From NCBI GenBank assembly GCA_964202455.1, contig CAXNIJ010000006.1, positions 5,184 to 69,183 of the forward strand: a stretch of 64,000 nucleotides of DNA, in the 5' to 3' direction. Made by a program: the position numbers and the translations under genes. Below the pieces are notes generated by a model. That model was given only the letters and a program-made list of their open reading frames with translations, was not told the DNA's origin and did no database searches. The stretch is from Candidatus Pacearchaeota archaeon. GTDB lineage: Archaea > Nanobdellota > Nanobdellia > Pacearchaeales > GW2011-AR1. Positions 1 to 64,000 of the stretch are shown here, piece by piece; positions within the stretch are counted from its first letter, which is position 1, and the number at the start of each line of letters is the position of its first letter.

Positions 1-884
1 AAAATTTGATGTCTGGAATGGGAGAATTACACTTAGAAATTATTGAAGGAAGAATAAAAAATGAGAAAGGACTCGATGTAAAAATGGGGTCTCCAATTGT
101 AGTTTATAGAGAAAGTATTGGAAAAAACAGCGGAGAACTCGAAGTAAGAACTCCTAATGGGCACAATATATTTACAATAAGTATGGAACCGCTAGAGAAA
201 GAAGTGTATGATTCTATTGAAAAAGGAGATCTTCCCGAAGGAAGACTTAAGAAGAAGTCTGAAGACATGTGGAAGAAATTACAGGCTCTAGGTATTTCTA
301 ATGAAGAGGCTCGTCAATATCAGGAAATCTATAAAGGGAATGTTTTTGAAGAGCGAACTCGAGGTATTGTAACATTGCCGGAGATTATAGAGTCACTTAT
401 TGATGGATGGAAACTTGTTGTTGATGGCGGTCCCATGGCTAAAGAGCCTTTGATGAAAGCAAAGTTTATTTTACATGACGCTAAGATTCACGTTGATCAT
501 ATGCATCGCGGTCCTGCACAGATTTATCCAGCCGTGCGTTTAGGAATGTTTGATTGTATGAAGAAAGGTGGCGCCGTAATTCTTGAACCTATTCAAACTC
601 ACTTGATTGAAGTTCCAGTTGAATTTATGGGTGCTGTGACTACACTTGTAGGAAGTAAGAGGGGCGTGCTTATAGATGTTGCACAAGAAGGAAACGATAC
701 GTTCATTAAATCTAGGATACCTGTTTCTGAGATGATTGGATGGAGTAATGACTTACGAAGTTCTACTGAAGGACGAGGCGTAAGTAGTTTGATGGATCAG
801 GAATTCCAGAAGATGCCTGGAGAATTACAAACCAATGTTATTAGAAAGATTAGAGAAAGAAAAGGCTTGGCAGAGAATCAGTAA
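1..884 (+). CDS. fusA: Elongation factor 2 (aEF-2), C-terminal ~290 aa; 5' end lies outside the window
   Basis: Frame is open to the left edge. GMGELHLEI motif. Diphthamide-site motif HVDHMHRGPAQ (H-x-D-x-x-HRG) typical of archaeal/eukaryal EF-2. C-terminal SEMIGWSNDLRSSTEGRG pattern. Confidence 0.9.
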   Translation, partial: NLMSGMGELHLEIIEGRIKNEKGLDVKMGSPIVVYRESIGKNSGELEVRTPNGHNIFTISMEPLEKEVYDSIEKGDLPEGRLKKKSEDMWKKLQALGISNEEARQYQEIYKGNVFEERTRGIVTLPEIIESLIDGWKLVVDGGPMAKEPLMKAKFILHDAKIHVDHMHRGPAQIYPAVRLGMFDCMKKGGAVILEPIQTHLIEVPVEFMGAVTTLVGSKRGVLIDVAQEGNDTFIKSRIPVSEMIGWSNDLRSSTEGRGVSSLMDQEFQKMPGELQTNVIRKIRERKGLAENQ

Positions 885-917
885 AAGTTAGTTCGCTTTG
901 CTCACTACTTTAATGGC

Positions 918-947
918 TATATTGGACAGAGTACTCTGTTCAATATA
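918..947. terminator. 30-nt near-perfect palindrome just downstream of EF-2; hairpin terminator or protein-binding palindrome
   Basis: TATATTGGACAGAG-TA-CTCTGTTCAATATA. 14-nt arms with one G.T pair. Starts 34 nt after the EF-2 stop. Confidence 0.3.
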
Positions 948-1178
948 GGAAATAATAATTTGCTTATAGATTATATACTAATAATTATAGAAAATTTGTC
1001 TTCATAATATACTATCGATAGTTATTTTTTTGATAAAGTTCTTTTTGATTCGACCATATTAAATATGCTACTGGAACGATAAATAGCCAGTGCAAGATAA
1101 AAGAAAGTGCGAAACTGATAAGTGCTAGAATTGATTGAATTACTACGGTTTTGTTGAATTCTCTTTTAGCTATCTTTT

Positions 1179-1970
1179 TCATATTTCTTTACAATTAGAT
1201 TCTTTAATTTCGGAAGGATTTAGTTTAGAATAATACTTATTTTTTAATTCTAGAGGTAAAACATCAAAAGGACAAATAAAATTCTTTTCTTTTCCATATA
1301 ATAAGTTTCCCTCTGCAGGTAATTGATCGTTAATATGATTTAAGTCGAAAACTCCAAAGTCAAAATTATTTGCTAATGGGGTGCCCGTGGTGTATCCTAA
1401 AAGCTCTCCTGCTTTGAATCGAATAAATTCACTTAATTTTGGCGAATCTCTAGTATCTGTTTGAGGAGTACTGGGAAAGACGTTTTTTATTTTTTCTATT
1501 GGTTCGGTAATATGATTAATGAGATACCAAATTTCACAAGAAACTTGAAAATGTAAGTCATAATCTGTTGCACCTCTTGCGGATTTATATACTCCAGAAA
1601 TTAGTTCAGAATCTACAGGAGCATATACTGCTACTTTTTGTCCACTTTTAATATTTAACCAAGCTCGATGCCTAGAATTACCTGGAGTGATTATTGTTGG
1701 TTCTACACTTGAGATTTTATCTATTTCTGTAAAATCGTGTGTGAATTTAATATCTGAATTATTTATGCAAGGAACATTCCAATAAAGATTTTTTAATATA
1801 ATGGTTTCTTTTGTTTGAATATTTTTTTCTGAAGTTGAGCTGGTATTGTTTAATTTAGAAAAAGAAGGAGATTCTATTTTTTCTATTTCTAAATTTTTTA
1901 ATGAAAAAAATAGGACTATAAATAAAACACAGAGAAAAATTATAATTGTAATTATATATTTAGACCTCAT
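1179..1970 (-). CDS. Hypothetical membrane-anchored or secreted protein
   Basis: 263-aa ORF with hydrophobic N-terminus IITIIIFLCVLFIVLFF. No catalytic motif recognised. Confidence 0.5.
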   Translation of the reverse strand: MRSKYIITIIIFLCVLFIVLFFSLKNLEIEKIESPSFSKLNNTSSTSEKNIQTKETIILKNLYWNVPCINNSDIKFTHDFTEIDKISSVEPTIITPGNSRHRAWLNIKSGQKVAVYAPVDSELISGVYKSARGATDYDLHFQVSCEIWYLINHITEPIEKIKNVFPSTPQTDTRDSPKLSEFIRFKAGELLGYTTGTPLANNFDFGVFDLNHINDQLPAEGNLLYGKEKNFICPFDVLPLELKNKYYSKLNPSEIKESNCKEI

Positions 1971-2119
1971 TTTAATTGTTATGACCGTAAACTATATAAA
2001 CTTCTCCATCTTATTTATTATATGCAAAGTGGGATGATAGGTTATTCTTGGAAAAGAGATACAATTAGTTTTACTTGCGTGTCTGACTTTATTCTTCTCT
2101 GCGAGTAAACCTAAACTTC

Positions 2120-2455
2120 ATGTTTCTGGTTCTTGCAAATTCTACCATGACAATAAAAAAACAAACTCCGCTTCTTGCATCGTCTTTTTCTGTAGCGGAG
2201 AATGTGCGTATAATTCACACTCTACTTCTTGAAGAAGGGGCTTCTAGAAATATTTTAGAAAGTACCCTAGAATTTGCTAGAAGAAATATTCTTGCTGAAA
2301 AAGAATGTTGCAGTAGATGTCTAAAGGCATTTATACTTGAGAAAATTAAAGAAAAAAATTCAAAAGAATTGATTTTGGTTGTAAATAGAGTTTTACGAGA
2401 TGAAATTGGACACGAAGGATATTATTTGGATGGTGAAGAACTAAGGAAGATTTAA
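2120..2455 (+). CDS. Hypothetical protein (111 aa)
   Basis: ORF only; no motif recognised. Confidence 0.35.
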   Translation: MFLVLANSTMTIKKQTPLLASSFSVAENVRIIHTLLLEEGASRNILESTLEFARRNILAEKECCSRCLKAFILEKIKEKNSKELILVVNRVLRDEIGHEGYYLDGEELRKI

Positions 2456-2479
2456 AAACTACACCTTCTAAAGTTTTTT

Positions 2480-2923
2480 ATGAGCGCCGGATTGGAAGTT
2501 TTACACGAAAGTGGAGTAATTACTTTGGATGAGAGTTTGCTTACGAAAACCAAGACTGCCCCTTTAGTTGCAATAGGGGCACATAGAGATTCTCGAATTG
2601 ATCTATACACTTTGAAGTATAATGGTGCTAAACAAGCAAGCGTTTTTGTTTATCCATCTTGGTATGCCCTCAGGCCCGATAAATTAAGTGAATTAGATCC
2701 AAATATTTCCGATGTTTCGAATATAATTATATTTCAAGAATTTAATGAAGTTTCTGTAGAAGATTTAGATAGGGAATTCATTATTGCTGCGCAGAGAGAT
2801 ACTCTTACATCCTTTATGGATCATCCATACAATCTTCATAGGCCTCCGATTATTGAACATTCTTATATAAATGGAGCAGAGTTGTTGATCAAAGGAATTA
2901 TTGAAGATTTGAGATTATCCTAA
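2480..2923 (+). CDS. Hypothetical protein (147 aa)
   Basis: ORF only. Same strand as the preceding ORF, 24 nt downstream. Confidence 0.45.
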   Translation: MSAGLEVLHESGVITLDESLLTKTKTAPLVAIGAHRDSRIDLYTLKYNGAKQASVFVYPSWYALRPDKLSELDPNISDVSNIIIFQEFNEVSVEDLDREFIIAAQRDTLTSFMDHPYNLHRPPIIEHSYINGAELLIKGIIEDLRLS

Positions 2924-2925
2924 AA

Positions 2926-3615
2926 TTACTTTCTTTTTCCCATTAATTGCAGAAGATGAAGGAATAGGTTAATGAAGTCAAGATAGAGTGTGAGTGCACC
3001 TAAAATTGATTCCTTTGTATCCTCATCTGTGCCTTCATTTCCAAGAACATTATGTTCTTTGATTTTCTGAACATCATAAGCGGTAAGACCCATAAAGATA
3101 ATGACTCCTAGAATGGAAATTATAAAGTTGAATTGAGAACTTTGAAGGAATAAATTGAAAAGACTAGCTAAAATTATCCCAATAAGTCCAATGAATAGAA
3201 AAGTGCCTAACGAAGTAAGGTCTCTTTTTGTGACGTAGCCATATAAACTCAATAATCCGAAAAGTCCCGCAGTTAAGAAGAAAACAAAAGCAATTGAAGA
3301 AATTTCATAAACTATGAAAATTACAGATAATGTGAGTCCGGTAATAAATGAGTATAATATGAAACATAACTTGGCAATTCCTGCAGACATACTTTTAATC
3401 CAGGCAGATAAATAAATTACCAATCCTAGTTCAAGAATAATGAGGCCGAAGAATATCCATCTACTGCCAAAGATTAATGCTAATAGAGAGGGTGTTGATA
3501 TTGTTAAGTAAGCTGCAAGTGCAGAAATTAAAAGGCCAAAGAACATCCAGGCATAGACTTTCTGGAAAAATCTTTGTGTTTCTCCCTCATTATTTTTTAA
3601 ATTTCTTCGTGTCAT
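2926..3615 (-). CDS. BAX inhibitor-1/YccA (TMBIM) family membrane protein
   Basis: Seven hydrophobic segments. N-terminal FFQKVYAWMFFGLLISALAAY and C-terminal LGALTLYLDFINLFLHLLQLMG match the family pattern. Confidence 0.8.
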   Translation of the reverse strand: MTRRNLKNNEGETQRFFQKVYAWMFFGLLISALAAYLTISTPSLLALIFGSRWIFFGLIILELGLVIYLSAWIKSMSAGIAKLCFILYSFITGLTLSVIFIVYEISSIAFVFFLTAGLFGLLSLYGYVTKRDLTSLGTFLFIGLIGIILASLFNLFLQSSQFNFIISILGVIIFMGLTAYDVQKIKEHNVLGNEGTDEDTKESILGALTLYLDFINLFLHLLQLMGKRK

Positions 3616-3651
3616 TATTTGTTTAATAGAAGGTAGTTTAAAAATGTTTCT

Positions 3652-5679
3652 TTAGAATCTTCGATCTTTATCTTGTCTATTCATAAATTTATTTATGAAG
3701 TCACTGTAATCTTCGCGCTCGACTATATTTGTAACTGTCCAAAGACTTTCTGCAGCTATTTGTTGAGTCTTTACGACTCCGCTAACTTTGCGATGAACTG
3801 GACCAGTTAGGAGAAGCTGATGTTTACTTTTTTCTGCAGCACGTTTTGCAGCGATTACCGTGTTTCCTACAGCATGATATGCTTGGGCTCCTTGCATTGA
3901 TTCTACTATCATTTCTCCTAAATGAATACCTATTCCAAAATTAATTTTTAGTGCATGTTTTTGGTTATACTCTAGCAATAACTTCTCTATATCTCTACCA
4001 ATTTTTACTGCAAGAAGAGAAGGGTTCTCATTTTTTGTTTTTTGAGGAGAAAAAATCATTAGATGAGTATTGCGATCTTCTCTTACTGTCGCCTTTGCTG
4101 AAGAAGCATGATATGCAACTTTACTGATTAAATCTGATGCCTGATCGTCTTCAATTAGTTCGTGAATATTATGAATTGTTAATGCCATAATTGCACATTC
4201 TTCCTTTCTTCCGGTAGCTGAAGAGTATCCAAGACTTTTTTTTACTTCAGGATGCTGGAAAGAAGAATTTTTTGGAAAAGAAATAGGTTCTGAAGATTGA
4301 GACATTATGGGTTTAAGACGAGGTTGATCCCATTTTGAACTCATCAGAGGCATTTTTCCAGTATAATTTCTTTTAACTGCTACTTTATATGCTGCAACTG
4401 CCATAAATATTAGTCCGAAAAATAAAATAAAGTATAATATATTCCATCCTTTTCCTTTAACTAATTCATTAATATCTCTTATTTCTATCGATTTTCCTGT
4501 AAGAAAAGAACTTCCTAAATCTTTTTGTTCTATACCTTCTGAAACTTTAATTGAATAAGTTCCATCTGGCGCTATTAGTTTATAGACTTTCTTTTCCCCT
4601 AATCCAAGTTCGATGTTTTTTATCTCATTTATGCCATTGAGTGAAACCTCTACGGCTTTTTTGAATTCTGTGTTTCCAGTGTTAGTTAGAATCAAAGTAT
4701 TATTTTCTAGAGAAAATGAAACATTTACAACTTCTTCTGTATTCCAAGTACGTTCTGCTTGAAGGGTTTGAGTTTTAGCTTCAATTTTCCAAAGACCTGG
4801 AGTTGCATTATTTGCTAACGTATATGAAAGTGTCTCTCCTGCCTTTACTAATTTCTTTTCTAAGATTTTTCCCGAAGGATGAATTATTGAAATGCTAGCA
4901 TCTTGTCTTACATCTTCATTTGCCTGATCTGTAAGAAGCACCATATAGACTAGATTTTTTCCAGGTTGTAAAATTGGAGAGTTAAGAGCGACGTCTATAT
5001 TTTTTGCTACTTGAGAAATTTTTATTATGCTTTGGCTTGTTCCCTCATTCATTAATAAGTCTGAATCATCTTTTTCATATACTCTTGCTTGAACAATATA
5101 ATTTCTTGAAGGAGTTAAATCTGGAATATTTAATGTTAAATTGAATGCGCCCTTATTTACTTGACTAGAAACACTAGTTGACAGACCAGTTATGGAAAGG
5201 TCTATAAAACCTTTTAGAGGAGAGCCATTTTTTCTTGTCGAAGTTCCTGAAACTTGTACTTGTGAACCAGGAAGATATACTGCTTTATCTAACTTCAATG
5301 TAGTTATAAGTTCTTTTGTAATTTCAAATATTCCACTTTCACCTTTTTCATTTCCATAATCTGCTTGTAACGAACAAGTTCCAGTTACATTTCCTAAAAT
5401 ACTCGAATCTAAATGCGTTGAAAAAGGTATTTTCTTTTGTTCACCTGCTTTAATATTTAATGGGTTTTTGTATATTTCTACTTTGCCCGTATCACAGATT
5501 ATATTTATTGAAAGAAAACTTGTTTTTGCTGAACTTGAAAATAGAGTTATATTTGTAATCAAATTATCTCCAAGATTATATAATGATTCTAATTGGCCTG
5601 TGAATACTTCTGCTGATACAGATTGTAAGCTTAAAATAAATAATATGCATATAGCTACTCCAATTGCCTCTTTTGACAT
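3652..5679 (-). CDS. Signal peptide + large extracellular domain + TM + cytoplasmic class III nucleotidyl-cyclase-like domain (possibly degenerate)
   Basis: N-terminal signal ICILFILSLQSVSAEV. TM segment NILYFILFFGLIFMAVAAY. C-terminal IGIHLGEMIVES...YHAVGNTVIAAKRAAEKSKHQLLLTGPVHRKV resembles the GIHxG...GdtVNxAaR...ilvS core of cyclase homology domains. The F-x-D-I-x-G-F-T metal motif is not evident. Confidence 0.45.
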   Translation of the reverse strand: MSKEAIGVAICILFILSLQSVSAEVFTGQLESLYNLGDNLITNITLFSSSAKTSFLSINIICDTGKVEIYKNPLNIKAGEQKKIPFSTHLDSSILGNVTGTCSLQADYGNEKGESGIFEITKELITTLKLDKAVYLPGSQVQVSGTSTRKNGSPLKGFIDLSITGLSTSVSSQVNKGAFNLTLNIPDLTPSRNYIVQARVYEKDDSDLLMNEGTSQSIIKISQVAKNIDVALNSPILQPGKNLVYMVLLTDQANEDVRQDASISIIHPSGKILEKKLVKAGETLSYTLANNATPGLWKIEAKTQTLQAERTWNTEEVVNVSFSLENNTLILTNTGNTEFKKAVEVSLNGINEIKNIELGLGEKKVYKLIAPDGTYSIKVSEGIEQKDLGSSFLTGKSIEIRDINELVKGKGWNILYFILFFGLIFMAVAAYKVAVKRNYTGKMPLMSSKWDQPRLKPIMSQSSEPISFPKNSSFQHPEVKKSLGYSSATGRKEECAIMALTIHNIHELIEDDQASDLISKVAYHASSAKATVREDRNTHLMIFSPQKTKNENPSLLAVKIGRDIEKLLLEYNQKHALKINFGIGIHLGEMIVESMQGAQAYHAVGNTVIAAKRAAEKSKHQLLLTGPVHRKVSGVVKTQQIAAESLWTVTNIVEREDYSDFINKFMNRQDKDRRF

Positions 5680-5795
5680 GCTTTATTGAGCAATTTTTTG
5701 TATATAAATGTTATTGCTTTCGAATATAGCTCATTTATATCGCTTTAACTTTTTTTGTACAAAGTGTTTAAATAGTTGTTTTCTCTTTTTTATGA

Positions 5796-6920
5796 ATGGG
5801 TGATGAGTTTAAAGTTAATCCTTATGAAGTTAAGGGAACTATTGATTACGATAGATTGATTGCGCAGTTTGGTGTGGAAAAGATTTCTTCTGATTTGCTT
5901 AAACGTCTGCAGAAACATACTAAAGTGTTGCATCCGATGCTACGGCGTAAGGTCTTTTTTGCTCACCGCGATCTCTCCTGGATTCTTGATGAATATGAAA
6001 AGGGAAATAAGTTCTTTCTCTATACTGGACGAGCACCTAGCGGATCTATGCATATTGGTCATGCGTTACCTATGCTGTTTACTAAATGGCTTCAGGATGT
6101 TTTCGATTGTGAACTTTGGCTTCAGATAGATGACGAAGAAAAATTCCTTTTTAAACTAGAAATGACGTTTGAACAGTCCCAGGAATTTTTGGAAGATAAT
6201 CTCTTAGATATTGTTGCTCTCGGATTTAACCCTAAAAAAACACATATTTTGATTGATACGCGACACGCAGGCCTAATGTATAAAGAAGCATGTAAAGTTG
6301 CCAAGAAATTGACGTTTTCTATGGTTCGTTCTTCGTTTGGATTTACGGAACAAACGAATGTCGGCTCGTTGTTTTATACTTCTATGCAAGCCGTTCCTGC
6401 ATTCCTCCCCTCAGTTATCGCCAAAAAAGAAATTCCGTGCCTCATTCCACATGCTATTGATCAAGATCCTCATTTTCGTTTGACGCGAGATATCTTGCCT
6501 AAACTAGGACATTATAAACCTGCTTCGATTCAATGCTCTTTCCTCCCACCTCTAACTGGTGCTGAAGGTAAGATGTCTTCTTCCACAAGTGATCAAGCTA
6601 TTCTTCTTAGCGATACTCCTGAAGCAGTCAAGAAAAAGATAAACAAATATGCTTTTTCTGGTGGAAAAGATACTTTAGAAGAACATCGTAAGCTTGGAGG
6701 AAATCCGGATATTGACGTATCTTTTCAATATTTGAAATATCTTTTTGAAGAAGATGATAAAAAATTGGCGAAGATTGAATCAGACTATCGTTCAGGCAAA
6801 CTTCTTTCAGGAGAATTGAAGGCAATTGCTATCGAGAAGATTAACGCTTTTCTAAAAAAACATCAGAAAAAAAGAGAGAATGCTAAGAAAGATTTGCCTA
6901 AATTTATTTACAAAATTTAG
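5796..6920 (+). CDS. trpS: Tryptophanyl-tRNA synthetase, archaeal/eukaryal type
   Basis: YTGRAPSGSMHIGHALP (HIGH), GKMSSS (KMSKS) and INKYAFSGG, all characteristic of eukaryote/archaeal-type TrpRS. Confidence 0.85.
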   Translation: MGDEFKVNPYEVKGTIDYDRLIAQFGVEKISSDLLKRLQKHTKVLHPMLRRKVFFAHRDLSWILDEYEKGNKFFLYTGRAPSGSMHIGHALPMLFTKWLQDVFDCELWLQIDDEEKFLFKLEMTFEQSQEFLEDNLLDIVALGFNPKKTHILIDTRHAGLMYKEACKVAKKLTFSMVRSSFGFTEQTNVGSLFYTSMQAVPAFLPSVIAKKEIPCLIPHAIDQDPHFRLTRDILPKLGHYKPASIQCSFLPPLTGAEGKMSSSTSDQAILLSDTPEAVKKKINKYAFSGGKDTLEEHRKLGGNPDIDVSFQYLKYLFEEDDKKLAKIESDYRSGKLLSGELKAIAIEKINAFLKKHQKKRENAKKDLPKFIYKI

Positions 6921-7477
6921 TTCTGATTTTTTTGTACTGTACGCATTTTATTTACAAGTTCTTTACTTCTGTTTCCCACTTGATTATACCAATTAGAATT
7001 TTCCATTTCTTTAGAGGCAGTTTCGTAATCTCTTGCTTCGATAGCTGAAATGGTTTTCTTGAATTTTCTAAATCCTGCTGACCCTAGATTGAAAGTCATA
7101 TTTACGATTATTTCTTGTACTTGTGTTGGTTGATTATCATAACTTTTAACAATTTTTTTTGCATCTTTTACAGCATTTGCAATATCCTGACTTAAGATGT
7201 ACTTTATTTGAACATCATTTAGAGCTTGTTTTCCATCTAATACTTTAGTATAATCTGCCCCAACTTTTTGAACAAGATTTGATGCATCTGGGCGAGTAAG
7301 ATTAAACCCTACGCCGATTGTAGGAATTCCCTTTGTATCATAGTATCTGTTAGTTTTGTATCCTTCATGACGAATTAATTGTTCTTCCAGAGCCTCTGTA
7401 TTGCTTTCTAAATGGGAAAAAGCAGTTCCACCTAGTAAACCTAGTCCTGCTATTGTTGAATAAATTTGTTTTCTCAT
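6917..7477 (-). CDS. GH24 (T4-type) lysozyme with N-terminal hydrophobic signal/anchor
   Basis: IRHEGYKTNRYYDTKGIPTIGVGFNL carries the E...D...T catalytic triad pattern of T4 lysozyme. N-terminus is AGLGLLGGTAF. Confidence 0.8.
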   Translation of the reverse strand: MRKQIYSTIAGLGLLGGTAFSHLESNTEALEEQLIRHEGYKTNRYYDTKGIPTIGVGFNLTRPDASNLVQKVGADYTKVLDGKQALNDVQIKYILSQDIANAVKDAKKIVKSYDNQPTQVQEIIVNMTFNLGSAGFRKFKKTISAIEARDYETASKEMENSNWYNQVGNRSKELVNKMRTVQKNQN

Positions 7478-7544
7478 AATTTACTTATACAATGGAACTA
7501 TTTAAATCTTTCTATTGTAATTACTTATAAAGGGTAACAAAATA

Positions 7545-8960
7545 TTATCCTTTTATAACCGCTAGAGGTTTTAGACGAGCAACTATTTTTCCAATACCTA
7601 AAGCGTCAGATACTCGGACTACTTCATTAACATCTTTATATGCTTCTGGAGCCTCTTCAACTATTCCTTTTCTGCTTCCTGCTTTAATTATTACGTTCTT
7701 TATGGCTAGTTCTTTTTCTATTTGTTCCGGAGTGAAGTTTTTGATGGCGTAAGAGCGAGAAAGAACACGACCTGCTCCATGCGCAGTACTACCTAAAGAA
7801 AGTTCTTCTGCTTTTTTTGTGCCGACTAAAACGAAAGAAAATGTTCCCATACTTCCTGGAATAAATATTGGGCAACCTATTGAACGATAAATTGACGGAA
7901 TTTCTTTTCTTCCTGGACCAAAGGAGCGTGTTGCGCCTTTTCTATGAACACAAAGTGTGCATGTCTTCCCTTCAATTTGGTGTTCTTCGAATTTTGCGAT
8001 ATTATGAGCGATGTCATAAAGCAAATCTACTTTTATTTTTGGAAAGAATTTTGCAAAACTTTTTCTAATTTGATAAGTTATGAGCTGGCGATTAACAAAC
8101 GCAAAATTTGCTGCGGCAGCCATCGCTGCACGATAATCTTTTCCTAAAGGAGAATTGATTGGCGCACATATTAATTCTCTATCTGGAAGATCTTTAAAAC
8201 CATATTGCTTTTCCATTTTTATTATGTAGTCTGATGCGACTTGATGACCCAATCCCCTACTACCTGAGTGAACCATTATTACTATTTGACCCATTTTTAG
8301 ACCGAAAGCTTTCGCTATTTCTTTATCTATAATGCTTTCTACTTCTTGGATTTCTAGAAAATGATTTCCTGAACCTAAACTTCCTAGTTGTGAACGTCCG
8401 CGCGCTTTTGCGCGTGGGCTCACTTTAGAGGCTTCTGCTCCTACAATGCAACCATCATCTTCTATTCTTTTCTGATCTTCTAGAGTAGCATATTTTTTCT
8501 CGACTGCCCAAGCAACTCCTTTCTCTAAGACACGATTTAATTCTTTGTCATCGAATGAGAATTCGCTTTCCTTGCCGACGCCAGATGGAACATCTCGTGC
8601 AATCTGAGAAATTATTTCATTACGTTTAGCAAGAAATTCTTCTCTTTGTAGGGAAGTAATAAGGAGACGGACTCCACAATTTATGTCGTATCCTACGCCC
8701 CCTGGAGAGATAATGCCTTTTTCTAGGTCAAATGCAGCAACGCCTCCAATGGGGAAGCCGTAGCCTTGGTGAGCGTCGGGCATCGCAATTGATTCTCCCA
8801 CAATCCCTTTTAATTGTGCAACGTTTCTAACTTGTTCTAGAGTTTTATTTTCTTTTTGAATATTTTTCATTAAAGTATCTGAAGCAAATATTTTACCCGG
8901 AACTAACATTTTTCCTTCTTTCTCTATTTGCCAGATATTTTCTGCGATCTTCTTGACCAT
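7545..8960 (-). CDS. rtcB: RtcB RNA 3'-phosphate ligase (tRNA splicing ligase)
   Basis: Full-length 471 aa. MPDAHQGYGFPIGGVAA, GGVGYDINCGVR, GSGNHFLE, HSGSRGLGHQV and HGAGR motifs. Confidence 0.95.
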   Translation of the reverse strand: MVKKIAENIWQIEKEGKMLVPGKIFASDTLMKNIQKENKTLEQVRNVAQLKGIVGESIAMPDAHQGYGFPIGGVAAFDLEKGIISPGGVGYDINCGVRLLITSLQREEFLAKRNEIISQIARDVPSGVGKESEFSFDDKELNRVLEKGVAWAVEKKYATLEDQKRIEDDGCIVGAEASKVSPRAKARGRSQLGSLGSGNHFLEIQEVESIIDKEIAKAFGLKMGQIVIMVHSGSRGLGHQVASDYIIKMEKQYGFKDLPDRELICAPINSPLGKDYRAAMAAAANFAFVNRQLITYQIRKSFAKFFPKIKVDLLYDIAHNIAKFEEHQIEGKTCTLCVHRKGATRSFGPGRKEIPSIYRSIGCPIFIPGSMGTFSFVLVGTKKAEELSLGSTAHGAGRVLSRSYAIKNFTPEQIEKELAIKNVIIKAGSRKGIVEEAPEAYKDVNEVVRVSDALGIGKIVARLKPLAVIKG

Positions 8961-9057
8961 TCTTTTTTGAAGAAGAAGAAGTTTAAGAAGATAGCGGTTT
9001 GCCGATTTATATTTTACTTTTCTTCAGTTTGTGTTTCAATGAGAAGAAGAGATTAAA

Positions 9058-9471
9058 TTAGACATCTAGCACTACAATCGCTTCCCAACCAGATTTTTTC
9101 TTTACTATTTCCATCTCTGCAAAAGTTGCAGCTTTAATATGTGTGAGATGATAGTTTTTCGTATCATCTCCGAAGACTTCAGCTTTGAGATTATTTCCCC
9201 TTAGGAGAACTGATGCTTTTGCGGGAACAAAATGCTCGGCATCTATGAGATAGAGGAGTTCATCTATGAAATTTGCCAATAATGAATGGGTGTCTGTTCC
9301 TTGAACTTCGATAACTTTCCCTTTTTTGCTTGTAATAGGTGAACCTGAGTTGATGTAATGCGCTACTGCTCTGACAGTATTTTCAAATATTTCATTTAGT
9401 GTTGAACCGTTTATTTGAATTTTTATATCTGCAGTATGGTCGAGGAAATTGAAGGGTAGTTGCTGAGGCAT
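9058..9471 (-). CDS. Archease (RtcB activator)
   Basis: FLDHTADIKIQ N-terminal motif and KAATFAEMEI C-terminal motif. Directly upstream of rtcB on the same strand. I prefer the internal Met (MPQQLPF) because the longer ORF (to 9531) overlaps the divergent gene. Confidence 0.85.
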   Translation of the reverse strand: MPQQLPFNFLDHTADIKIQINGSTLNEIFENTVRAVAHYINSGSPITSKKGKVIEVQGTDTHSLLANFIDELLYLIDAEHFVPAKASVLLRGNNLKAEVFGDDTKNYHLTHIKAATFAEMEIVKKKSGWEAIVVLDV

Positions 9472-9521
9472 GTTGAAATAAAGGAGATTAGCTTTATAAA
9501 TTACCTTATGATGATTAGTTA

Positions 9522-10493
9522 ATGGAGTCAATAGATTTTATTATAATTCTCTTATTTTTTGTAGTATTTGGTTTAGGTATTTTTCTAGTATTTCTTGTTT
9601 TTATTCCAGATACTACTGTTTATGAAGCAAATAAGAATAGTGAGCAAAATTTTAAAGATGAATCGTTAAAATTATCAGAGAGAGTTTTTGGAAGTGTTCA
9701 ACAATTTTATCCCAATATAAGGTTTCCAGAAAAGGAAATAACTTATGCACTTGATCCTGCATGTGATACTAAAAAAGAAGAAAATATTATTACTGCTTTT
9801 TCAATTCTCTCTGCTAAGACAGTTTTAAAATTTATTCCAGAGATGGGGAAGAAAGAACCACGTATTCGCGTTTTATGCTCCGACATTTCTCCTAATTCTG
9901 ATAAGAGAGGGCATTTTGTTGCAGGAGAAGGAGGACCAAGTGAACTAGTAAATGTTAGTGAATACTATGTTATTCTAGAAAGTAAAATCTCGCTTTATCG
10001 AACAGATAGTTGTTCAGAGCCAAAAGTAGCCCTTCATGAAATTTTGCATGCACTAGGATTTAATCATACATCAGATTCACAGAGTATAATGTACCCGATT
10101 AGTTTTTGTAATCAACAACTAGACGAATCTATAATTCAAGAAATTAATCGACTTTATAGCGTTCCATCATATCCCGATTTAACTATTGATTCTGTAAATG
10201 TTAATCGTGTAGGTTCTTATCTTATGTTTCAAATAAATGTGAGTAATGTGGGATTTTATCCAGTTTATGAAGCTAATGTTTCCGTCTATGAAAATGGAAA
10301 ATTCATAAAGAGTTTTAGTCTGACAGATTATCCATTACCGATTGGTTCTACTAAAATTTTAAGTGTGAAAAATTTAAAAGTCAGTAAGGATTCTACTAAT
10401 TTCGAGTTTTTTGTTGAATCTTATAATCCGAGAAGTGAAATCAGAGTAGATAACAATCGTATGGAAGTAGTTTTGGAAAAGAATGTTAAATAA
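9522..10493 (+). CDS. Membrane-anchored metzincin-type zinc metalloprotease
   Basis: N-terminal TM IIILLFFVVFGLGIFLVFLVF. HEILHALGFNH (HExxHxxGxxH) followed by a Met-turn candidate SIMYP. Confidence 0.7.
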   Translation: MESIDFIIILLFFVVFGLGIFLVFLVFIPDTTVYEANKNSEQNFKDESLKLSERVFGSVQQFYPNIRFPEKEITYALDPACDTKKEENIITAFSILSAKTVLKFIPEMGKKEPRIRVLCSDISPNSDKRGHFVAGEGGPSELVNVSEYYVILESKISLYRTDSCSEPKVALHEILHALGFNHTSDSQSIMYPISFCNQQLDESIIQEINRLYSVPSYPDLTIDSVNVNRVGSYLMFQINVSNVGFYPVYEANVSVYENGKFIKSFSLTDYPLPIGSTKILSVKNLKVSKDSTNFEFFVESYNPRSEIRVDNNRMEVVLEKNVK

Positions 10494-10544
10494 TCCATAC
10501 AATAGGAACTTTTAAATAGAACTTTTTCTTATTTATCCAATACC

Positions 10545-11045
10545 ATGGTTGAGAAAGAGGAAGTTATAAAGGAAAAAATAAGTCATTCTGGAGTCTTTAA
10601 TTTCTCAGATTTTTATAGTTATGCACATAGTTGGCTTAAAGAAGAAGATTATGGTGTGGCTGAAGAAAAGTATAGCGAGAAAGTGACTGGCAATAGTAGA
10701 GACATAACTATTGAATGGAAAGCTTCTAAATCTCTGTCAGATTATTTTAAAACAAGTATTAAAGTTGAATTTGAAGTTGAAGGCCTTGTTGATGTTGAAG
10801 TAGAAATTGATGGTAAAAAGAAGAAAATGAATAAGGGGAAGATAACTGTGGGTATAAAAGCCGCGCTACTTAAAGACCCTGAAAGCAAGTGGGAATCTTC
10901 ACCTTTTAATCGTATTCTTAGAGATATTTATAATAAATATATTATTCCAAAGCGTTTAGATGATGTCCAAGGAAGAGTAATTTCAGATGTTCAAGATTTT
11001 AAAGAAGAATTGAAATCATTTTTAGAGCTCACGGGTAAGAGATAG
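10545..11045 (+). CDS. Hypothetical protein (166 aa)
   Basis: ORF only; charged, no motif recognised. Confidence 0.5.
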   Translation: MVEKEEVIKEKISHSGVFNFSDFYSYAHSWLKEEDYGVAEEKYSEKVTGNSRDITIEWKASKSLSDYFKTSIKVEFEVEGLVDVEVEIDGKKKKMNKGKITVGIKAALLKDPESKWESSPFNRILRDIYNKYIIPKRLDDVQGRVISDVQDFKEELKSFLELTGKR

Positions 11046-11094
11046 TGTTTAGTTTATACAAATATTTATATAATCAGATAGTGTTTTTCAAAAC

Positions 11095-12471
11095 ATGAAA
11101 AGAAGTGTAGTGGTAATGTTTAGTATATGTATGTTATTTGTTACTTTTTTTAGCGTCGGTGCTATAGAAGTTTCTAAAATAGATAAGGGTTCTGTACTTA
11201 TTGCAGAACTAGACAACCCAGCAGTATTTGATTTTACAGTAACTAATCTTGAGAAGGCTGAAAAAGCTCAAATTTATAATTTACTAGGCATACCTATGAC
11301 TCCAGAAGAAACATTCGAGTTAAAGAAAGGAGATACTTCATTTGAAGTGCGCGCTTATCCTCCAAAAGAGTTTAGAAAAAATTCAGGATATTTGAATTTT
11401 GAATATCAAATTAAAGGTGATGATTCTGGCATATTTTCAGATACTCTTAGAGTCAAAGTTGTGCCTTTAAAAGAAGTTCTAGAAGTTAGTTCTGAGAGAC
11501 TAAGCCCTGCAGATAAAGATGCAGTTATTCTTGTAAGAAATAAGGAAAATACATATATTCAAGACCTTTCTTTAAAACTCAGTTCTCCATTATTTGATAG
11601 TTCTCAAAAAGTTTCTCTAAAACCCTATGAAGTAATTAAAGTTCGTGTACAATTTGATCGAGAAATTGTCAAAAGTCTTTCTGCAGGAGCATATGTCCTT
11701 AATGCAGATGTTGAATTACAAGGAGTTAAACAACATTGGGAAGGAGTTTTAAATTATGTAGAGAAGAAAGATATATTGGAATCTACTTCTAGCGAAGGAT
11801 TTGTTATTCGCAAAATAAGTGTTGCTCGAACTAATGAGGGAAATGTACCTGAGAGTGTAAGAATTGAGATTAAGAAAGATATCATTTCTAGACTGTTTAC
11901 TTTATTTTCTATAGAACCCCAGACTTCACAGAGAGATGGATTTTTTGTGACATATACTTGGGACAAACAACTTGACCCTTCTTCTTCATTGACCGTTACT
12001 GCAACTACTAATTATACACTTCCTTTAGTGTTTCTGATTTTAGTTATTTCTATAGCCGTTTTTGTCAGCATGGTTTTGCGAACTAATGTTACCGTAAATA
12101 AGAGAGTTTCATTTGTTAAGACTCGCGGAGGAGAATTTGCACTTAAGATTAGACTACACTTGAAAGCAAATAAATATGTTGAAAATATTCAGATAATTGA
12201 TAGACTTCCCGGAATGACAGTATTATATGACCAATTTGGAATTAAGCCGGATAAAATTGATGCTGCAACGCGAAGACTCATTTGGAAAGTTCAACGTTTG
12301 AATGCTGGCGAAGAGAGGGTATTTTCATATATAGTATATTCTAAAATCAAAGTTATGGGAAGATTTGAGTTGCCTTCTGCTGTGGCAATTTTTGAGAGAG
12401 ATGGAAAAACTCAAGAAGTTACGTCCAACAGAACCTTCTTTGTTTCTGATACTATGAATAAAGCAGAATAG
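11095..12471 (+). CDS. Hypothetical surface protein (signal peptide plus one internal TM)
   Basis: N-terminal VVVMFSICMLFVTFFSVGA. TM segment LPLVFLILVISIAVFVSMVL. Beta-rich repeats. Confidence 0.55.
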   Translation: MKRSVVVMFSICMLFVTFFSVGAIEVSKIDKGSVLIAELDNPAVFDFTVTNLEKAEKAQIYNLLGIPMTPEETFELKKGDTSFEVRAYPPKEFRKNSGYLNFEYQIKGDDSGIFSDTLRVKVVPLKEVLEVSSERLSPADKDAVILVRNKENTYIQDLSLKLSSPLFDSSQKVSLKPYEVIKVRVQFDREIVKSLSAGAYVLNADVELQGVKQHWEGVLNYVEKKDILESTSSEGFVIRKISVARTNEGNVPESVRIEIKKDIISRLFTLFSIEPQTSQRDGFFVTYTWDKQLDPSSSLTVTATTNYTLPLVFLILVISIAVFVSMVLRTNVTVNKRVSFVKTRGGEFALKIRLHLKANKYVENIQIIDRLPGMTVLYDQFGIKPDKIDAATRRLIWKVQRLNAGEERVFSYIVYSKIKVMGRFELPSAVAIFERDGKTQEVTSNRTFFVSDTMNKAE

Positions 12472-12516
12472 GCAGACTACCTATAATCTTATAAATAGGT
12501 ATTTTTGTGCATTTTC

Positions 12517-13800
12517 ATGAGAATAGGAATTATTGGCGCAGGAGCAATGGGCAAGAGATATGCTGAACTTTGGAGTAAAGCTGGACACGATGTCGCTATT
12601 AACGATGTTCCCGATAAAATTTCAGGACTTGAAAATACTCTGGGAAGGTGTGGAATAAATGTTTATCATAATATGAAAGATGTTGCAAAATTTAGTGAAC
12701 TTTTGATTCACGCAGTCCCAGGAGATCAGATTGCTAATGTTTTTAGAGAATGCAGACCATACATATGTCCTGGAACTATTGTTGGAGGTTCATGTTCTGT
12801 TAAAATGCCTGAACATGTCGCATTTCAATATTTTGTACCCAGAGAAAATCCTACTTTCTTTTTTCATTCCCTTTATGGCCCCTCTGTAAAACCATTAGGG
12901 CAGACCGATGTTATAATTCCCGGCAATATCTCACAAGAAGATCTTTTTAACAAAGTTGAGCCAATTATAGTGGATTTGGGAACCACTACTCTTTATTTAG
13001 ACAATTTTCTTGTACATGATAAGATGACTGCGGAGACACAAGCCGCGACACATGCAGGATTTATGAGTATGGGTCTTGGATGGGCGCGTAGAGGCAACTA
13101 TCCATGGGATCAAGGAGAATATACTAGCGGAATGGATATTGTTAAAATGCTAATGACTATGCGAATTTTTTCGGGAAATAGTCACCTATATAGGACTCTT
13201 GCATTTGAAAATCCCTTTGCTCTCGTCCCCATCAAGGAATATGCTCGTTCTGCACGAGAGTTATTTAATTTGGGAAAAGAGAGAAAAGAAAGTGAACTTT
13301 GTGAACGTACAGTTTCTGCCGGAAAATACAGTTTTGATGATGGTATCGAAGATATTGCTTTAAATGATAAGATAATGAAGGAATACGCTTTAGGGGTTAG
13401 CACTAACTTGTCTATTCCAAATACCCATTTAAGTTTACATGCAATGATGGATAGTTGGAGATTTCTTTCTATTCAACCAAGACGAAATTTAATCTGTCAA
13501 ACTCCACTTTATCGTTTACGCGTTGGAATTGTAGAGTATTTGCATAATCATTCGGAGCTATATAAAAATTCTATAGCTGCATTTCTCAATAGTAGTGCGA
13601 TAGAAAAAGATGATTCTGAATTTTGTGATGCGGCGAATACTTGGGCAGATATTATTCAAAAAAGAGATACGAAAGAATATGATCATACTTTTTCAATGGT
13701 AAAAGAGTTTTTTGCTTCTAGACTTGATGAAGCTAAGAAAAAAAGTGATGCCCTTATTGATCGAATAGCTGAGCAGAATAGAAATGTTCAAACATATTAA
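12517..13800 (+). CDS. tyrA: Prephenate dehydrogenase, long TYR1-like form
   Basis: MRIGIIGAGAMGKRYA dinucleotide fold, GTIVGGSCSVKMPE, HSLYGPSV, HDKMTAETQAATHAGFMSMG and PNTHLSLHAMMDSWRF...ICQTPLYR. These blocks match my recollection of ~440-aa TYR1-type enzymes. ATG at 12517 preferred over the alternative start at 12505. Confidence 0.6.
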   Translation: MRIGIIGAGAMGKRYAELWSKAGHDVAINDVPDKISGLENTLGRCGINVYHNMKDVAKFSELLIHAVPGDQIANVFRECRPYICPGTIVGGSCSVKMPEHVAFQYFVPRENPTFFFHSLYGPSVKPLGQTDVIIPGNISQEDLFNKVEPIIVDLGTTTLYLDNFLVHDKMTAETQAATHAGFMSMGLGWARRGNYPWDQGEYTSGMDIVKMLMTMRIFSGNSHLYRTLAFENPFALVPIKEYARSARELFNLGKERKESELCERTVSAGKYSFDDGIEDIALNDKIMKEYALGVSTNLSIPNTHLSLHAMMDSWRFLSIQPRRNLICQTPLYRLRVGIVEYLHNHSELYKNSIAAFLNSSAIEKDDSEFCDAANTWADIIQKRDTKEYDHTFSMVKEFFASRLDEAKKKSDALIDRIAEQNRNVQTY

Positions 13801-13861
13801 TCTTCTTTTTGAGATTTAGTTAGAAATTTTATTTTTGAAGCTTAAAAGTTGTCGTAGCAAC

Positions 13862-13870
13862 TTTTAAATA
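13862..13870 (+). promoter_or_regulatory. TATA-box-like element for tRNA-Tyr
   Basis: TTTTAAATA lies 24-32 nt upstream of the tRNA 5' end, the usual archaeal spacing. Confidence 0.4.
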
Positions 13871-13893
13871 CACTTCTTGAGTTTTCTCGTTGT

Positions 13894-14131
13894 CCCCCTA
13901 TAGCTCAACGGTAGAGCACCTGGCTGTAGTCGACATGTGGGGAACTTTGTTCCCTGTGACTAGCGCAGACTTTCCATATCGGAAATCACAAGCACGATAA
14001 AAGAATCGTGCTTGGGACGATCGCGAATTTCTTTAACGGAATTCGCGACGCAGAATGAAGCGTGATCAGATTTTGTTCGTTAGAACAAAGGCAGTACCCG
14101 GGTTACCCCAGTTCAATTCTGGGTGGGGGGA
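13894..14131 (+). tRNA. tRNA-Tyr (GTA) interrupted by a 167-nt intron at the canonical 37/38 position
   Basis: Hand-folded. Acceptor CCCCCTA/TGGGGGG with the C1-G72 pair and A73 (archaeal/eukaryal Tyr identity set). D arm GCTC-AACGGTA-GAGC. Anticodon stem CCTGG/CCGGG, loop CT-GTA-G|...|C. T arm CCCAG-TTCAATT-CTGGG. No encoded CCA; followed by T6. Confidence 0.8.
13930..14096 (+). other. tRNA-Tyr intron with five internal hairpins
   Basis: Central 4-bp helix CTGT/GCAG is flanked by 3-nt bulges AGT and TAC, which is bulge-helix-bulge-like. Internal stems: GGGAAC/GTTCCC, TTTCC/GGAAA, AGCACGAT/ATCGTGCT, TCGCGAATT/AATTCGCGA and TTTGTTC/GAACAAA. Confidence 0.65.
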
Positions 14132-14194
14132 TTTTTTCTTTTACCAATTGCATACCTTTAAATGCCCTCTCTCGTTCTTGAAAATACAAATAAT

Positions 14195-15556
14195 ATGGAA
14201 AAATTTAAGGGACTTAAATTAAGTGAAGGTATTCTTCAGGTAATGAAGAAAGCAGGTTTTACTGAACCTAGTGAGATCCAGAGTAAGACTATTCCTCTTG
14301 TTGTCGATGGGAAAGATGTAATTGGAAGTTCTGCTACTGGAAGCGGAAAGACTCTTGCTTTTGGAGCAGGGATTATTGATAAAGTGAAGAAAGGAATGGG
14401 TGTTCAGGCTCTTGTTATGACTCCTACTCGTGAACTTGCAGAACAAGTAGCTATGACTTTAAGGACATTTTCGCAACATAAAGGATTACATGTAAAAGAA
14501 GTATATGGGGGAGTTGGAATGGGTGGGCAGATAAGAGAACTAAGATATTCTGAGATTGTTGTCGGTACACCTGGAAGATTACTTGACCATCTTCAGCATA
14601 AGACCCTTAATTTAAGCAGAGTAAAATTCTTGGTTTTAGATGAAGCAGATAGAATGCTCGATATGGGTTTTATTAAAGATGTAGAATCCATTATTCGTTT
14701 GTGTCCATTAGACAGACAAACTCTTTTGTTTTCTGCAACAATTTCTTCTGAAATAGATCATATTTCTAGAAGACATATGAAGAGTCCTGTAAAAGTTTCT
14801 GTTGAGAATCAAGTTGATCCTTCACAACTTTATCAGACTTATTACGATATGCCTACCGAATCTAAATTCTCTTTGCTTGTTCATTTATTAAAATTGCAAA
14901 AAAATGGAGTTGCAATGGTATTTTGTAATACTCGCAGAAATGTAGATCGTTTGACTAGTGGACTCAATCAAGAAGGAATACATGCTCTTGCAATTCATGG
15001 TGGACTATCTCAGAATAATAGAAGCGATACACTTCGCGCATTTCATCAGAGAGATACTTTTACATTAGTTTGTACAGATGTTGCTGCTCGAGGACTCGAT
15101 GTAAAAGGAGTTACTCATGTGTATAACTTTGACATTCCCGCTACTCCAACTGAATATATTCACAGAATAGGCCGTACTGCTCGCGCAGGTAAAAATGGAA
15201 TTGCCGTAAGTTTTGTTTGCTCGGGAGATCATGGAGAATTTAGACAAATTAGTCGCGAGCTACCTATAGAGAAACTTCCCTTACCTTTTATGAAACCTCT
15301 AGAAGCAATTAATTTTGGTTCTAATGATGATAGAAAATTGGCTAGAAGGAATAAGGGCGGAATGAGAACTAGACATGGACGTTCTCAAGGTGCTGGAAGA
15401 CACGATGGAAGAAGAGATGAAGGTAGAAGATTTTCATCTGGAGGTCGTGGCGGTTCTCGTGATAGTGGAAGAAGATTTCCTTCAAGAGGTCGAGATGGTG
15501 GGAGAGGCGGTGGTCGAAGTGGTGGAAAGTCAAGATTTTCTAAGAGAAGATTCTGA
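14195..15556 (+). CDS. DEAD-box ATP-dependent RNA helicase with RGG-rich C-terminal tail
   Basis: Q motif GFTEPSEIQ, SATGSGKT, PTRELA, TPGR, DEAD, SAT and HRIGRTARAG. Tail is GGRGGSRDSGRRFPSRGRDGGRGGGRSGG. An alternative start exists at 14162. Confidence 0.9.
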   Translation: MEKFKGLKLSEGILQVMKKAGFTEPSEIQSKTIPLVVDGKDVIGSSATGSGKTLAFGAGIIDKVKKGMGVQALVMTPTRELAEQVAMTLRTFSQHKGLHVKEVYGGVGMGGQIRELRYSEIVVGTPGRLLDHLQHKTLNLSRVKFLVLDEADRMLDMGFIKDVESIIRLCPLDRQTLLFSATISSEIDHISRRHMKSPVKVSVENQVDPSQLYQTYYDMPTESKFSLLVHLLKLQKNGVAMVFCNTRRNVDRLTSGLNQEGIHALAIHGGLSQNNRSDTLRAFHQRDTFTLVCTDVAARGLDVKGVTHVYNFDIPATPTEYIHRIGRTARAGKNGIAVSFVCSGDHGEFRQISRELPIEKLPLPFMKPLEAINFGSNDDRKLARRNKGGMRTRHGRSQGAGRHDGRRDEGRRFSSGGRGGSRDSGRRFPSRGRDGGRGGGRSGGKSRFSKRRF

Positions 15557-15593
15557 TAGAAATAATTAAAAACCTCCATGAGTAATTAATAGT

Positions 15594-16091
15594 ATGGCTG
15601 AATATGATTCAAAGACTAAAGAAGGAAAATGTATTTTCTGTGAAATAGCTAGTGGCAAGATTGAACCACGAGCAGGAGGTAAGTTCTGGGAGAATGATAA
15701 ATATGTTGCGTGGCTATCTCCTTTTCCAAATACGGATGGATTTACGGTAGTTATTCCCAAGAAACATTTTGGAAGTGATGTTTTACAGATGCCTGATGAA
15801 GAATTGAAGGAGTTTATTGTAGAAGCAAAGAAGGTCGCTGGACTTTTAGTTGATAAACTTGATGATGTTGGAAGAGTTGGATTGATTATGGAAGGAACAG
15901 GAATTGATCATGCACATATAAAACTAGTTCCCTTACATGGGACGGGTTATATGAAGAAAGGGGAATGGAGACAAGTTCATAGTGGGGTCAATACTTATTT
16001 TGAAAAGTATAAAGGATATATTTGTTCTAATGACGGTCCTCAGGCTGACGAAGAGAAGATTAGGGGACTAGCGAAGAAGTTGAGAGGGTAA
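15594..16091 (+). CDS. HIT-family nucleotide hydrolase/transferase-like protein
   Basis: CIFCEIASGK N-terminal motif. Histidine-triad region DHAHIKLVP, with the third His replaced by Lys. Confidence 0.6.
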   Translation: MAEYDSKTKEGKCIFCEIASGKIEPRAGGKFWENDKYVAWLSPFPNTDGFTVVIPKKHFGSDVLQMPDEELKEFIVEAKKVAGLLVDKLDDVGRVGLIMEGTGIDHAHIKLVPLHGTGYMKKGEWRQVHSGVNTYFEKYKGYICSNDGPQADEEKIRGLAKKLRG

Positions 16092-16116
16092 ATATGAAAA
16101 GTAAAAAAAATTGAAT

Positions 16117-17376
16117 CTAACCAAATAATTGATGGTATCTCTCACAGGCATATTTGTGCACGCTATCGTCACCCGTACCAAAATTTGCTAATGCTTTTGG
16201 ATTTGAAAATCTTTGCCTGAATTCCTCATCAGTCATTTCTCTCATCCTCCTATTGCGGGCGGCTGCGATTGTTTCTCTTACTTCAAGACAGGAAAATGAA
16301 TCTGGAGGTATGCTGACTGCTCTCGCTAGCACTCCACTAGCTATAGGCTTTAAAATTGCATCTTTATCTTGAAGAGAATTGAGATGAGTCTGAACTCTGG
16401 AGGCATAATCTTTACGCAAATCAGCATATCTATCCTCCTTAAAAATAACTGCAGGCACAGCGTTGAGTCTGCCTTCGGAGAGTGCTTGGTCATACTTTTG
16501 TTTTACATCGTAGATTCTTAGTTCGTCAGAATTTGGAAATTCTATCTGAGGAAAAATTGCCTTTATTCTTTCTATTGCCCCAAGATCTCTCAGCTTTTTA
16601 TCTGTGCGAAGCGCTTCTTTAAATGTTTTAGCTATCGATTCTCTGTCTTCTGGATTGTATCCTAGAAACCAAGGCCATTTAGCTTCAACAAATGATAGCT
16701 TCTGTCCTGGGCTAAATATTTTAGAGTAAGTAGTATTTTCTGGGATAAAATTAGCTGTGGAAAGCTTGGCTTTTAAGAAAGTAAGAGCTTCATCCTGAAC
16801 TTCCCTATATCTTGATAAATTCTGATGAGCAACTTGCGAGGTTTCTAATCTGTGTTTTAGATAATTTAATAATTGTGGATTGTAATCTCCATTATCAAAA
16901 GCAGTATTTGCAAAATCTTTGACCATTTGAGGAGTGGAACGAATGCATAGTGCCAAGTTAGAGCGGTCTGCTTTTATCATAAGGCCCTGTTTTACACGAA
17001 TGGCAATATTCGCTCCATGGTTGGACACTATTTCCTTTGCTCCGCCACTTCCTTGAAGAATAAGGTCATCTATTACTGGAAAAGGATTTCCATCAGCTAA
17101 ATAAGCAACAAAACGCTCTTCCCATAATGCAGGAATGCTTGCGTTTTTCAGAGCCGCAACTTTATGCTCAAGGTCTTCCGGTTCATATTCTGGTTTAAAA
17201 TCGAATGTTCTTTCGGAAAGATAAGCGTGCAATCTGTTTCTGTCTGTTGCATACAAATAATGATTAGAATCTCCTAAAAGCACTTTTGCAGCGTCATCCA
17301 TTTTTTTCACTTTTTCGGCTGATCTTGTGATTACCATTCCTTCTGAAGTCTTTAATCTAATTGGTTCTGAATTCAT
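16117..17376 (-). CDS. Hypothetical protein (419 aa), G+C-richer than its surroundings
   Basis: Long ORF with no motif recognised. A 60-nt sample at 16141-16200 counted 27/60 G+C. Confidence 0.55.
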   Translation of the reverse strand: MNSEPIRLKTSEGMVITRSAEKVKKMDDAAKVLLGDSNHYLYATDRNRLHAYLSERTFDFKPEYEPEDLEHKVAALKNASIPALWEERFVAYLADGNPFPVIDDLILQGSGGAKEIVSNHGANIAIRVKQGLMIKADRSNLALCIRSTPQMVKDFANTAFDNGDYNPQLLNYLKHRLETSQVAHQNLSRYREVQDEALTFLKAKLSTANFIPENTTYSKIFSPGQKLSFVEAKWPWFLGYNPEDRESIAKTFKEALRTDKKLRDLGAIERIKAIFPQIEFPNSDELRIYDVKQKYDQALSEGRLNAVPAVIFKEDRYADLRKDYASRVQTHLNSLQDKDAILKPIASGVLARAVSIPPDSFSCLEVRETIAAARNRRMREMTDEEFRQRFSNPKALANFGTGDDSVHKYACERYHQLFG

Positions 17377-17673
17377 AAAGGTTTAGAAAAATTAAGGTAT
17401 ATAAATCTTTCGTCTCCAGCTAGTGACAAATCTTTCGAATTGAGGAGTGAGTTTTTTAAACACATTTTAACAGGTTAAATCATGAAAAGACAGAACGTTA
17501 AAGAAGTCATTCTGCCCATGAAGTTTAATTAAGGGTTAGACACATTTGAACCAATGCTTCCCCTTAGAAAGAAATCGTCTAATATAAAACAAGTTAGAAA
17601 TTGGTATCCTGTTATAAGTCTCGTAATTGCCATATTGACTCTTGTTTTGATGTTTATTTAATTAGATGATAAA

Positions 17674-18384
17674 TTATATGGAGAATACTCTCCTCACTTC
17701 TCTTGCAATCTGAGTGTGATGGTCAACAAAGCCATCTGGACGTGCATGTGCGAGTATTTCACGAGTTGTATAACCATATGTTGATGCTAATGAATACATA
17801 CGATGTTCTAAGACTTCTGCAACACGTCTTGATGCTTCAATATCTCCGGGTTCGTCTCCAATATACGCGGCATTTCTTGGAGAACACCTTATTTTTTGAA
17901 GAGTATGAATAAGAATTGAAGGATCTGGCTTTAAAGGAGGATGGCCATCTATCTCTGGAACATCATAGCAAGTGATAATACTATCAAAAAGTGAAGTTAG
18001 CCTCAATTCATCTAATTTCGAGAGGATTTTTTCTGGCTTACTTGAAGAAGCTATTGAGAGAGAAAACTCTTGATGTAATGAGTGAAGTGTCGTTTCTATA
18101 TTATCAAAAAGTATGGGCTGAGAATGTGGATATTTTTTATATTCTTCCCAGATAGCGCATTTATCCTTTTCCCAGTCAAATCTGAGTGCAATATATGTTT
18201 GTATAATGCTTGTTCTTCTAGAATCTGCACGAAAATCTTCTTGGTTTTTATAGGGAAAGTTTTTTTTGAATTGAGTACAGATATGTCTAAACCAATCAAA
18301 CTGTGCATGAAGAGAATTCGCAATTACTCCATCCCAATCTAAAATAATGCAGTAGGCTTTCATATTCTTTTTTACTTTAGACAT
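17674..18384 (-). CDS. HAD-superfamily hydrolase (phosphatase)
   Basis: Motif I ILDWDGVIANS (DxDG). Motif IV YIGDEPGDIEASRR. Confidence 0.75.
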   Translation of the reverse strand: MSKVKKNMKAYCIILDWDGVIANSLHAQFDWFRHICTQFKKNFPYKNQEDFRADSRRTSIIQTYIALRFDWEKDKCAIWEEYKKYPHSQPILFDNIETTLHSLHQEFSLSIASSSKPEKILSKLDELRLTSLFDSIITCYDVPEIDGHPPLKPDPSILIHTLQKIRCSPRNAAYIGDEPGDIEASRRVAEVLEHRMYSLASTYGYTTREILAHARPDGFVDHHTQIAREVRRVFSI

Positions 18385-18443
18385 TATATAATAATTGTTG
18401 TAATGGACGTTAGTTTTTTAAACCTCTTTTCTCTTTAGGAAGA

Positions 18444-19004
18444 ATGCAAATTAAAAAAAAGACATTAGGAATGTTTATAATACTCCTTATTGTTGTGATT
18501 TTAGGAGTTTGGTATTATAATAATATGACAGAACAAAGTAAATCTGGAAATGGAAACATTGCGACTATAAAGACAAATATGGGGGACATTGTAATTGAAC
18601 TAGATAAGAATATGCCTGTTACTGCAGGTAATTTCAAGAAACTTGTTGGAGAGAAATTTTATGATGGGACTATATTTCATAGAGTTATTGATGGATTTAT
18701 GATTCAGGGTGGAGACCCTACGGGTACTGGAAGAGGCGGGCCTGGATATACTATTAAAGATGAATTCACGAAGGGAAATACTAATGTGCGAGGGACTATT
18801 TCAATGGCTAATTCTGGACCAGATACTGGAGGAAGTCAATTTTTTATTAATGTGGCTGATAACACTTTCTTAGATGGTAAGCATCCAGTGTTTGGGAAAG
18901 TTACTAAAGGAATTGATGTTGTTGATAAAATTGCTAAAGTGCAGAAGGATAGAAATGATAAGCCGATGCAAGAAGTTAAGATTTTGAGTGCTACTTTAGC
19001 ATAA
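18444..19004 (+). CDS. ppiB: Cyclophilin-type peptidyl-prolyl isomerase with N-terminal membrane anchor
   Basis: FHRVIDGFMIQGGDP, GTISMANSGPDTGGSQFFI and HPVFGKV. N-terminal TM LGMFIILLIVVILGVWYY. Confidence 0.9.
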   Translation: MQIKKKTLGMFIILLIVVILGVWYYNNMTEQSKSGNGNIATIKTNMGDIVIELDKNMPVTAGNFKKLVGEKFYDGTIFHRVIDGFMIQGGDPTGTGRGGPGYTIKDEFTKGNTNVRGTISMANSGPDTGGSQFFINVADNTFLDGKHPVFGKVTKGIDVVDKIAKVQKDRNDKPMQEVKILSATLA

Positions 19005-19036
19005 AACCTTATTAAGGAAGGTTATTTTTATTTTTT

Positions 19037-22000
19037 ATGAATGAATTTAATGTAGCAATACAGAAAAAAGTAGGACCATGTGTTATTCTTGCTGGTGCTG
19101 GGACCGGAAAGACACATGCAATTGTAGAAAAGATAAAATATTTAATTGAACATAATCTCTATGAACCTGAAAAGATTGTATGTATTACTTTTTCTAATGA
19201 GGCAGCTAATAATTTACTTTTAAGAGTGCAGAAGAGTTTACATTTACAAGCTGGAAAAGAGCCAATTATAAAGACATTTCATGCTTTCTCTGCTGATATT
19301 TTAAGAAAGCATGGAGAGAATATTGGAATTAGTGAAAAATTTAAAATTCTTGATCCTGATCAGGCGATGGTAGTTTTACATAGAAATCTGAAAGTGCATG
19401 TAAATTATTGCCAGAAATATATTGGGACTATTGGAACAGCAAAAGATCTGGGAATTAGTTTAGATAATTTTAGAGAATATCTAGATAGAAAAATGAAAGA
19501 ATATGATGGAATAGATTTACAGAAAAGGATTGAAAGTTTGAATTTCGAACTTCAAACTCTTCATTTAAGACAAACTACAAATAAGAAGAAATTTCTGGTT
19601 GAAGAAATTAAAGTAATTAGGCAGATACTCGAGATAAAGAAATTTGTGTCTTCATGGAATGCCTATGAAAAAATGAAAATAAAAGGAAATTATCAAGATT
19701 ATTCCGATCTCAATGCTAATGCTCTAAGATTACTTGAGAAATTTCCTGAGATTTCTCAAGATTACTCATATGTTATTGTTGATGAATTTCAGGATACAAA
19801 TAAATTGCAGCTTGATTTCCTTGTTAAACTTGCACCCCATAAAAATATTACTATCGTGGGAGATATGAATCAGAGTATTTATCGATTTCGTGGAGCATAT
19901 AGCAAAAATTTAGATTTTTTTAAGAAAGAGTTTAATGTTTTAGATAGTGAAGTATTTACTCTTTCACACTCATATCGCTCTCCAAATAGTGTTTTACGAA
20001 TTGCACATCAATTGATATCAAAAAATTATAATTCAATTGATGAATGTTTTTTTGTTGAGAACGCACATCAAAGAGAAGGAGAGAAGGTAGAAATTTTTGA
20101 ATTGAAAGATATGAAAGAAGAAACTAGAAAGGTGATTGAATTAGTCCAGAGAGAAAGAGATAAGGGGGTTCAACTGGAAGAGATTTGTGTTATTTTTAGA
20201 ACACATCAATACGGGAGAATGATTAAACGTTCACTAGAGTATGCGGGAATTCCATATTATGCAGTTTCTCGTGCTTCATTAATAAAGCAAAAATCTGTAA
20301 AAACTATTTATGATTATTTAATTATTTTGGATAAGTTGAAAAAAGGATCTAATGGAGGAGAACAAGCTTGGTGGGATTTATTATATTTGATGAATTTTTC
20401 TAGTGAAGATTTGATGGTACTTGGAAAGAATATTCAGAAATTGTCTAAGAAGAATAGAAGAGTTGAGGGAGAAACAGTGAAAATTATTGAGAAAGAAGAA
20501 GGCGGTGCGTTTTCCTCTTTATTTATGGATAGTTTGAGAAGAGTTAAATTAAGTGATTCTGGAATGCTCGCTATAAAGATTCTTCTTGAGAAGATACAAC
20601 TTATGATGCCCTTACTTGATAAACCTCTCTCTGAGGCATTACAAGAAATGTATAAACTTTCAGGATTATTAAATGAACAGAGAACTCTTGAAGAAAAAGA
20701 AGTGATGATGAATTTACAGAAATTTTATGACGTTGCTAAAATGCATGAAGACATCTACGATTCTGATGTTTCTAATTTTCTTTATTATTTAGAGGTATTG
20801 CAGAATTTAGGAATTGAAATTGAAGCAGCTAAACTTGAAGAGGCAGGAGTTAGACTAATGACTTGTCATGCTACTAAAGGTTTGGAATATCAAACCATTA
20901 TTTTGACTAATTTTGCTCAAGGAAGATTTCCAATTGAAAGATATATCGGAAATTCACTTATACCTACTGAACTGCTTCCAGAAGTAAGAGAAGAATTGAA
21001 GAACATTTCTGTTGATGAGAAAGAAGATTTTGTGATAAATTATGAAAGACACCATCAGCTTCTAGAAGAGAGGAGACTTGCATATGTTTCATTTACTCGC
21101 GCTAAAGAAAAACTTATTCTTACTCTTGCTAAAGAATATGGTGGGAAGAAGACCTCACCTTCAGTATTTCTTAGTGAATTTAATTATTTGCAAAATCCCG
21201 ATGTTTCTTTTGTAAAAGATGAAAATCAGCTTTATGTTGAACCTGAAGCGGAAATAAAGACCGGATTTCAATTTGCAAATTCTTTAGAATCCCAGAATTT
21301 TGATAATGTTCTTAATACTCTTGCGCAAGAGAATGGAAAGAATAAAGAAGAAGAGAAAGTGCAAAGACTTTCCCCTTCTGCCCTATTACTCTTTGATGAT
21401 TGTCAAAAAGAGTTTGAATATAAGTATATTTATCGAATGCCTGAAAGGAAGACTTTCTCTTGGGAAGCAATGCAACTAGGAAGTTTTGTTCATCTTGCTC
21501 TTGAAAAAGGGGTGGCTTTGAGACTACAAAATATTGAAGACTTCTTGTTTATGGCTAGACAACTAAGCATGAATGATGAATGGTCTGGAGTTGTTTTTGA
21601 AGAAGCAGAGACTTTAATTCGAGTGTTTTTTGAGAGGAATAAGGGCAAATATGATGAGAAGACAAAGACTGAACAATATTTGCCTTTGAAACTGGGAGAC
21701 GTTCAGTTTATGGGTTTTGCAGATAGAATTGATTTTCTTTCAGATGGAAGTATTTCTATTATTGATTATAAGACTGGGAAAACGCCTATCTCTCCCAAAG
21801 ATAGAGATTGGCAGTTAGGATTTTATGCACTTGCTGCTGGAGAGAAATATGGTCGAGTTAAGAAAGTTGTTTTGGATATGTTAAAGCAAGAGAAGCCTCT
21901 TGAATTTGAATTTGATGAAAAAGGAAATGCTACTTGCACCAGTTCAAAGTGGATTGATGGATTTAGTCTGCAAGAGGTTAAAAAGCAATTGATTGAAGCT

Positions 22001-22096
22001 GCTGAGGCGATCCAGAAGGCCTATAAGGAAGGATTTAAGGCTTGCAGTATTGAGAAGAATTGCGAGTTCTGTAATGAATACGTGTACGGCATATAA
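19037..22096 (+). CDS. UvrD/PcrA-type SF1 helicase fused to a C-terminal Cas4/AddB-like PD-(D/E)xK nuclease with a Cys cluster
   Basis: AGAGTGKTH (Walker A), VDEFQDTN, SYRSP, CHATKGLEYQ and VSFTRAKEKL. C-terminus has GFADRIDFLSDGSISIIDYKTGK (nuclease core) plus Cys at LLFDDCQ and C-x5-C-x2-C (CSIEKNCEFC). Confidence 0.85.
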   Translation: MNEFNVAIQKKVGPCVILAGAGTGKTHAIVEKIKYLIEHNLYEPEKIVCITFSNEAANNLLLRVQKSLHLQAGKEPIIKTFHAFSADILRKHGENIGISEKFKILDPDQAMVVLHRNLKVHVNYCQKYIGTIGTAKDLGISLDNFREYLDRKMKEYDGIDLQKRIESLNFELQTLHLRQTTNKKKFLVEEIKVIRQILEIKKFVSSWNAYEKMKIKGNYQDYSDLNANALRLLEKFPEISQDYSYVIVDEFQDTNKLQLDFLVKLAPHKNITIVGDMNQSIYRFRGAYSKNLDFFKKEFNVLDSEVFTLSHSYRSPNSVLRIAHQLISKNYNSIDECFFVENAHQREGEKVEIFELKDMKEETRKVIELVQRERDKGVQLEEICVIFRTHQYGRMIKRSLEYAGIPYYAVSRASLIKQKSVKTIYDYLIILDKLKKGSNGGEQAWWDLLYLMNFSSEDLMVLGKNIQKLSKKNRRVEGETVKIIEKEEGGAFSSLFMDSLRRVKLSDSGMLAIKILLEKIQLMMPLLDKPLSEALQEMYKLSGLLNEQRTLEEKEVMMNLQKFYDVAKMHEDIYDSDVSNFLYYLEVLQNLGIEIEAAKLEEAGVRLMTCHATKGLEYQTIILTNFAQGRFPIERYIGNSLIPTELLPEVREELKNISVDEKEDFVINYERHHQLLEERRLAYVSFTRAKEKLILTLAKEYGGKKTSPSVFLSEFNYLQNPDVSFVKDENQLYVEPEAEIKTGFQFANSLESQNFDNVLNTLAQENGKNKEEEKVQRLSPSALLLFDDCQKEFEYKYIYRMPERKTFSWEAMQLGSFVHLALEKGVALRLQNIEDFLFMARQLSMNDEWSGVVFEEAETLIRVFFERNKGKYDEKTKTEQYLPLKLGDVQFMGFADRIDFLSDGSISIIDYKTGKTPISPKDRDWQLGFYALAAGEKYGRVKKVVLDMLKQEKPLEFEFDEKGNATCTSSKWIDGFSLQEVKKQLIEAAEAIQKAYKEGFKACSIEKNCEFCNEYVYGI

Positions 22097-22210
22097 ATGC
22101 TGTATTCATTACAGTACCTCGAACTTTTAAAAGTGTTGAGGTTTTGTAATAAGTAGGTTTATGGAATGTAAAATTAATCATTGCAAAAAAGCAATATTCA
22201 AAAAGATAAG

Positions 22211-22262
22211 TCAAGAATTCATTTCATAGAATTCTTGAATGCTTCAAGAACCAAAGTTCTTG
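22211..22262. repeat. Two tandem intergenic hairpins of the TCAAGAA/TTCTTGA family
   Basis: TCAAGAATTC-atttcata-GAATTCTTGA and TTCAAGAAC-caaa-GTTCTTGG. Confidence 0.6.
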
Positions 22263-22304
22263 GTAAATAATAAAAAATAAAAATTTATTGGGATTTATAG
22301 AAAA

Positions 22305-22637
22305 TTAAAATCTACGGTTAAAAGATCGTCTTTCTCCGCCGCCGCCTCTATCTCCGAAATCTCTTCGAGGTCCGCGGGGTGCGTTCTCTTCCATAGGTCT
22401 AGCTTCGTTTACAACAATTGCGCGGCCTTCCATTTCTTTGCCGTTCATTTCTTGTACTGCTTTGTCTGCTTGCGCGTCATCTGCAAGTGTGACAAATCCG
22501 AAACCTTTTGATTTTCCAGTATCTCTAAACGAGATAATAGTTGCTTCAACCACTTCGCCATAAGCTGCAAAAAGCCCTTTAAGACTTTCGCCGTTTATGC
22601 TATACGGTAGATTCCCTACATACAGTTTCTTACTCAT
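22305..22637 (-). CDS. RRM-type RNA-binding protein with Gly/Arg-rich tail
   Basis: RNP2 KLYVGNL, RNP1 KGFGFVTL, tail RGGGGERRSFNRRF. Confidence 0.9.
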   Translation of the reverse strand: MSKKLYVGNLPYSINGESLKGLFAAYGEVVEATIISFRDTGKSKGFGFVTLADDAQADKAVQEMNGKEMEGRAIVVNEARPMEENAPRGPRRDFGDRGGGGERRSFNRRF

Positions 22638-22747
22638 GTTCTTATTCTCCTTACAATTCTGTCATCAAGATGTTTATTTCTTGATATATTTTTTGATGAA
22701 AGACAGTATATAAAGATATGTTTTGCAGATTTTTTGTGCTCCCAACG

Positions 22748-23678
22748 GACATATGTCCTACCACCCTAAAATAGCTTATCGAATGCAAAATAAATGTCTG
22801 CTGGGACTTTCCCATACAGACTTGTATGAGGTCTGAAATGATTATATCTCATTCTAAATGTTTGTAAATCATTATTACAAAAGGGCATTTCCATATCCAT
22901 TGTTTGAAACAATCTTTCTACTTTTCCAGTTGTTGTTGGACTATGAATTGCTGAACGAATATGTTTAATCCCTCTTCTTCTACACCAAGTATCAAACTTA
23001 CTTTTCTCACTCGTCAATCCATATACACTTCCATTATCAGTTAAAATTTCTCTTGGTTTTCCATGAGACTTAATCAGTTCATCTAAGGCAATTATCACAT
23101 CATCAGTTGTAATATTCTTTAGTTGAATCAGTGCTAAAGAATATCTGGAGCAATCATCTATGATCGATAGAGTATAGCAGTATCCCTTTTCTTGTTCGTC
23201 TGTATGGTCTATTTGCCATAGAGAGTTAGGATGTTCTCTCTGCCAACGAATATATTTTATGCGTTTTCTCCTTCTTGTTGATGGCCTACATAGGTTGTTA
23301 TTAGATATAACTCGCTTAATAGTAGAAATAGAAACTTCTTCTATTCTTGATTTAATTTTATCAGCACTCCATCCAGTTCTATTTCTGATTGAGATAATTT
23401 TATCTTCAACTTCTTGATTTATCTTATAATGGATAGTTTTTGGTCTTTTTGATTTATCTCTCAAGTCCCATTCATTAGTTTCTAATCTTTTACTCCATCT
23501 TTTTAAAGTTCTTATTGTAACTTCATAACTAAACTTTACAAGAATAATCTTCCTACATGGATTATATGAATTACCTTGAATTCTTAGCTTAAAGAATTCT
23601 TTTCTAATCTCTTCTTTCTTCATTAAATATGAAATAAATCATTGCAGAACTAATTTTCGGTTGCTAGTGACATATGTC
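22748..23678 (-). mobile_element. IS element (IS481/IS3-like, single DDE transposase) with GACATATGTC-containing termini
   Basis: The transposase ORF is flanked by GACATATGTCCTACCACC (left) and the reverse complement of GGTTGCTAGTGACATATGTC (right). This is an imperfect inverted repeat. I found no clear target-site duplication. Confidence 0.55.
22766..23623 (-). CDS. DDE transposase (HTH plus rve integrase core)
   Basis: WQIDHTD, ILTDNGSVY and HSPTTTGKVERLFQT form a D, D, E triad with rve-like spacing. N-terminal HTH-like region. Confidence 0.85.
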   Translation of the reverse strand: MKKEEIRKEFFKLRIQGNSYNPCRKIILVKFSYEVTIRTLKRWSKRLETNEWDLRDKSKRPKTIHYKINQEVEDKIISIRNRTGWSADKIKSRIEEVSISTIKRVISNNNLCRPSTRRRKRIKYIRWQREHPNSLWQIDHTDEQEKGYCYTLSIIDDCSRYSLALIQLKNITTDDVIIALDELIKSHGKPREILTDNGSVYGLTSEKSKFDTWCRRRGIKHIRSAIHSPTTTGKVERLFQTMDMEMPFCNNDLQTFRMRYNHFRPHTSLYGKVPADIYFAFDKLF

Positions 23679-23826
23679 ATGGTCTTACACACTCTTGTTT
23701 TTTAATTGGTAATGAGTCGTAACTTATGAGATTTTATAAAAGCTTAAAATCCTCAAAAATATTTTATGATGTTGTCTTTTCTTAGTTAATCTGCTTGTTT
23801 AAATAGATATTTTACATTAATATATT

Positions 23827-24252
23827 ATGGTATTTCCAGATGTGAGTGTTAATTATCTTGCAGTTCTTGTTGCAGCAGTTGCAAGTATGATTATTGGTGC
23901 TATTTGGTATTCTCCTTCCGTTTTTGGAAAAATTTGGATGAAGGGGTCGGGTATGACAACTCAACAACTTGCTAAGGCAAAAAAGAAAGGAATGGGTAAG
24001 TCTTATTTTATTGCTTTTCTTGGATCGCTGCTTTTTGCTTGTGTATTAGCTCATTTTGTTTTGTATCTTTCAATAGTTGATTTTGCAGGAGCTCTTCAAC
24101 TTGCCCTTTGGACTTGGTTAGGATTCGTTGTTCCCCTTTTAGTTGGAGACACGCTATGGGGTGGAAAGTCTTGGGGAGCATATTTAGTTGGAATAGTTTA
24201 TCAACTTGTTTCTATTTCTGTGATGGCAGTTATTTTGACGCTTTGGATTTAA
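23827..24252 (+). CDS. DUF1761-like small membrane protein
   Basis: YLAVLVAAVASMIIGAIWYSPSVFGKIWMKG start and four hydrophobic segments. Confidence 0.5.
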   Translation: MVFPDVSVNYLAVLVAAVASMIIGAIWYSPSVFGKIWMKGSGMTTQQLAKAKKKGMGKSYFIAFLGSLLFACVLAHFVLYLSIVDFAGALQLALWTWLGFVVPLLVGDTLWGGKSWGAYLVGIVYQLVSISVMAVILTLWI

Positions 24253-24282
24253 GTATTATCTACTATTACTTCGCGTAAATTA

Positions 24283-24840
24283 CTAATTCTTGATGGATGT
24301 ATAGACTGCTGCTGGAGGCAAGTTCCAGGGAACAAAAGAAGTTGTAACATTTCCAAAGATGTTTTTAATATGCTTACGTGATAAAAGAGAATATTGAAAC
24401 TGAACAAACCTTCCTTGTGCTTTAAGCTCAGAGTATGCTGCACCAATAATCTCTTGTTGTATTTTCTTTGAAAGGTTTGTTAGAGGTATTCCTGAAAATA
24501 CGCAGTCTAAGTTGGGAAAACCTTTTTTAGCGAGATGGTGTGAGAGTTCTTGAGCTGGCGCTTGAAAGAGATGGATGCGATCATCATGTATCTGCTCTAA
24601 TTTCTTATAAAATGGGGTGTGGGGTTCAAAGACGAGAAGTTGCGCTTGTGGATGCATTGCAGCTAGTATCTGCCTCGTGATGCTGCCAGTTCCTGCTCCA
24701 AACTCTGCAATAAACCGTGCATCCTCCACTCGCGCCTGCTTAATCATCTTTCTCGCAAGGCTTTTTGAACTAGGAGCTACGGCGCCTACTTTTTTAATGT
24801 TGAAGAGACATTGTAGGAAGAAAGACTCATCATGACTCAT
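24283..24840 (-). CDS. Class I SAM-dependent methyltransferase (small, stand-alone), G+C-rich
   Basis: VGAVAPSS...IAEFGAGTGSITRQIL (motif I), LLVFEP (motif II). ATG at 24840 preferred over the TTG at 24888. 60-nt samples counted 27/60 and 31/60 G+C. Confidence 0.75.
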   Translation of the reverse strand: MSHDESFFLQCLFNIKKVGAVAPSSKSLARKMIKQARVEDARFIAEFGAGTGSITRQILAAMHPQAQLLVFEPHTPFYKKLEQIHDDRIHLFQAPAQELSHHLAKKGFPNLDCVFSGIPLTNLSKKIQQEIIGAAYSELKAQGRFVQFQYSLLSRKHIKNIFGNVTTSFVPWNLPPAAVYTSIKN

Positions 24841-24983
24841 GAAAAGATGATGTAACCGAAGATTATAAATATACCTTATTTTGAGCAAAACTTATAGCTT
24901 ACTGTTCATACATAGTGAGATTAAGAAATAGGATCAACACATTAACAATTAAAGCTTTTTATACCTAAGAAATATCCTTATTT

Positions 24984-25508
24984 GTGAACCAAGTAATCAT
25001 TCAAGCAATAGGTTTTATAGCTCTTCTTTTTGTAATCTTTTCATTCCAAAAAAATAAGAGATTTGCTCTTTTGACAATTATGCTTGTTGGACTATTATTA
25101 TTTGTAGTTCATTACAGTTTGCTGGGTGCTTGGACTGGGGCATTGATGAACTTTATTGAGGCATGGGTAGTTTTTGTGGCTTATAAAAAGGAGACCGAAT
25201 CCTGGGCAAAGCAAAAGTTCTGGCCATATATTTTTATAATTATTTTTATTGCTGCAGGACTTCTTACCTTCAAGACCTCAATAGATTTTTTACCGATTTT
25301 GGCTCAAATCTTTGGAACTATGGCAGTTTGGCAGAAAAATCTGAGAGTCATTAGATTCATTATGCTTGTTCCAAGACCTTTGTGGTTCTTCTATAACTTA
25401 ATTGTTGGTTCTTATGCGGGCATGGTTACAGAGATATTTATTTTCATTTCAATAGTTATTGGAATTGTGCGTTTTGACATTCTAGGTAAATCTCTTAGAA
25501 AAAAATAG
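24984..25508 (+). CDS. YgjV-like inner-membrane protein
   Basis: Five or six hydrophobic segments. IGFIALLFVIFSFQKNKR start resembles the YgjV family. GTG start. Confidence 0.4.
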   Translation: MNQVIIQAIGFIALLFVIFSFQKNKRFALLTIMLVGLLLFVVHYSLLGAWTGALMNFIEAWVVFVAYKKETESWAKQKFWPYIFIIIFIAAGLLTFKTSIDFLPILAQIFGTMAVWQKNLRVIRFIMLVPRPLWFFYNLIVGSYAGMVTEIFIFISIVIGIVRFDILGKSLRKK

Positions 25509-25547
25509 ATAGTGCAATTTAGTACTCAATATAATTTTATAGCTCGC

Positions 25548-25850
25548 TTATCTTCTAAGACGATGTTCATAAGTTTCAAGATCTACTTTCCCATTCTCCA
25601 CATTCACGCTCTCTTGTTTAAGCAAAGCCGCCTTCTTAGGTAAACCTAGTGCATAACCTGTGAGCGCACCTGTACTTCCTACGACACGATGGCAAGGCAC
25701 TTCTGGAGCGTAAGGGTTTTTGTTCATAGCATTTCCGACAGCGCGATATGCTTTTGTCCCCAGTGCTTCTGCCAATGCTTTGTAGGTTGTGACTTTTCCT
25801 TTTGGAACTTTACGTAACAAAGAATAGCATCTTTCGTTAAATGTGAGCAT
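25548..25850 (-). CDS. ogt: O6-alkylguanine-DNA alkyltransferase, single-domain (C-terminal MGMT domain only)
   Basis: VPKGKVTTYKALA...AVGNAMNKNP...VPCHRVV (PCHR active site). Confidence 0.85.
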   Translation of the reverse strand: MLTFNERCYSLLRKVPKGKVTTYKALAEALGTKAYRAVGNAMNKNPYAPEVPCHRVVGSTGALTGYALGLPKKAALLKQESVNVENGKVDLETYEHRLRR

Positions 25851-25927
25851 CTGATAATATACTACCCATAGATTAAATAATTATGCTTAAAAACAACCTT
25901 TTTAAACGTCAATCTCCTTAAAGTGAG

Positions 25928-26665
25928 ATGTATCTTCTCGAGTTTAACGGGATTGAAAAGAGGTATGGAAAAAAAGAAATTTTGAAAAATCTTTCTTTGA
26001 AAATAAAAGAAGGAGAGATTTTTGGATTAATTGGAAGAAGCGGAGAAGGAAAGACAACGCTATTAAAAGTTTTAATTGGAATGACTCGCGCAGATAAAGG
26101 AAAAGTTTATTTTGAAAAAACATTATTGCCCTCAGATCCTTTGTATTTGAGAAGAAAAACTGGTTTTGCAACACAAGAAAATACTTTGTTTGAGGAATTG
26201 ACTATTGCTGAAAATAGTTATTATTTTGGAACTCTTTATGGATTGTCTAAAAAAGATATTAAAGCGAGTTTGCAAGAATTATTAATTCTTCTTGAACTTA
26301 AGGAATTTGAAAATCTTCTTGTGAAAAACCTTTCTGGAGGTATGAAAAAACGAGCTAACCTTCTTGTTTCTCTTATTCATAAGCCGAAGTTACTTGTTTT
26401 AGATGAACCCACTGTTGGTCTAGACCCACTTATAAGAAAAAACATCTGGGAATATATTCATAAAATTAATCAGTCTGGAACTACAATTCTTGTTACATCT
26501 CATATACTCGAAGAAATTGAAAATAATTGTAATCGTATAGGTATACTAAATAAAGGAGAAATGGCTACAGTAGGTACTATTGAGCAATATAAGACTAGTT
26601 ATCCTAAAGCTACATCTTTGAATGATGTTTTTGAAGCTGTTCTAAAACAGGAGCCGATAGAATGA
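25928..26665 (+). CDS. ABC transporter ATP-binding protein
   Basis: GRSGEGKTT (Walker A), LSGGMKKR (signature), LLVLDEPTVGLD (Walker B). Confidence 0.9.
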   Translation: MYLLEFNGIEKRYGKKEILKNLSLKIKEGEIFGLIGRSGEGKTTLLKVLIGMTRADKGKVYFEKTLLPSDPLYLRRKTGFATQENTLFEELTIAENSYYFGTLYGLSKKDIKASLQELLILLELKEFENLLVKNLSGGMKKRANLLVSLIHKPKLLVLDEPTVGLDPLIRKNIWEYIHKINQSGTTILVTSHILEEIENNCNRIGILNKGEMATVGTIEQYKTSYPKATSLNDVFEAVLKQEPIE

Positions 26666-28041
26666 TTGGAACAATTTTTAATAATAACATTAAAACAATA
26701 TCTCGTAATTGGAACTATTTTCTTGTTTTAGTTATTTTTCCAATTATTTTAATTTTACTTGCCGGAACAATGCTTAATTCTGCTAATTTAAATAACATAC
26801 GAGTTGGGCTTGTTAATGAAGGAGAAACTGTCTCACTCGATTTTTCTGGAAAAGTTCAAAATATCTTTCCTCATGCGTCTTTAAGTGACTGTCTTTCTAT
26901 GATGGCTGAAGGAGAAAGGATGATTTGTATTAGGGTTTATACTGTGAATGAGCTGCCAATGATGGATGCGTATCTAGATAATACTAAAAAAGTCATGGAA
27001 TCTTATGCTAAACAATTTTTTTTGGAGACTATATTAGATAAACAAAACATTGTATCTGCTGAAGGCGCTGAGAGTTTTAATTCTAAAATTTCAGTTTTCA
27101 CTAGTTCTTTCTCTAGTGCTAGACAAGAACTAGATAAAAGCTATCAAGAACTGGATAATCAAGAGAAAAATTTATTACAATATCAATCTGAAGTAATTGG
27201 GACTCTTGCAGTTATTCCTAATTCTTCAGCTAATACTCTACTTTTGCTTACGAAAATGAACCAAAATTTGAGCGAATCTATTATCAAAACTCAGAAAGGA
27301 AAGCAAAAAATACTAGAATTACAAAATTCCACGGTTAACGGAGAAAAACAGTTAATGTCTATTAAGAATTCTGTAAGAGATAAAGAAATCATTTATAAGA
27401 TTAAATCCGCTTTTGAAAATTCTCCAAAGAGTCCTGTTGCTCTAGCTTTTCCATTACTTATCGCTTTAATTATTACTTTTACTTCGGTAGTCCTATCTAA
27501 TATTTTTGTGTCAAGACAAACTAATCAACCCAATTATATTAGAACTTTGGTTGCTCCTGTAAAAGATTCTTCTTTTCTTTTTGCAGATTATGCAGTTAAT
27601 TTATTTTTTATGAGTATTCAAGCAGTATTTATTCTTCTTGTCGGAATTTACTTTTTTGAGATAGATATTATTTCTAGCCTTCCCCAGATTTTGCTAGTAA
27701 TCTTTCTTTCTTCTTCAATATTCATTTTCATAGGAATGGCTTTTGGATATTTTTTCAAATCGGAAAACCTTTCAATGCTTCTTTCGATATTTATAGTATT
27801 ATTATTCCAAATTTTCTCTGATCTTTTGGCTCCGACTGCACTGGTTGGTCCACTCGTAGGATTTTTTGTCTCAATCAATCCGTTTGTTATCTTGAGTGAA
27901 CTTCTTGGAGAAATTATTCTTCTTCGAAGTCCTTTAAACGTGCTCGTTTCAGAAATTATGAAATTGATTTTGCTCTTCCTTGTAACTTTGGGAATTATGA
28001 TGGTTGCAAAGAAAATGAGTAAGAATAGAACTCTTTATTAG
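26662..28041 (+). CDS. ABC-2 type permease with large extracytoplasmic loop
   Basis: 4-nt overlap with the ATPase gene. N-terminal TM, ~230-aa loop, then five C-terminal TM segments. Confidence 0.75.
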   Translation: MIGTIFNNNIKTISRNWNYFLVLVIFPIILILLAGTMLNSANLNNIRVGLVNEGETVSLDFSGKVQNIFPHASLSDCLSMMAEGERMICIRVYTVNELPMMDAYLDNTKKVMESYAKQFFLETILDKQNIVSAEGAESFNSKISVFTSSFSSARQELDKSYQELDNQEKNLLQYQSEVIGTLAVIPNSSANTLLLLTKMNQNLSESIIKTQKGKQKILELQNSTVNGEKQLMSIKNSVRDKEIIYKIKSAFENSPKSPVALAFPLLIALIITFTSVVLSNIFVSRQTNQPNYIRTLVAPVKDSSFLFADYAVNLFFMSIQAVFILLVGIYFFEIDIISSLPQILLVIFLSSSIFIFIGMAFGYFFKSENLSMLLSIFIVLLFQIFSDLLAPTALVGPLVGFFVSINPFVILSELLGEIILLRSPLNVLVSEIMKLILLFLVTLGIMMVAKKMSKNRTLY

Positions 28042-28095
28042 TAAATATATCTTTTTCATTACATAAAAGTATTTATTCTCTGAGATATTCTAGAG

Positions 28096-28680
28096 ATGAT
28101 GCACAAAAATTTATTAAATTTTGGATTAGTTGGAATTCTTTTTTTATCTTCGGGATGTTCCGTTTTTAAAGCAATTGATAAAAAATTAACTCAATTTGGT
28201 GAAGCTTTATATGCGCGAGAACAGAATAGATCTGAGAATATTTATAGAAGACAAGGTTATCAAATTATTGAAGGAAGTGATGAAGTTTCTCCTGTGCAGA
28301 TATATTCTAAAACTAATTTAGTTAATAAAAAAGAGGGTACTTTTTTATATTCTTATAATCCCAATTTATATTCTGCAGAGGATACTTGTTTGACATTATC
28401 AAGAGAATTTATAAATGTTATTGGTCAACCGTTTCAAGTAGAAAAGAAGAGAATTTTTTCCTGGGAATTTTCAAGAAAAGAGATTGATTTTGATTCTGGT
28501 GTTCTTTTTTATACTTTAAAAGAGAATGAAATAAAGAATATGGGGGACGGAGTATGGATATATGAATGGTGGGCAGGATTGCCTCCGGATGACGATTCAA
28601 ACTTTTTTGAAGATTTTGGAAAAATATTCACTCGAGACAACTATCGATTGTTGATGAAAGGCAGATTTAGTTACCCATAA
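28096..28680 (+). CDS. Putative lipoprotein
   Basis: Signal with lipobox-like LFLSSGC. Confidence 0.5.
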   Translation: MMHKNLLNFGLVGILFLSSGCSVFKAIDKKLTQFGEALYAREQNRSENIYRRQGYQIIEGSDEVSPVQIYSKTNLVNKKEGTFLYSYNPNLYSAEDTCLTLSREFINVIGQPFQVEKKRIFSWEFSRKEIDFDSGVLFYTLKENEIKNMGDGVWIYEWWAGLPPDDDSNFFEDFGKIFTRDNYRLLMKGRFSYP

Positions 28681-28681
28681 A

Positions 28682-29296
28682 TTATTTTAGATAATGATCT
28701 TCCCAAGACCTTATGCTTTTTTCATCAAATTTCAATGTTTCTTGCCTAGAGTCTTCTTTAGGAAGATATTTTTTGTATAATGCTCCAAAAATAAATCCGA
28801 AGAAGACTCCTGCTAGATGAGCCAAATTAGCCACATTACTTGGAATGAATAGCCCTAAGACGTCTCCTGCGACCCAGATGATGCCTGCAATAAACATGGG
28901 CATGGGAATACCATATACAAATACCATCATTTTAGGTCTAAGAATAATTAGTGCCCCTAGAATTCCAAAAATTGCTCCTGATGCCCCTAGAGCTGCATCG
29001 TAGAAAGGTAGAGACACTATATTTGCACCGATTCCAGTTATAAAAAAGACTGCAAGAAACCTCTTTGAACCTAGTAATGATTCTAAAATGCTTCCAAATA
29101 ATATGAGTGCGAAACCATTATAGAGAATATGGGGAAGACTACCATGAAGAAAAATTGCAGTTATGAATCTCCAAGGCTCTAAGAGGGCAGATTTATTTAG
29201 AAGAAATATTTCTGTAAATTCCGAGACCATGTTTTGGATAATAAATAAAATTATGCAAATACCTGTTAACCAGAACGCAATTCCTCTAAACTTCAT
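28682..29296 (-). CDS. Rhomboid-family intramembrane serine protease
   Basis: FLHGSLPHILYNGFAL (H-x4-N) and GASGAIFG (GxSG). Confidence 0.85.
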   Translation of the reverse strand: MKFRGIAFWLTGICIILFIIQNMVSEFTEIFLLNKSALLEPWRFITAIFLHGSLPHILYNGFALILFGSILESLLGSKRFLAVFFITGIGANIVSLPFYDAALGASGAIFGILGALIILRPKMMVFVYGIPMPMFIAGIIWVAGDVLGLFIPSNVANLAHLAGVFFGFIFGALYKKYLPKEDSRQETLKFDEKSIRSWEDHYLK

Positions 29297-29348
29297 ATAT
29301 TTTTCAAGAACGTTAACTTAAAAAACTCTTGTTTTCTGTGTTTTGTAT

Positions 29349-29420
29349 GGCGGATGTAGTTTAACGGTAGAACAACAGCCTGTGGCGCTGTGGACGAGGG
29401 TTCGACTCCCTCCTTCCGCT
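29349..29420 (+). tRNA. tRNA-His (GTG) with genomically encoded G-1
   Basis: Hand-folded. G-1 then acceptor GCGGATG/CTTCCGC (one U.U mismatch). D arm GTTT-AACGGTA-GAAC. Anticodon stem ACAGC/GCTGT, loop CT-GTG-GC. T arm GAGGG-TTCGACT-CCCTC. Confidence 0.8.
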
Positions 29421-29571
29421 TCCTTTGTGGTCGTAGACAACACAGGAGGGAGTCGTTTGACTCACTTAAAATCGAAGAGCTTGAGTTACCGCGGACTAAG
29501 TCTGCAAGTACCGCCTTTACGCTTTTCTTCTTTTCGTAAGATTTTTAAACATCTCCTCATCGGTAAATATT

Positions 29572-29964
29572 ATGATTAAATTAGAAGTTCATCCTACCCA
29601 AGTCTATGGATTCTATGAAAACTATGCTAGTGTATCTCGCTTACTTGTTGAACATGTACAACTAAAAGGTTGGAAATATATTCCACCAGTACCTGTTTTT
29701 GAAATTCCTAAAATATCTGGGAAAAAACAGGACTATATGCTCATTGATGGAAATCATAGAAAGAATGTTGCTCAATTCTTAGATCATCTTTTACCCATTG
29801 CGCTGTATGAACCTGATGAAGAAATAAACTATCTACGCGATGGTCTTGCATATTCTAGAACTCTTGTATATCCTAAAAGGTATGAGAAAGCATTATCTAT
29901 TTATCTGCTAAAAGTCTGTCCGCGACTACTATGCTCGCATACGGATGGCCTCGAGGGGATTTGA
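29572..29964 (+). CDS. Small ParB/Srx-fold (ParB-like nuclease domain) protein
   Basis: YMLIDGNHRKNVA matches the DGxHR core of ParB N-terminal/sulfiredoxin-fold domains. The last 19 nt overlap tRNA-Lys on the opposite strand. Confidence 0.45.
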   Translation: MIKLEVHPTQVYGFYENYASVSRLLVEHVQLKGWKYIPPVPVFEIPKISGKKQDYMLIDGNHRKNVAQFLDHLLPIALYEPDEEINYLRDGLAYSRTLVYPKRYEKALSIYLLKVCPRLLCSHTDGLEGI

Positions 29965-30020
29965 ACCCCCGACACCTGGATTAAAAGTCCAGTACTCTAA
30001 CCGGGCTGAGCTACGAGGCC
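29946..30020 (-). tRNA. tRNA-Lys (TTT)
   Basis: The reverse complement folds as GGCCTCG-TA-GCTC-AGCCCGGTTA-GAGT-A-CTGGA-CTTTTAA-TCCAG-GTGTC-GGGGG-TTCAAAT-CCCCT-CGAGGCC-A. Confidence 0.9.
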
Positions 30021-30192
30021 TTAATGAAGTGAATAAAAGTGGTTATTTAAACGTTTTTGATGTAACAAAGATTAGATATCAAAAATATTTTCTAGTAGAC
30101 TCGTGAAAAAATAGTAGGAAAAAAGTAAGTTGTTTTCTAAATTTTATAAAGGTGCTCCAATCCAAGGCAATAATTGATTTTCATTCCATTCG

Positions 30193-30279
30193 TTAAACTT
30201 CTTCTCCTGCTTGACGAATGATTGGTGCGACAATCTTGCCCATCATGCCTGTTCCAAGAAGAACAACTTCAAGAGTCAT
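30193..30279 (-). pseudogene. 28-codon remnant resembling the N-terminus of a Rossmann-fold dehydrogenase
   Basis: MTLEVVLLGTGMMGKIVAPIIRQAGEEV* has a GxGxxG dinucleotide-binding start, then stops. Confidence 0.25.
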
Positions 30280-30381
30280 GATGTAATTCTATCTCAAAAC
30301 TATATAAACTTTTACTCAATTTTTTCACCAGAGAATAGGAATAAATTTTTTTGAGAAGTTTTGAACTTTTGCAAAGTCTTT

Positions 30382-30699
30382 TTAGAAATTTTCTTGAACT
30401 AATTTTAATATTTGGTCTTTGGACATTGCACCACTATGTGCAAAGACCATTTTTCCATCTTTAAAGAACATGCTTGTAGGTATACTCATAACATTAAACT
30501 TATCTGATAATTCGAAATGATCCTCTACATTAACTTTTCCAAAATGGACTTTTCCTTTTAGTTCTCTTGCAGCCGCTTCAAATTCCGGAGCCATCATCTT
30601 ACATGGTCCGCACCAGCTTGCCCAAAAATCTACGACCCAGTTTCCTTTTTTTATTGATTTGTCAAAATCTTGCGTTGTTAATTCTATTGCGTCACTCAT
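30382..30699 (-). CDS. trxA: Thioredoxin
   Basis: FWASWCGPCK active site. Internal Met (MSDAIEL) preferred as start. Confidence 0.9.
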   Translation of the reverse strand: MSDAIELTTQDFDKSIKKGNWVVDFWASWCGPCKMMAPEFEAAARELKGKVHFGKVNVEDHFELSDKFNVMSIPTSMFFKDGKMVFAHSGAMSKDQILKLVQENF

Positions 30700-30763
30700 T
30701 TTATTCTTAATTATCCAGAAACCCACATTAATAAATCTTATGTATTAAAAAATAGTGTTATGT

Positions 30764-30878
30764 CAAGGAACTTGAAATAAACTCCAGCTTTTAAGCTGGA
30801 GATGGTTCCTTGAGCATCCAAAGCACGAGCGCTTATTCAAACCCCAACTTTTAAGTTGGGGTAGCGCATCGTGCTTTT
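30764..30878 (+). ncRNA. Candidate structured ncRNA, copy 1 (compact form); strand tentative
   Basis: Nested helices CAAGGAAC/GTTCCTTG, CTCCAGC/GCTGGAG, AGCACGA-GCGC/GCGC-A-TCGTGCT and CCCCAAC/GTTGGGG. Ends in a T-run. Long identical blocks are shared with 31509-31727. Confidence 0.5.
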
Positions 30879-30925
30879 GATATTAAATAAATTTAATTTC
30901 CGTAGTTGTTTTGTTATTTGCTACA

Positions 30926-30976
30926 TCGAGGATTACCTAATCCTTGACGGGGGGGGTTTTCGTCAAGTTTCTTGAC
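30926..30976. repeat. Two intergenic hairpins related to the TCAAG-stem family
   Basis: TCGAGGATT-acct-AATCCTTGA and GTCAAG-ttt-CTTGAC, separated by a G8 run. Confidence 0.5.
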
Positions 30977-30986
30977 ACGAAAAATT

Positions 30987-31400
30987 TTATTGAATATAAT
31001 TTTCTAAATCGCAAGAAATATTATCATTTGGTGAACGTTTATCTTTAATTATCCAAAAATCAAAAGCTCTATCTGCAAGACTTTCTAAAATCTTATTACG
31101 TGTAAAGTCATATTTTTCATTAGAAAGATTTTCAAAAAACCCTCTTTCTTGATTATATCTAAATCCTTCTCTTCTAAGAGCAAAATGAGTTTCACGATCT
31201 AGATAGTTTTTAATTTCATTATTCTCGCCATCAAATAATCTACTTATCCCGTATTCTACATTTAATTCTCTTAAAAGATGAACTCCTAAATGATCAGTTA
31301 AATTTGCTGAGGGAAAAGGACTAAGAACTCTACCTAGTAAAATTTCAAATCTTTTTGTTAATACTGCTTCATCTTGATTTGAAAAATATGGAATATTCAT
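30987..31400 (-). CDS. Hypothetical protein (137 aa)
   Basis: ORF only. Confidence 0.5.
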   Translation of the reverse strand: MNIPYFSNQDEAVLTKRFEILLGRVLSPFPSANLTDHLGVHLLRELNVEYGISRLFDGENNEIKNYLDRETHFALRREGFRYNQERGFFENLSNEKYDFTRNKILESLADRAFDFWIIKDKRSPNDNISCDLENYIQ

Positions 31401-31508
31401 AGAAATTAATCATAGTTGAAGTATATAAATTTCATCGTGATTGATTGGTAGTTTAAGAAGAGTAATTGAAAATTATCTGCGGGTTTTAGTGCGTCTTCAT
31501 CTTGATGT

Positions 31509-31727
31509 CAATGAACTTGACGCAAACTCCAGCTCATCAAGAATCTGCTGATTCTTGAGTGCCATCAAGGACTTTCGTCCTTGAGGTTTAAGCTGGAGAT
31601 GGTTCCTTGAGCACGTCAAGAACGTTCAGTTCTTGAACGCCATCAGAAACCAAGAGTTTCTGAGGTCCAAAGCACGAGCGCTTATTCAAACCTCTGCTTT
31701 TAGCATGGGTGGCGCATCGTTTTTTTG
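31509..31727 (+). ncRNA. Candidate structured ncRNA, copy 2 (expanded form with two hairpin-pair insertions); strand tentative
   Basis: Shares AAACTCCAGC, AGCTGGAGATGGTTCCTTGAGCA, TCCAAAGCACGAGCGCTTATTCAAACC and GCGCATCGT with copy 1. Insertions at ~31533-31588 and ~31614-31666 each form two TCAAGRA-type hairpins. Ends in T7. Confidence 0.5.
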
Positions 31728-31736
31728 ATAAATAAT

Positions 31737-34619
31737 TTATTCCCCGCAACCGCTTCTAGTTGTCTGCTTGCACGAAGTGCAATAAATTGCACAGTTACCC
31801 ATGCGTTTTGCTGAACTTCCGCATTGAGGACAAACAAGGCCCTCATTACCAAAATCTTTTAAAGATTTTTGTTCCTCTGTAAGACTCAGAGTTGATTGTG
31901 ATTGTTCAAGAGAAACTGATTGAGGAGAAATTTCTATTAAATCTTCAGTTACGGAAGGAAGTTCTATTTCAACTTCTACTTTTTGAGCTTTTCCGAATGT
32001 TGCAATCATAAATTGCGCTACGTAGTCAATAATTGATGAAGCTGTACGAATCATAATTCTATTTTGATCGAGTATTCCCGGAGGAGTATTTCTTACAAAT
32101 CCAGATGGTTCGAACTTTTGATGTCTGAACTTATTAAAAAGAATTTCAACAGGAATTCCATATTGAAGATTTAGAGAGATCGAAGCTGCCCAGGCATCCA
32201 TGAGTCCTCTAATTGTTGAGCCTTCTTTACTCATAGTGATAAAAATTTCCCCAGGTTTACCATCATCGTAAAGCCCCACTGTGAGATATCCTTTATGATT
32301 TGCTATTTCAAAACGGTGAGTAATAGATTTACGCGTTTGAGGCATTTCTTGTTGTTGAATTCTTACTACTTGAGGGACTAGAGTTTGTTTTTTAACCATT
32401 TCACCTTCAGTCTTTTGAGTATTAAGTGGTTGACTGCGTTTACTATTCTCCCTATAAATTGCTACGGCTTTTAGGCCTTGTTCCCAGGCGAAAATATAGG
32501 CATCCATAATATCATCTACAGTTGCTTGCTCTGGTAAATTCACTGTTTTACTAATTGCTCCAGAGATAAATGGTTGAGTTACTGCCATCATTTTTATGTG
32601 GCCCTTGTAATGAATTGCTCTTTTTCCCTTTGCAGGTTTAAATGCACAATCAAATACAGGTAAATGTTCTTGGCGAATCCAAGGGGCACCTTCGATCATA
32701 TCGTTTTTGTCAATATATGCAATTATTTCTTGATTTTGCTCTTTGGTATATCCTAAAGCTGAAAGAGATATGTGTACTGAACGATTAACCATTTTTAACA
32801 TTCCTCCTCCTGAAAGAACTTTGTATTTTACTAGGGCGATATCTGGCTCTATTCCAGTAGTATCGCAATCCATCATGAATGCAATTGTGCCTGTTGGAGC
32901 CAATACGGTTGTCTGAGCGTTACGAAAACCAAATTTCTCCCCAAGTTCTATTGCTTCAGTCCATGAGTCCCAAGCTTCATTGACAAGGAACTTGAGATTT
33001 GAAGGAATTTTTGTTACTTGAATTTCTCTAACGTGTTCTTTATGCATATTCATCACTTGTAACATTGAAGATTTATTTTCTTGGAATCCTGGAAATGGTC
33101 CCATCAAAGCAGCTAATTCTCCAGATGTTTTGTATGCTTCTCCAGACATTATTGCTGTGATTGCGGCAGCTACTGCTCTTCCTTCTTCAGAATCATAAGG
33201 GAGACCTAAACTCATTAAAAGCGCGCCTAGATTTGCATATCCTAGACCTAGAGTCCTAAAAATGTGAGAGCGTTCTGCAATTTCTTGAGTAGGATAACTC
33301 GCCCCATCAATAATAATCTCCATGGAAGTAATAAAATGTCTAACTACTGCCTTAAATTTTTGAATATCAAAATTTCCATCTGGAGTTAGAAACTTCATTA
33401 AATTAATAGATGCAAGATTACAAGCCGTATCATCTAAAAATAAATATTCACTGCAGGGATTTGTAGCATTTATTCTTCCTGAATTTTTACAAGTGTGATA
33501 CTTTTGAATAACTCCATCACATTGAACTCCGGGATCCCCACATATCCAAGTGCCTTCTGCAATTGCACGCATTATATCTTTTGCTTTATAAGTTTCTATA
33601 GGTCTACCATCTGTTACAGCTTTTGTTTGCCATTCTCCGTCTTCTTTCACAGCATTCATGAATTCATCCGTAACTCTTACAGACATATTACAATTTTGGA
33701 AGAAAATACTACTATATGCCTCACCATTCATGCCTCCAGAGTATCCTTGTTCTATAAGCGCCCAGGCTTTTTTCTCTTCAGATTGTTTTGCACGGACGAA
33801 ATCCATAATATCTGGATGATCAACATTGAGAATTTCCATTTTTGCAGCTCTTCTTGTTTTTCCGCCAGATTTTATTATATTTGCATATGCATCATATCCC
33901 TTCATGAAGGATACTGGTCCAGAAGCTCTGCCTCCACCAGTTATCTTTTCTCTTGAACTGCGTAGAGTTGAACGATTACTTCCAGTGCCTGATCCTGCTT
34001 TGAATAATACTGCTTCGGCTGTTTGAACTTTTAAAATTGATTCCATATTATCTTGAATACCTAAGATAAAACATGCTGAACATTGTGGTCGATCATCCGA
34101 TTTTATTGCTTTTACTGCTTGATTTAACTCTACATCCCATTTCCAAGCAGATACTCCTCCTGCTTCTTTGTTATATTCCCAAATTCCCGCATTAAACCAT
34201 ACTGGAGAGTTGAACACACAAAGTTGATTTAGACAAATTGCTGCAATTTCTTCTTTGAGAATATTTGATTGATTTTCGTCAAAATATTTTTGGTTTAAAG
34301 CTTGTCTACCTATATATCTTGAGACTCTGCCAATTATTTTTTCTACCGAATCCTCTCTTTCTCCCTTGGCTTGATCTCCCCAAAAATATTTACTTCCAAC
34401 TACTTTAAGCGCCAGGGGACTCCAAAAATCTGGTCGTTTGACATTTGGTTGAGTGAAAATTGGTTTGCCCATATCATCAGTTACTTTTACATCTTCTGAT
34501 AACCATTTAATTGGATTACCATAAATATCGAATTCGTACGGGCTCTTGCCTTCAAAAGTAAATGTTCTAGAGATTTGCATTTTTCCTAGATTTAGTTGTT
34601 CTATTCTCTCAGGAGTCAT
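31737..34619 (-). CDS. nrdJ: Class II (adenosylcobalamin-dependent) ribonucleotide reductase with C-terminal Cys-rich Zn-ribbon tail
   Basis: 960 aa. NSPVWFNAG, ATNPCSEYLF (thiyl-radical Cys loop), TVLAPTGTI. Tail is CPQCGSSAKRMGNCAIYCTSCKQTTRSGCGE. Confidence 0.9.
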   Translation of the reverse strand: MTPERIEQLNLGKMQISRTFTFEGKSPYEFDIYGNPIKWLSEDVKVTDDMGKPIFTQPNVKRPDFWSPLALKVVGSKYFWGDQAKGEREDSVEKIIGRVSRYIGRQALNQKYFDENQSNILKEEIAAICLNQLCVFNSPVWFNAGIWEYNKEAGGVSAWKWDVELNQAVKAIKSDDRPQCSACFILGIQDNMESILKVQTAEAVLFKAGSGTGSNRSTLRSSREKITGGGRASGPVSFMKGYDAYANIIKSGGKTRRAAKMEILNVDHPDIMDFVRAKQSEEKKAWALIEQGYSGGMNGEAYSSIFFQNCNMSVRVTDEFMNAVKEDGEWQTKAVTDGRPIETYKAKDIMRAIAEGTWICGDPGVQCDGVIQKYHTCKNSGRINATNPCSEYLFLDDTACNLASINLMKFLTPDGNFDIQKFKAVVRHFITSMEIIIDGASYPTQEIAERSHIFRTLGLGYANLGALLMSLGLPYDSEEGRAVAAAITAIMSGEAYKTSGELAALMGPFPGFQENKSSMLQVMNMHKEHVREIQVTKIPSNLKFLVNEAWDSWTEAIELGEKFGFRNAQTTVLAPTGTIAFMMDCDTTGIEPDIALVKYKVLSGGGMLKMVNRSVHISLSALGYTKEQNQEIIAYIDKNDMIEGAPWIRQEHLPVFDCAFKPAKGKRAIHYKGHIKMMAVTQPFISGAISKTVNLPEQATVDDIMDAYIFAWEQGLKAVAIYRENSKRSQPLNTQKTEGEMVKKQTLVPQVVRIQQQEMPQTRKSITHRFEIANHKGYLTVGLYDDGKPGEIFITMSKEGSTIRGLMDAWAASISLNLQYGIPVEILFNKFRHQKFEPSGFVRNTPPGILDQNRIMIRTASSIIDYVAQFMIATFGKAQKVEVEIELPSVTEDLIEISPQSVSLEQSQSTLSLTEEQKSLKDFGNEGLVCPQCGSSAKRMGNCAIYCTSCKQTTRSGCGE

Positions 34620-35059
34620 CCTTTCACAAGCTCCTTAATTTCTTTTTTGAAATCTGAAATGTCGGTAAAATCCCTATAAACAGATGCAAAACGAATGTAT
34701 GCGACTTTATCTATTTTCTTTAATTCTTTAGAAACTAACTCTCCGATAAATCCTGATTTGACTTCTTTACCCTGTTTGAGCAATTTTTCTTCAATGATTG
34801 TTAGCATATGTTCTATTTTTTCGGTACTAATTGGCCTTTTTTCACAAGCCTTAATTATTCCTCTTTTTATTTTTTCACGGTCAAATTCTTCCATCCCTCC
34901 ATCCTTCTTTATGACTCGGAGATTGATTCTTTCGACCTCTTCAAGAGTGTTAAAGCGTTTTGCACACTTAAGACACTCTCTTCTTCTTCGGGTAAGTTTA
35001 TTCACATCCCTTTTATCTACCACTTTGGTTTCTTCATGGACACAATAGGGACATTGCAT
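34616..35059 (-). CDS. nrdR: NrdR transcriptional repressor (Zn ribbon plus ATP-cone)
   Basis: MQCPYCVHEETKVVDKR...RRRECLKCAKRFNTLE and the ATP-cone pattern. 4-nt overlap with nrdJ. Confidence 0.9.
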   Translation of the reverse strand: MQCPYCVHEETKVVDKRDVNKLTRRRRECLKCAKRFNTLEEVERINLRVIKKDGGMEEFDREKIKRGIIKACEKRPISTEKIEHMLTIIEEKLLKQGKEVKSGFIGELVSKELKKIDKVAYIRFASVYRDFTDISDFKKEIKELVKG

Positions 35060-35072
35060 ATCTTGCTTTTTA

Positions 35073-35119
35073 CCCCAAGATGTTGTGTTTTTATTTTAAT
35101 CTAACACAATACCTTGTAT
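35073..35119. promoter_or_regulatory. Two NrdR-box-like 16-mers, 31 bp centre to centre, upstream of nrdR-nrdJ
   Basis: CCCCAAGATGTTGTGT (35073-35088) matches the consensus acaCwAtATaTwGtgt, as I recall it, at 12/16 positions. ACACAATACCTTGTAT (35104-35119) matches at 13/16. The first box is 14 nt upstream of the nrdR ATG. Confidence 0.45.
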
Positions 35120-35251
35120 TTTATTTATTGAAATCGTTTTAGTATTTAAATGTTTCTTAGAAAAAAATATTTTCGTCGCTGTTTTCTGAAAAAAAATCGA
35201 GTGTCACTTTGTCATGAATCTAGACCCCTATTAACATTTCCAATAATATAG

Positions 35252-35593
35252 TTGGGCATTACAATATTATTTAAAAGCAACTTTTTGGTTTTTATTATAA
35301 TGATTCCTCCAGTAATAGTTTATCATTATATCGTTCAAGATAAAGAATTTAAAAGATATCCCGAGATTCATAACCGATTAAGTGATTTAGGTTTTACAAA
35401 TGAACTGGTAAGAATTGGATGGGGTAGAAAAGATATAGATGGAGAAAATATTTGTGTGCTAGATAATATCTGCCTTGCTGAATTCAAATATAATTGGAGA
35501 AATTTTCAAGTGATTGAATATGTTGCTAGTCAATCTGCCAATCATCCTTGGTTAGAAGGAAAATCTAATTTTTTTAAGAATCCAAACGTTTAA
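35252..35593 (+). CDS. Hypothetical protein (start uncertain)
   Basis: ORF with a TTG start; internal Met at 35300; hydrophobic N-terminus. Confidence 0.4.
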   Translation: MGITILFKSNFLVFIIMIPPVIVYHYIVQDKEFKRYPEIHNRLSDLGFTNELVRIGWGRKDIDGENICVLDNICLAEFKYNWRNFQVIEYVASQSANHPWLEGKSNFFKNPNV

Positions 35594-35611
35594 ATCTTTA
35601 GATACTTTGTT

Positions 35612-35869
35612 ATGGGTATGCAAAATAAACTAAAAAAACATCAATCAGTTAGACTTTTGAGAGATCCTGATCCTGAGTATGTAGAATATCATGGAGAAAG
35701 TGAAGATAATTTTAAAGAAATTCCAATTAAAAAGGGCATGACTGGACGAGTAAATGTTATTTTATCAAATGGAAGATATCATGTTGAGATATTTGATGAT
35801 GAGGGAAAAGTTATAGCGTATGCGCCAATGAATGAGGAAGATTTGGAAGAAGTTAAAGAGAAAAAATGA
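35612..35869 (+). CDS. Small DUF4926-like protein
   Basis: VRLLRDPDPE...GMTGRVNVILSNGRYHVEIFDDEGK resembles the DUF4926 pattern. Confidence 0.45.
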   Translation: MGMQNKLKKHQSVRLLRDPDPEYVEYHGESEDNFKEIPIKKGMTGRVNVILSNGRYHVEIFDDEGKVIAYAPMNEEDLEEVKEKK

Positions 35870-35871
35870 TT

Positions 35872-36426
35872 TTATTTACTCCGTGGAACTGAGAACTTTG
35901 AATATATTGCACTTCTGTCTGTACGTACAATTTCATCTGTCTGTATGGAGGTATTTGGGCCAAAAGTTCCTATTTCCATTGCCTGTTCTAGTTCACGATA
36001 TTCTCGTGGAACATGATAAGACTCGTCTTCGTCATTCATCCAAAATTTTCTAATTTTATCATAACGAGGTATTCTTGCTAAAATATTATCTCCCTTACGA
36101 ACTGAAGTTATTCCCGCAAATATTAATTTTTTAACCGGCACTTGGGAGTCATCTGAAATTACGTCTAAATTTGTCTGAATAGTATATCCTCCTGAATACA
36201 CTGGAGAAGTTCCCCCGATTCTACTCTCTGAACTTGGAGTAAACTCGGTAGAATAGCACTGGCTAGTAACTTGTTGTACTCTGAATCTAGCTTCTACTAC
36301 TAACTCATGAAGAGGTTTGGAAATTCTTTCTAAATCTTCTCTTTCTTTATTTTCTCTTTCTTCCCTGGCCTTATATATATCTTGATGATCTTTATAACTG
36401 AACTTGAAAGTTATGTCGTCACTCAT
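35872..36426 (-). CDS. Hypothetical protein (184 aa)
   Basis: ORF only. Confidence 0.5.
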   Translation of the reverse strand: MSDDITFKFSYKDHQDIYKAREERENKEREDLERISKPLHELVVEARFRVQQVTSQCYSTEFTPSSESRIGGTSPVYSGGYTIQTNLDVISDDSQVPVKKLIFAGITSVRKGDNILARIPRYDKIRKFWMNDEDESYHVPREYRELEQAMEIGTFGPNTSIQTDEIVRTDRSAIYSKFSVPRSK

Positions 36427-36516
36427 TTTATTTATTACTTTTTTAAGTATTAAAATATTTGTATTTTTGACTGATAGATTTATAAATTGAGTTTACATTA
36501 CTTGGAAGAGGTGAAT

Positions 36517-37377
36517 ATGTTAATTGCAGCTTTTCCAGAAACAAAGAAGATTGCTCGTGCTGTTGCTAAGTCTTTAAATGCAGAGTATACAGAAGTTAAT
36601 GTGAAAGATTTTCCAGATTCTGAATATCATTTAAAATTGAAAGTAAATCCTAAACATAAAGTTGTTGTATTTGTTACTTCAATCACAAAAGATCCAGATG
36701 AGAAATTAATAGAAACCATTCTTGCTGCAGGTATTGCAAAAGATTATGGAGCTAAGAAAGTAATTGTTGTCGCTACATATTTACCCTATATGCGTCAAGA
36801 TAAACATTTTAAGAAATATGATAGTTTTTCTTCAAAACATATTCTTGAATTATTTAATCATGTAGATAGACTATTTGTTATAGATCCACATTTACATCGT
36901 ATTAAGAAAATGGAACAACTGCTTCCTAAGGCAACTGCTTTGACAACTAATACTATAATTGCACAATATATTCATAAAAGATTTAAAGATAATTTTTCTA
37001 TTGTTGGTCCAGATGAGGAGAGTGAGCAATGGAGTAGTGTTATCGCTAAAATGCTAGGCAAAAAAGTGGTAATTTTAAAAAAAACTAGATTTTCTTCTAT
37101 ACATGTAAAGATTAAAGAAAAACCACTTGGAGATAATATCATCATCATAGATGATATTATCAGCACTGGGAGGACACTTGTTGAGACTCTTAAAATGGCA
37201 AAAAGACAAGGCGCTAAAAGAATGATATGTATTGGCATACATGGCGTTCTAGTTAATGGTGCGGATAAACTTATTACTAAATATGCCGAACTAATTACAA
37301 CTAATACTATTGCTAATGATTATGCTAAAATAGATGTTTCTCCAGTAATCGTCGATGCACTAAAGAAAATTAGATAA
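36517..37377 (+). CDS. prs: Ribose-phosphate pyrophosphokinase (PRPP synthetase)
   Basis: YLPYMRQD and the PRPP-binding loop IIIIDDIISTGRTL. ATG at 36517 preferred over the TTG at 36487. Confidence 0.85.
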   Translation: MLIAAFPETKKIARAVAKSLNAEYTEVNVKDFPDSEYHLKLKVNPKHKVVVFVTSITKDPDEKLIETILAAGIAKDYGAKKVIVVATYLPYMRQDKHFKKYDSFSSKHILELFNHVDRLFVIDPHLHRIKKMEQLLPKATALTTNTIIAQYIHKRFKDNFSIVGPDEESEQWSSVIAKMLGKKVVILKKTRFSSIHVKIKEKPLGDNIIIIDDIISTGRTLVETLKMAKRQGAKRMICIGIHGVLVNGADKLITKYAELITTNTIANDYAKIDVSPVIVDALKKIR

Positions 37378-37400
37378 TTTCTATAGAAAATATTTAAGTA

Positions 37401-39212
37401 ATGGCAATTACTATTAATGGCATGGTTGCAAAAAAGAGCAAGAAAGACATTGGATTTTGGAAAACTTTTCAATTATATTGGAAAATAGCTAGACCTTATA
37501 GTTGGACTTTTATTTTTGTAGCATTTTTAGTTACTTTAATGAGTATGGTAAATGTTACTGAAAAGTTTCTATTCAAGATTATTGTAGATGATGGAGAATC
37601 ATATACTGCAGGAAAGATAGACGCAAGCGCATTTACAGGAGTTTTATTGATTATTGGAGCAATTTATTTGGGCAGTATCCTAGTTAATACTATTTGTCAT
37701 TGGTTAAAGCTTCATTTTATTAATCGTCTTGATGCGCGTTTAATTTATGACCTTAAAAGAAAATTCTTCAATCATATACTTGGTCTGTCTCATCGATTTC
37801 ACACCACCCATAAAACTGGTAGTATGATTTCCAGATTAATGAGGGGTGGACGTGCGATGGAAAATCTCACCGATGCAATTATTGTGAATAGTATGCCTTT
37901 AGTAGTACAAATTGTGATTGTTGGAGCTTCTATTGCATATTTTGATAGATTATCTGCAATAGTTGTAGTTGCGACTTCTTTAGTTTTTATAACATATAGT
38001 CTTCTCATCCTCAAAGCGCATCAAAAACCGAGTGTTGTTGCTAATGATACTGAAGATAAAGAAAAAGGGATAATTAGCGATTCTTTTACTAATATAGATT
38101 CAATTAAATATTTCGGAAAAGAATATATAATAAAAAATAAATTCCAAGCCTTAGCTGAACAAACTCGTCAGAATTTCATAAAAAGTTGGGATTATTATAG
38201 ATACATGGAGGCTGGTCAGGGATTTATTCTAGGACTGGGAGTGCTTTTTCTTGTCTATTTTCCATTGCAGCAATTTATAGCTGGCACAATGAGTTTAGGA
38301 ACTATGATTTTCTTATACACGGTTTATTTTAACCTTGCTGAGCCCTTGTACGGATTTGTCTGGGGCGCTCGTCGCTTTTATGAGGGACTTGCTGATTTGA
38401 AAGGTCTTGCCGAATATGATCTTGTGAGTAATGATATTGTGGATGCACCAGGTGCTAAGAAGTTTAGTGTGGATCGCGCAGATATAGAATTTCGTAACAT
38501 CTCATTTACATATCACCAAAAAAAGATTCTCAATGGTCTGGATTTTACTATTGAACCGAATGAAAAAGTTGCTCTTGTTGGACATTCTGGAAGCGGCAAG
38601 ACAACTATTGTGAAACTGCTCTATCGTCTGTATGATGTTCAGCAAGGAGAGATTATAGTGAGTGGTAAAAATATTCGCGATGTGCAGCAAGAGTCTCTGC
38701 GCAGTGAACTTAGTATCGTACCTCAAGAATGTGTCTTATTTGACGATACACTCTATAACAATGTTGCTTTCTCAAACCCTGGCGCAAGTCGTTTTGAAGT
38801 GATGCGTGCATTTAAATTTGCCCAGCTTGATCGCTTTATTGCTTCTCTGCCTGAAAAAGAGAAGACTATTGTGGGAGAACGCGGAGTTAAATTAAGTGGG
38901 GGGGAGAAGCAGAGAGTCTCTATTGCCCGAGCAATCTTGGCAAATAAAAAGATACTCGTCCTTGATGAAGCTACGAGCGCCCTTGACTCAAAAACAGAGC
39001 ATGAAATCCAGAGTGACCTTGCAGAACTGATGAAGGGTCGCACCGCAATTATTATTGCACATCGCCTTTCAACCATTATGCGTGCCGATAAAATCATCGT
39101 TATGGATAAAGGAAAGATTTCTCAGATAGGCACACATCGCCAATTGATTTCAAAGCAGGGCATCTACCGTGAACTTTGGAACTTACAGAAAGGCGGATAT
39201 ATTGGAGAGTAA
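37401..39212 (+). CDS. ABC exporter, fused permease-ATPase (ABCB/MsbA-like)
   Basis: Six N-terminal TM segments. GHSGSGKTT, LSGGEKQRVSIARA, ILVLDEATSALD. Confidence 0.9.
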   Translation: MAITINGMVAKKSKKDIGFWKTFQLYWKIARPYSWTFIFVAFLVTLMSMVNVTEKFLFKIIVDDGESYTAGKIDASAFTGVLLIIGAIYLGSILVNTICHWLKLHFINRLDARLIYDLKRKFFNHILGLSHRFHTTHKTGSMISRLMRGGRAMENLTDAIIVNSMPLVVQIVIVGASIAYFDRLSAIVVVATSLVFITYSLLILKAHQKPSVVANDTEDKEKGIISDSFTNIDSIKYFGKEYIIKNKFQALAEQTRQNFIKSWDYYRYMEAGQGFILGLGVLFLVYFPLQQFIAGTMSLGTMIFLYTVYFNLAEPLYGFVWGARRFYEGLADLKGLAEYDLVSNDIVDAPGAKKFSVDRADIEFRNISFTYHQKKILNGLDFTIEPNEKVALVGHSGSGKTTIVKLLYRLYDVQQGEIIVSGKNIRDVQQESLRSELSIVPQECVLFDDTLYNNVAFSNPGASRFEVMRAFKFAQLDRFIASLPEKEKTIVGERGVKLSGGEKQRVSIARAILANKKILVLDEATSALDSKTEHEIQSDLAELMKGRTAIIIAHRLSTIMRADKIIVMDKGKISQIGTHRQLISKQGIYRELWNLQKGGYIGE

Positions 39213-39482
39213 AATTTATTTCGAGAGATTCTTTAGAACTTCTTATTTCTTTCTATTTCTTTGAGGATTATCTTTGCTCACTTGCGAAGCTTTCTTGAAG
39301 ATTTTTGTAAGGCTTTTTAGAGATACTGCTTTACTTGAAAACCTTGGAAATTAAAATATTTAAAGCTCCTTGGAAGGTTTTTTGCCAGAAATCTTTAGAA
39401 TCAAGCTCGATAATGAGATTATCTCTTCGTATTCTAATAATGTGCTGTTCTTTTGAATAGCTGAATGAAATCTTTTTCTTTT

Positions 39483-39701
39483 TTAGAACTGGAATGACCT
39501 TATTAAAAAAAATTCTGGAATTAGGAAATCTATATCGTTGACTCTTACTTTTTTATTCTGAGTATATGCAAAATAGGCAAGACACCCATACAGAAGCGGA
39601 TTTACCTTTAAGTCATTACAAAGATTAAGAATTTCACTAGTAAATTTCTTTAATTTTATAAAATGCTTTTGACTTGCGGGGAAACTATTTACTTGGATCA
39701 T
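39483..39701 (-). pseudogene. Possible truncated nucleotidyltransferase-fold gene fragment
   Basis: 72-aa ORF with YGCLAYFAYTQNKKVRVNDIDFLIP (G-x-x-A...D-I-D pattern). Coding-like sequence continues downstream in another frame. Confidence 0.3.
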
Positions 39702-39702
39702 A

Positions 39703-39975
39703 TTATTTAATAAGACTTCGTAGATACGTAACGCCTGCTAGTAGCAGACAGAGAATTCCCACAATTAGAAATCCAGTTTGCCAGAAGAAAAGTTCTTGGC
39801 TTGTGCAAGTGCGCATAGCGATAAAGCACTTTCCGAATATACAGAGATACTCGCAATCTCCTCTTTTAAGGATTCCTTGTGAAATCATTAGACCTAGGCT
39901 TGTAAAAACTACGCCAACTATGAGGGAAAGTAGCATTCCCAGTTTACTATTTTTTGGAAGAGATATGTCAGCCAT
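39703..39975 (-). CDS. Small two-TM membrane protein
   Basis: 90 aa with two hydrophobic helices. Preferred over the overlapping plus-strand ORF 39674-39991, whose product is low-complexity and basic. Confidence 0.45.
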   Translation of the reverse strand: MADISLPKNSKLGMLLSLIVGVVFTSLGLMISQGILKRGDCEYLCIFGKCFIAMRTCTSQELFFWQTGFLIVGILCLLLAGVTYLRSLIK

Positions 39976-40025
39976 ACTTTCAACAAGTTAGTTGAATTTA
40001 TAAAGTATTTCTTCATTATAATAAT

Positions 40026-40496
40026 ATGAAAAAGAGAAATGTGATAATTTTTATTGTTTGTTTGCTCATTAGTTATTTTGTTGCATTTATTGGAAGTTTA
40101 TTTATAATGCAAGGAATTAAAAGTGATTGGTATTTATCTGTGAAACCACTTATTACTCCTCCAGACTGGATATTTGGAGTTGTTTGGAACTTCATTTTCT
40201 TTTTAATTGCAATGTCTTTATTTTTTGCTTGGACTAGTGCAAAAAGTGAGAAAGATAGAAAAAGAATATTTCAAGTTTATTCAATAAATTTTGTGGCTAA
40301 TGCTTTTTGGAGTATTTTCTATTTCACGTTACATCAGCCCCTTTGGGCGTTTATTGATCTTGTCGTGGTAGGAATATCCATTTTGAGTATTATGCTAGCC
40401 ACTTGGGATGAAGACAGAAGAGTCACATTATTGCTTACACCATACTTTATCTGGATTTGTTTTGCTGGAGTTTTGAACTGGATGTCTATTGCTTAA
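40026..40496 (+). CDS. tspO: TspO/MBR tryptophan-rich sensory protein
   Basis: Five TM segments. PPDWIFGVVWNFIFFLIAMSLF and ANAFWSIFYF match the family pattern. Confidence 0.8.
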   Translation: MKKRNVIIFIVCLLISYFVAFIGSLFIMQGIKSDWYLSVKPLITPPDWIFGVVWNFIFFLIAMSLFFAWTSAKSEKDRKRIFQVYSINFVANAFWSIFYFTLHQPLWAFIDLVVVGISILSIMLATWDEDRRVTLLLTPYFIWICFAGVLNWMSIA

Positions 40497-40561
40497 TGAG
40501 TTATCCAATAGGTATATTCTAGTTCAATAATATTTAAATTGTATCTTTTGATTTATTATTT

Positions 40562-40930
40562 ATGGGTAAATCCTCTAAGGTAGTTTTTGTTCGAGAAGGA
40601 GAGCATCATGCGGTTTTTATTAGTAAAGAATTGTCTTCTAATTCTATAATAAAAATGCATGAATCTCTTAAAAATAAAAATTTGATGCAGAGTCGTGAAG
40701 ATTTTATTTTAACTGGACCTAATCTTTATCATATTAATGGATGTACTGCAGTATTATCTAGTGATCCTTATTCATATCTTATTCGGCTTGAAATAACTTC
40801 AAATGAAGCAGATAAACCCGTACATCTACTAGATGAAGTTTTAAGATATTCTGGGTTGACTAGGAAGACAACAGAAGAAAATATTGTCCAAGATAGAATT
40901 TTAAACCTCTCGAATAGATTCTATTCCTAA
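40562..40930 (+). CDS. Hypothetical protein (122 aa)
   Basis: ORF only. Confidence 0.45.
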   Translation: MGKSSKVVFVREGEHHAVFISKELSSNSIIKMHESLKNKNLMQSREDFILTGPNLYHINGCTAVLSSDPYSYLIRLEITSNEADKPVHLLDEVLRYSGLTRKTTEENIVQDRILNLSNRFYS

Positions 40931-40941
40931 TTTTTAACGAC

Positions 40942-41553
40942 TTATTGACTATAAATTTTAGAAACCGGTGTTTGTTGTAACACTGAATGGTAAGTTGGAG
41001 TGTATTTGTAAATTAATCCTGTGGTTAACAAAGATCCTGCTATTGCAATTGCGCCTAAAGATTTCTTCGCCTTTGATGAAAGAGATTTAATTCTTTTTGG
41101 TAAACGTGGCGAAGGTTCTATATCTATTAAATCTCTAAATCCATCTACTGAGTAATTAGATAACCAGCTAGTGGCAACACTTATTCCCATTGCAGTTATT
41201 GTTCCAGTAGCCAATTGTTCAAGAGAATGAATGCCTGAAGCATAATATATTCCTGTTGAAGCAAACGCACTAAAAGTTATCCCATAAGCAGTATCATGAA
41301 TTCCTATATGACTTTCTGGACTTTCTTGAGTTATATTGAAATATTTTCTCGAATGATCTCTTAATATAGTTGAAAGAGACCCAATGCCTGCAAAAGTAAT
41401 TGCGTTCCCGATTAATCTGGCGTCTATTGAAATTGAATGTGGCAGGTGAAGCAGAGTTTTTTCTATTAAAGTGTATGCCGGATTACCTATAGTTACTAAT
41501 GCAGTACAATCTACTAAATGCTGTTTTAAATATTGCCCTATATTTTTTGACAT
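40942..41553 (-). CDS. Hypothetical multi-pass membrane protein
   Basis: 203 aa with several Gly/Ala-rich hydrophobic segments. Confidence 0.5.
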   Translation of the reverse strand: MSKNIGQYLKQHLVDCTALVTIGNPAYTLIEKTLLHLPHSISIDARLIGNAITFAGIGSLSTILRDHSRKYFNITQESPESHIGIHDTAYGITFSAFASTGIYYASGIHSLEQLATGTITAMGISVATSWLSNYSVDGFRDLIDIEPSPRLPKRIKSLSSKAKKSLGAIAIAGSLLTTGLIYKYTPTYHSVLQQTPVSKIYSQ

Positions 41554-41640
41554 GGAACTAAGTTAAATAATCCTAGTTTTTAAGTGTTTGTTTTATCTTA
41601 ATAAAAAATTCTACGCATACTGGTTTAGGGATCCTCTTTT

Positions 41641-43035
41641 CTAAAAATTACTTTTTACTTTATCAGCGGTACTTAATCGATAGGGAGACCCCATTACTTG
41701 ATTGAGGGGAATTTGTTCGATAGAGACCTGCTCATGAATGGGAATAGGAGTTGACTCTTTCTGCCGTTTATTATATACGCGCATACCTTCTACTCCTAGC
41801 CAACCAAAAAGCCCGACCACCCAAGCTGTTGTAAGGGCGCGTTTCCAATTGTACTTTCCCAATTTAATTCGAGAAGACCTGCTCCATCTTTGATTTGGGG
41901 ATTCATATGAAGGCGTGAGGCGGCGCCCGGATGCCCAGAATGATTCGCGCTCTATCCTAGGACCCATCTTTTCTCTTTCTATCTTCTCATGATCAATCTT
42001 AGCCACTTCCTTGTTTATATAATTGATAGGTGTGATTGTATATTGTTTCTCACTATCGGACTTTTTGAGATCTTGCGAAGACACTGCTACGGGCTTTAGG
42101 GGCTGTTGATGGATGACTTCTTTGATAGAGTGAAGGTTGCTCGAATACATTGAGGCAGGACTTTGCTCAATTGCTGCTCCATAGGTATTAAACTGATAGA
42201 CTTCTGTTTGATTTGAAAGAGATGGAAGTGTGACGAGGTCAGTTACTGAAGCAGGAATATCTTTGCTAGCGTGCGGCTCCGTTTTTACGTGTCCGTTTGA
42301 AGATAGAATAGCATTTCTCGTTGAATCTGAAAATTCAGGTAAGAGGTTTTGTTGTCTTGAAGGAACAGCATCATAGTGTGGAAGAGTTACGGGAGAATAA
42401 TCTAAAAAGAATATGAGAAGACTCTCTTCACGGTTTGATCTCTCTCGCAGAGCGAGTTCTAGTGATGGAGTTATAAATGGAGTGCGCTTTGTATCTATTT
42501 TTTTGATGAACTCATATTCCTTTGAGGTAATATTCTCTTTTCCATTACTAATGAACTTAGAAAGTTGTCCTCGTGCTGTTCGAAGAACGGTAAAAGGATT
42601 CTCTGTATCATACTGAGTAGGTTGCAGGTGTTTCTTACCCACACCGAGTTTATCTTTTTGATGGAGTGATTCTGTAAAACTTGTCTTGAGAATATCTCGC
42701 GCCTGATCCAATGCTGCATAGGCATCCTCTTTACCTATCAGACCTGATTCATAGTACTGTTTAACTATTGTTCCAAGATTTCTCGCCCGATGTGCTGCGA
42801 AATTAATACGGTCACGACTTCTTGTAACTCTTTCTTGTTTGCCATTGACAGTCGTACGTTCATAGGTTCTTCTTGCAAGACCACGCAAATTTTCGAGTTC
42901 TTGTGTAATAACGGCGTACTGGCCGTTTGCGGGAAACGCCCCATAGGCTGCATCAACTGCTTTGATACGTTCTTCGCGTCTTGAGAGCGTAGGTGCAGAG
43001 AGCACACGACTTTTATCAATTTGAGCTATATTCAT
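41641..43035 (-). CDS. Hypothetical protein with C-terminal TM anchor, G+C-rich
   Basis: 464 aa. TM segment ALTTAWVVGLFGWLGVEGM. A 60-nt sample at 41881-41940 counted 34/60 G+C. Confidence 0.55.
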   Translation of the reverse strand: MNIAQIDKSRVLSAPTLSRREERIKAVDAAYGAFPANGQYAVITQELENLRGLARRTYERTTVNGKQERVTRSRDRINFAAHRARNLGTIVKQYYESGLIGKEDAYAALDQARDILKTSFTESLHQKDKLGVGKKHLQPTQYDTENPFTVLRTARGQLSKFISNGKENITSKEYEFIKKIDTKRTPFITPSLELALRERSNREESLLIFFLDYSPVTLPHYDAVPSRQQNLLPEFSDSTRNAILSSNGHVKTEPHASKDIPASVTDLVTLPSLSNQTEVYQFNTYGAAIEQSPASMYSSNLHSIKEVIHQQPLKPVAVSSQDLKKSDSEKQYTITPINYINKEVAKIDHEKIEREKMGPRIERESFWASGRRLTPSYESPNQRWSRSSRIKLGKYNWKRALTTAWVVGLFGWLGVEGMRVYNKRQKESTPIPIHEQVSIEQIPLNQVMGSPYRLSTADKVKSNF

Positions 43036-43091
43036 AAGAGGAAGGCAAATTGACCCTTAATATATGTTACGTTGTATTACTTACTATAACT

Positions 43092-44973
<1,882 letters not shown>

Positions 44974-45035
44974 TTAATTGTAGACAATACGGGGTTTTTA
45001 AAGTCTTTTGTGATGGAGTATATTGAAAAAACAGT

Positions 45036-46223
45036 TTATTTACTACGTTTTAAGGCTTCGAGGCCAGGTAATGGCTCGCCAGTAAGATAAGCCATAAGTG
45101 CGCCTCCTGAAAGGCTGATTGAAGAAAAATTATTTGGAATGTTGTAGGTCATGAGAGTAGTGGTTAGATGACCTCCACCTAGAAGAGAATAAGTTTTCTT
45201 ATTTTTTGTTTGAGAAGAAATATATTTAAGAATTTCTACCGTACCTTTGCTAAATAACGAATTTTCACAGAAACCTAAAGGTCCTTTCACAAATATTGCG
45301 CTTGCACGTGCGATATGTTCTTTAAATAGGGCTATTGTTGTTGAACCAATATCCAAGAGTTTTTCTTCGATTGGTGCTTTTTCTAACAATATTTCTTCTC
45401 TTTTTTTAGTGCCTATTGCAAAATCTATTGGGAGAATTATTTGATCTTTGTACTTGTTAAGAAGATCTTTCAATTTTGGAAATAGTTTATCGTATCCTTT
45501 TTCTTTAAGCCATTTATTTTCATACCCTAAATCTATTCCTTGACAAGCTAGAAATGCATTACCTAAAACTCCTGAAGCTAAAATCTTATTATTTTTCTCA
45601 TTTAATACTTTGAAGAAAGATATATAGTCCTCTAATTTTGACCCTCCGAGAAGGTAAACTTTCTTTTCGCTTTTGTCTTTTACAAAATGATCTGCTGCAA
45701 TTATTTCTTTCTGAAAAATTCTACCCATTGTACTTGGAAGAAATTTTGGAGGAAAAATTATACTGCCCTGCGCTCTATGTGATACAGAAAACGCGTCGTT
45801 AATAAATAAATCGAATTGTTTACAAAACTTGAGATAATTATTTTTTTCATATTTAATATCTTCATCTGGATAGAAACGAACGTTTTCAAGAAGTATTGAA
45901 TCGCCTCCTTTTAGATTTTCTATTGCTTTTTGTGCTTCTTTTCCGAATAAATCTGGACAAAATTCTATTTTACTCTTAACATGACTTGCGAGAATTTCTG
46001 CATGATCTTTAAGAGAGATACAGTCTGTATCTCCTTTTCTACCTTGATGAGCTATAATAATTACTTTTGCTTTTTTCTTAATGAGCTCTGAAATTGTTAT
46101 TGCGTGTTCTGTAAAACGAGGAGAATCTAGGGGTTTATTGTTTATCAGTGCGGCATTTATGTCTATTCTAATAAGGATTCTTCTATTTGATAATTCGTAA
46201 TTGTCGAGTGTTTTGAGTGCCAT
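45036..46223 (-). CDS. pgk: Phosphoglycerate kinase
   Basis: RIDINAA...IIIAHQGRKGD, LENVRF, NDAFSVSHRAQGS, GGGH. Confidence 0.9.
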   Translation of the reverse strand: MALKTLDNYELSNRRILIRIDINAALINNKPLDSPRFTEHAITISELIKKKAKVIIIAHQGRKGDTDCISLKDHAEILASHVKSKIEFCPDLFGKEAQKAIENLKGGDSILLENVRFYPDEDIKYEKNNYLKFCKQFDLFINDAFSVSHRAQGSIIFPPKFLPSTMGRIFQKEIIAADHFVKDKSEKKVYLLGGSKLEDYISFFKVLNEKNNKILASGVLGNAFLACQGIDLGYENKWLKEKGYDKLFPKLKDLLNKYKDQIILPIDFAIGTKKREEILLEKAPIEEKLLDIGSTTIALFKEHIARASAIFVKGPLGFCENSLFSKGTVEILKYISSQTKNKKTYSLLGGGHLTTTLMTYNIPNNFSSISLSGGALMAYLTGEPLPGLEALKRSK

Positions 46224-46232
46224 GTGTATGAA

Positions 46233-47261
46233 CTATCTCTTAGACTTAGAATATTTCTTTGTAGATTTTTCAGTTTCAAGAATCATTTGGGCAACATCAA
46301 CTAGACGATGAGAATAGCCCCATTCATTGTCATACCACCCGGCAATACTAATCATATCGTCAATTACTTGAGTAAAATGAGAGTTGAATATTGCTGAATG
46401 AGTATTTCCAATTATATCGGTTGAGACCAGAGGTTCATCTGAATATTCTACAATGCCTTTGTAATCTGTTGATGCTTTTCTTTTGAATACTGCGTTGACA
46501 TCTCTTGGAGAAACTTTCTTTTCTACTTTAGCCACTATACTGGTAATTGAACCGTCTATAACTGGAACGCGTAGTGCATAGCCATCTATTTTTCCTTTTA
46601 GTTCTGGAATACTTTCCACTACTGAAATTGCCGCCCCAGATGTTGTAGGGATAATATTTATTGCCGCTGCCCTTCCGCGAGCCATATCCCCCTTATCATG
46701 AGAATCTATTAGATGCTGTGTCGAAGTATATGCATGGGTTGTAATAAAAAATGCACTCTTTAGATTATAAGCTTCATGAAGAATTTTAATCATTGGCGCA
46801 GTGCAATTGGTTGTGCAACTTCCAGCAGAGATAATTTTATGTTCTTTTTTAAGAGACGCACCATTTACGCCTGGAATTATTGTGCAGTCAGCGTTTTTTG
46901 CAGGTGCTGAAATTAGAACTTTCTTTGCTCCTGCCTTAATATGTTTCTCTGCATCTTCTTTTTTTGTGAATAATCCTGTACATTCCACAACTAAATCAAT
47001 TTCTTCTTTTTTCCATGGAAGCTTAAGAGGATCTGTCTCATGAACTGTGAGGAACTTTCTTTTTCCTATTGTCAAATATTTTCCGTCGTGAGAAATTGGT
47101 TCTTGGAAAGGAGTATGAATAGAATCGTGCTTTAAAGTGTAAACAACATAATCTGGATCTCCGAGTTCATTTATTACAATATTCCAAGGAACATTTCTCT
47201 TTAAACAGGCTTGAAGAAAGAGCTTACCGATCCTACCTAGACCATTAATAGCTACGTTCAT
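46233..47261 (-). CDS. gap: Glyceraldehyde-3-phosphate dehydrogenase, type I (bacterial/eukaryal-like)
   Basis: VAINGLGRIGK, SAGSCTTNC (active-site Cys), WYDNEWGYS. Confidence 0.9.
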   Translation of the reverse strand: MNVAINGLGRIGKLFLQACLKRNVPWNIVINELGDPDYVVYTLKHDSIHTPFQEPISHDGKYLTIGKRKFLTVHETDPLKLPWKKEEIDLVVECTGLFTKKEDAEKHIKAGAKKVLISAPAKNADCTIIPGVNGASLKKEHKIISAGSCTTNCTAPMIKILHEAYNLKSAFFITTHAYTSTQHLIDSHDKGDMARGRAAAINIIPTTSGAAISVVESIPELKGKIDGYALRVPVIDGSITSIVAKVEKKVSPRDVNAVFKRKASTDYKGIVEYSDEPLVSTDIIGNTHSAIFNSHFTQVIDDMISIAGWYDNEWGYSHRLVDVAQMILETEKSTKKYSKSKR

Positions 47262-47282
47262 AAATCACCTGCTCTTTCATAG

Positions 47283-47636
47283 TTAATTATGGTGAAGGGT
47301 ATATTTAAAGTTGGCGGTTTTGTACAACTTAAGAGTATCACTTATAAGGAGAGCCACGATGACCATTAGAACAGCTATTGAGATCGGATTATAACTTATT
47401 GCTCTTTCGAAATCTCCTTTTAATAAAGATGAAACTCCTCTTGTGATTCCTTTTGAATAGCAATGATCTCCTAAAAATTTTGAACAAATAGAAAGATCGG
47501 GCATATTTTCTAAGATTGAAACTGGAATAATGGCTAATGTCAATAGAACTATTGGAAAAACTAGTATTCTATACTTGGGTTCGGATAATGAGATGACTTT
47601 AATAAAAGAGTTACTTTCCTTCGAGATCTTGGCCAT
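47283..47636 (-). CDS. DUF2752-like small membrane protein
   Basis: CSKFLGDHCYSKGITRGVSSLLKGDFERAISYNP resembles the CPxCGxTRA...G.....A...NP pattern of DUF2752, with the second Cys pair degenerate. Confidence 0.45.
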   Translation of the reverse strand: MAKISKESNSFIKVISLSEPKYRILVFPIVLLTLAIIPVSILENMPDLSICSKFLGDHCYSKGITRGVSSLLKGDFERAISYNPISIAVLMVIVALLISDTLKLYKTANFKYTLHHN

Positions 47637-47832
47637 CTACATCCTTAAGCTTGTGAGTTGCAATTAATATGAGATCTATAAACCACCAAATTCCGCAACC
47701 ACCAAAAGTTATTAATTTAAGAATTCCTAAACCAATATACCCCATGTAAAATCGATCTACTCCCAAGCTTCCTACAAAAATAGAAAGTAGGAGTGCAACC
47801 ATATAACTTCTCTTTTGCTTCTTTTCAACCAT
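47611..47832 (-). CDS. TM2-domain membrane protein
   Basis: LLSIFVGSLGVDRFYMGYIGLGILKLITFGGCGIWWFIDLILI. Confidence 0.8.
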   Translation of the reverse strand: MVEKKQKRSYMVALLLSIFVGSLGVDRFYMGYIGLGILKLITFGGCGIWWFIDLILIATHKLKDVDGQDLEGK

Positions 47833-47924
47833 GATATTCTTAGGAAAGTTTGGTTTAAAAATGTGTCGCCCTTATTTCTTTTTTACGATTTATTGGTGTC
47901 ACTTAAAAGGGATATTGAGAAATA

Positions 47925-57123: not shown

Positions 57124-58748
57124 GCAGATACCTCTTGATTTAAAGCGTTTCTTTTTCTTGTTAGATGGGCTTTACGTGCAGCTAATTGCATCTTGGAAAT
57201 TCCATAAGAAGTTATGATTTGCTCATCGCTGGCGCACCCATTTTCAAGAAACTCGATAATTTGCCCCTCTTCTACGTCTGTTGGCTGATAAAGATTTGAG
57301 ACTGTATCTTGTGAAGTTCCATTCTGTCTACTCAATGTTGCTTTGTGCCCTGCAAGTTCAAAAGTGGTTAAGTGATATTTATTGAGAATTTCTGCTTCTT
57401 GTTTACCCCTTGATAAGTCTTCACGAACTTTTTCTCCTAATGATTTTATTTGAATTGTTTCCCTCTCTGCCTGCACGTAATCATTTTCTTTTAAAACTAA
57501 TTCGCTGAATTCTCCTATACGTTGCTCAAATCTATTTCTATCTCCGATGAGGTATATACCGCTATATTTTAAAACTTCTTCTAGTGATGGATGATTTTCT
57601 ATGAGTCTAGAATTGCCTAGAGTCGTGGCAATACCATCCCCTATTCTTAAAACGTCAACTCCCTGACTAATATCTCGAGTTTTATAGCCTTCATGAAAAA
57701 TAAGTTGATTAGGGGCAACCCCATCTAAACCAATTTGAATATGCATGTCTTTGAAAATATCTGGTCGACTATTTAATAAGAGAAAGTCGAAAAACATAGG
57801 ACTTCCATTGTCCGAGACATATCTGCCTTTATGAAATTTACTAATAAAACGAGGTCTTTGTATATGAGCAATTTCTGTAAAAAGATATAATGAATTTCTA
57901 AGTCCGTCATTATTCTTAAATTCTGAAGATAAAATTTGCATTAATCCTGTTCTGAGTAATCCGTCTGCAGTTAATATAAATTCCGCGTGCTCTTTAGGAT
58001 TTTTTGATAGTTCTAAAAAATTATGCGGATAATTAGCTTTAATTGCAAGAGTATCAATAAACTTTCTTGAAGCAAATGCTTCTAATGATTTTAGACTTTC
58101 ATCTATTTTGTCGGCACTTGTAAGATAACGTAGTTCTAGAGAAATCATTTTATCTCTAACATCATCAAGAACGACCCTATCTTCTGTAAACATATTAAAA
58201 TCCATTTGATCGTCAATTCCATTATTTAATTCTTGATTATTTTCTAGAAAACTTCTGACTGTTCCTCCTCCAGTGAAATAAGTTATTGATTTTTGATAAT
58301 GATCTAGTCTAACTTCACTCTCTCGAGAACCGTAGAAATTTGTACCCAATATACAACGAGGACTCGCTCTTCCTTGTTGAAAGAGAGTGCTCACAGTTAG
58401 TGCTTCTTCATCTTTTAACTGAGATTGAAAGTCAAGATTAATTATATCGAATTGCTCTCCAGGTTGATCAAAAAAAGATCTTGCACTTGTAGGATGAAGA
58501 TTGATACCTAAATCTAGACTTTTTATTTTTTTGTATGTATCTGGATTATGTTCTATTCCCCATATTCTGTCTCTACGAATGCCTAATGAGTCATAAACTC
58601 TTGTAATTTCTAACCCTTCATGACCTGGAAGACAAGCTACTTTTAGACTTCTGCGCCTTTTTCCATCTGGAAATTGTTGCAGAATAAACTCGCATAATTT
58701 TGCATGATAGACTTGTTTTGTCTCGAAGTCATAAGTATCTTTTCTCAT
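57120..58748 (-). CDS. Island paralog P1 (542 aa), first gene of the operon
   Basis: MRKDTYDFETKQVY...LKVACLPGHEGLE...IWGIEHN...FDIINLDFQSQ...GTNFYGSRE. GRYVSDNGSPMFFDF. Two C-terminal HTH-like modules (GKQEAEILNKYHLTTFELAGHKATLSR and EGQIIEFLENGCASDEQIITSYGISKMQLAARKAHLTR). TAGGAG 9 nt before the ATG. Confidence 0.8.
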   Translation of the reverse strand: MRKDTYDFETKQVYHAKLCEFILQQFPDGKRRRSLKVACLPGHEGLEITRVYDSLGIRRDRIWGIEHNPDTYKKIKSLDLGINLHPTSARSFFDQPGEQFDIINLDFQSQLKDEEALTVSTLFQQGRASPRCILGTNFYGSRESEVRLDHYQKSITYFTGGGTVRSFLENNQELNNGIDDQMDFNMFTEDRVVLDDVRDKMISLELRYLTSADKIDESLKSLEAFASRKFIDTLAIKANYPHNFLELSKNPKEHAEFILTADGLLRTGLMQILSSEFKNNDGLRNSLYLFTEIAHIQRPRFISKFHKGRYVSDNGSPMFFDFLLLNSRPDIFKDMHIQIGLDGVAPNQLIFHEGYKTRDISQGVDVLRIGDGIATTLGNSRLIENHPSLEEVLKYSGIYLIGDRNRFEQRIGEFSELVLKENDYVQAERETIQIKSLGEKVREDLSRGKQEAEILNKYHLTTFELAGHKATLSRQNGTSQDTVSNLYQPTDVEEGQIIEFLENGCASDEQIITSYGISKMQLAARKAHLTRKRNALNQEVSA

Positions 58749-58886
58749 AGATGTGCTCCTACACGATTTTTACAGTTTGTTACCATGAAGAGTGAGGACA
58801 ATATCCCTTTTTAAACCTTACTTTAGTAACCATTTTATAGTGACTACATCCGAAAGATTTATAAATGAACTTCGCACAGAAAAATT
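58749..58886. promoter_or_regulatory. Divergent promoter region between the two island operons
   Basis: TTTATAAAT (58858-58866) is centred 25 nt before the plus-strand ATG at 58887, which implies a leaderless or near-leaderless mRNA. On the minus strand TTTAAAAA (58808-58815) lies ~60-67 nt before the P1 ATG, which has its own GGAG. Confidence 0.45.
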
Positions 58887-59348
58887 ATGAATAATGGAGA
58901 TTTTTTTGGTAGAAAAGCACAAGAGGTTGCTAAAGATTTAGTTGGTAGAATAATAATTAGAAAACTTGATTCTGGAGTATATGCTGCATTGATAAGTGAA
59001 GCGGGAGCATATGAAGGTCTTGTTGGAGCAGATCCACAAGGTCCACGCAAAGGAATGTTCTATAATTCCGGAAATATATTTCTGATGCCTCATAGAGGAC
59101 ATAATCTGTTTAATATTGCTTGTGGTGACAGTGGTCCTGCATGCGTTGAAATTCGTGAACTACAAGGAGAGAAAAGAATTGAAGGTTCTGGAGCCATTAC
59201 AAATTATCTAAAAATTGGAACTCTAGATAATAAACCTCTTGGAGATAAGACTGGATTATATGTATCTGATGAATCTTATTTTTCTGGTAAAATTAATCGC
59301 TCTGGTGGTTCTGCTGATAATTGTAAAGGAATTTATTCCTTTGCTTAG
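58887..59348 (+). CDS. Short AAG/Mpg-family (3-methyladenine DNA glycosylase fold) protein, catalytic Glu apparently absent
   Basis: FFGRKAQEVAKDLVGRIIIRK...ALISEAGAYEG, MFYNSGNIFLM...LFNIAC, GPACVEIRELQ and GSGAITNYLKIG parallel the FF.R....VA..LLG..L....G.IVETEAY, MF..PG..YVY...NI, GA.VLIRA.EP and GPgkL..ALgI blocks of the family. Confidence 0.65.
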   Translation: MNNGDFFGRKAQEVAKDLVGRIIIRKLDSGVYAALISEAGAYEGLVGADPQGPRKGMFYNSGNIFLMPHRGHNLFNIACGDSGPACVEIRELQGEKRIEGSGAITNYLKIGTLDNKPLGDKTGLYVSDESYFSGKINRSGGSADNCKGIYSFA

Positions 59349-59356
59349 GTGTCACC

Positions 59357-61699
59357 ATGACTTATGAATTAAGGCCTTATCAACTATTGGCCGTTCAAAA
59401 ACAATTGAATGATAGAAGAATTATTCTTGCAGATGATATGGGCATGGGAAAATGTTTAGAAGTTATTGCGGCTAAACCTTTAATTGATGAAGAAATTGGA
59501 AAAAGGCCTTCTTTAATTATCTCTCCTTCAGCAGTTATACCTCACTGGGAAGAAGAAATAAGAAGATGGCACTATATGGGGGACAAAACTTGTATAACAA
59601 CTTTACAAATGGGCAATCTAGTTAGCGACTTGAAAAATGCTCAAGGAGCAGAATTTGTTGTTGCACCTTATTCACTTTTATCTTGTTTAGGCAATCATCC
59701 AGAAGCTCTTGAATCTTTAAAAAAAATGCAATTTGGTCAGGGAGTACTCGATGAAGGACATTTAACTAGTAATCCAAAATCTTTACGTACTCAATCTGCT
59801 CGCGCGTTATTTCATGATATTCCTTACTTATCTATCCTTACTGGAACACCTATCCCTAATTCTTTAATAGATATATATTCACAGTTAAATTTGCTTGATA
59901 GAGAAGCATTTCCAATTCAAGAATTAAATGCGGATACCGTGGTAGATGAATTTTATCAGATTATTCGTAATAGGCCTCATCTTGTTAGAGATATATTAAG
60001 AGAGCGTATGCTCCGTAGAACTGCAGATAAATATCTTGGAAAGAAAATGCCTCGACTTGACTCTCGTTCTATTGACGTTAGTCTGACTAAAGAACACGAA
60101 GCCGTATATGGGGCAATCTATGAAAACGATGACATTCCAGTTAGTAATAAACTATGGGAGCTAATGAAAGTTTCTCTTGATCCCAATCTAGCGAACCCAA
60201 ATTACCTTCCCGGATCTCTAGGACAAAGACTTGGAAAGATGGATTCTTGTACATTCGATAGACTACATGAAGAAGTAGATCGAGTGGTAAAGAATGGGGG
60301 AAAATTTTTATGTTTTACAGATTTAAAAACTGGAGTAATTCCAGAAATTCAAAAACGTTTTGCTGAATATGGAATACTTGCTGTAACACAAGAAGTTTCT
60401 TCTAATTCTCTTAAAGGAGAAATTAGTCCTCGTGAAGAAATGCGTAGAAAGTTCCAATACGATAGTAAATATAAAATGATGGTCGCAACAAATGTAATGG
60501 ATGTTGGAGTAGATCTCACTGGTGCTACGACTATTGGTCACCTTACCTTGCCTTTTATGCCTGCAGTAGTAGATCAGCGTATAAGCCGATCTTTAAGAGT
60601 AACTGCAGAAATTGAGAAAGAGAGTTTAGAATCTCTTATTTTTACTCCAGTTATGAGTAATGGTGCGCCTACAATAAATGAAGGAGTTGTACAATTACTA
60701 GATGATAAGAGGAGAATTATTAATTTTATAGTTAATTCTCCTGAAAATATCACTCTCGATGATTTAAATCAGATTAGAAATGGACACCCTGAAAATTCTC
60801 CTACTTTGGCTGGATTTTTAAGTCCTAGGTCTTCCATGGATTTTCATTTGGGTTCTTTGAGAGGTAAAGGGGGAACTAAAATTCTTTCTGAATATCAAGA
60901 TACTCCCCATATTGCAAAAGATCTGGCAAAAGCATACATTAAATATTGGGATGGATATTATGGTGGAAACTCTGCTAGTTTGAGTGCCGCAGTAATTCGT
61001 AAATTACTCGGTGAAAATTTATCTGAAAAATCAATTGTAGATATTTGTTGTGGACCATTTTCACTCTCGCGAAGGTTGCAAGTGCCCGTAACTAACCTAG
61101 ATTTAAATGAATATATGCTTGAAGCTGGAATGACTCTTGAGAATCAAGGAATCGTGCCTAGAGGAAATATTGCTCACAGAGGTTTAGCAAATAATCTTCC
61201 CTTTAAAGATAGAGAATTTGACCTTGCTAATTGCTCTCTTGCTTTACATATGTCTACTCTTGCAGATGTTTCTGGATATGGAATGAGCGAGAGAGAAGAG
61301 ATATTTAGAGAAGCACGTAGAGTAGGAGACTTGTATGTATTTACTTTACCGCATACCGTCATTCATAGAAGAGATTTACCTACTTTTAATGAAGGATTAG
61401 CACATATTGGTTGGAAAGTCTTGCCTCAGACAGGATTTTATAAGGGAGCTGGAGACTCAAGATTTAAAGTTTTTCTTGGAGCTTTACAAAGAAATGTTAA
61501 TTATTCTGAAGATGCTGTTCCAGAAGAGCTCTTAAGATGGACTATGGATGATCGTTTAGAAAAGAAAAGAAAAGGTAGAACTACTTCTGCTAGAAAATCT
61601 TGTAATCCAAAGAAGAAGAAAGATCAATTTGAACTGGTACCTAAATTTGTCCATGAAGATTCTGGTGAAATTTTAAATTTGGAGGCGTTAAATGAGTAG
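59357..61699 (+). CDS. SNF2-family ATPase fused to a C-terminal class I SAM-dependent methyltransferase domain
   Basis: LRPYQ, ILADDMGMGKC (motif I, Cys instead of Thr/Ser), VLDEGH (DExH), LTGTPIPNS, ATNVMDVGVDLTG, DQRISRSLR (motif VI). C-terminal IVDICCGPFS (MTase motif I-like), NLDLNEYML and LPFKDREFDLANCSLALHM (Methyltransf_11-like). Confidence 0.8.
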   Translation: MTYELRPYQLLAVQKQLNDRRIILADDMGMGKCLEVIAAKPLIDEEIGKRPSLIISPSAVIPHWEEEIRRWHYMGDKTCITTLQMGNLVSDLKNAQGAEFVVAPYSLLSCLGNHPEALESLKKMQFGQGVLDEGHLTSNPKSLRTQSARALFHDIPYLSILTGTPIPNSLIDIYSQLNLLDREAFPIQELNADTVVDEFYQIIRNRPHLVRDILRERMLRRTADKYLGKKMPRLDSRSIDVSLTKEHEAVYGAIYENDDIPVSNKLWELMKVSLDPNLANPNYLPGSLGQRLGKMDSCTFDRLHEEVDRVVKNGGKFLCFTDLKTGVIPEIQKRFAEYGILAVTQEVSSNSLKGEISPREEMRRKFQYDSKYKMMVATNVMDVGVDLTGATTIGHLTLPFMPAVVDQRISRSLRVTAEIEKESLESLIFTPVMSNGAPTINEGVVQLLDDKRRIINFIVNSPENITLDDLNQIRNGHPENSPTLAGFLSPRSSMDFHLGSLRGKGGTKILSEYQDTPHIAKDLAKAYIKYWDGYYGGNSASLSAAVIRKLLGENLSEKSIVDICCGPFSLSRRLQVPVTNLDLNEYMLEAGMTLENQGIVPRGNIAHRGLANNLPFKDREFDLANCSLALHMSTLADVSGYGMSEREEIFREARRVGDLYVFTLPHTVIHRRDLPTFNEGLAHIGWKVLPQTGFYKGAGDSRFKVFLGALQRNVNYSEDAVPEELLRWTMDDRLEKKRKGRTTSARKSCNPKKKKDQFELVPKFVHEDSGEILNLEALNE

Positions 61700-62756
61700 T
61701 GTGCTTGATAGTATTAAAGAAGAGATTCGTCAACTTAGGATAAATGGGGGCGAAGTTTGCGATATTTTTAATCAAATGAAAAAAAAAGGAATTGAAATGT
61801 CTTATAGTCAATGTTCTGCAATTGCAGCATGGGCTAGTCCAAAACTTGCAGTAAAGAGAAAAGTACAATTACCTCATAACGCGGATTCTAAATTGGGAAA
61901 AGAGGATAAATTTCTCCCTATCTTAAAAACTAGAGTAAAAAATAAAAACCCTGATGAACTGCCAAAAAGAATGGAAGAAAAAATATCTACTAATGATCAA
62001 ACTTGGGCAAATAATGAAGGGCCATTACTTACAAAAGGCGAAGCTGTCGGATTACTTTCGCAAGGATATAATCCTAAAAAAATGGCGGGATATTACAAGG
62101 GACACAGTGAAGGAGAATTACGTGCATTAAGTGCCCATATTGAAATGGGGACATATGTAAGAAATCCTGCATTACTCGAAGGTAATGGAAAGGGTAAAAA
62201 TGGAGAAGTTAAAGTAATTCGCGAGAAAGAAGATTTAGTACCATTTCTTAAAAAAAATCAATTGGCCAGAGACATGTCTTTACTTGCCTTAACTCTTGGA
62301 GAAGATGGTGGACAAATTGAAGAAGCATTGATTGCATTATATGGTGGAAAATTTAAGAATAGAGATGAATTACACAGACTTCTTGAGGAAACAAGAGAAG
62401 ATGTTGCTCAAATTATTCAGGAAGGCGTTACAAATTTAGGAGTTTATCTTGGAGGATATAGTTTATTCGATAGAAGAATGACTCCAATTATCTTGGGGGA
62501 TGTTGTAAGTGCAATACCTTTAGATAAAATCACGCCTCCGCTAGAAGCGATGTTACTCGGCGTTGCAGGCGGAATATATGATCCCCTGTTTAGCGCGAAC
62601 CCTAAAAAGACAATTGAAGATTTGAAAACTAAATCTAGATCAAGTGAAGGATTGACGACAAAGATTTGTGAAGTACTTTATAGAAAATATGAGAATGCTT
62701 TGAATATTGGAGAGAGACTAAAGAGATATGATCGATTGAGAGAGAAAGTAGAATGA
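61692..62756 (+). CDS. Island protein X (354 aa) carrying the same HTH-like modules as the paralogs
   Basis: N-terminal KEEIRQLRINGGEVCDIFNQMKKKGIEMSYSQCSAIAAWASPKLAVKRK matches the C-termini of P7 and P3. Second module is GEAVGLLSQGYNPKKMAGYYKGHSEGELRALSAHIEMGTY. 8-nt overlap with the SNF2 gene; GGAGG before the ATG. Confidence 0.75.
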   Translation: MSSVLDSIKEEIRQLRINGGEVCDIFNQMKKKGIEMSYSQCSAIAAWASPKLAVKRKVQLPHNADSKLGKEDKFLPILKTRVKNKNPDELPKRMEEKISTNDQTWANNEGPLLTKGEAVGLLSQGYNPKKMAGYYKGHSEGELRALSAHIEMGTYVRNPALLEGNGKGKNGEVKVIREKEDLVPFLKKNQLARDMSLLALTLGEDGGQIEEALIALYGGKFKNRDELHRLLEETREDVAQIIQEGVTNLGVYLGGYSLFDRRMTPIILGDVVSAIPLDKITPPLEAMLLGVAGGIYDPLFSANPKKTIEDLKTKSRSSEGLTTKICEVLYRKYENALNIGERLKRYDRLREKVE

Positions 62757-62935
62757 AATTCCAACAAGTAATTTTAGATAAGAAACCTGTAAGACAAAGT
62801 AAAGAGTTTTTACATCGAATACATTCGTGCCCACAAATTATAAGTGGGCGTAACTTTGACTATCTTGATGGAACTTCAATGAGAAGGAAAACTGATCAAG
62901 ATATGAATCTTGAAAAATATTTAAAACTTAATTAG
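62753..62935 (+). CDS. Small coupled ORF (60 aa)
   Basis: ATGA overlap with protein X. No motif recognised. Confidence 0.4.
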   Translation: MKFQQVILDKKPVRQSKEFLHRIHSCPQIISGRNFDYLDGTSMRRKTDQDMNLEKYLKLN

Positions 62936-63125
62936 AAATACCGACATGTGCGATTGCAGATTGGTTCTCCATCGGAGAATAGAATAGTGTATTGTGCTAT
63001 CATCACAAATTGGAATAAATACATTACAAGATTTGCGTGGTTTGATGGATCTCTGACTGAGAAAAATTTTAGAGAAGTTGCTAAGATTTATCGATTTGCT
63101 TATGGTGTAGAGCTAGAATAAATTT

Positions 63126-64000
63126 CTATGCCTTTCCTGCGCTACCAAAAAGTATTAAGTGTTCTTCGACTGATTTTTGCGTTGCTTGTTCTGCGTAAGA
63201 AAGCGAATCACGTGGATTGATACTTTCGGGATGCTTTTGTGCGTATTCTCTTAATGCTATTGAGAAAGCAATACGAAGATCTGTGTCGACGTTAATTTTA
63301 CAGATACCTAGTTTAATTGCTTTTATTATTTGATTTTTTGGAATGCCTTGTGCTTTTCCGATAGTCATTCTGATACTTATAGCTTTTTTGAGGTCTTTAT
63401 TTTGAACTAATGATGCGCCATGGAGAACTAAAGGAATTGAAACTAAACTGCGAATTTTTTTTAAGATATCTAAACGTAATTTATCCCCCTTATTTTTAAA
63501 TGCTCCGTGACTTGTTCCAATTGCAACTGCCAGAGAATCTATCTTTGTTCTTCTCACAAATTCTACTGCTTGTTTGGGCTCTGTGCACCAAGCAGTTCCT
63601 TCCAAGTCATCTTCTTTTCCCCCGATAATGCCTAACTCTGCTTCTACTGAAATTTTTTTTGGATGTGCGTGTTTTACAATATCTGTTGTCAGAGAGATAT
63701 TTTTTTCAAACGGAAAATGAGATGCATCTATCATTACAGATGTGTAACCTGAATTTATACATTTTTTTATTAAAGCAATATTTCTGCCATGGTCTAGATG
63801 AACTGCAACTGGAACTTTTGCTGCTTGCGCAGCTATACGCATCATTGAAACGAGAATATTTAGTCCAGCATATTCTATTGCCGATTCACTTGTTTGAATA
63901 ATTATTGGAGAATTGAGATTTTCTGCTGCTTTAATTGCTGATTTAAGAGTTTCTATATTGTAGATATTAAATGCTCCGACTGCATACTTGCCTTTTTGTG
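63126..64000 (-). CDS. fba: Class II fructose-bisphosphate aldolase; N-terminus beyond the right edge
   Basis: The frame stays open upstream of the listed Met. My translation gives KGKYAVGAFNIYNIETLKSAIKAAENLNSPIIIQTSESAIEYAG, followed by VPVAVHLDHG, SVMIDASH, ELGIIGGKED and LVLHGAS. Confidence 0.85.
   Translation of the reverse strand, partial: QKGKYAVGAFNIYNIETLKSAIKAAENLNSPIIIQTSESAIEYAGLNILVSMMRIAAQAAKVPVAVHLDHGRNIALIKKCINSGYTSVMIDASHFPFEKNISLTTDIVKHAHPKKISVEAELGIIGGKEDDLEGTAWCTEPKQAVEFVRRTKIDSLAVAIGTSHGAFKNKGDKLRLDILKKIRSLVSIPLVLHGASLVQNKDLKKAISIRMTIGKAQGIPKNQIIKAIKLGICKINVDTDLRIAFSIALREYAQKHPESINPRDSLSYAEQATQKSVEEHLILFGSAGKA

Follow-up and report, generated by a model that had tools for sequence, protein, structure and literature searches.

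The tRNA-Tyr(GUA) gene at positions 13894-14131 of the window, by which we mean the whole stretch of 64,000 nucleotides that was analysed, is interrupted by a 167-nt intron that is an enlarged copy of a conserved, single-copy and structured family of tRNA-Tyr introns. The core of this family, here called R1, consists of a hairpin closed over the 5' splice site (P1), a kink-turn arm beside the splice motif, a 3' hairpin adjoining the bulge-helix-bulge (BHB) motif, and the BHB itself. Taking the evidence as a whole, we consider it probable that a small DPANN archaeon relies on this one functional gene for its tRNA-Tyr(GUA), and that the R1-family intron of the gene carries a kink-turn bound by L7Ae, masks the 5' splice site in P1 and has to refold before splicing.

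The genome that hosts the gene has a size of 0.95 Mb and 34% G+C (34.4%), is 89% complete, and contains no tRNA-Tyr other than this one. When the two exons are joined (71 nt), ARAGORN calls tRNA-Tyr(gta), and the joined sequence reads as a cloverleaf with a GUA anticodon, a C1-G72 pair and an A73 discriminator, in agreement with the initial annotation. The C1-G72 pair and A73 constitute the archaeal/eukaryal TyrRS identity set and are also found in all relatives examined. The elements of the gene, of its splice motif and of the nearby ligation machinery are the following (window positions):

13861-13870, plus strand: TATA-like A/T-rich box CTTTTAAATA, with its centre some 28 nt 5' of C1
13894-13929, plus strand: tRNA-Tyr 5' exon, C1 to G37 (ARAGORN on the joined exons; BLAST to the tRNA-Tyr 5' halves of relatives)
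13926-13928, plus strand: anticodon G34-U35-A36, inside the 5' exon
13924-13930, plus strand: 5' side of the BHB, with central strand C32UGU35 (13924-13927) and bulge A36 G37 / U (13928-13930)
13930-14096, plus strand: 167-nt intron at position 37/38 (BHB register; homology to 54 family introns)
14090-14097, plus strand: 3' side of the BHB, with G14090, central strand GCAG (14091-14094) and bulge U A / C38 (14095-14097)
14097-14131, plus strand: tRNA-Tyr 3' exon, C38 to A73 (ARAGORN on the joined exons)
14132-14142, plus strand: T-run TTTTTTCTTTT, read from the sequence immediately 3' of A73
7545-8960, minus strand: RtcB tRNA-splicing ligase gene (Pfam PF01139, E = 3.8e-165)
9058-9531, minus strand: gene of archease, the RtcB cofactor (Pfam PF01951, E = 4.7e-33)

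Judged by its position, the CTTTTAAATA box is likely to be the archaeal promoter of the gene, for which a promoter scan of bacterial type was uninformative; the TTTTTTCTTTT run is a likely transcription stop. The gene is missed by ARAGORN in default mode and by Rfam at the gathering threshold over the whole window. With introns allowed, ARAGORN returns the same gene (ends 13893-14132), but names it Thr(tgt) and gives it an intron of 147 nt and a long variable arm that is false. The boundary at 37/38 is fixed by the BHB register and by homology to 54 relatives, which share the same CUGU/RCAG central helix, paired in 99% of cells; the 167-nt intron after G37 proposed earlier therefore stands. 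Other candidates for a tRNA-Tyr were discarded. A second 'Tyr' reported by ARAGORN, on contig C7, is a Thr(UGU) with G1-C72 and the anticodon loop UUUGUAA, and two low-threshold candidates at 1451-1721 and 26803-27125 have poor stems and were judged to be false positives.

The splice motif shows the hBHBh' arrangement, in which two 3-nt bulges (AGU and UAC) flank the 4-bp helix CUGU/GCAG, just as the initial annotation had described it, and its register places the 5' cut after 13929 and the 3' cut after 14096, at the 37/38 junction. The inner helix had been called poor, and in the window it is indeed a single C-G pair, 13931:14090. Within the family this pair, i2:i(n-6), is CG in 23 sequences, UA in 16, AU in 2, GC in 1, UG in 1 and unpaired in 3, and its covariation score was reached in 0 of 500 shuffles. 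Of the 28 sequences with a letter at the second inner-helix position, 13 are paired at this point, and the window has G-A. The 3' strand of the hairpin hp5 continues directly into G14090 and the BHB central helix, and hp5 may therefore stack as an extension of the inner helix, in place of this second pair. The intron thus shares with the canonical archaeal 37/38 BHB intron, which is cut by EndA and whose exons are joined by RtcB and archease, its position, the 3-nt bulges, the 4-bp central helix and the anticodon stem as outer helix, and all three proteins are encoded here, EndA, on contig C9 at 10912-11169, as one alpha-type protein that has 170 aa and both an N- and a C-terminal domain; that RtcB and archease lie near the gene had been recognised before. 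It differs from the canonical form in that its inner helix consists of one covarying pair, apparently stacked on a separate hairpin, in that the bases of the 5' bulge can alternatively be locked in the conserved hairpin P1, and in being 167 nt long where the median of the family is 82 nt.

R1, a covariance model of the intron core built in this study, matches in 228 of 401 genomes of the same order, belonging to 105 of 153 genera, with one match per genome in all but one; at class level the matches are limited to the same family and one neighbouring family. The window intron fits the model at full length (model positions 1-98, 54.6 bits, E = 7e-11), including P1, the kink-turn arm, hp2 and the BHB. 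In the alignment of 54 distinct sequences, which was fitted to R1 and is biased toward its structure, 95.9% of cells are paired over the structure, against 82.1% after shuffling and 33-46% with the partners slid; 14 pairs have changed on both sides, and the observed score was reached by 0 of 500 shuffles. An independent MAFFT alignment (n=13) agrees. The earlier proposal of a role beyond that of a spacer is upheld by this core, conserved and covarying across more than 100 genera, and the comparison with the tRNA-Tyr genes of relatives, which had been recommended, gave a conserved and structured intron. The recommended Rfam search returned no family for the intron, whether in the window at the gathering threshold, in the gene alone up to E 10 or at eight related loci. 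At least one family member (L012) has an intron-less tRNA-Tyr, and the intron is therefore dispensable. In a second archaeal order there is a compact tRNA-Tyr intron of about 50 nt with the same kink-turn and a 6-bp helix that covaries at 6 of 6 pairs; judging by these sequences, we count it as an independent occurrence. We found no description of a kink-turn-based tRNA-Tyr intron family in the literature searched.

The predicted fold of the window intron and its comparison with the family give the following elements:

13928-13961, plus strand: P1 hairpin, A36-G37-U-C-G (13928-13932) paired with U-G-A-C-U (13957-13961), its loop carrying hp1
13939-13955, plus strand: hp1, hairpin inserted in the P1 loop, with no counterpart in relatives
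13962-13970, plus strand: non-bulged strand of the kink-turn, with A, GCGC (helix of the non-canonical side), A (3n), G-A and C (-1n)
13971-14052, plus strand: distal (C-helix) arm of the kink-turn, with hp2, then hp3 and hp4
13971-13985, plus strand: hp2 (UUCC/GGAA), a conserved hairpin that covaries
13989-14014, plus strand: hp3, window-specific insertion, missing in all aligned relatives
14018-14050, plus strand: hp4, window-specific insertion, missing in all aligned relatives
14053-14069, plus strand: bulged strand of the kink-turn, with G (-1b), the AAU bulge, G-A, A (3b), the GCGU helix and the tail GA-UC-AG
14072-14089, plus strand: hp5, 7-bp hairpin of the fold; relatives have a hairpin there with different sequences

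The five hairpins seen in the initial annotation are thus reproduced by the fold, with stems of 7, 5, 10, 11(+2) and 7 bp in place of the 5-9 bp first given, and folding gives a z-score of -5.2 for the intron alone and of -6.2 for the gene as a whole. The intron is richer in G+C (44.9%) than its flanks (30-37%) and the genome, the exons being at 60.6%; the enrichment had been described as strong and is only moderate. What does not hold is the long five-hairpin form as the conserved trait, as hp1, hp3 and hp4 are lineage-specific. Intron length ranges from 57 to 111 nt in 52 of the 54 distinct copies, and only the window intron and that of one genus-mate (172 nt, with insertions unrelated to those of the window) are longer. 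The window copy owes its length, twice the median, to hairpin insertions in two apical loops: hp1 entered that of P1, and hp3 with hp4 the distal arm of the kink-turn. A genome-wide search found no other copy of these three hairpins and no match longer than 13-17 nt.

In the kink-turn, a 3-nt bulge lies between the Watson-Crick C helix and the G-A pairs with the adjoining non-canonical-side (NC) helix. The G-A dinucleotide is invariant on both strands (54/54), where it presumably forms sheared pairs, and U-G-A of the bulged strand is equally invariant (54/54); L2 is A in 53 and 3b is A in 51 of the 54 sequences, while the family consensus has R-A-U as the bulge and G or A at 3n. The -1n:-1b pair is always Watson-Crick and never unpaired (CG 26, UA 22, GC 6), the NC helix covaries at 4 of 4 pairs, and the tail is conserved as G (46 of 54) and A (51), followed by A (50) and G (53). 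Chance alone yields the formal pattern of two GA, a helix of at least 4 bp and a closing pair in 29% of 167-nt pieces drawn at random from the genome, and in 3.7% of them if L2-L3 = AU is added; the pattern being so common, the case for the kink-turn rests wholly on conservation and covariation. A loose pattern scan of a collection of genome contigs gave, among the matches listed, mostly chance bacterial ones, and it was drawn on solely for names and some archaeal examples. The inserted hairpins leave two C-helix pairs (C-G, U-A) before a multi-branch junction, and the kink-turn of the window may therefore be weaker than those of its relatives. There is a structural likeness to Kt-7 and the L7Ae-binding kink-turns of archaeal RNase P RNA (PMC4245976, PMC5499556), which likewise are stand-alone structural kink-turns with an A-G or A-A 3b-3n pair, in a processing-related RNA with no tie to modification; the kink-turn described here differs in that it sits in a removable tRNA intron beside the splice site.

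The pairing of P1 is predicted to bury the 5' splice site inside a helix. Its i1 pair is UA in 20 sequences, AU in 11, CG in 10 and GC in 5, its i2 pair is CG in 26 and UA in 17, and P1 appears in the unconstrained minimum-energy fold of the anticodon arm with the intron. Intron base 2 covaries with its partner in P1 and also with its partner in the BHB, the triples being C/G/G in 23 sequences, U/A/A in 15, A/U/U in 2 and G/C/C in 1; having two mutually exclusive covarying partners, this base implies a refolding step before cleavage. The predicted ground state is the P1-closed fold, about 4 kcal/mol below the BHB fold, energies that apply only to the comparison of P1 with the BHB because nearest-neighbour folding cannot score the kink-turn, which it penalises by about 5 kcal/mol. 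A pairing of the freed 3' strand of P1 with tail positions +3/+4 was also considered and is unsupported.

We propose that the gene would be transcribed on its own, as is known for such pathways, and that L7Ae would bind the kink-turn and make of the intron a rigid and self-contained domain, by which the long insert would be kept from misfolding with the tRNA body and the geometry beside the splice site would be set. P1 and the BHB would compete for A36, G37 and intron bases 1 and 2, and through this competition the precursor would rest with a masked 5' splice site and would have to refold in order to be cut, a requirement that may create a time window or a checkpoint ahead of splicing. Following the known pathways, the single alpha-type EndA would then cut at the BHB in its canonical position and RtcB with archease would join the exons.

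Kink-turns of the L7Ae type in 37/38 introns, together with pairing between intron and exon that rivals the splice motif, are also known from the C/D sRNA of the euryarchaeal pre-tRNA-Trp intron (Haloferax, Pyrococcus) and from the intron RNA of Nanoarchaeum equitans tRNA-Met (PMC3491384), from which the present intron differs in its tRNA, in having one kink-turn and no guide stretch, and in belonging to a genus without fibrillarin. The analogy with C/D guides drawn in the initial annotation must be abandoned, and a box C/D methylation guide was rejected, because this genome, like all 17 genomes of the genus, lacks fibrillarin (PF01269) and because the strand that would have to serve as guide belongs to a covarying helix inside the intron. 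The intron might instead descend from such a guide, idle since the loss of fibrillarin, with a remnant kept only as a folding aid for splicing: R-A-U-G-A-A-G-C on the bulged strand and C-R-G-A opposite are similar to boxes C' and D', the corresponding sequences in f3 and f5, two neighbouring families, are GAUGAU/UUGA and AAUGAG/CUGA, C/D RNAs do occur in the two tRNA introns just cited, and a few relatives retain fibrillarin (above the cut-off in only 5 of 61). Such an origin seems very improbable to us, as a second box pair is lacking, no guide of 10-12 nt lies upstream of a D box, where the covarying helix is found, and the invariant G-A pairs and covarying flanking helices persist in lineages without fibrillarin, which argues for purifying selection and against decay. 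The strong structure (five hairpins and the z-score given above) would also suit a stable, trans-acting RNA made of the excised and probably circularised intron, with the extra hairpins as part of its function; stable intron-derived RNAs are known in other archaea, where RtcB circularises introns (work cited in PMC3491384). This seems to us quite unlikely, given that the partners of the invariant C-U ahead of the kink-turn are A36 and G37 of the exon, which are missing from the free intron, that of the five hairpins three occur in this genome only while the long intron of the genus-mate bears unrelated ones, and that Rfam holds no match. The conserved element, a kink-turn arm with a hairpin on A36 and G37 of the exon, points to a role inside the precursor and not to a free RNA.

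A role inside the precursor could also be that of a guide acting in cis. The kink-turn, a 5-layer helix, the tail CAG on C32-G34 and P1 would then form a three-way junction like an H/ACA pocket, leaving U35 unpaired for Cbf5-Nop10-L7Ae, or helping Pus7, so that the intron would guide pseudouridine 35 of its own tRNA before splicing. Despite the loss of fibrillarin the genome encodes L7Ae, on contig C4 at 31901-32146, as well as a Cbf5-like TruB enzyme and Nop10; Nop10 is present in 51 of 61 relatives, and Pus7 (TruD) is missing in 55 of the 61 relatives that keep the intron, but it is encoded in the window's own genome and the Cbf5-like protein has no PUA domain match. The kink-turn lies five stacked layers (one A-R pair and 4 bp) from the junction, a distance that agrees with the rule, quoted in PMC2651775, that helix 2 of archaeal H/ACA RNAs has 5 or 6 bp, and the trans-acting guides for pseudouridine 35 of pre-tRNA-Tyr, Sso1 and its relatives, pair with the anticodon stem-loop and the intron (PMC2651775). 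The likeness to these guides thus extends to the target region, to the kink-turn 5-6 bp from the junction and to the encoded partners L7Ae, Cbf5 and Nop10; the intron, unlike them, would act in cis, without an ACA box or a lower stem and with weak pairing on the 3' side. No copy read has an ACA box at the required distance, some 14 nt to the 3' side of the pocket, for which reason a canonical H/ACA guide was rejected; the RCAG near the 3' end begins with A or G and serves the BHB, and unpaired guide bases (GA-N, A) separate helix 2 from the pairing stretches. The tails of other lineages are complementary over 6-8 nt to nt 27-34, tRNA bases that are invariant there, but complementarity beyond A-G in the R1 family is 57.7% against 58.4% after shuffling, so that a fixed-register antisense of the tail to nt 27-34 was discarded as well. 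On this balance we give the cis guide a low probability. For the eukaryotic tRNA-Tyr intron, a requirement in the formation of pseudouridine 35 and m1A58 is established (PMC12168002; PMC2651775 for pseudouridine 35). That intron resembles the present one in its tRNA and position, in its anticodon-intron pairing and in a long-term conservation suggestive of a pre-splicing role, but it is short and without a kink-turn, and no relation in sequence between the two is known.

The R1-family intron with a kink-turn that L7Ae would bind and with a P1 that would have to open before splicing remains our preferred reading, and it has consequences for the genomes as well as for the biology of these archaea. 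Standard tRNA finders miss or mis-name the gene, essential though it is, and DPANN genomes can therefore seem to lack tRNA-Tyr. To our knowledge, a purpose has been assigned to archaeal tRNA introns in a few C/D-guide cases only. The conservation pattern gives a clear indication that the kink-turn and the splice-site-masking hairpin are under purifying selection in more than 100 genera, including lineages without fibrillarin; the family would thus offer a concrete case in which an archaeal intron does its work within the precursor, and a natural instance of two rival folds at one BHB site. The window copy further shows a route by which such introns grow, namely insertions in apical loops that the core tolerates. 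The tRNA-Tyr intron is the most widely conserved tRNA intron of eukaryotes and is required there for anticodon modification. A cis-acting RNP device is conceivable here, although we hold it unlikely, in which the L7Ae-kink-turn, P1 on A36 and G37, and the tail docked on C32-G34 would hold the anticodon with U35 exposed for an intron-dependent modification of the anticodon loop (e.g. pseudouridine 35 by Cbf5-Nop10 or Pus7), after which refolding from P1 to the BHB would admit EndA. If this were true, the intron would provide a built-in checkpoint of modification before splicing, and would parallel in archaea the dependence of eukaryotic tRNA-Tyr on its intron.

Two tRNA halves flanking a long insert can be read from the sequence at 13894-14131, and on joining 13894-13929 with 14097-14131 ARAGORN recognises the resulting 71 nt as a tRNA-Tyr(gta) with C1-G72 and A73, in agreement with the identity given in the initial annotation. 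Neither ARAGORN by default nor Rfam at the gathering threshold picks up this gene; the tRNAs they list for the window are tRNA-His and tRNA-Lys alone. With introns allowed ARAGORN does recover the gene, at 13893-14132, but forces it into a Thr(tgt) with a 147-nt intron and an impossible long variable arm. In the bulge-helix-bulge (BHB) splice motif C32UGU35 is paired with GCAG (14091-14094), the 3-nt bulges are A36-G37/U and U-A/C38 (slash, intron boundary) and the outer helix is the anticodon stem. This register sets the boundary at 37/38 and bears out the 167-nt interruption after G37 (13930-14096); the CTGT/GCAG helix, its bulges and the poor inner helix of the window copy are as had been described, and the ligation genes placed about 5 kb upstream, RtcB and archease, lie at 4.4-6.3 kb. 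The tRNA-Tyr finding is real and correctly placed. Two flanking elements were read from the sequence:

TATA-like CTTTTAAATA, centred about 28 nt 5′ of C1
T-run, directly 3′ of A73

The intron has 44.9% G+C, versus 30-37% in the flanks and 34.4% in the genome, and is predicted to fold into five hairpins (hp1-hp5, stems of 7, 5, 10, 11-13 and 7 bp), far above shuffled sequence (z = -5.2).

The gene is the sole tRNA-Tyr found by ARAGORN on the contigs of this genome (0.95 Mb, 12 contigs, 89% complete); a second one called on contig C7 was rejected, as G1-C72 and the loop UUUGUAA make it a Thr(UGU). Long tRNA introns are common here, with ARAGORN detecting six further genes with inserts of 48-146 nt, several of them mis-named:

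C2:34280-34413, tRNA with insert; loop CUUAAGA, therefore Leu(UAA) and not Ser as named
C3:96555-96747, tRNA with insert; long variable arm and loop CUUGAGA, therefore Ser(UGA) and not Thr as named
C4:51368-51588, tRNA with insert
C5:1967-2155, tRNA with insert
C5:24707-24911, tRNA with insert
C5:103241-103397, tRNA with insert

The top of hp5 (14072-14089), UUCGUUAGAA, is found again at C2:34328-34339 in the tRNA-Leu(UAA) intron with 12/12 bases identical, and a similar top, CUUCGUUAGAAG, in the C5:103241-103397 intron; this may be a favoured tetraloop hairpin of the introns of this genome, or chance. The only EndA (C9:10912-11169, 170 aa) is single-unit, alpha-type; nevertheless the genome has many long introns, and some introns may be relaxed in form. 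A DPANN-specific L3 loop has been described for EndA (PMC5829648).

In genus-mates, where the gene measures only ~150-180 nt, a BLAST search against 60 relatives matched both exon halves and two blocks of the intron. Across the order the extracted tRNA-Tyr genes have introns of 47-110 nt with one exception, a tRNA-Tyr(GUA) without intron (L012, G027:C34); its genome belongs to the same family, hence at least one loss of the kink-turn intron. A covariance model of the core, R1, was built on 13 sequences aligned with MAFFT; in that alignment 95.6% of cells are paired, versus 85% in shuffles and 31-47% with the partners slid. It matches 228 of 401 genomes of the order (105/153 genera), at a single site per genome except for one genome with two, and in a class-level search no family other than this one and a single neighbour was hit. 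Among the matches listed, records with homologous introns bear the labels Woesearchaeota, Pacearchaeota or Nanoarchaeota. The window intron matches R1 end to end (54.6 bits), and the covarying core helices answer the comparison with relatives proposed in the initial annotation: the core of the intron is conserved and structured.

Introns of this family measure 57-111 nt (median 82), and only that of the window and one of 172 nt in a genus-mate are longer. In the R1 alignment the extra bases of the window copy fall in two apical loops:

13939-13955, hp1, in the loop of P1, the 5′ hairpin involving A36, G37 and the first intron bases
13989-14050, hp3 and hp4, 3′ of hp2, in the distal arm of the kink-turn

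The 172-nt intron carries insertions of unrelated sequence at the same two places, and no further copies of hp1, hp3 or hp4 were found in the genome of the window. The five hairpins are present as claimed, but three of them were added recently; conservation is seen for P1, for the kink-turn with hp2, and for hp5.

Read 5′ to 3′, the core shared within the family opens with a hairpin that ...C-U closes. Next come A, a strand of 4 nt, R-G-A and a UUCC/GGAA hairpin, followed by R-A-U-G-A-A, the complement of the 4-nt strand, G-A-N-N-A-G, a variable hairpin, and R-C-A-G with two bases. Judged by sequence, the conserved core bears the signature of a kink-turn, in which a 3-nt bulge follows a Watson-Crick helix and tandem G-A pairs lead into a helix beginning with an A-G or A-A pair. 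Among 54 distinct sequences aligned to R1 both G-A dinucleotides and the U preceding the second are invariant, the bulge is R-A-U, and the position 3′ of the second G-A holds A in 51 sequences, opposite G or A. The base after R-G-A covaries with that four positions before the second G-A, and the 4-nt strands covary (GCGC/GCGU, GUGC/GCAC, GCAU/AUGC and GGGU/ACCU among examples), all four helix pairs showing covariation; the closing pair is C-G in 26, U-A in 22 and G-C in 6, never unpaired. A match in a single sequence means little, because 29% of random 167-nt pieces of the genome contain the formal pattern; the evidence for the kink-turn is conservation and covariation.

At the 5′ splice site, A36 has an invariant U as its partner in P1 and G37 a nearly invariant C, and the P1 pairs of intron bases 1 (U-A 20, A-U 11, C-G 10, G-C 5) and 2 (C-G 26, U-A 17) covary; whenever P1 forms, the 5′ cut site is thus enclosed in a helix. 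Base 2 shows covariation, too, with the base that immediately precedes RCAG, its partner in the first inner pair of the BHB (C-G 23, U-A 16, A-U 2; 0/500 shuffles as high), and all three change jointly (C/G/G 23, U/A/A 15, A/U/U 2, G/C/C 1). These two pairings are mutually exclusive. In the unconstrained minimum-energy fold of the window copy P1 is closed and stacks upon the CUGU/GCAG helix, and forcing the BHB has a predicted cost of ~4 kcal/mol.

The analogy with box C/D guides drawn in the initial annotation is excluded: no fibrillarin was found in this genome nor in any of the 17 genomes of the genus (above cut-off in only 5/61 relatives, and lost from nearly the whole order), the intron has one box pair instead of two, and the bases where the guide would sit form an internal helix. 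Nor is the intron a canonical H/ACA guide, because an ACA box at the spacing that the rule demands (PMC2651775) is missing from every copy examined. An H/ACA-like element acting in cis still has some, albeit low, odds, given that L7Ae, a Cbf5-like enzyme and Nop10 (51/61 relatives) are all encoded, the kink-turn is five layers away from the junction, and trans-acting pseudouridine 35 guides pair with the same two regions, the anticodon stem-loop and the intron of pre-tRNA-Tyr (PMC2651775). The Cbf5-like enzyme gave no match to a PUA domain, and in the R1 family the intron tail is no more complementary to nt 27-34 than expected by chance; Pus7 (TruD) is encoded in this genome and five genus-mates (6/17 of the genus) and in 0 of 40 other genera sampled. 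Modification-gene content is patchy among the relatives (G000-G060), with fibrillarin mostly lost and Nop10 and the Cbf5-like enzyme kept.

The same kink-turn occurs in a compact ~50-nt tRNA-Tyr intron of a second order (L190-L218), reached via L078 (CAZAIK010000007.1, labelled 'uncultured Methanosarcinales archaeon'). That label looks unreliable, because genomes of its order measure 0.6-2.7 Mb and its tRNA-Tyr gene is 72% identical over the full length, intron included, to the one in a record with the label Nanoarchaeia. In the second order the helix has 6 bp, with covariation at all six pairs, and the kink-turn is followed by a conserved CAGCYG, a complement of nt 29-34. Every one of these loci has U33 opposite U or C when the BHB is set in the canonical register. 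A record labelled Thermofilales has a similar layout. The full texts searched describe kink-turns or C/D RNAs for the introns of tRNA-Trp and tRNA-Met and nothing of the kind for those of tRNA-Tyr, an absence of evidence within that literature.

The gene is ordinary in kind, with a BHB intron at 37/38; what is unusual is a deeply conserved kink-turn module together with a hairpin masking the splice site, enlarged here through loop insertions. As the most likely mechanism, we propose that the intron would act as an L7Ae-bound scaffold for folding and positioning, in which the precursor would rest in the masked, P1 form and would refold, alone or through protein, before the cut by EndA.

Follow-up and report, generated by a model that had tools for sequence, protein, structure and literature searches.

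A dispersed, strand-polar hairpin repeat in a Pacearchaeota genome, probably a non-autonomous element of the REP/PATE kind

Two related structured segments, copy A (30760..30881, plus strand) and copy B (31505..31729, plus strand), turned out to be 2 of ~25 dispersed, near-identical copies in a 950-kb archaeal genome, which points to a small mobile DNA rather than a pair of RNA genes. Positions refer to the window, i.e., the whole 64,000-nt stretch of DNA that was analyzed. The sequence-only reading had taken the two segments for paralogous RNA genes, a view that the analysis does not support. With a probability of roughly 0.72, we consider the repeat to be mobile DNA (or DNA that was mobile until recently) that is non-autonomous and that a trans-acting enzyme recognizes in its folded, single-stranded form. 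It is best read as a strand-polar, non-autonomous hairpin repeat of the REP/PATE kind, in a so far undescribed archaeal variant. Judged from genome sequences, the copies appear to be members of a family of small, strand-polar, non-coding repeats that extends over an order of DPANN (Pacearchaeota-type) archaea. A limited literature search found no published description of the repeat family.

Copy A is a complete 122-nt core without insertions, running from ATGTCAAGG to TTTTGAT. It comprises hairpin I (~30760-30817) and hairpin II (~30816-30881), and it is preceded by TT at 30758-30759, which is usually conserved among the copies. The R1 covariance model, built from 34 copies, matched copy A over its full length (138.6 bits, E 2e-28), and copies on contigs C1, C4, and C7 are 99-100% identical to it. 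Copy B, as delimited by alignment, fold, and R1, is the core with two nested 52-nt insertions and a variant terminal hairpin; R1 yielded split matches here, at 31503-31612 and 31638-31729. The long blocks noticed earlier as common to A and B, including the 27-nt TCCAAAGCACGAGCGCTTATTCAAACC, were recovered by pairwise alignment and by a repeat finder, but the limits first drawn for the copies were slightly narrow. A further family member, copy A' (30924..30978, minus strand), is truncated or degenerate; it was recognized by its inverted-repeat arms and a 5'-end pattern match (C6:36146-36161). In the sequence, its 5' end GTGTCAAGAAACTTGACGAAAAC can be read, together with a C-run and a single imperfect CGTCAAGG mini-hairpin; copies A' and A are arranged tail-to-tail.

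The genes around the copies are read from the minus strand. They are the thioredoxin gene trx (30382..30699; Pfam PF00085, 1.6e-29), a resident 137-aa hypothetical gene between copies A and B, outside the repeat (30987..31400), and nrdJ for the class II ribonucleotide reductase (31737..34619; Pfam PF02867, 1.9e-135). After nrdJ, an ATP-cone/NrdR match marks nrdR (34616-35059). The 137-aa protein had no match in Pfam, NCBIfam, or PDB. A 36%-identical homologue is encoded directly after nrdJ in a relative (G016), with no repeat there. The trx-nrdJ spacer holds a different gene in almost every species. A TATA-like box, TTAATAAAT, occurs at ~30728-30737, between the trx ATG and copy A. The TTAATAAA(T/C) box ~30 nt upstream of the trx ATG is conserved in eight genomes (the present one and those of loci L060, L061, L066, L069, L071, L073, and L075), and it is probably the TATA box of trx. 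In L060 (G016, 3175-3264) and L066 (G006, 347-433), only the first ~30 thioredoxin residues match, including the CxxC region; the ORF appears to continue into unrelated sequence, so it may encode a different thioredoxin-fold fusion protein. The nrdJ frames are 1344 and 1332 aa long in L061 (G007) and L062 (G011) and 944-966 aa in most others, which suggests an intein or other large insertion in the two longer frames.

Copy A folds into two adjacent long hairpins (-62.1 kcal/mol, z -10.8 vs shuffles), and the same nested helices are present in copy B (-87.4 kcal/mol, z -6.4). In each hairpin, an outer stem is followed by an asymmetric internal loop that ends in AAAC, and an inner stem of 7-9 bp is capped by a loop of the TTTTAA type. 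When 40 full copies from 11 species were aligned with MAFFT, 96.7% of the cells were found to pair, with double-sided changes in 20 of the 44 pairs; slid controls gave 33-45% pairing. The values were 96.2% and 36 of 43 pairs for 52 copies from ~45 genera, in an alignment that was fitted to the covariance model and leans towards structure. The earlier proposal that A and B share nested helices kept by compensatory changes was thereby supported. In the terminal hairpin of copy B (ACCTCTGC/GCATGGGT), the two double changes and the T.G pair described before are real, but a C x T mismatch had been overlooked. The loop of this hairpin is 1 nt shorter than in copy A. The invariant parts of the element are the 5'-T(T)ATGTCA end, the TTTTGAT-3' end, and the central GAGCATCCWAAA. 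Across ~45 genera, there is hardly any change in the unpaired blocks TTATGTCA, GAGCATCCWAAA, CAAAC, and TTTTGAT, and the stems drift. This very strong conservation could equally reflect a host function, a point to which we return below.

Copy B equals copy A plus two clean 52-nt insertions, at which no flanking base is duplicated. Insertion 1 (31535..31586, plus strand; alignment, C6:36720-36767) is located in the loop of inner hairpin 1. It is a head-to-tail pair of mini-hairpins, CATCAAGAATC..GATTCTTGAGTGC followed by CATCAAGGAC..GTCCTTGAGG. Insertion 2 (31614..31665, plus strand; alignment, C6:36799-36846) occupies the junction between hairpins I and II, at GAGCA^TCCAAAG, and is again a head-to-tail pair, CGTCAAGAAC..GTTCTTGAACGC followed by CATCAGAAAC..GTTTCTGAGG. 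Both insertions are built from TCAAGRA/TCAGAAAC mini-hairpins. Copy B is 104 nt longer because these mini-hairpins nest in the loops and the junction of the element, and the hairpin-pair insertions that had been suggested as the cause of the extra length are thus correct, one being in a loop and one at the junction.

Mini-hairpins of this type are not confined to the 122-nt elements. About 80 with perfect stems were found in the genome, inside and outside the elements, with the form TCAAGRA..TYCTTGA or TCAGAAAC..GTTTCTGA. They are often paired head-to-tail, 6 nt apart. Their stems are 8-10 bp long and start with AA..TT, and the loops have 3-9 nt, mostly 3-6 nt. The tag is CGTC in 42 cases, CATC in 23, and TGTC in 6, with its TC base-paired, and the tails are GCGC, GTGC, and similar (GYGC). 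The 122-nt core itself starts with TGTC. Most of the remaining copies of the element either are recombinant or truncated or differ in how many mini-hairpins they carry at the same three places. A further mini-hairpin pair of the family, TCAAGAATTC..GAATTCTTGA then TTCAAGAAC..GTTCTTGG, is found at 22190-22260, in the spacer after the gene for a 1019-aa UvrD/PcrA-like helicase. It is adjoined by a small minus-strand ORF, which by eye resembles a glycine-rich RRM RNA-binding protein.

The copies are dispersed over the genome. Of the 12 contigs, 8 contain the 27-nt block, which is present 15-16 times in total. The 5' end GTCAAGGAAC was found ~22 times (once for the reversed control) and the 3' end GCGCATCGT 27 times (twice for the reversed control), giving ~22-27 elements with these ends. 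In the source lake metagenomes, the depth of the repeat words is ~29x the single-copy depth. Five insertion-free copies are 96-100% identical within the genome, and all family copies are intergenic. The sequence-only reading had weighed a dispersed repeat lacking structure-preserving variation against its own proposal; the blocks are indeed a dispersed repeat, but structure-preserving variation is present. In the upstream flanks, only T at -5 and TT at -2/-1 are conserved, and downstream there is a weak preference for WT. No target duplication was seen in the flanking sequences of 50 copies. Terminal inverted repeats are absent, since ATGTCAAGG... is no inverted copy of ...TTTTGAT. Metagenome contigs break at the repeats, and repeat-to-repeat joints were seen. 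No empty site, insertion polymorphism, or transposition event was detected in the metagenome contigs over the window and a 19-kb stretch with three copies.

Two short forms of 62 nt (C1:45009-45070 and C4:56391-56452) contain both termini and one AAAC inner hairpin, and the outer stems are lost. They seem to have arisen by deletion between the two inner hairpins, which are homologous. To our knowledge, deletion derivatives of transposable elements keep the termini and lose the helices in this manner, and functional RNAs do not. Together with the clean insertions, the end-retaining short forms are signs of an element defined by its ends.

The host genome encodes TBP, and the TBP search matched only archaea among the controls, which identifies the genome as archaeal. 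Within it, the window also holds bacterial-type genes for GroEL (43092-44720, 777 bits), type I GAPDH (46233-47261), the PcrA/UvrD-like helicase (19037-22096), and NrdR (34616-35059). BLAST detected the repeat family in 11-12 of the 17 congeners, and five lack it. Each of the other species has its own sequence variant, with 74-89% identity. Within the taxonomic family of the host, 47 of 151 genomes, representing 46 of 150 genera, gave multicopy R1 matches of full length, and R1 also matched in two other families of the order. The distribution is patchy, amounting to 31% of the genera, and the copy number ranges from 1 to >23 per genome. The repeat is absent at orthologous sites: in 16 of 16 congeners, no copy lies within 1.5 kb of nrdJ. 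In the closest congener, 57 nt separate nrdJ from the homologue of the 137-aa gene, and this interval contains no repeat. The trx-nrdJ spacers of the relatives are too diverged, or contain other genes, for filled and empty junctions to be aligned.

The strongly covarying fold and the polarity of the element, with its conserved non-palindromic single-stranded blocks, would also suit a family of small structured RNAs, each of the many copies being an RNA gene or a transcribed module, in which the plus strand would give a two-hairpin RNA ending at the T-run. Many copies end in a hairpin followed by T4-T7, an archaeal termination signal, and the TTTTAAG hairpin loops resemble a TATA box in a host that is archaeal and has TBP. 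We nevertheless regard this explanation as improbable. The reverse complement of copy A folds as well as the plus strand (-61.2 kcal/mol, z -9.4). A functional RNA is expected to tolerate G.U far more than A.C. The mispairs of the repeat, however, are rare and symmetric, G.T and A.C numbering 13 and 11 in alignment A2 and 24 and 27 in alignment A4 (p=0.78); in the latter, G.T accounts for 1.2% of the cells, a share that seems to us uncommonly small for structured RNA. The assignment of the RNA to the plus strand is therefore not sustained. The 3' T-run, which had been cited in its favor, is one arm of a covarying stem (AAAGCACGA/TCGTGCTTT, AAAAAACGA/TCGTTTTTT, etc.) with a length varying from T4 to T7, and it is no conserved terminator. 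Upstream of the copies, the few conserved T positions do not amount to a promoter-like block. Orientation is random with respect to the genes: by crude ORF calls, ~11 copies are antisense and ~12 sense relative to co-directional neighbor genes. As RNA genes, half of the copies would thus be antisense read-through, and the antisense arrangement described for A and B is not a rule of the family. Non-syntenic positions in congeners, the patchy distribution among the genera, the deletion derivatives that retain ends and not helices, and the lack of an Rfam match also speak against RNA genes.

The RNA searches agree with the statement that no known RNA is recognizable here. At the gathering threshold, Rfam returned only two tRNAs in the 64-kb window, and a permissive scan of 30600-31900 gave only chance snoRNA-type matches (E>1). 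The internal loops were inspected for K-turn, C/D-box, H/ACA, BHB-intron, and IS110 bridge-RNA features, and none of these fits. The 3' side of each internal loop is just 2 nt (T+T/G), not GA. A bacterial promoter/terminator logic, for which TTGACA in the minus-strand sequence of the 5' end was considered, was set aside on the grounds that the genome is archaeal and encodes TBP.

Returning to the mobile DNA element, we infer mobility, a single-strand mechanism, and a partner enzyme. The enzyme would act in trans and recognize the element as folded single-stranded DNA, as with REP/REPIN and IS200/IS605-derived elements. The element would land in AT-rich intergenic DNA, with neither terminal inverted repeats nor a target duplication. 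The smaller CGTC/CATC-tagged TCAAGRA mini-hairpins, putatively of the same superfamily, nest in its loops and junction.

Candidates for the partner were sought as Y1_Tnp (PF01797; IS200/RAYT) in the genus and the family, and as the TnpB domain, IS110, and Y2_Tnp in the genus. This 89%-complete genome contains no Y1_Tnp candidate; Y2_Tnp, IS110, and the TnpB domain are absent from it and rare in the genus, and no candidate enzyme follows the distribution of the repeat. Y1 is present in 47 of the 151 relatives. Both the repeat and Y1 occur in 20 of these genomes, the repeat only in 27, Y1 only in 27, and neither in 77, a weak co-occurrence (odds ratio 2.1, p=0.057). When the Y1 loci of the relatives were examined with BLAST and R1, a repeat was found near 1 of 24, 290 nt beyond the ORF and outside the IS, and this looks like chance. 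An intact IS200 in G003 ends in unrelated hairpins of its own, CCCTAAGG-TCTTG-CCTTAGGG. Separately, the window contains an ORF for an IS481-family DDE transposase at 22766-23623 (minus strand), which is single-copy in the genome and scores 191 bits in NCBIfam, below the cut-off of 224. Its inverted ends, TGTC(A)CTA..CC, lie around 22745 and 23668, within GACATATGTC palindromes. This IS481-like element was rejected as the partner, its TGTC... inverted ends being unmatched by the 3' end of the repeat. It is possible, though on the doubtful side, that the repeats belong to an undescribed DPANN mobility system, in which a two-hairpin, strand-polar element with invariant ends would be moved as single-stranded DNA by an enzyme unrelated to Y1, Y2, IS110, or TnpB, or by one from a virus or host partner. 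Such a system, if real, would have been kept throughout a whole order of organisms with ultra-small genomes. As a bolder alternative, the repeats could constitute a very abundant class of self-contained structured RNAs.

That no transposase was found would also fit domesticated DNA sites, as known for some bacterial REP/BIME. The copies would then be binding or structure-forming sites of a chromosomal protein acting in topology, replication/segregation, or recombination, or else insulators between genes, and gene conversion would keep them dispersed and homogeneous. The persistence of the invariant blocks over ~45 genera while the stems drift is in accord with such a role. The strand-symmetric mispairs are consistent with duplex or cruciform DNA. 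Copies also sit tight against gene ends, copy B at 7 nt from the nrdJ stop codon and copy A' at 9 nt from that of the 137-aa gene. On the other hand, ~69% of the genera in the taxonomic family and the five congeners mentioned above do without the repeat, so it cannot be essential. Its positions are not conserved between species, its copy number varies widely among genomes, and no candidate binding protein was identified. We hold this explanation to be quite unlikely and retain the mobile element as the preferred one.

DPANN genomes, at ~1 Mb, are thought to be under strong streamlining. Despite this, ~25 copies of the 122-nt repeat and ~80 mini-hairpins have been retained here, and the architecture recurs in about a third of the family's genera. 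These findings raise the question of what moves or maintains hairpin repeats without the usual HUH transposases. The repeats also have practical consequences. They break metagenome assemblies, as contigs end there, and they can be misread as regulatory leaders or novel RNA genes. The R1 model can be used to mask them.

Among known systems, a classical MITE would have terminal inverted repeats and a target-site duplication; both were tested and are absent here. A MITE census reported the highest MITE density among archaea for DPANN, giving no family description (PMC11602168). PATEs are non-autonomous IS200/IS605 derivatives found, e.g., in Haloquadratum (PMC3119063). Like the present repeat, they are strand-polar, occur in archaea, carry subterminal hairpins at either end, and lack terminal inverted repeats and target-site duplications. 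In contrast to PATEs, the ends of our repeat are unrelated to any resident IS200-like element, and TnpA and TnpB are absent from the genome.

The bacterial REP/BIME/REPIN sequences are mobilized by RAYT, a Y1 HUH transposase (PMC3116915, PMC2817692). Like REP/REPIN, the present repeats are short, intergenic, and palindromic, they occur in tens of copies with covarying stems, and they form mosaics of units. A conserved unpaired tag beside the stem and recognition thought to occur as single-stranded hairpins are further likenesses. The differences are considerable. The tag is CGTC, CATC, or TGTC instead of GTAG. The units are arranged head-to-tail with a 6-nt spacer, whereas REPINs are inverted doublets. 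The element is a 122-nt composite of two hairpins, compared with 20-40 nt for a REP unit. The host is an archaeon; its genome has no RAYT/Y1 gene, and in the relatives the repeat does not flank the Y1 genes. BOX elements of Streptococcus pneumoniae have conserved 5' and 3' modules and a variable number of internal hairpin modules, which resembles the modular build of our repeat. Their sequences and host are unrelated, however, and BOX modules are not known to nest in hairpin loops.

The mini-hairpins can be compared with the CGTC-tagged REPs, which include Rickettsia RPE-4/-6 and Neisseria dRS3 and whose published occurrence is limited to five bacterial phyla (Di Nocera et al. 2013, PMC3733652). 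Those have an unpaired CGTC/TGTC tag, a stem of 8-9 bp, and a loop of 4-5 nt, and no transposase is associated with them (PMC3733652). Both carry these tag letters and have broadly similar stem and loop sizes, lack a transposase, and occur in reduced genomes. Here, however, the TC of the tag takes part in base pairing, the tails are GYGC instead of the 3-nt CCA type, and the dimers are head-to-tail with a 6-nt spacer, whereas the CGTC REPs are mostly head-to-head. The resemblance of the mini-hairpins to the CGTC REPs may be convergent.

What the first reader, a model, noticed from the sequence alone, without database searches (positions are those of the whole stretch)
58887..59348. Truncated AAG/Mpg-fold protein whose catalytic glutamate seems replaced by glycine; a possible modified-base reader
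The 153-aa first gene of the plus-strand operon aligns by eye to alkyladenine/3-methyladenine DNA glycosylases (AAG/Mpg) over four blocks (see the feature entry). At the family's V-E-T-E-A-Y block it reads I-S-E-A-G-A-Y. When the Tyr residues are aligned, the residue two positions before Tyr, which is the general-base Glu in human AAG as I recall it, is Gly. The protein is also ~40-50 aa shorter than typical bacterial Mpg. A base-flipping fold without the water-activating Glu would bind a flipped (modified) base without excising it. That fits a sensor role next to an SNF2 motor and MTase-like proteins. It could instead use another residue and be an active glycosylase for an unusual base.
Basis: partly seen in the sequence, partly recalled or inferred. 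Interest (0 to 1): 0.65.

Follow-up and report, generated by a model that had tools for sequence, protein, structure and literature searches.

The report
Rewired mini-AAG glycosylase in SNF2–methylase module
This small gene encodes a compact relative of the DNA-repair enzyme AAG that has lost its usual catalytic glutamate but carries a new one nearby, and it is always found beside a DNA-motor/methylase fusion gene in tiny archaea, which suggests an undescribed DNA-marking or DNA-defence system.

Summary
ORF 58887-59348 (153 aa) is a genuine AAG/Mpg-fold protein: Pfam PF02245 scores above its gathering threshold, the AF2 model has pLDDT 96, and TM is 0.74-0.81 to human AAG. Gly40 sits exactly where AAG has its general base, Glu125. 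The protein is not truncated. It is a complete, miniaturised domain with internal loop deletions, under purifying selection (dN/dS 0.1-0.2).

It belongs to an undescribed short clade: His136 loop deleted, Tyr159→Met, intercalating Tyr162→Arg, with Tyr127, Asn169 and Arg182 kept.

In every locus with enough sequence (about 18 distinct loci, mostly from genomes labelled Woesearchaeota or Nanoarchaeota), this clade lies in a module with an SNF2-helicase/class-I-methyltransferase fusion and one or more multi-HTH proteins.

The "inactive reader" reading is weakened. Of the 19 module copies lacking Glu125, 18 have Glu at the AAG Leu180 position (Glu88 here), next to C1′ and Arg182. A divergent module subgroup keeps Glu125 and has Met at 180. 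Family-wide, the two states are mutually exclusive.

My best reading, at moderate confidence, is a base-flipping enzyme whose catalytic carboxylate has moved. It would act as the base-excision or base-interrogating subunit of a Type-I-restriction-like system. A non-catalytic reader remains a serious rival.

The parts
58887..59348 (+). Miniaturised AAG/Mpg-fold protein (153 aa), first gene of the plus-strand operon. Key codons: Glu38 58998-59000 (=AAG E123), Gly40 59004-59006 (=E125), Tyr42 59010-59012 (=Y127), Met67 59085-59087 (=Y159), Arg70 59094-59096 (=Y162), Asn76 59112-59114 (=N169), Glu88 59148-59150 (=L180), Arg90 59154-59156 (=R182).
59357..61699 (+). SNF2-family ATPase (SNF2-rel_dom + Helicase_C, residues ~1-470) fused to a class-I SAM methyltransferase domain (Methyltransf_11, residues ~555-660). 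It starts 8 nt after the Mpg-like stop codon. Motifs present: Walker A GMGKC, DEGH, TGTPIPN.
   Evidence: found with the Mpg-like gene in every locus that has enough flank
61692..62756 (+). 'Y' protein (354 aa): an N-terminal HTH-like region plus a ~165-aa C-terminal domain conserved in bacterial-type and archaeal loci (HMM E 1e-55 to 1e-87). It overlaps the SNF2-MTase stop by 8 nt, which suggests translational coupling.
   Evidence: relatives carry HNH_repeat and many HTH Pfam hits
62753..62935 (+). Small 60-aa ORF overlapping the Y stop codon. It is conserved in L001 (65% identity). Possible fourth operon gene, function unknown.
58851..58865 (+). Possible archaeal-type BRE/TATA element (cgaaagaTTTATAAA) about 25 nt upstream of the ATG. 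No Shine-Dalgarno sequence precedes the ATG. This is an inference only, in an AT-rich genome.
   Evidence: sequence; no sigma-70-type promoter stands out
47925..58748 (-). Divergently transcribed array of six paralogs (735, 513, 513, 624, 475 and 542 aa) plus one 234-aa ORF (53205-53909). Each paralog has an RsmD-like class-I methyltransferase fold with a helical insert and C-terminal HTH-like modules. This accessory array is specific to the window's sub-lineage (also in L001, L004, L020).

Best explanation
The gene encodes a complete, miniaturised AAG-fold nucleotide-flipping protein whose active site has been rewired, not simply inactivated. Shown: the canonical general base (Glu125) is Gly. 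The His136 loop that closes the base pocket is deleted. Tyr159 is Met and the intercalating Tyr162 is Arg. The stacking Tyr127, the pocket residue Asn169 and the water- and phosphate-binding Arg182 are kept. A new, nearly invariant Glu (Glu88) occupies the Leu180 position beside Arg182. Inferred: Glu88 takes over the carboxylate role next to C1', either by activating water or by stabilising the oxocarbenium ion or a cationic base. The protein would therefore still cut (or at least tightly interrogate) a flipped purine, with a specificity different from repair Mpgs. Shown: it is the constant partner of an SNF2 ATPase fused to a class-I methyltransferase and of one or more multi-HTH DNA-binding proteins. 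Inferred system logic, by analogy with Type I restriction-modification: the HTH arrays choose DNA sites, the SNF2 motor translocates and its methyltransferase domain writes a mark, and the AAG-like subunit flips bases and excises either the unmarked or the marked purine. The resulting abasic sites would replace endonucleolytic cuts, as in restriction glycosylases.
For: Fold and register. Clade signature (E/G/Y/-/M/R/N/R against the canonical E/E/Y/H/Y/Y/N/R). Glu at the Leu180 position in 18 of 19 module copies, while position 125 is never Glu and position 123 varies (E/Q/I). The two copies in the divergent module L040 keep Glu125 and have Met180. So 20 of 21 module copies have exactly one Glu at 125 or 180. 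Family-wide exclusivity: canonical members are E125 in 130/130 and L180 in 128/130. Among non-canonical members the 2x2 table is [[1,28],[62,41]], Fisher p=9e-9, and the traits changed at least 7 and at least 6 times on an NJ tree. Leu180 lies 3.3 A from C1', against 3.7 A for Glu125, in an AF3 AAG-DNA model, and Arg182 coordinates the catalytic water. Purifying selection, dN/dS 0.11-0.21. A Gly125/Asp180 member sits alone next to Endonuclease V, a hypoxanthine-repair context, which suggests this configuration can be a working enzyme. Obligate synteny with SNF2-MTase: searching from the Mpg side, 6 of 8 contexts, plus L040; searching from the SNF2-MTase side, 4/4 genome loci and 7/7 metagenome loci with upstream sequence. 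Partner proteins are HTH arrays. Genes overlap or abut (8-nt gap, 8-nt overlap). Precedent for base excision as restriction: R.PabI family (PMC4357717, PMC10273834).
Against: No biochemical data exist. I could not superpose coordinates, so Glu88's reach to C1' or the water is inferred from strand periodicity and from a published AF3 model of AAG, not measured on this model. One module copy (L010) has neither Glu125 nor an acid at 180, and 41 of 103 Glu125-less family members have no acid at 169/180. Position 125 is highly variable in the clade (41 changes), which fits loss of function as well as relocation. A pocket Glu could serve base recognition only. The fused methyltransferase is a generic Methyltransf_11 type with no detectable affinity to known DNA methyltransferases, so DNA methylation is itself unproven. 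No nuclease or AP-lyase gene is in the core module. PADLOC recognises no system here, only generic SNF2 similarity. The module is not obviously in defence islands in most loci. The statistics are not phylogenetically corrected.
Confidence: 0.45

Rival explanations
1. Non-catalytic base reader. The AAG fold flips a base, modified or unmodified, into the pocket without cutting. It acts as the sensor that licenses or directs the SNF2 motor and methyltransferase. Glu88 would be a recognition residue, for example for a cationic N-methylpurine or an exocyclic amine.
For: Glu125 is Gly or Ala in all 19 copies of the main module type. In 7 of them Glu123 is also lost (Gln), and in 2 it is Ile. The pocket wall carrying His136 is deleted. 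Position 125 evolves freely in the clade. 9 of 51 M-R-clade members have no acid at 123/125/180. L010 lacks both carboxylates yet sits in a module. The tight coupling to a writer (methyltransferase) and a motor fits a reader logic. From memory, inactive glycosylase homologs that bind DNA lesions exist (S. pombe Mag2).
Against: Glu125 and an acid at 180 are mutually exclusive, and one of them is retained in 20 of 21 module copies. That is what relocation of a catalytic residue predicts. A pure binding role does not predict it. Arg182, the partner of the catalytic water, is kept (R in 18 and K in 1 of 19). A Gly125/Asp180 member lies next to Endonuclease V in a repair-like context.
Confidence: 0.3
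2. Ordinary base-excision-repair Mpg of a reduced genome. It removes alkylated or deaminated purines, and its position next to the SNF2-MTase gene is incidental or reflects a repair-coupled remodeller.
For: Sources annotate relatives as 3-methyladenine DNA glycosylase. Pfam places it in Pur_DNA_glyco. One clade member (P0015) is stand-alone beside Endonuclease V and a purine nucleoside phosphorylase-family gene.
Against: Synteny with SNF2-MTase holds in every locus with enough sequence, across proteins only ~30-45% identical and in unrelated flanking contexts. All six functional positions are essentially invariant in 130 canonical Mpgs but four are changed here. A canonical-site Mpg is what appears in a clear alkylation-repair context, next to MGMT-like and EVE genes (L041). 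All NCBIfam Mpg equivalog models score far below threshold.
Confidence: 0.08
3. The AAG-like fold has been recruited for something other than DNA base flipping. It could be a structural or regulatory subunit that docks onto the SNF2-MTase or HTH proteins, or it could bind RNA or free nucleotides. The fold is related to the tRNA-binding C-domain of Met-tRNA formyltransferase.
For: The next-best structural neighbour is the FMT C-domain. The fused methyltransferase and the upstream paralogs resemble RNA or small-molecule methyltransferases (RsmD, Trm1, CmoM, YcgJ) more than known DNA methyltransferases.
Against: The residues that in AAG contact the flipped nucleotide and the DNA backbone are the best-conserved ones in the clade: the Tyr127 equivalent, Asn169, Arg182, and an invariant residue at the intercalation position. 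The partners are an SNF2 dsDNA translocase and HTH arrays, both DNA-directed. FMT similarity is marginal (E=0.04, TM 0.3-0.4).
Confidence: 0.1

Closest known systems
Human AAG / bacterial Mpg (Pfam PF02245, 3-methyladenine/alkyladenine DNA glycosylase)
   Same: Same fold (TM 0.74-0.81). Same I-x-E-T-x-A-Y strand. The stacking Tyr127, Asn169, Cys178 and Arg182 equivalents are retained, and a residue is conserved at the minor-groove intercalation position.
   Different: Glu125→Gly, His136 loop deleted, Tyr159→Met, Tyr162→Arg, Leu180→Glu. About 40 aa shorter through internal deletions. Below all NCBIfam Mpg thresholds. Embedded in an SNF2-MTase operon instead of being a stand-alone repair gene.
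Restriction glycosylases (R.PabI / HALFPIPE family; PMC4357717, PMC10273834)
   Same: Conceptual analogue: a base-excising enzyme paired with a methyltransferase, in which abasic sites replace endonucleolytic cuts. This family is also found in archaea.
   Different: Unrelated fold (HALFPIPE against AAG). R.PabI systems are simple two-gene Type II-like pairs with a conventional DNA methyltransferase and have no SNF2 motor or HTH-array proteins. Methyl-sensitive excision is untested here.
Type I restriction-modification (HsdS/HsdM/HsdR) and SNF2-containing defence systems (DISARM DrmD, Dpd DpdE/J, Zorya ZorD)
   Same: Division of labour between a DNA-specificity component, a methyltransferase and an SF2 translocase. 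The SNF2 domain scores against the ZorD, DpdE and DrmD models.
   Different: No PD-(D/E)XK, HNH or PLD nuclease. The methyltransferase is a Methyltransf_11 type fused to the motor. No other component of those systems is present. PADLOC finds no system.
Dnmt5 (fungal SNF2-DNA methyltransferase fusion; bioRxiv 10.1101/2020.01.05.895227)
   Same: A single polypeptide combining an SNF2 ATPase with a methyltransferase. In Dnmt5, ATP hydrolysis is coupled to base modification.
   Different: Dnmt5 carries a C5-cytosine DNMT domain and is eukaryotic. Here the domain order is SNF2 then Methyltransf_11, the substrate is unknown, and there is an obligate AAG-like partner.
Glycosylases and homologs lacking the canonical catalytic carboxylate (E. 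coli TAG; S. pombe Mag2), recalled from memory and not checked here
   Same: They show that loss of the family's canonical acid can mean either a specialised active enzyme for labile cationic lesions (TAG) or a non-enzymatic DNA-lesion binder (Mag2). Those are the two live readings here.
   Different: Both are helix-hairpin-helix proteins, not AAG-fold, and neither is part of a motor-methyltransferase operon.

Membership tests
AAG/Mpg (Pfam PF02245 Pur_DNA_glyco) | Sequence match to the family HMM above the curated threshold | tested here: met
   36.2 bits against a gathering score of 27, E=5e-9, but only profile positions 1-95/181. Longer coverage (1-146 to 1-158) for clade relatives.
AAG/Mpg (Pfam PF02245 Pur_DNA_glyco) | AAG fold (mixed alpha/beta single domain with a DNA-intercalating beta-hairpin) | tested here: met
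   AF2 pLDDT 96.2. Nine best Foldseek PDB hits are all human AAG, TMq 0.71-0.81, prob 1.0.
AAG/Mpg (Pfam PF02245 Pur_DNA_glyco) | General-base Glu125 (second Glu of E-T-E-A-Y) | tested here: not met
   Gly40. Gly or Ala in 19/19 module orthologs. Glu in 130/130 canonical members.
AAG/Mpg (Pfam PF02245 Pur_DNA_glyco) | Base-stacking Tyr127 | tested here: met
   Tyr42, conserved in all module copies.
AAG/Mpg (Pfam PF02245 Pur_DNA_glyco) | His136 and Tyr159 forming the other wall of the base pocket | tested here: not met
   His136 loop deleted. Tyr159 is replaced by an invariant Met67.
AAG/Mpg (Pfam PF02245 Pur_DNA_glyco) | Intercalating Tyr162 | tested here: not met
   Arg70, nearly invariant in the clade. 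Arg could still plug the gap, but that is an inference.
AAG/Mpg (Pfam PF02245 Pur_DNA_glyco) | Asn169 and Arg182 | tested here: met
   Asn76 is invariant. Arg90 is R in 18 and K in 1 of 19 module copies.
AAG/Mpg (Pfam PF02245 Pur_DNA_glyco) | NCBIfam equivalog/subfamily score for DNA-3-methyladenine glycosylase | tested here: not met
   Best is TIGR00567 at 36.4 bits against a cut-off of 116. All others are further below.
AAG/Mpg (Pfam PF02245 Pur_DNA_glyco) | N-glycosidic bond hydrolysis of alkylated or deaminated purines | not testable with these tools
   Needs enzyme assays.
Restriction glycosylase R-M systems (R.PabI type) | HALFPIPE-fold glycosylase | tested here: not met
   The fold is AAG.
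Restriction glycosylase R-M systems (R.PabI type) | Adjacent cognate DNA methyltransferase whose mark blocks excision | tested here: inconclusive
   A methyltransferase domain is always adjacent, fused to SNF2. It is a generic Methyltransf_11 type with unknown substrate.
Known anti-phage systems with SNF2 helicases (Zorya, Dpd, DISARM, BREX) | Presence of the other signature components of the system | tested here: not met
   PADLOC hits only the SNF2 domain (ZorD, DpdE, DrmD models). None of the other seven neighbouring proteins hits anything.
Class-I SAM methyltransferases (upstream paralog array) | Rossmann-like seven-strand methyltransferase fold | tested here: met
   N-terminal 150 residues at pLDDT ~90, plus the beta6-beta7 hairpin. 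All top 50 Foldseek hits are methyltransferases, with the best superposition on RsmD-like 2ift (TMt 0.62, rmsd 3.7 A).
Class-I SAM methyltransferases (upstream paralog array) | Canonical SAM-binding GxGxG motif and a catalytic motif IV (e.g. DPPY) | tested here: inconclusive
   Motif I reads P-G-x-E-G-x-E and motif IV reads L-D-[FY]-x-[GS]-[QP]. The invariant acidic residue at the end of beta2 (G-I-E) is present. No Pfam hit. Profile-profile comparison with the fusion's methyltransferase domain is not significant.

The most novel reading that the evidence does not exclude
The Mpg-like protein, the SNF2-methyltransferase fusion and the multi-HTH proteins together form a previously unrecognised, Type-I-like epigenetic self/non-self system of DPANN archaea. 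In it an ATP-driven motor writes an unusual purine methyl mark. An AAG-fold glycosylase with a relocated catalytic glutamate restricts DNA by base excision according to that mark. This would be the first AAG-fold restriction glycosylase and the first case of catalytic-residue migration in this enzyme family.
Probability: 0.25. Interest if true: 0.85.

Novelty: new variant of a known kind. Interest (0 to 1): 0.68.

Why it matters
AAG/Mpg is treated as a uniform repair family. In 130 canonical members collected here, all six functional positions examined are essentially invariant.

This work shows a sizeable, unannotated sister clade in which the textbook catalytic Glu is gone. A carboxylate reappears at a different pocket position, in a mutually exclusive pattern. 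That makes a clean test case for active-site migration in a DNA glycosylase.

The clade is also locked into a conserved operon with an SNF2 motor fused to a methyltransferase and with arrays of HTH proteins, in ultra-small archaea whose DNA-modification and defence biology is almost unknown.

If the module is a base-excision restriction or epigenetic system, it would extend the restriction-glycosylase concept beyond the single HALFPIPE family. It would also give a prokaryotic counterpart to motor-coupled methyltransferases such as Dnmt5.

If the protein is instead a non-catalytic reader, it would be, to my knowledge, the first AAG-fold base reader. Either result can be tested directly with a 153-residue protein that models at pLDDT 96.

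Tried and rejected
1. Word-indexed search with the single protein found only two relatives. Genome and metagenome scans with the 3-sequence alignment found none. The exhaustive HMMER search and scans seeded from the SNF2-MTase C-terminal region were what opened up the family.

2. Two ~2,500-aa hits with '10 matching stretches' looked like tandem AAG domains. They are YadA-type trimeric autotransporter adhesins, a repeat artefact.

3. N-terminal extensions of longer clade members carry no Pfam domain, so fusions gave no clue.

4. PADLOC, PHROGs, Pfam and NCBIfam give nothing for the Y protein or the upstream paralogs. Profile searches of PDB sequences were not significant; the best was an RsmD-like methylase at E=0.2. 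hhalign of the paralog N-domain against the fusion's methyltransferase domain gave probability 0.3. Only the structure model plus Foldseek established the methyltransferase fold.

5. The fused methyltransferase domain could not be assigned a substrate. The best PDB relatives are uncharacterised class-I methyltransferases, and the Rrp8/nucleomethylin hit at E=0.03 is too weak to use.

6. No copy of the SNF2-MTase was found on IMG/VR viral contigs. The Mpg alignment was too diverse for a viral scan. BFVD holds only one giant-virus protein with this fold. A phage origin is therefore not supported.

7. Host identity could not be settled. It has a GroEL equivalog and type-I GAPDH, but an archaeal-type TrpRS and RtcB. 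No names are held in the protein collection. Labelled relatives are Woesearchaeota or Nanoarchaeota.

8. Promoter and terminator scans were uninformative.

9. Single-linkage clustering at 40% identity merged nearly everything and could not count independent lineages. It was replaced by NJ tree plus Fitch counts.

10. Literature searches found no description of this clade or module.

11. The antisense ORFs at 58859-59050 and 58938-59102 were disregarded as chance ORFs inside a conserved gene.
Full report
**1. What is at the coordinates**

ORF 58887-59348 (+) starts with ATG and encodes 153 aa. The next gene starts 8 nt after its stop codon, at 59357. This is a 780-aa protein with SNF2-rel_dom, Helicase_C and Methyltransf_11 domains. 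The stop of that gene overlaps by 8 nt the start of a 354-aa ORF (61692-62756). A 60-aa ORF follows, overlapping again.

Upstream, on the other strand, lies an array of six paralogous genes (47925-58748) with no Pfam, NCBIfam, PADLOC or PHROG match. G+C is a uniform ~34% across the window.

**2.

- Pfam Pur_DNA_glyco scores 36.2 bits (gathering score 27) but covers only the N-terminal half of the profile. NCBIfam's Mpg models are all far below their cut-offs.
- phmmer against PDB sequences finds only human AAG. It aligns I-S-E-A-G-A-Y with I-V-E-T-E-A-Y. Counting along the full-length chain 7xfh_K confirms that the second Glu is Glu125 and the Tyr is Tyr127, so Gly40 replaces the general base.
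- The same register comes out of MAFFT alignments with 150 and 262 homologs.
- An AlphaFold2 model built on a 64-sequence alignment has pLDDT 96.2 and pTM 0.91. Its nine best PDB neighbours are all human AAG (TM 0.71-0.81). The next hit is the Met-tRNA formyltransferase C-domain at E=0.04.
- Glu125 deprotonates the attacking water. Arg182 helps hold that water. Tyr127 stacks on the flipped base and Tyr159 packs perpendicular to it (PMC12347255).

**3. Miniaturised, not truncated**

Relative to AAG the protein lacks three things: the loop that carries His136, a ~25-residue segment after the Arg182 strand, and a few short loops. The C-terminal strands are present and confidently modelled. Canonical Mpgs collected here have a median length of 192 aa, and the non-canonical ones 159 aa. 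dN/dS against the three closest orthologs is 0.11-0.21, although dS is near saturation. This is a maintained gene, not a decaying one.

**4. It belongs to a distinct, undescribed clade**

An exhaustive HMMER search of 1.84 billion representatives gave 677 hits. Aligned with AAG, the hits fall into two groups.

| AAG position | Canonical Mpg (n=130) | Short clade containing this protein |
|---|---|---|
| Glu123 | 130/130 | variable |
| Glu125 | 130/130 | variable |
| Tyr127 | 130/130 | aromatic |
| His136 | present | loop deleted |
| Tyr159 | present | Met |
| Tyr162 | present | Arg |
| Asn169 | 129/130 | kept |
| Leu180 | 128/130 | see section 6 |
| Arg182 | 130/130 | kept |

A third group has Gly/Ala125 with Thr180 and Asp169. 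Members of the short clade are rare metagenomic singletons. The few that carry names are called DNA-3-methyladenine glycosylase from Woesearchaeota or Patescibacteria. Eight full-text literature searches found no description of the clade.

**5. The genomic association is obligate**

Starting from the Mpg-like side, contexts for nine distinct proteins were examined.

- Seven lie beside an SNF2-Helicase_C-methyltransferase fusion: the window's own clade (L001, L004) and L006, L008, L010, L014 and L018.
- One (P0015) stands alone next to Endonuclease V.
- One (P0016, with an N-terminal extension) sits in a restriction-modification island.

Starting from the other side, I scanned with an alignment of the fusion's family-specific C-terminal half.

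- The genome scan found 7 loci, labelled Candidatus Woesearchaeota, Nanoarchaeota, and one 'Methanosarcinales'. The metagenome scan found 13 more.
- HMM scans of six-frame ORFs show the Mpg-like gene in all 4 new genome loci and all 7 metagenome loci that have sequence upstream.
- The 7 loci without it are all cut by the contig end exactly where the gene would be.
- A more divergent 141-aa subgroup (L040) is also in an SNF2-MTase module, with two Mpg-like copies.

After removing duplicates this gives about 15 loci of the main type and 3 variant loci. The flanking genes differ from locus to locus: ThrRS/eIF-1A, fibrillarin/Nop, aldolase/PfkB and GluRS. So the module moves as a unit.

**6. A carboxylate has moved**

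This is what changes the interpretation. The 19 module-associated sequences (17 distinct) were tabulated.

| AAG position | Residue in the 19 module copies |
|---|---|
| 125 | Gly ×16, Ala ×3, never Glu |
| 123 | Glu ×10, Gln ×7, Ile ×2 |
| 180 | Glu ×18, Leu ×1 (L010) |

- Neither glutamate of the E-T-E block is conserved. In the window protein the Leu180 position is Glu88, in the block C-V-E-I-R.
- The position lies two residues before Arg182 on the same β-strand (model strand 85-93). Its side chain should therefore face the same way as Arg182.
- In a published AF3 model of AAG on abasic DNA, Leu180 CD2 is 3.3 Å from C1′. Glu125 OE2 is 3.7 Å away and Arg182 is 4.8 Å away (PMC13299579).
- The two L040 copies do the opposite: they keep Glu125 (I-T-G-T-E-A-F) and have Met at 180. 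So do five other members of that 141-aa subgroup, with Leu or Met at 180.
- Overall, 20 of 21 module copies have exactly one Glu at 125 or 180. None has both.

Family-wide, among the 132 non-canonical members, a carboxylate at 169 or 180 is present in 62 of 103 that lack Glu125. It is present in only 1 of 29 that keep it (Fisher p=9e-9, not phylogeny-corrected). On a rough NJ tree, presence of Glu125 changed at least 7 times and an acid at 180 at least 6 times. The pattern therefore does not rest on one event.

The Patescibacteria relative in a plain alkylation-repair context (L041) sits next to an MGMT-type DNA_binding_1 gene and an EVE-domain gene. It has the fully canonical site.

**7. The partners**

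- *SNF2 ATPase.* It has intact motifs: G-M-G-K-C/T, D-E-x-H, T-G-T-P and Q-R-x-x-R.
- *Fused methyltransferase domain.* It keeps a G-P-F-S motif-I variant, an invariant Asp at the end of β2, and the L-P-F…F-D-L…C-S-L-A-L-H-M block typical of Methyltransf_11. Its closest solved relatives are uncharacterised class-I methyltransferases. Its substrate is unknown.
- *Third component.* In the main module type it shares a ~165-aa C-terminal domain of unknown fold (HMM E 1e-55 to 1e-87). In all variants it carries arrays of helix-turn-helix repeats. Examples are six HNH_repeat units in each L010 protein, many HTH families in L023, and CI-repressor-type HTH in the ~78-aa repeats of L040 and L014. It is often multi-copy: 3 in L021 and L023, 4 in L014, 2 in L010 and L040.
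- *Upstream six-paralog array.* The window's sub-lineage adds this family, which has only 8 clusters among 5.8 billion proteins. An AF2 model is confident for residues 1-150 and for the 316-343 hairpin. Foldseek shows a class-I methyltransferase fold closest to RsmD/YhhF-like enzymes. Motif IV reads L-D-[FY]-x-[GS]-[QP]. Their C-termini share a ~57-aa HTH-like module with the N-terminus of the Y protein.

**8. How it most likely works**

*Shown:* an AAG-fold protein that keeps the residues used for stacking the flipped base, lining the pocket, holding the phosphate and water, and plugging the helix; that has a Glu at one of two positions flanking C1′; that is under purifying selection; and that is genetically locked to a dsDNA motor-methyltransferase and to HTH arrays.

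*Inferred:*
- It flips a purine from duplex DNA into a pocket opened by loss of the His136 loop.
- Glu88 supplies the carboxylate chemistry, so the protein is probably still a glycosylase with altered specificity.
- Within the module, the HTH proteins target DNA, the SNF2 domain translocates, the methyltransferase writes a mark, and the AAG-like subunit interrogates or excises bases according to that mark.
- This is Type-I-R-M logic with base excision in place of a nuclease, as in the R.PabI restriction glycosylases (PMC4357717, PMC10273834).

I put this at 0.45. The non-catalytic reader model stays at 0.30 for four reasons:
- L010 lacks both acids.
- Many clade members have no acid at these sites.
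- Position 125 drifts freely.
- A pocket Glu could equally be a recognition residue, for example for a cationic N-methylpurine.

Ordinary repair (0.08) is disfavoured by the obligate synteny and by the contrast with L041. A non-DNA role (0.10) is disfavoured by the DNA-directed partners.

**9. Limits**

- I could not access model coordinates, so the Glu88 geometry is argued from strand periodicity and from a published AF3 model of AAG.
- The association statistics are not phylogenetically corrected.
- The methyltransferase substrate is unknown.
- The host domain is ambiguous. It has a GroEL equivalog and type-I GAPDH, against an archaeal-type TrpRS, RtcB, and a TATA/BRE-like element 25 nt before the ATG. 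The labelled relatives are DPANN archaea.
- No viral copies were found.
- Nothing here demonstrates defence.

**10. Verdict**

The catalytic Glu is indeed missing, but the evidence points more towards a rewired enzyme than a dead reader.
- The protein is a new variant of the AAG family. Together with its partners, it defines a conserved and apparently undescribed three-component module.

Noticed in passing
window 47925-58748 (-): Six tandem paralogs (735, 513, 513, 624, 475 and 542 aa) of an extremely rare family, with 8 clusters in 5.8 billion proteins. They have an RsmD-like class-I methyltransferase fold, a large helical insert between beta5 and beta6, unusual motifs (P-G-x-E-G-x-E; L-D-[FY]-x-[GS]-[QP]; Y-x-S-x-x-G-S-P-M-x-x-D) and C-terminal HTH-like modules. 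The family is found only in the window's sub-lineage (L001, L004, L020).
   Followed up: partly
window 53205-53909 (-): A 234-aa ORF (called as 206 aa in L005) sits inside the paralog array and overlaps the end of the 624-aa gene. It has no family hit, but its product is 59% identical to a partial ORF in L004, so it is probably a real island gene.
   Followed up: partly
window 61692-61870 (+) and the C-terminal ends (3' ends on the minus strand) of the 624-aa and 735-aa paralog genes (53822-55696 and 47925-50132): A ~57-aa HTH-like module (E-I-R-x-L-R…Q-C-x-A-x-A-A-W) is shared at 50-52% identity between the N-terminus of the Y protein and the C-termini of the 624- and 735-aa paralogs. It could be a common docking or DNA-binding module.
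   Followed up: no
window 62753-62935 (+): A 60-aa ORF overlaps the stop of the Y gene and is conserved in L001 (65% identity). It may be a fourth operon gene of unknown function.
   Followed up: partly
window 59357-61699 (+), residues ~28-32: The SNF2 Walker A motif reads G-M-G-K-C (Cys where SNF2 proteins normally have Thr) in the window, L001, L004, L006 and L008. L018 and L010 have Thr.
   Followed up: no
window 58851-58865 (+): The sequence cgaaagaTTTATAAA, about 25 nt upstream of the Mpg-like ATG, resembles an archaeal BRE/TATA element for a leaderless transcript. There is no Shine-Dalgarno sequence before this ATG, while GGTG precedes the next gene. It could be chance in an AT-rich genome.
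   Followed up: no
window 43092-44720 (-), 46233-47261 (-), 5796-6920 (+), 7545-8960 (-): The host signals are mixed. There is a bacterial-type GroEL equivalog (777 bits) and a type-I GAPDH, alongside an archaeal-type TrpRS and RtcB. The closest genome-labelled relatives of the module are Woesearchaeota and Nanoarchaeota. The host domain was not resolved.
   Followed up: partly
L040 632-10051: This variant module has two 89%-identical 141-aa Mpg-like genes alternating with 1110-aa and 732-aa proteins built of ~78-aa HTH-type repeats. Those proteins are homologous to the four tandem paralogs of L014. These Mpg-like copies retain Glu125.
   Followed up: partly
family-wide (proteins P0055, P0058, P0071, P0082, P0084, P0090, P0093, P0112, P0118 and others): A second non-canonical Pur_DNA_glyco clade has Gly/Ala at 125, Thr at 180 and Asp in place of Asn169. 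This is another possible relocation of the pocket carboxylate. Its genomic contexts were not examined.
   Followed up: no
L041 7001-8623: A canonical-site Mpg (172 aa) in a genome labelled Patescibacteria is followed by an 88-aa MGMT-type DNA_binding_1 gene and an EVE-domain gene. This forms a compact alkylation-repair/modified-base-reader cluster.
   Followed up: no
L012 8001-16882: A 293-aa clade member has a ~140-aa N-terminal extension with no Pfam hit. It sits in an island with two Endonuc_Holl genes, MPN635_N, MmeI_Mtase, Eco57I and a T5orf172/ResIII helicase. This is a different, restriction-modification-like context.
   Followed up: no
window 22766-23623 (-): There is an IS481-family transposase gene (NCBIfam E=3e-56, below the equivalog cut-off). 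It is the only obvious mobile-element gene in the window and lies far from the module.
   Followed up: no
window 19037-22096 (+): A 1019-aa protein fuses a UvrD-type helicase to a C-terminal PD-(D/E)XK nuclease domain (AddA-like).
   Followed up: no
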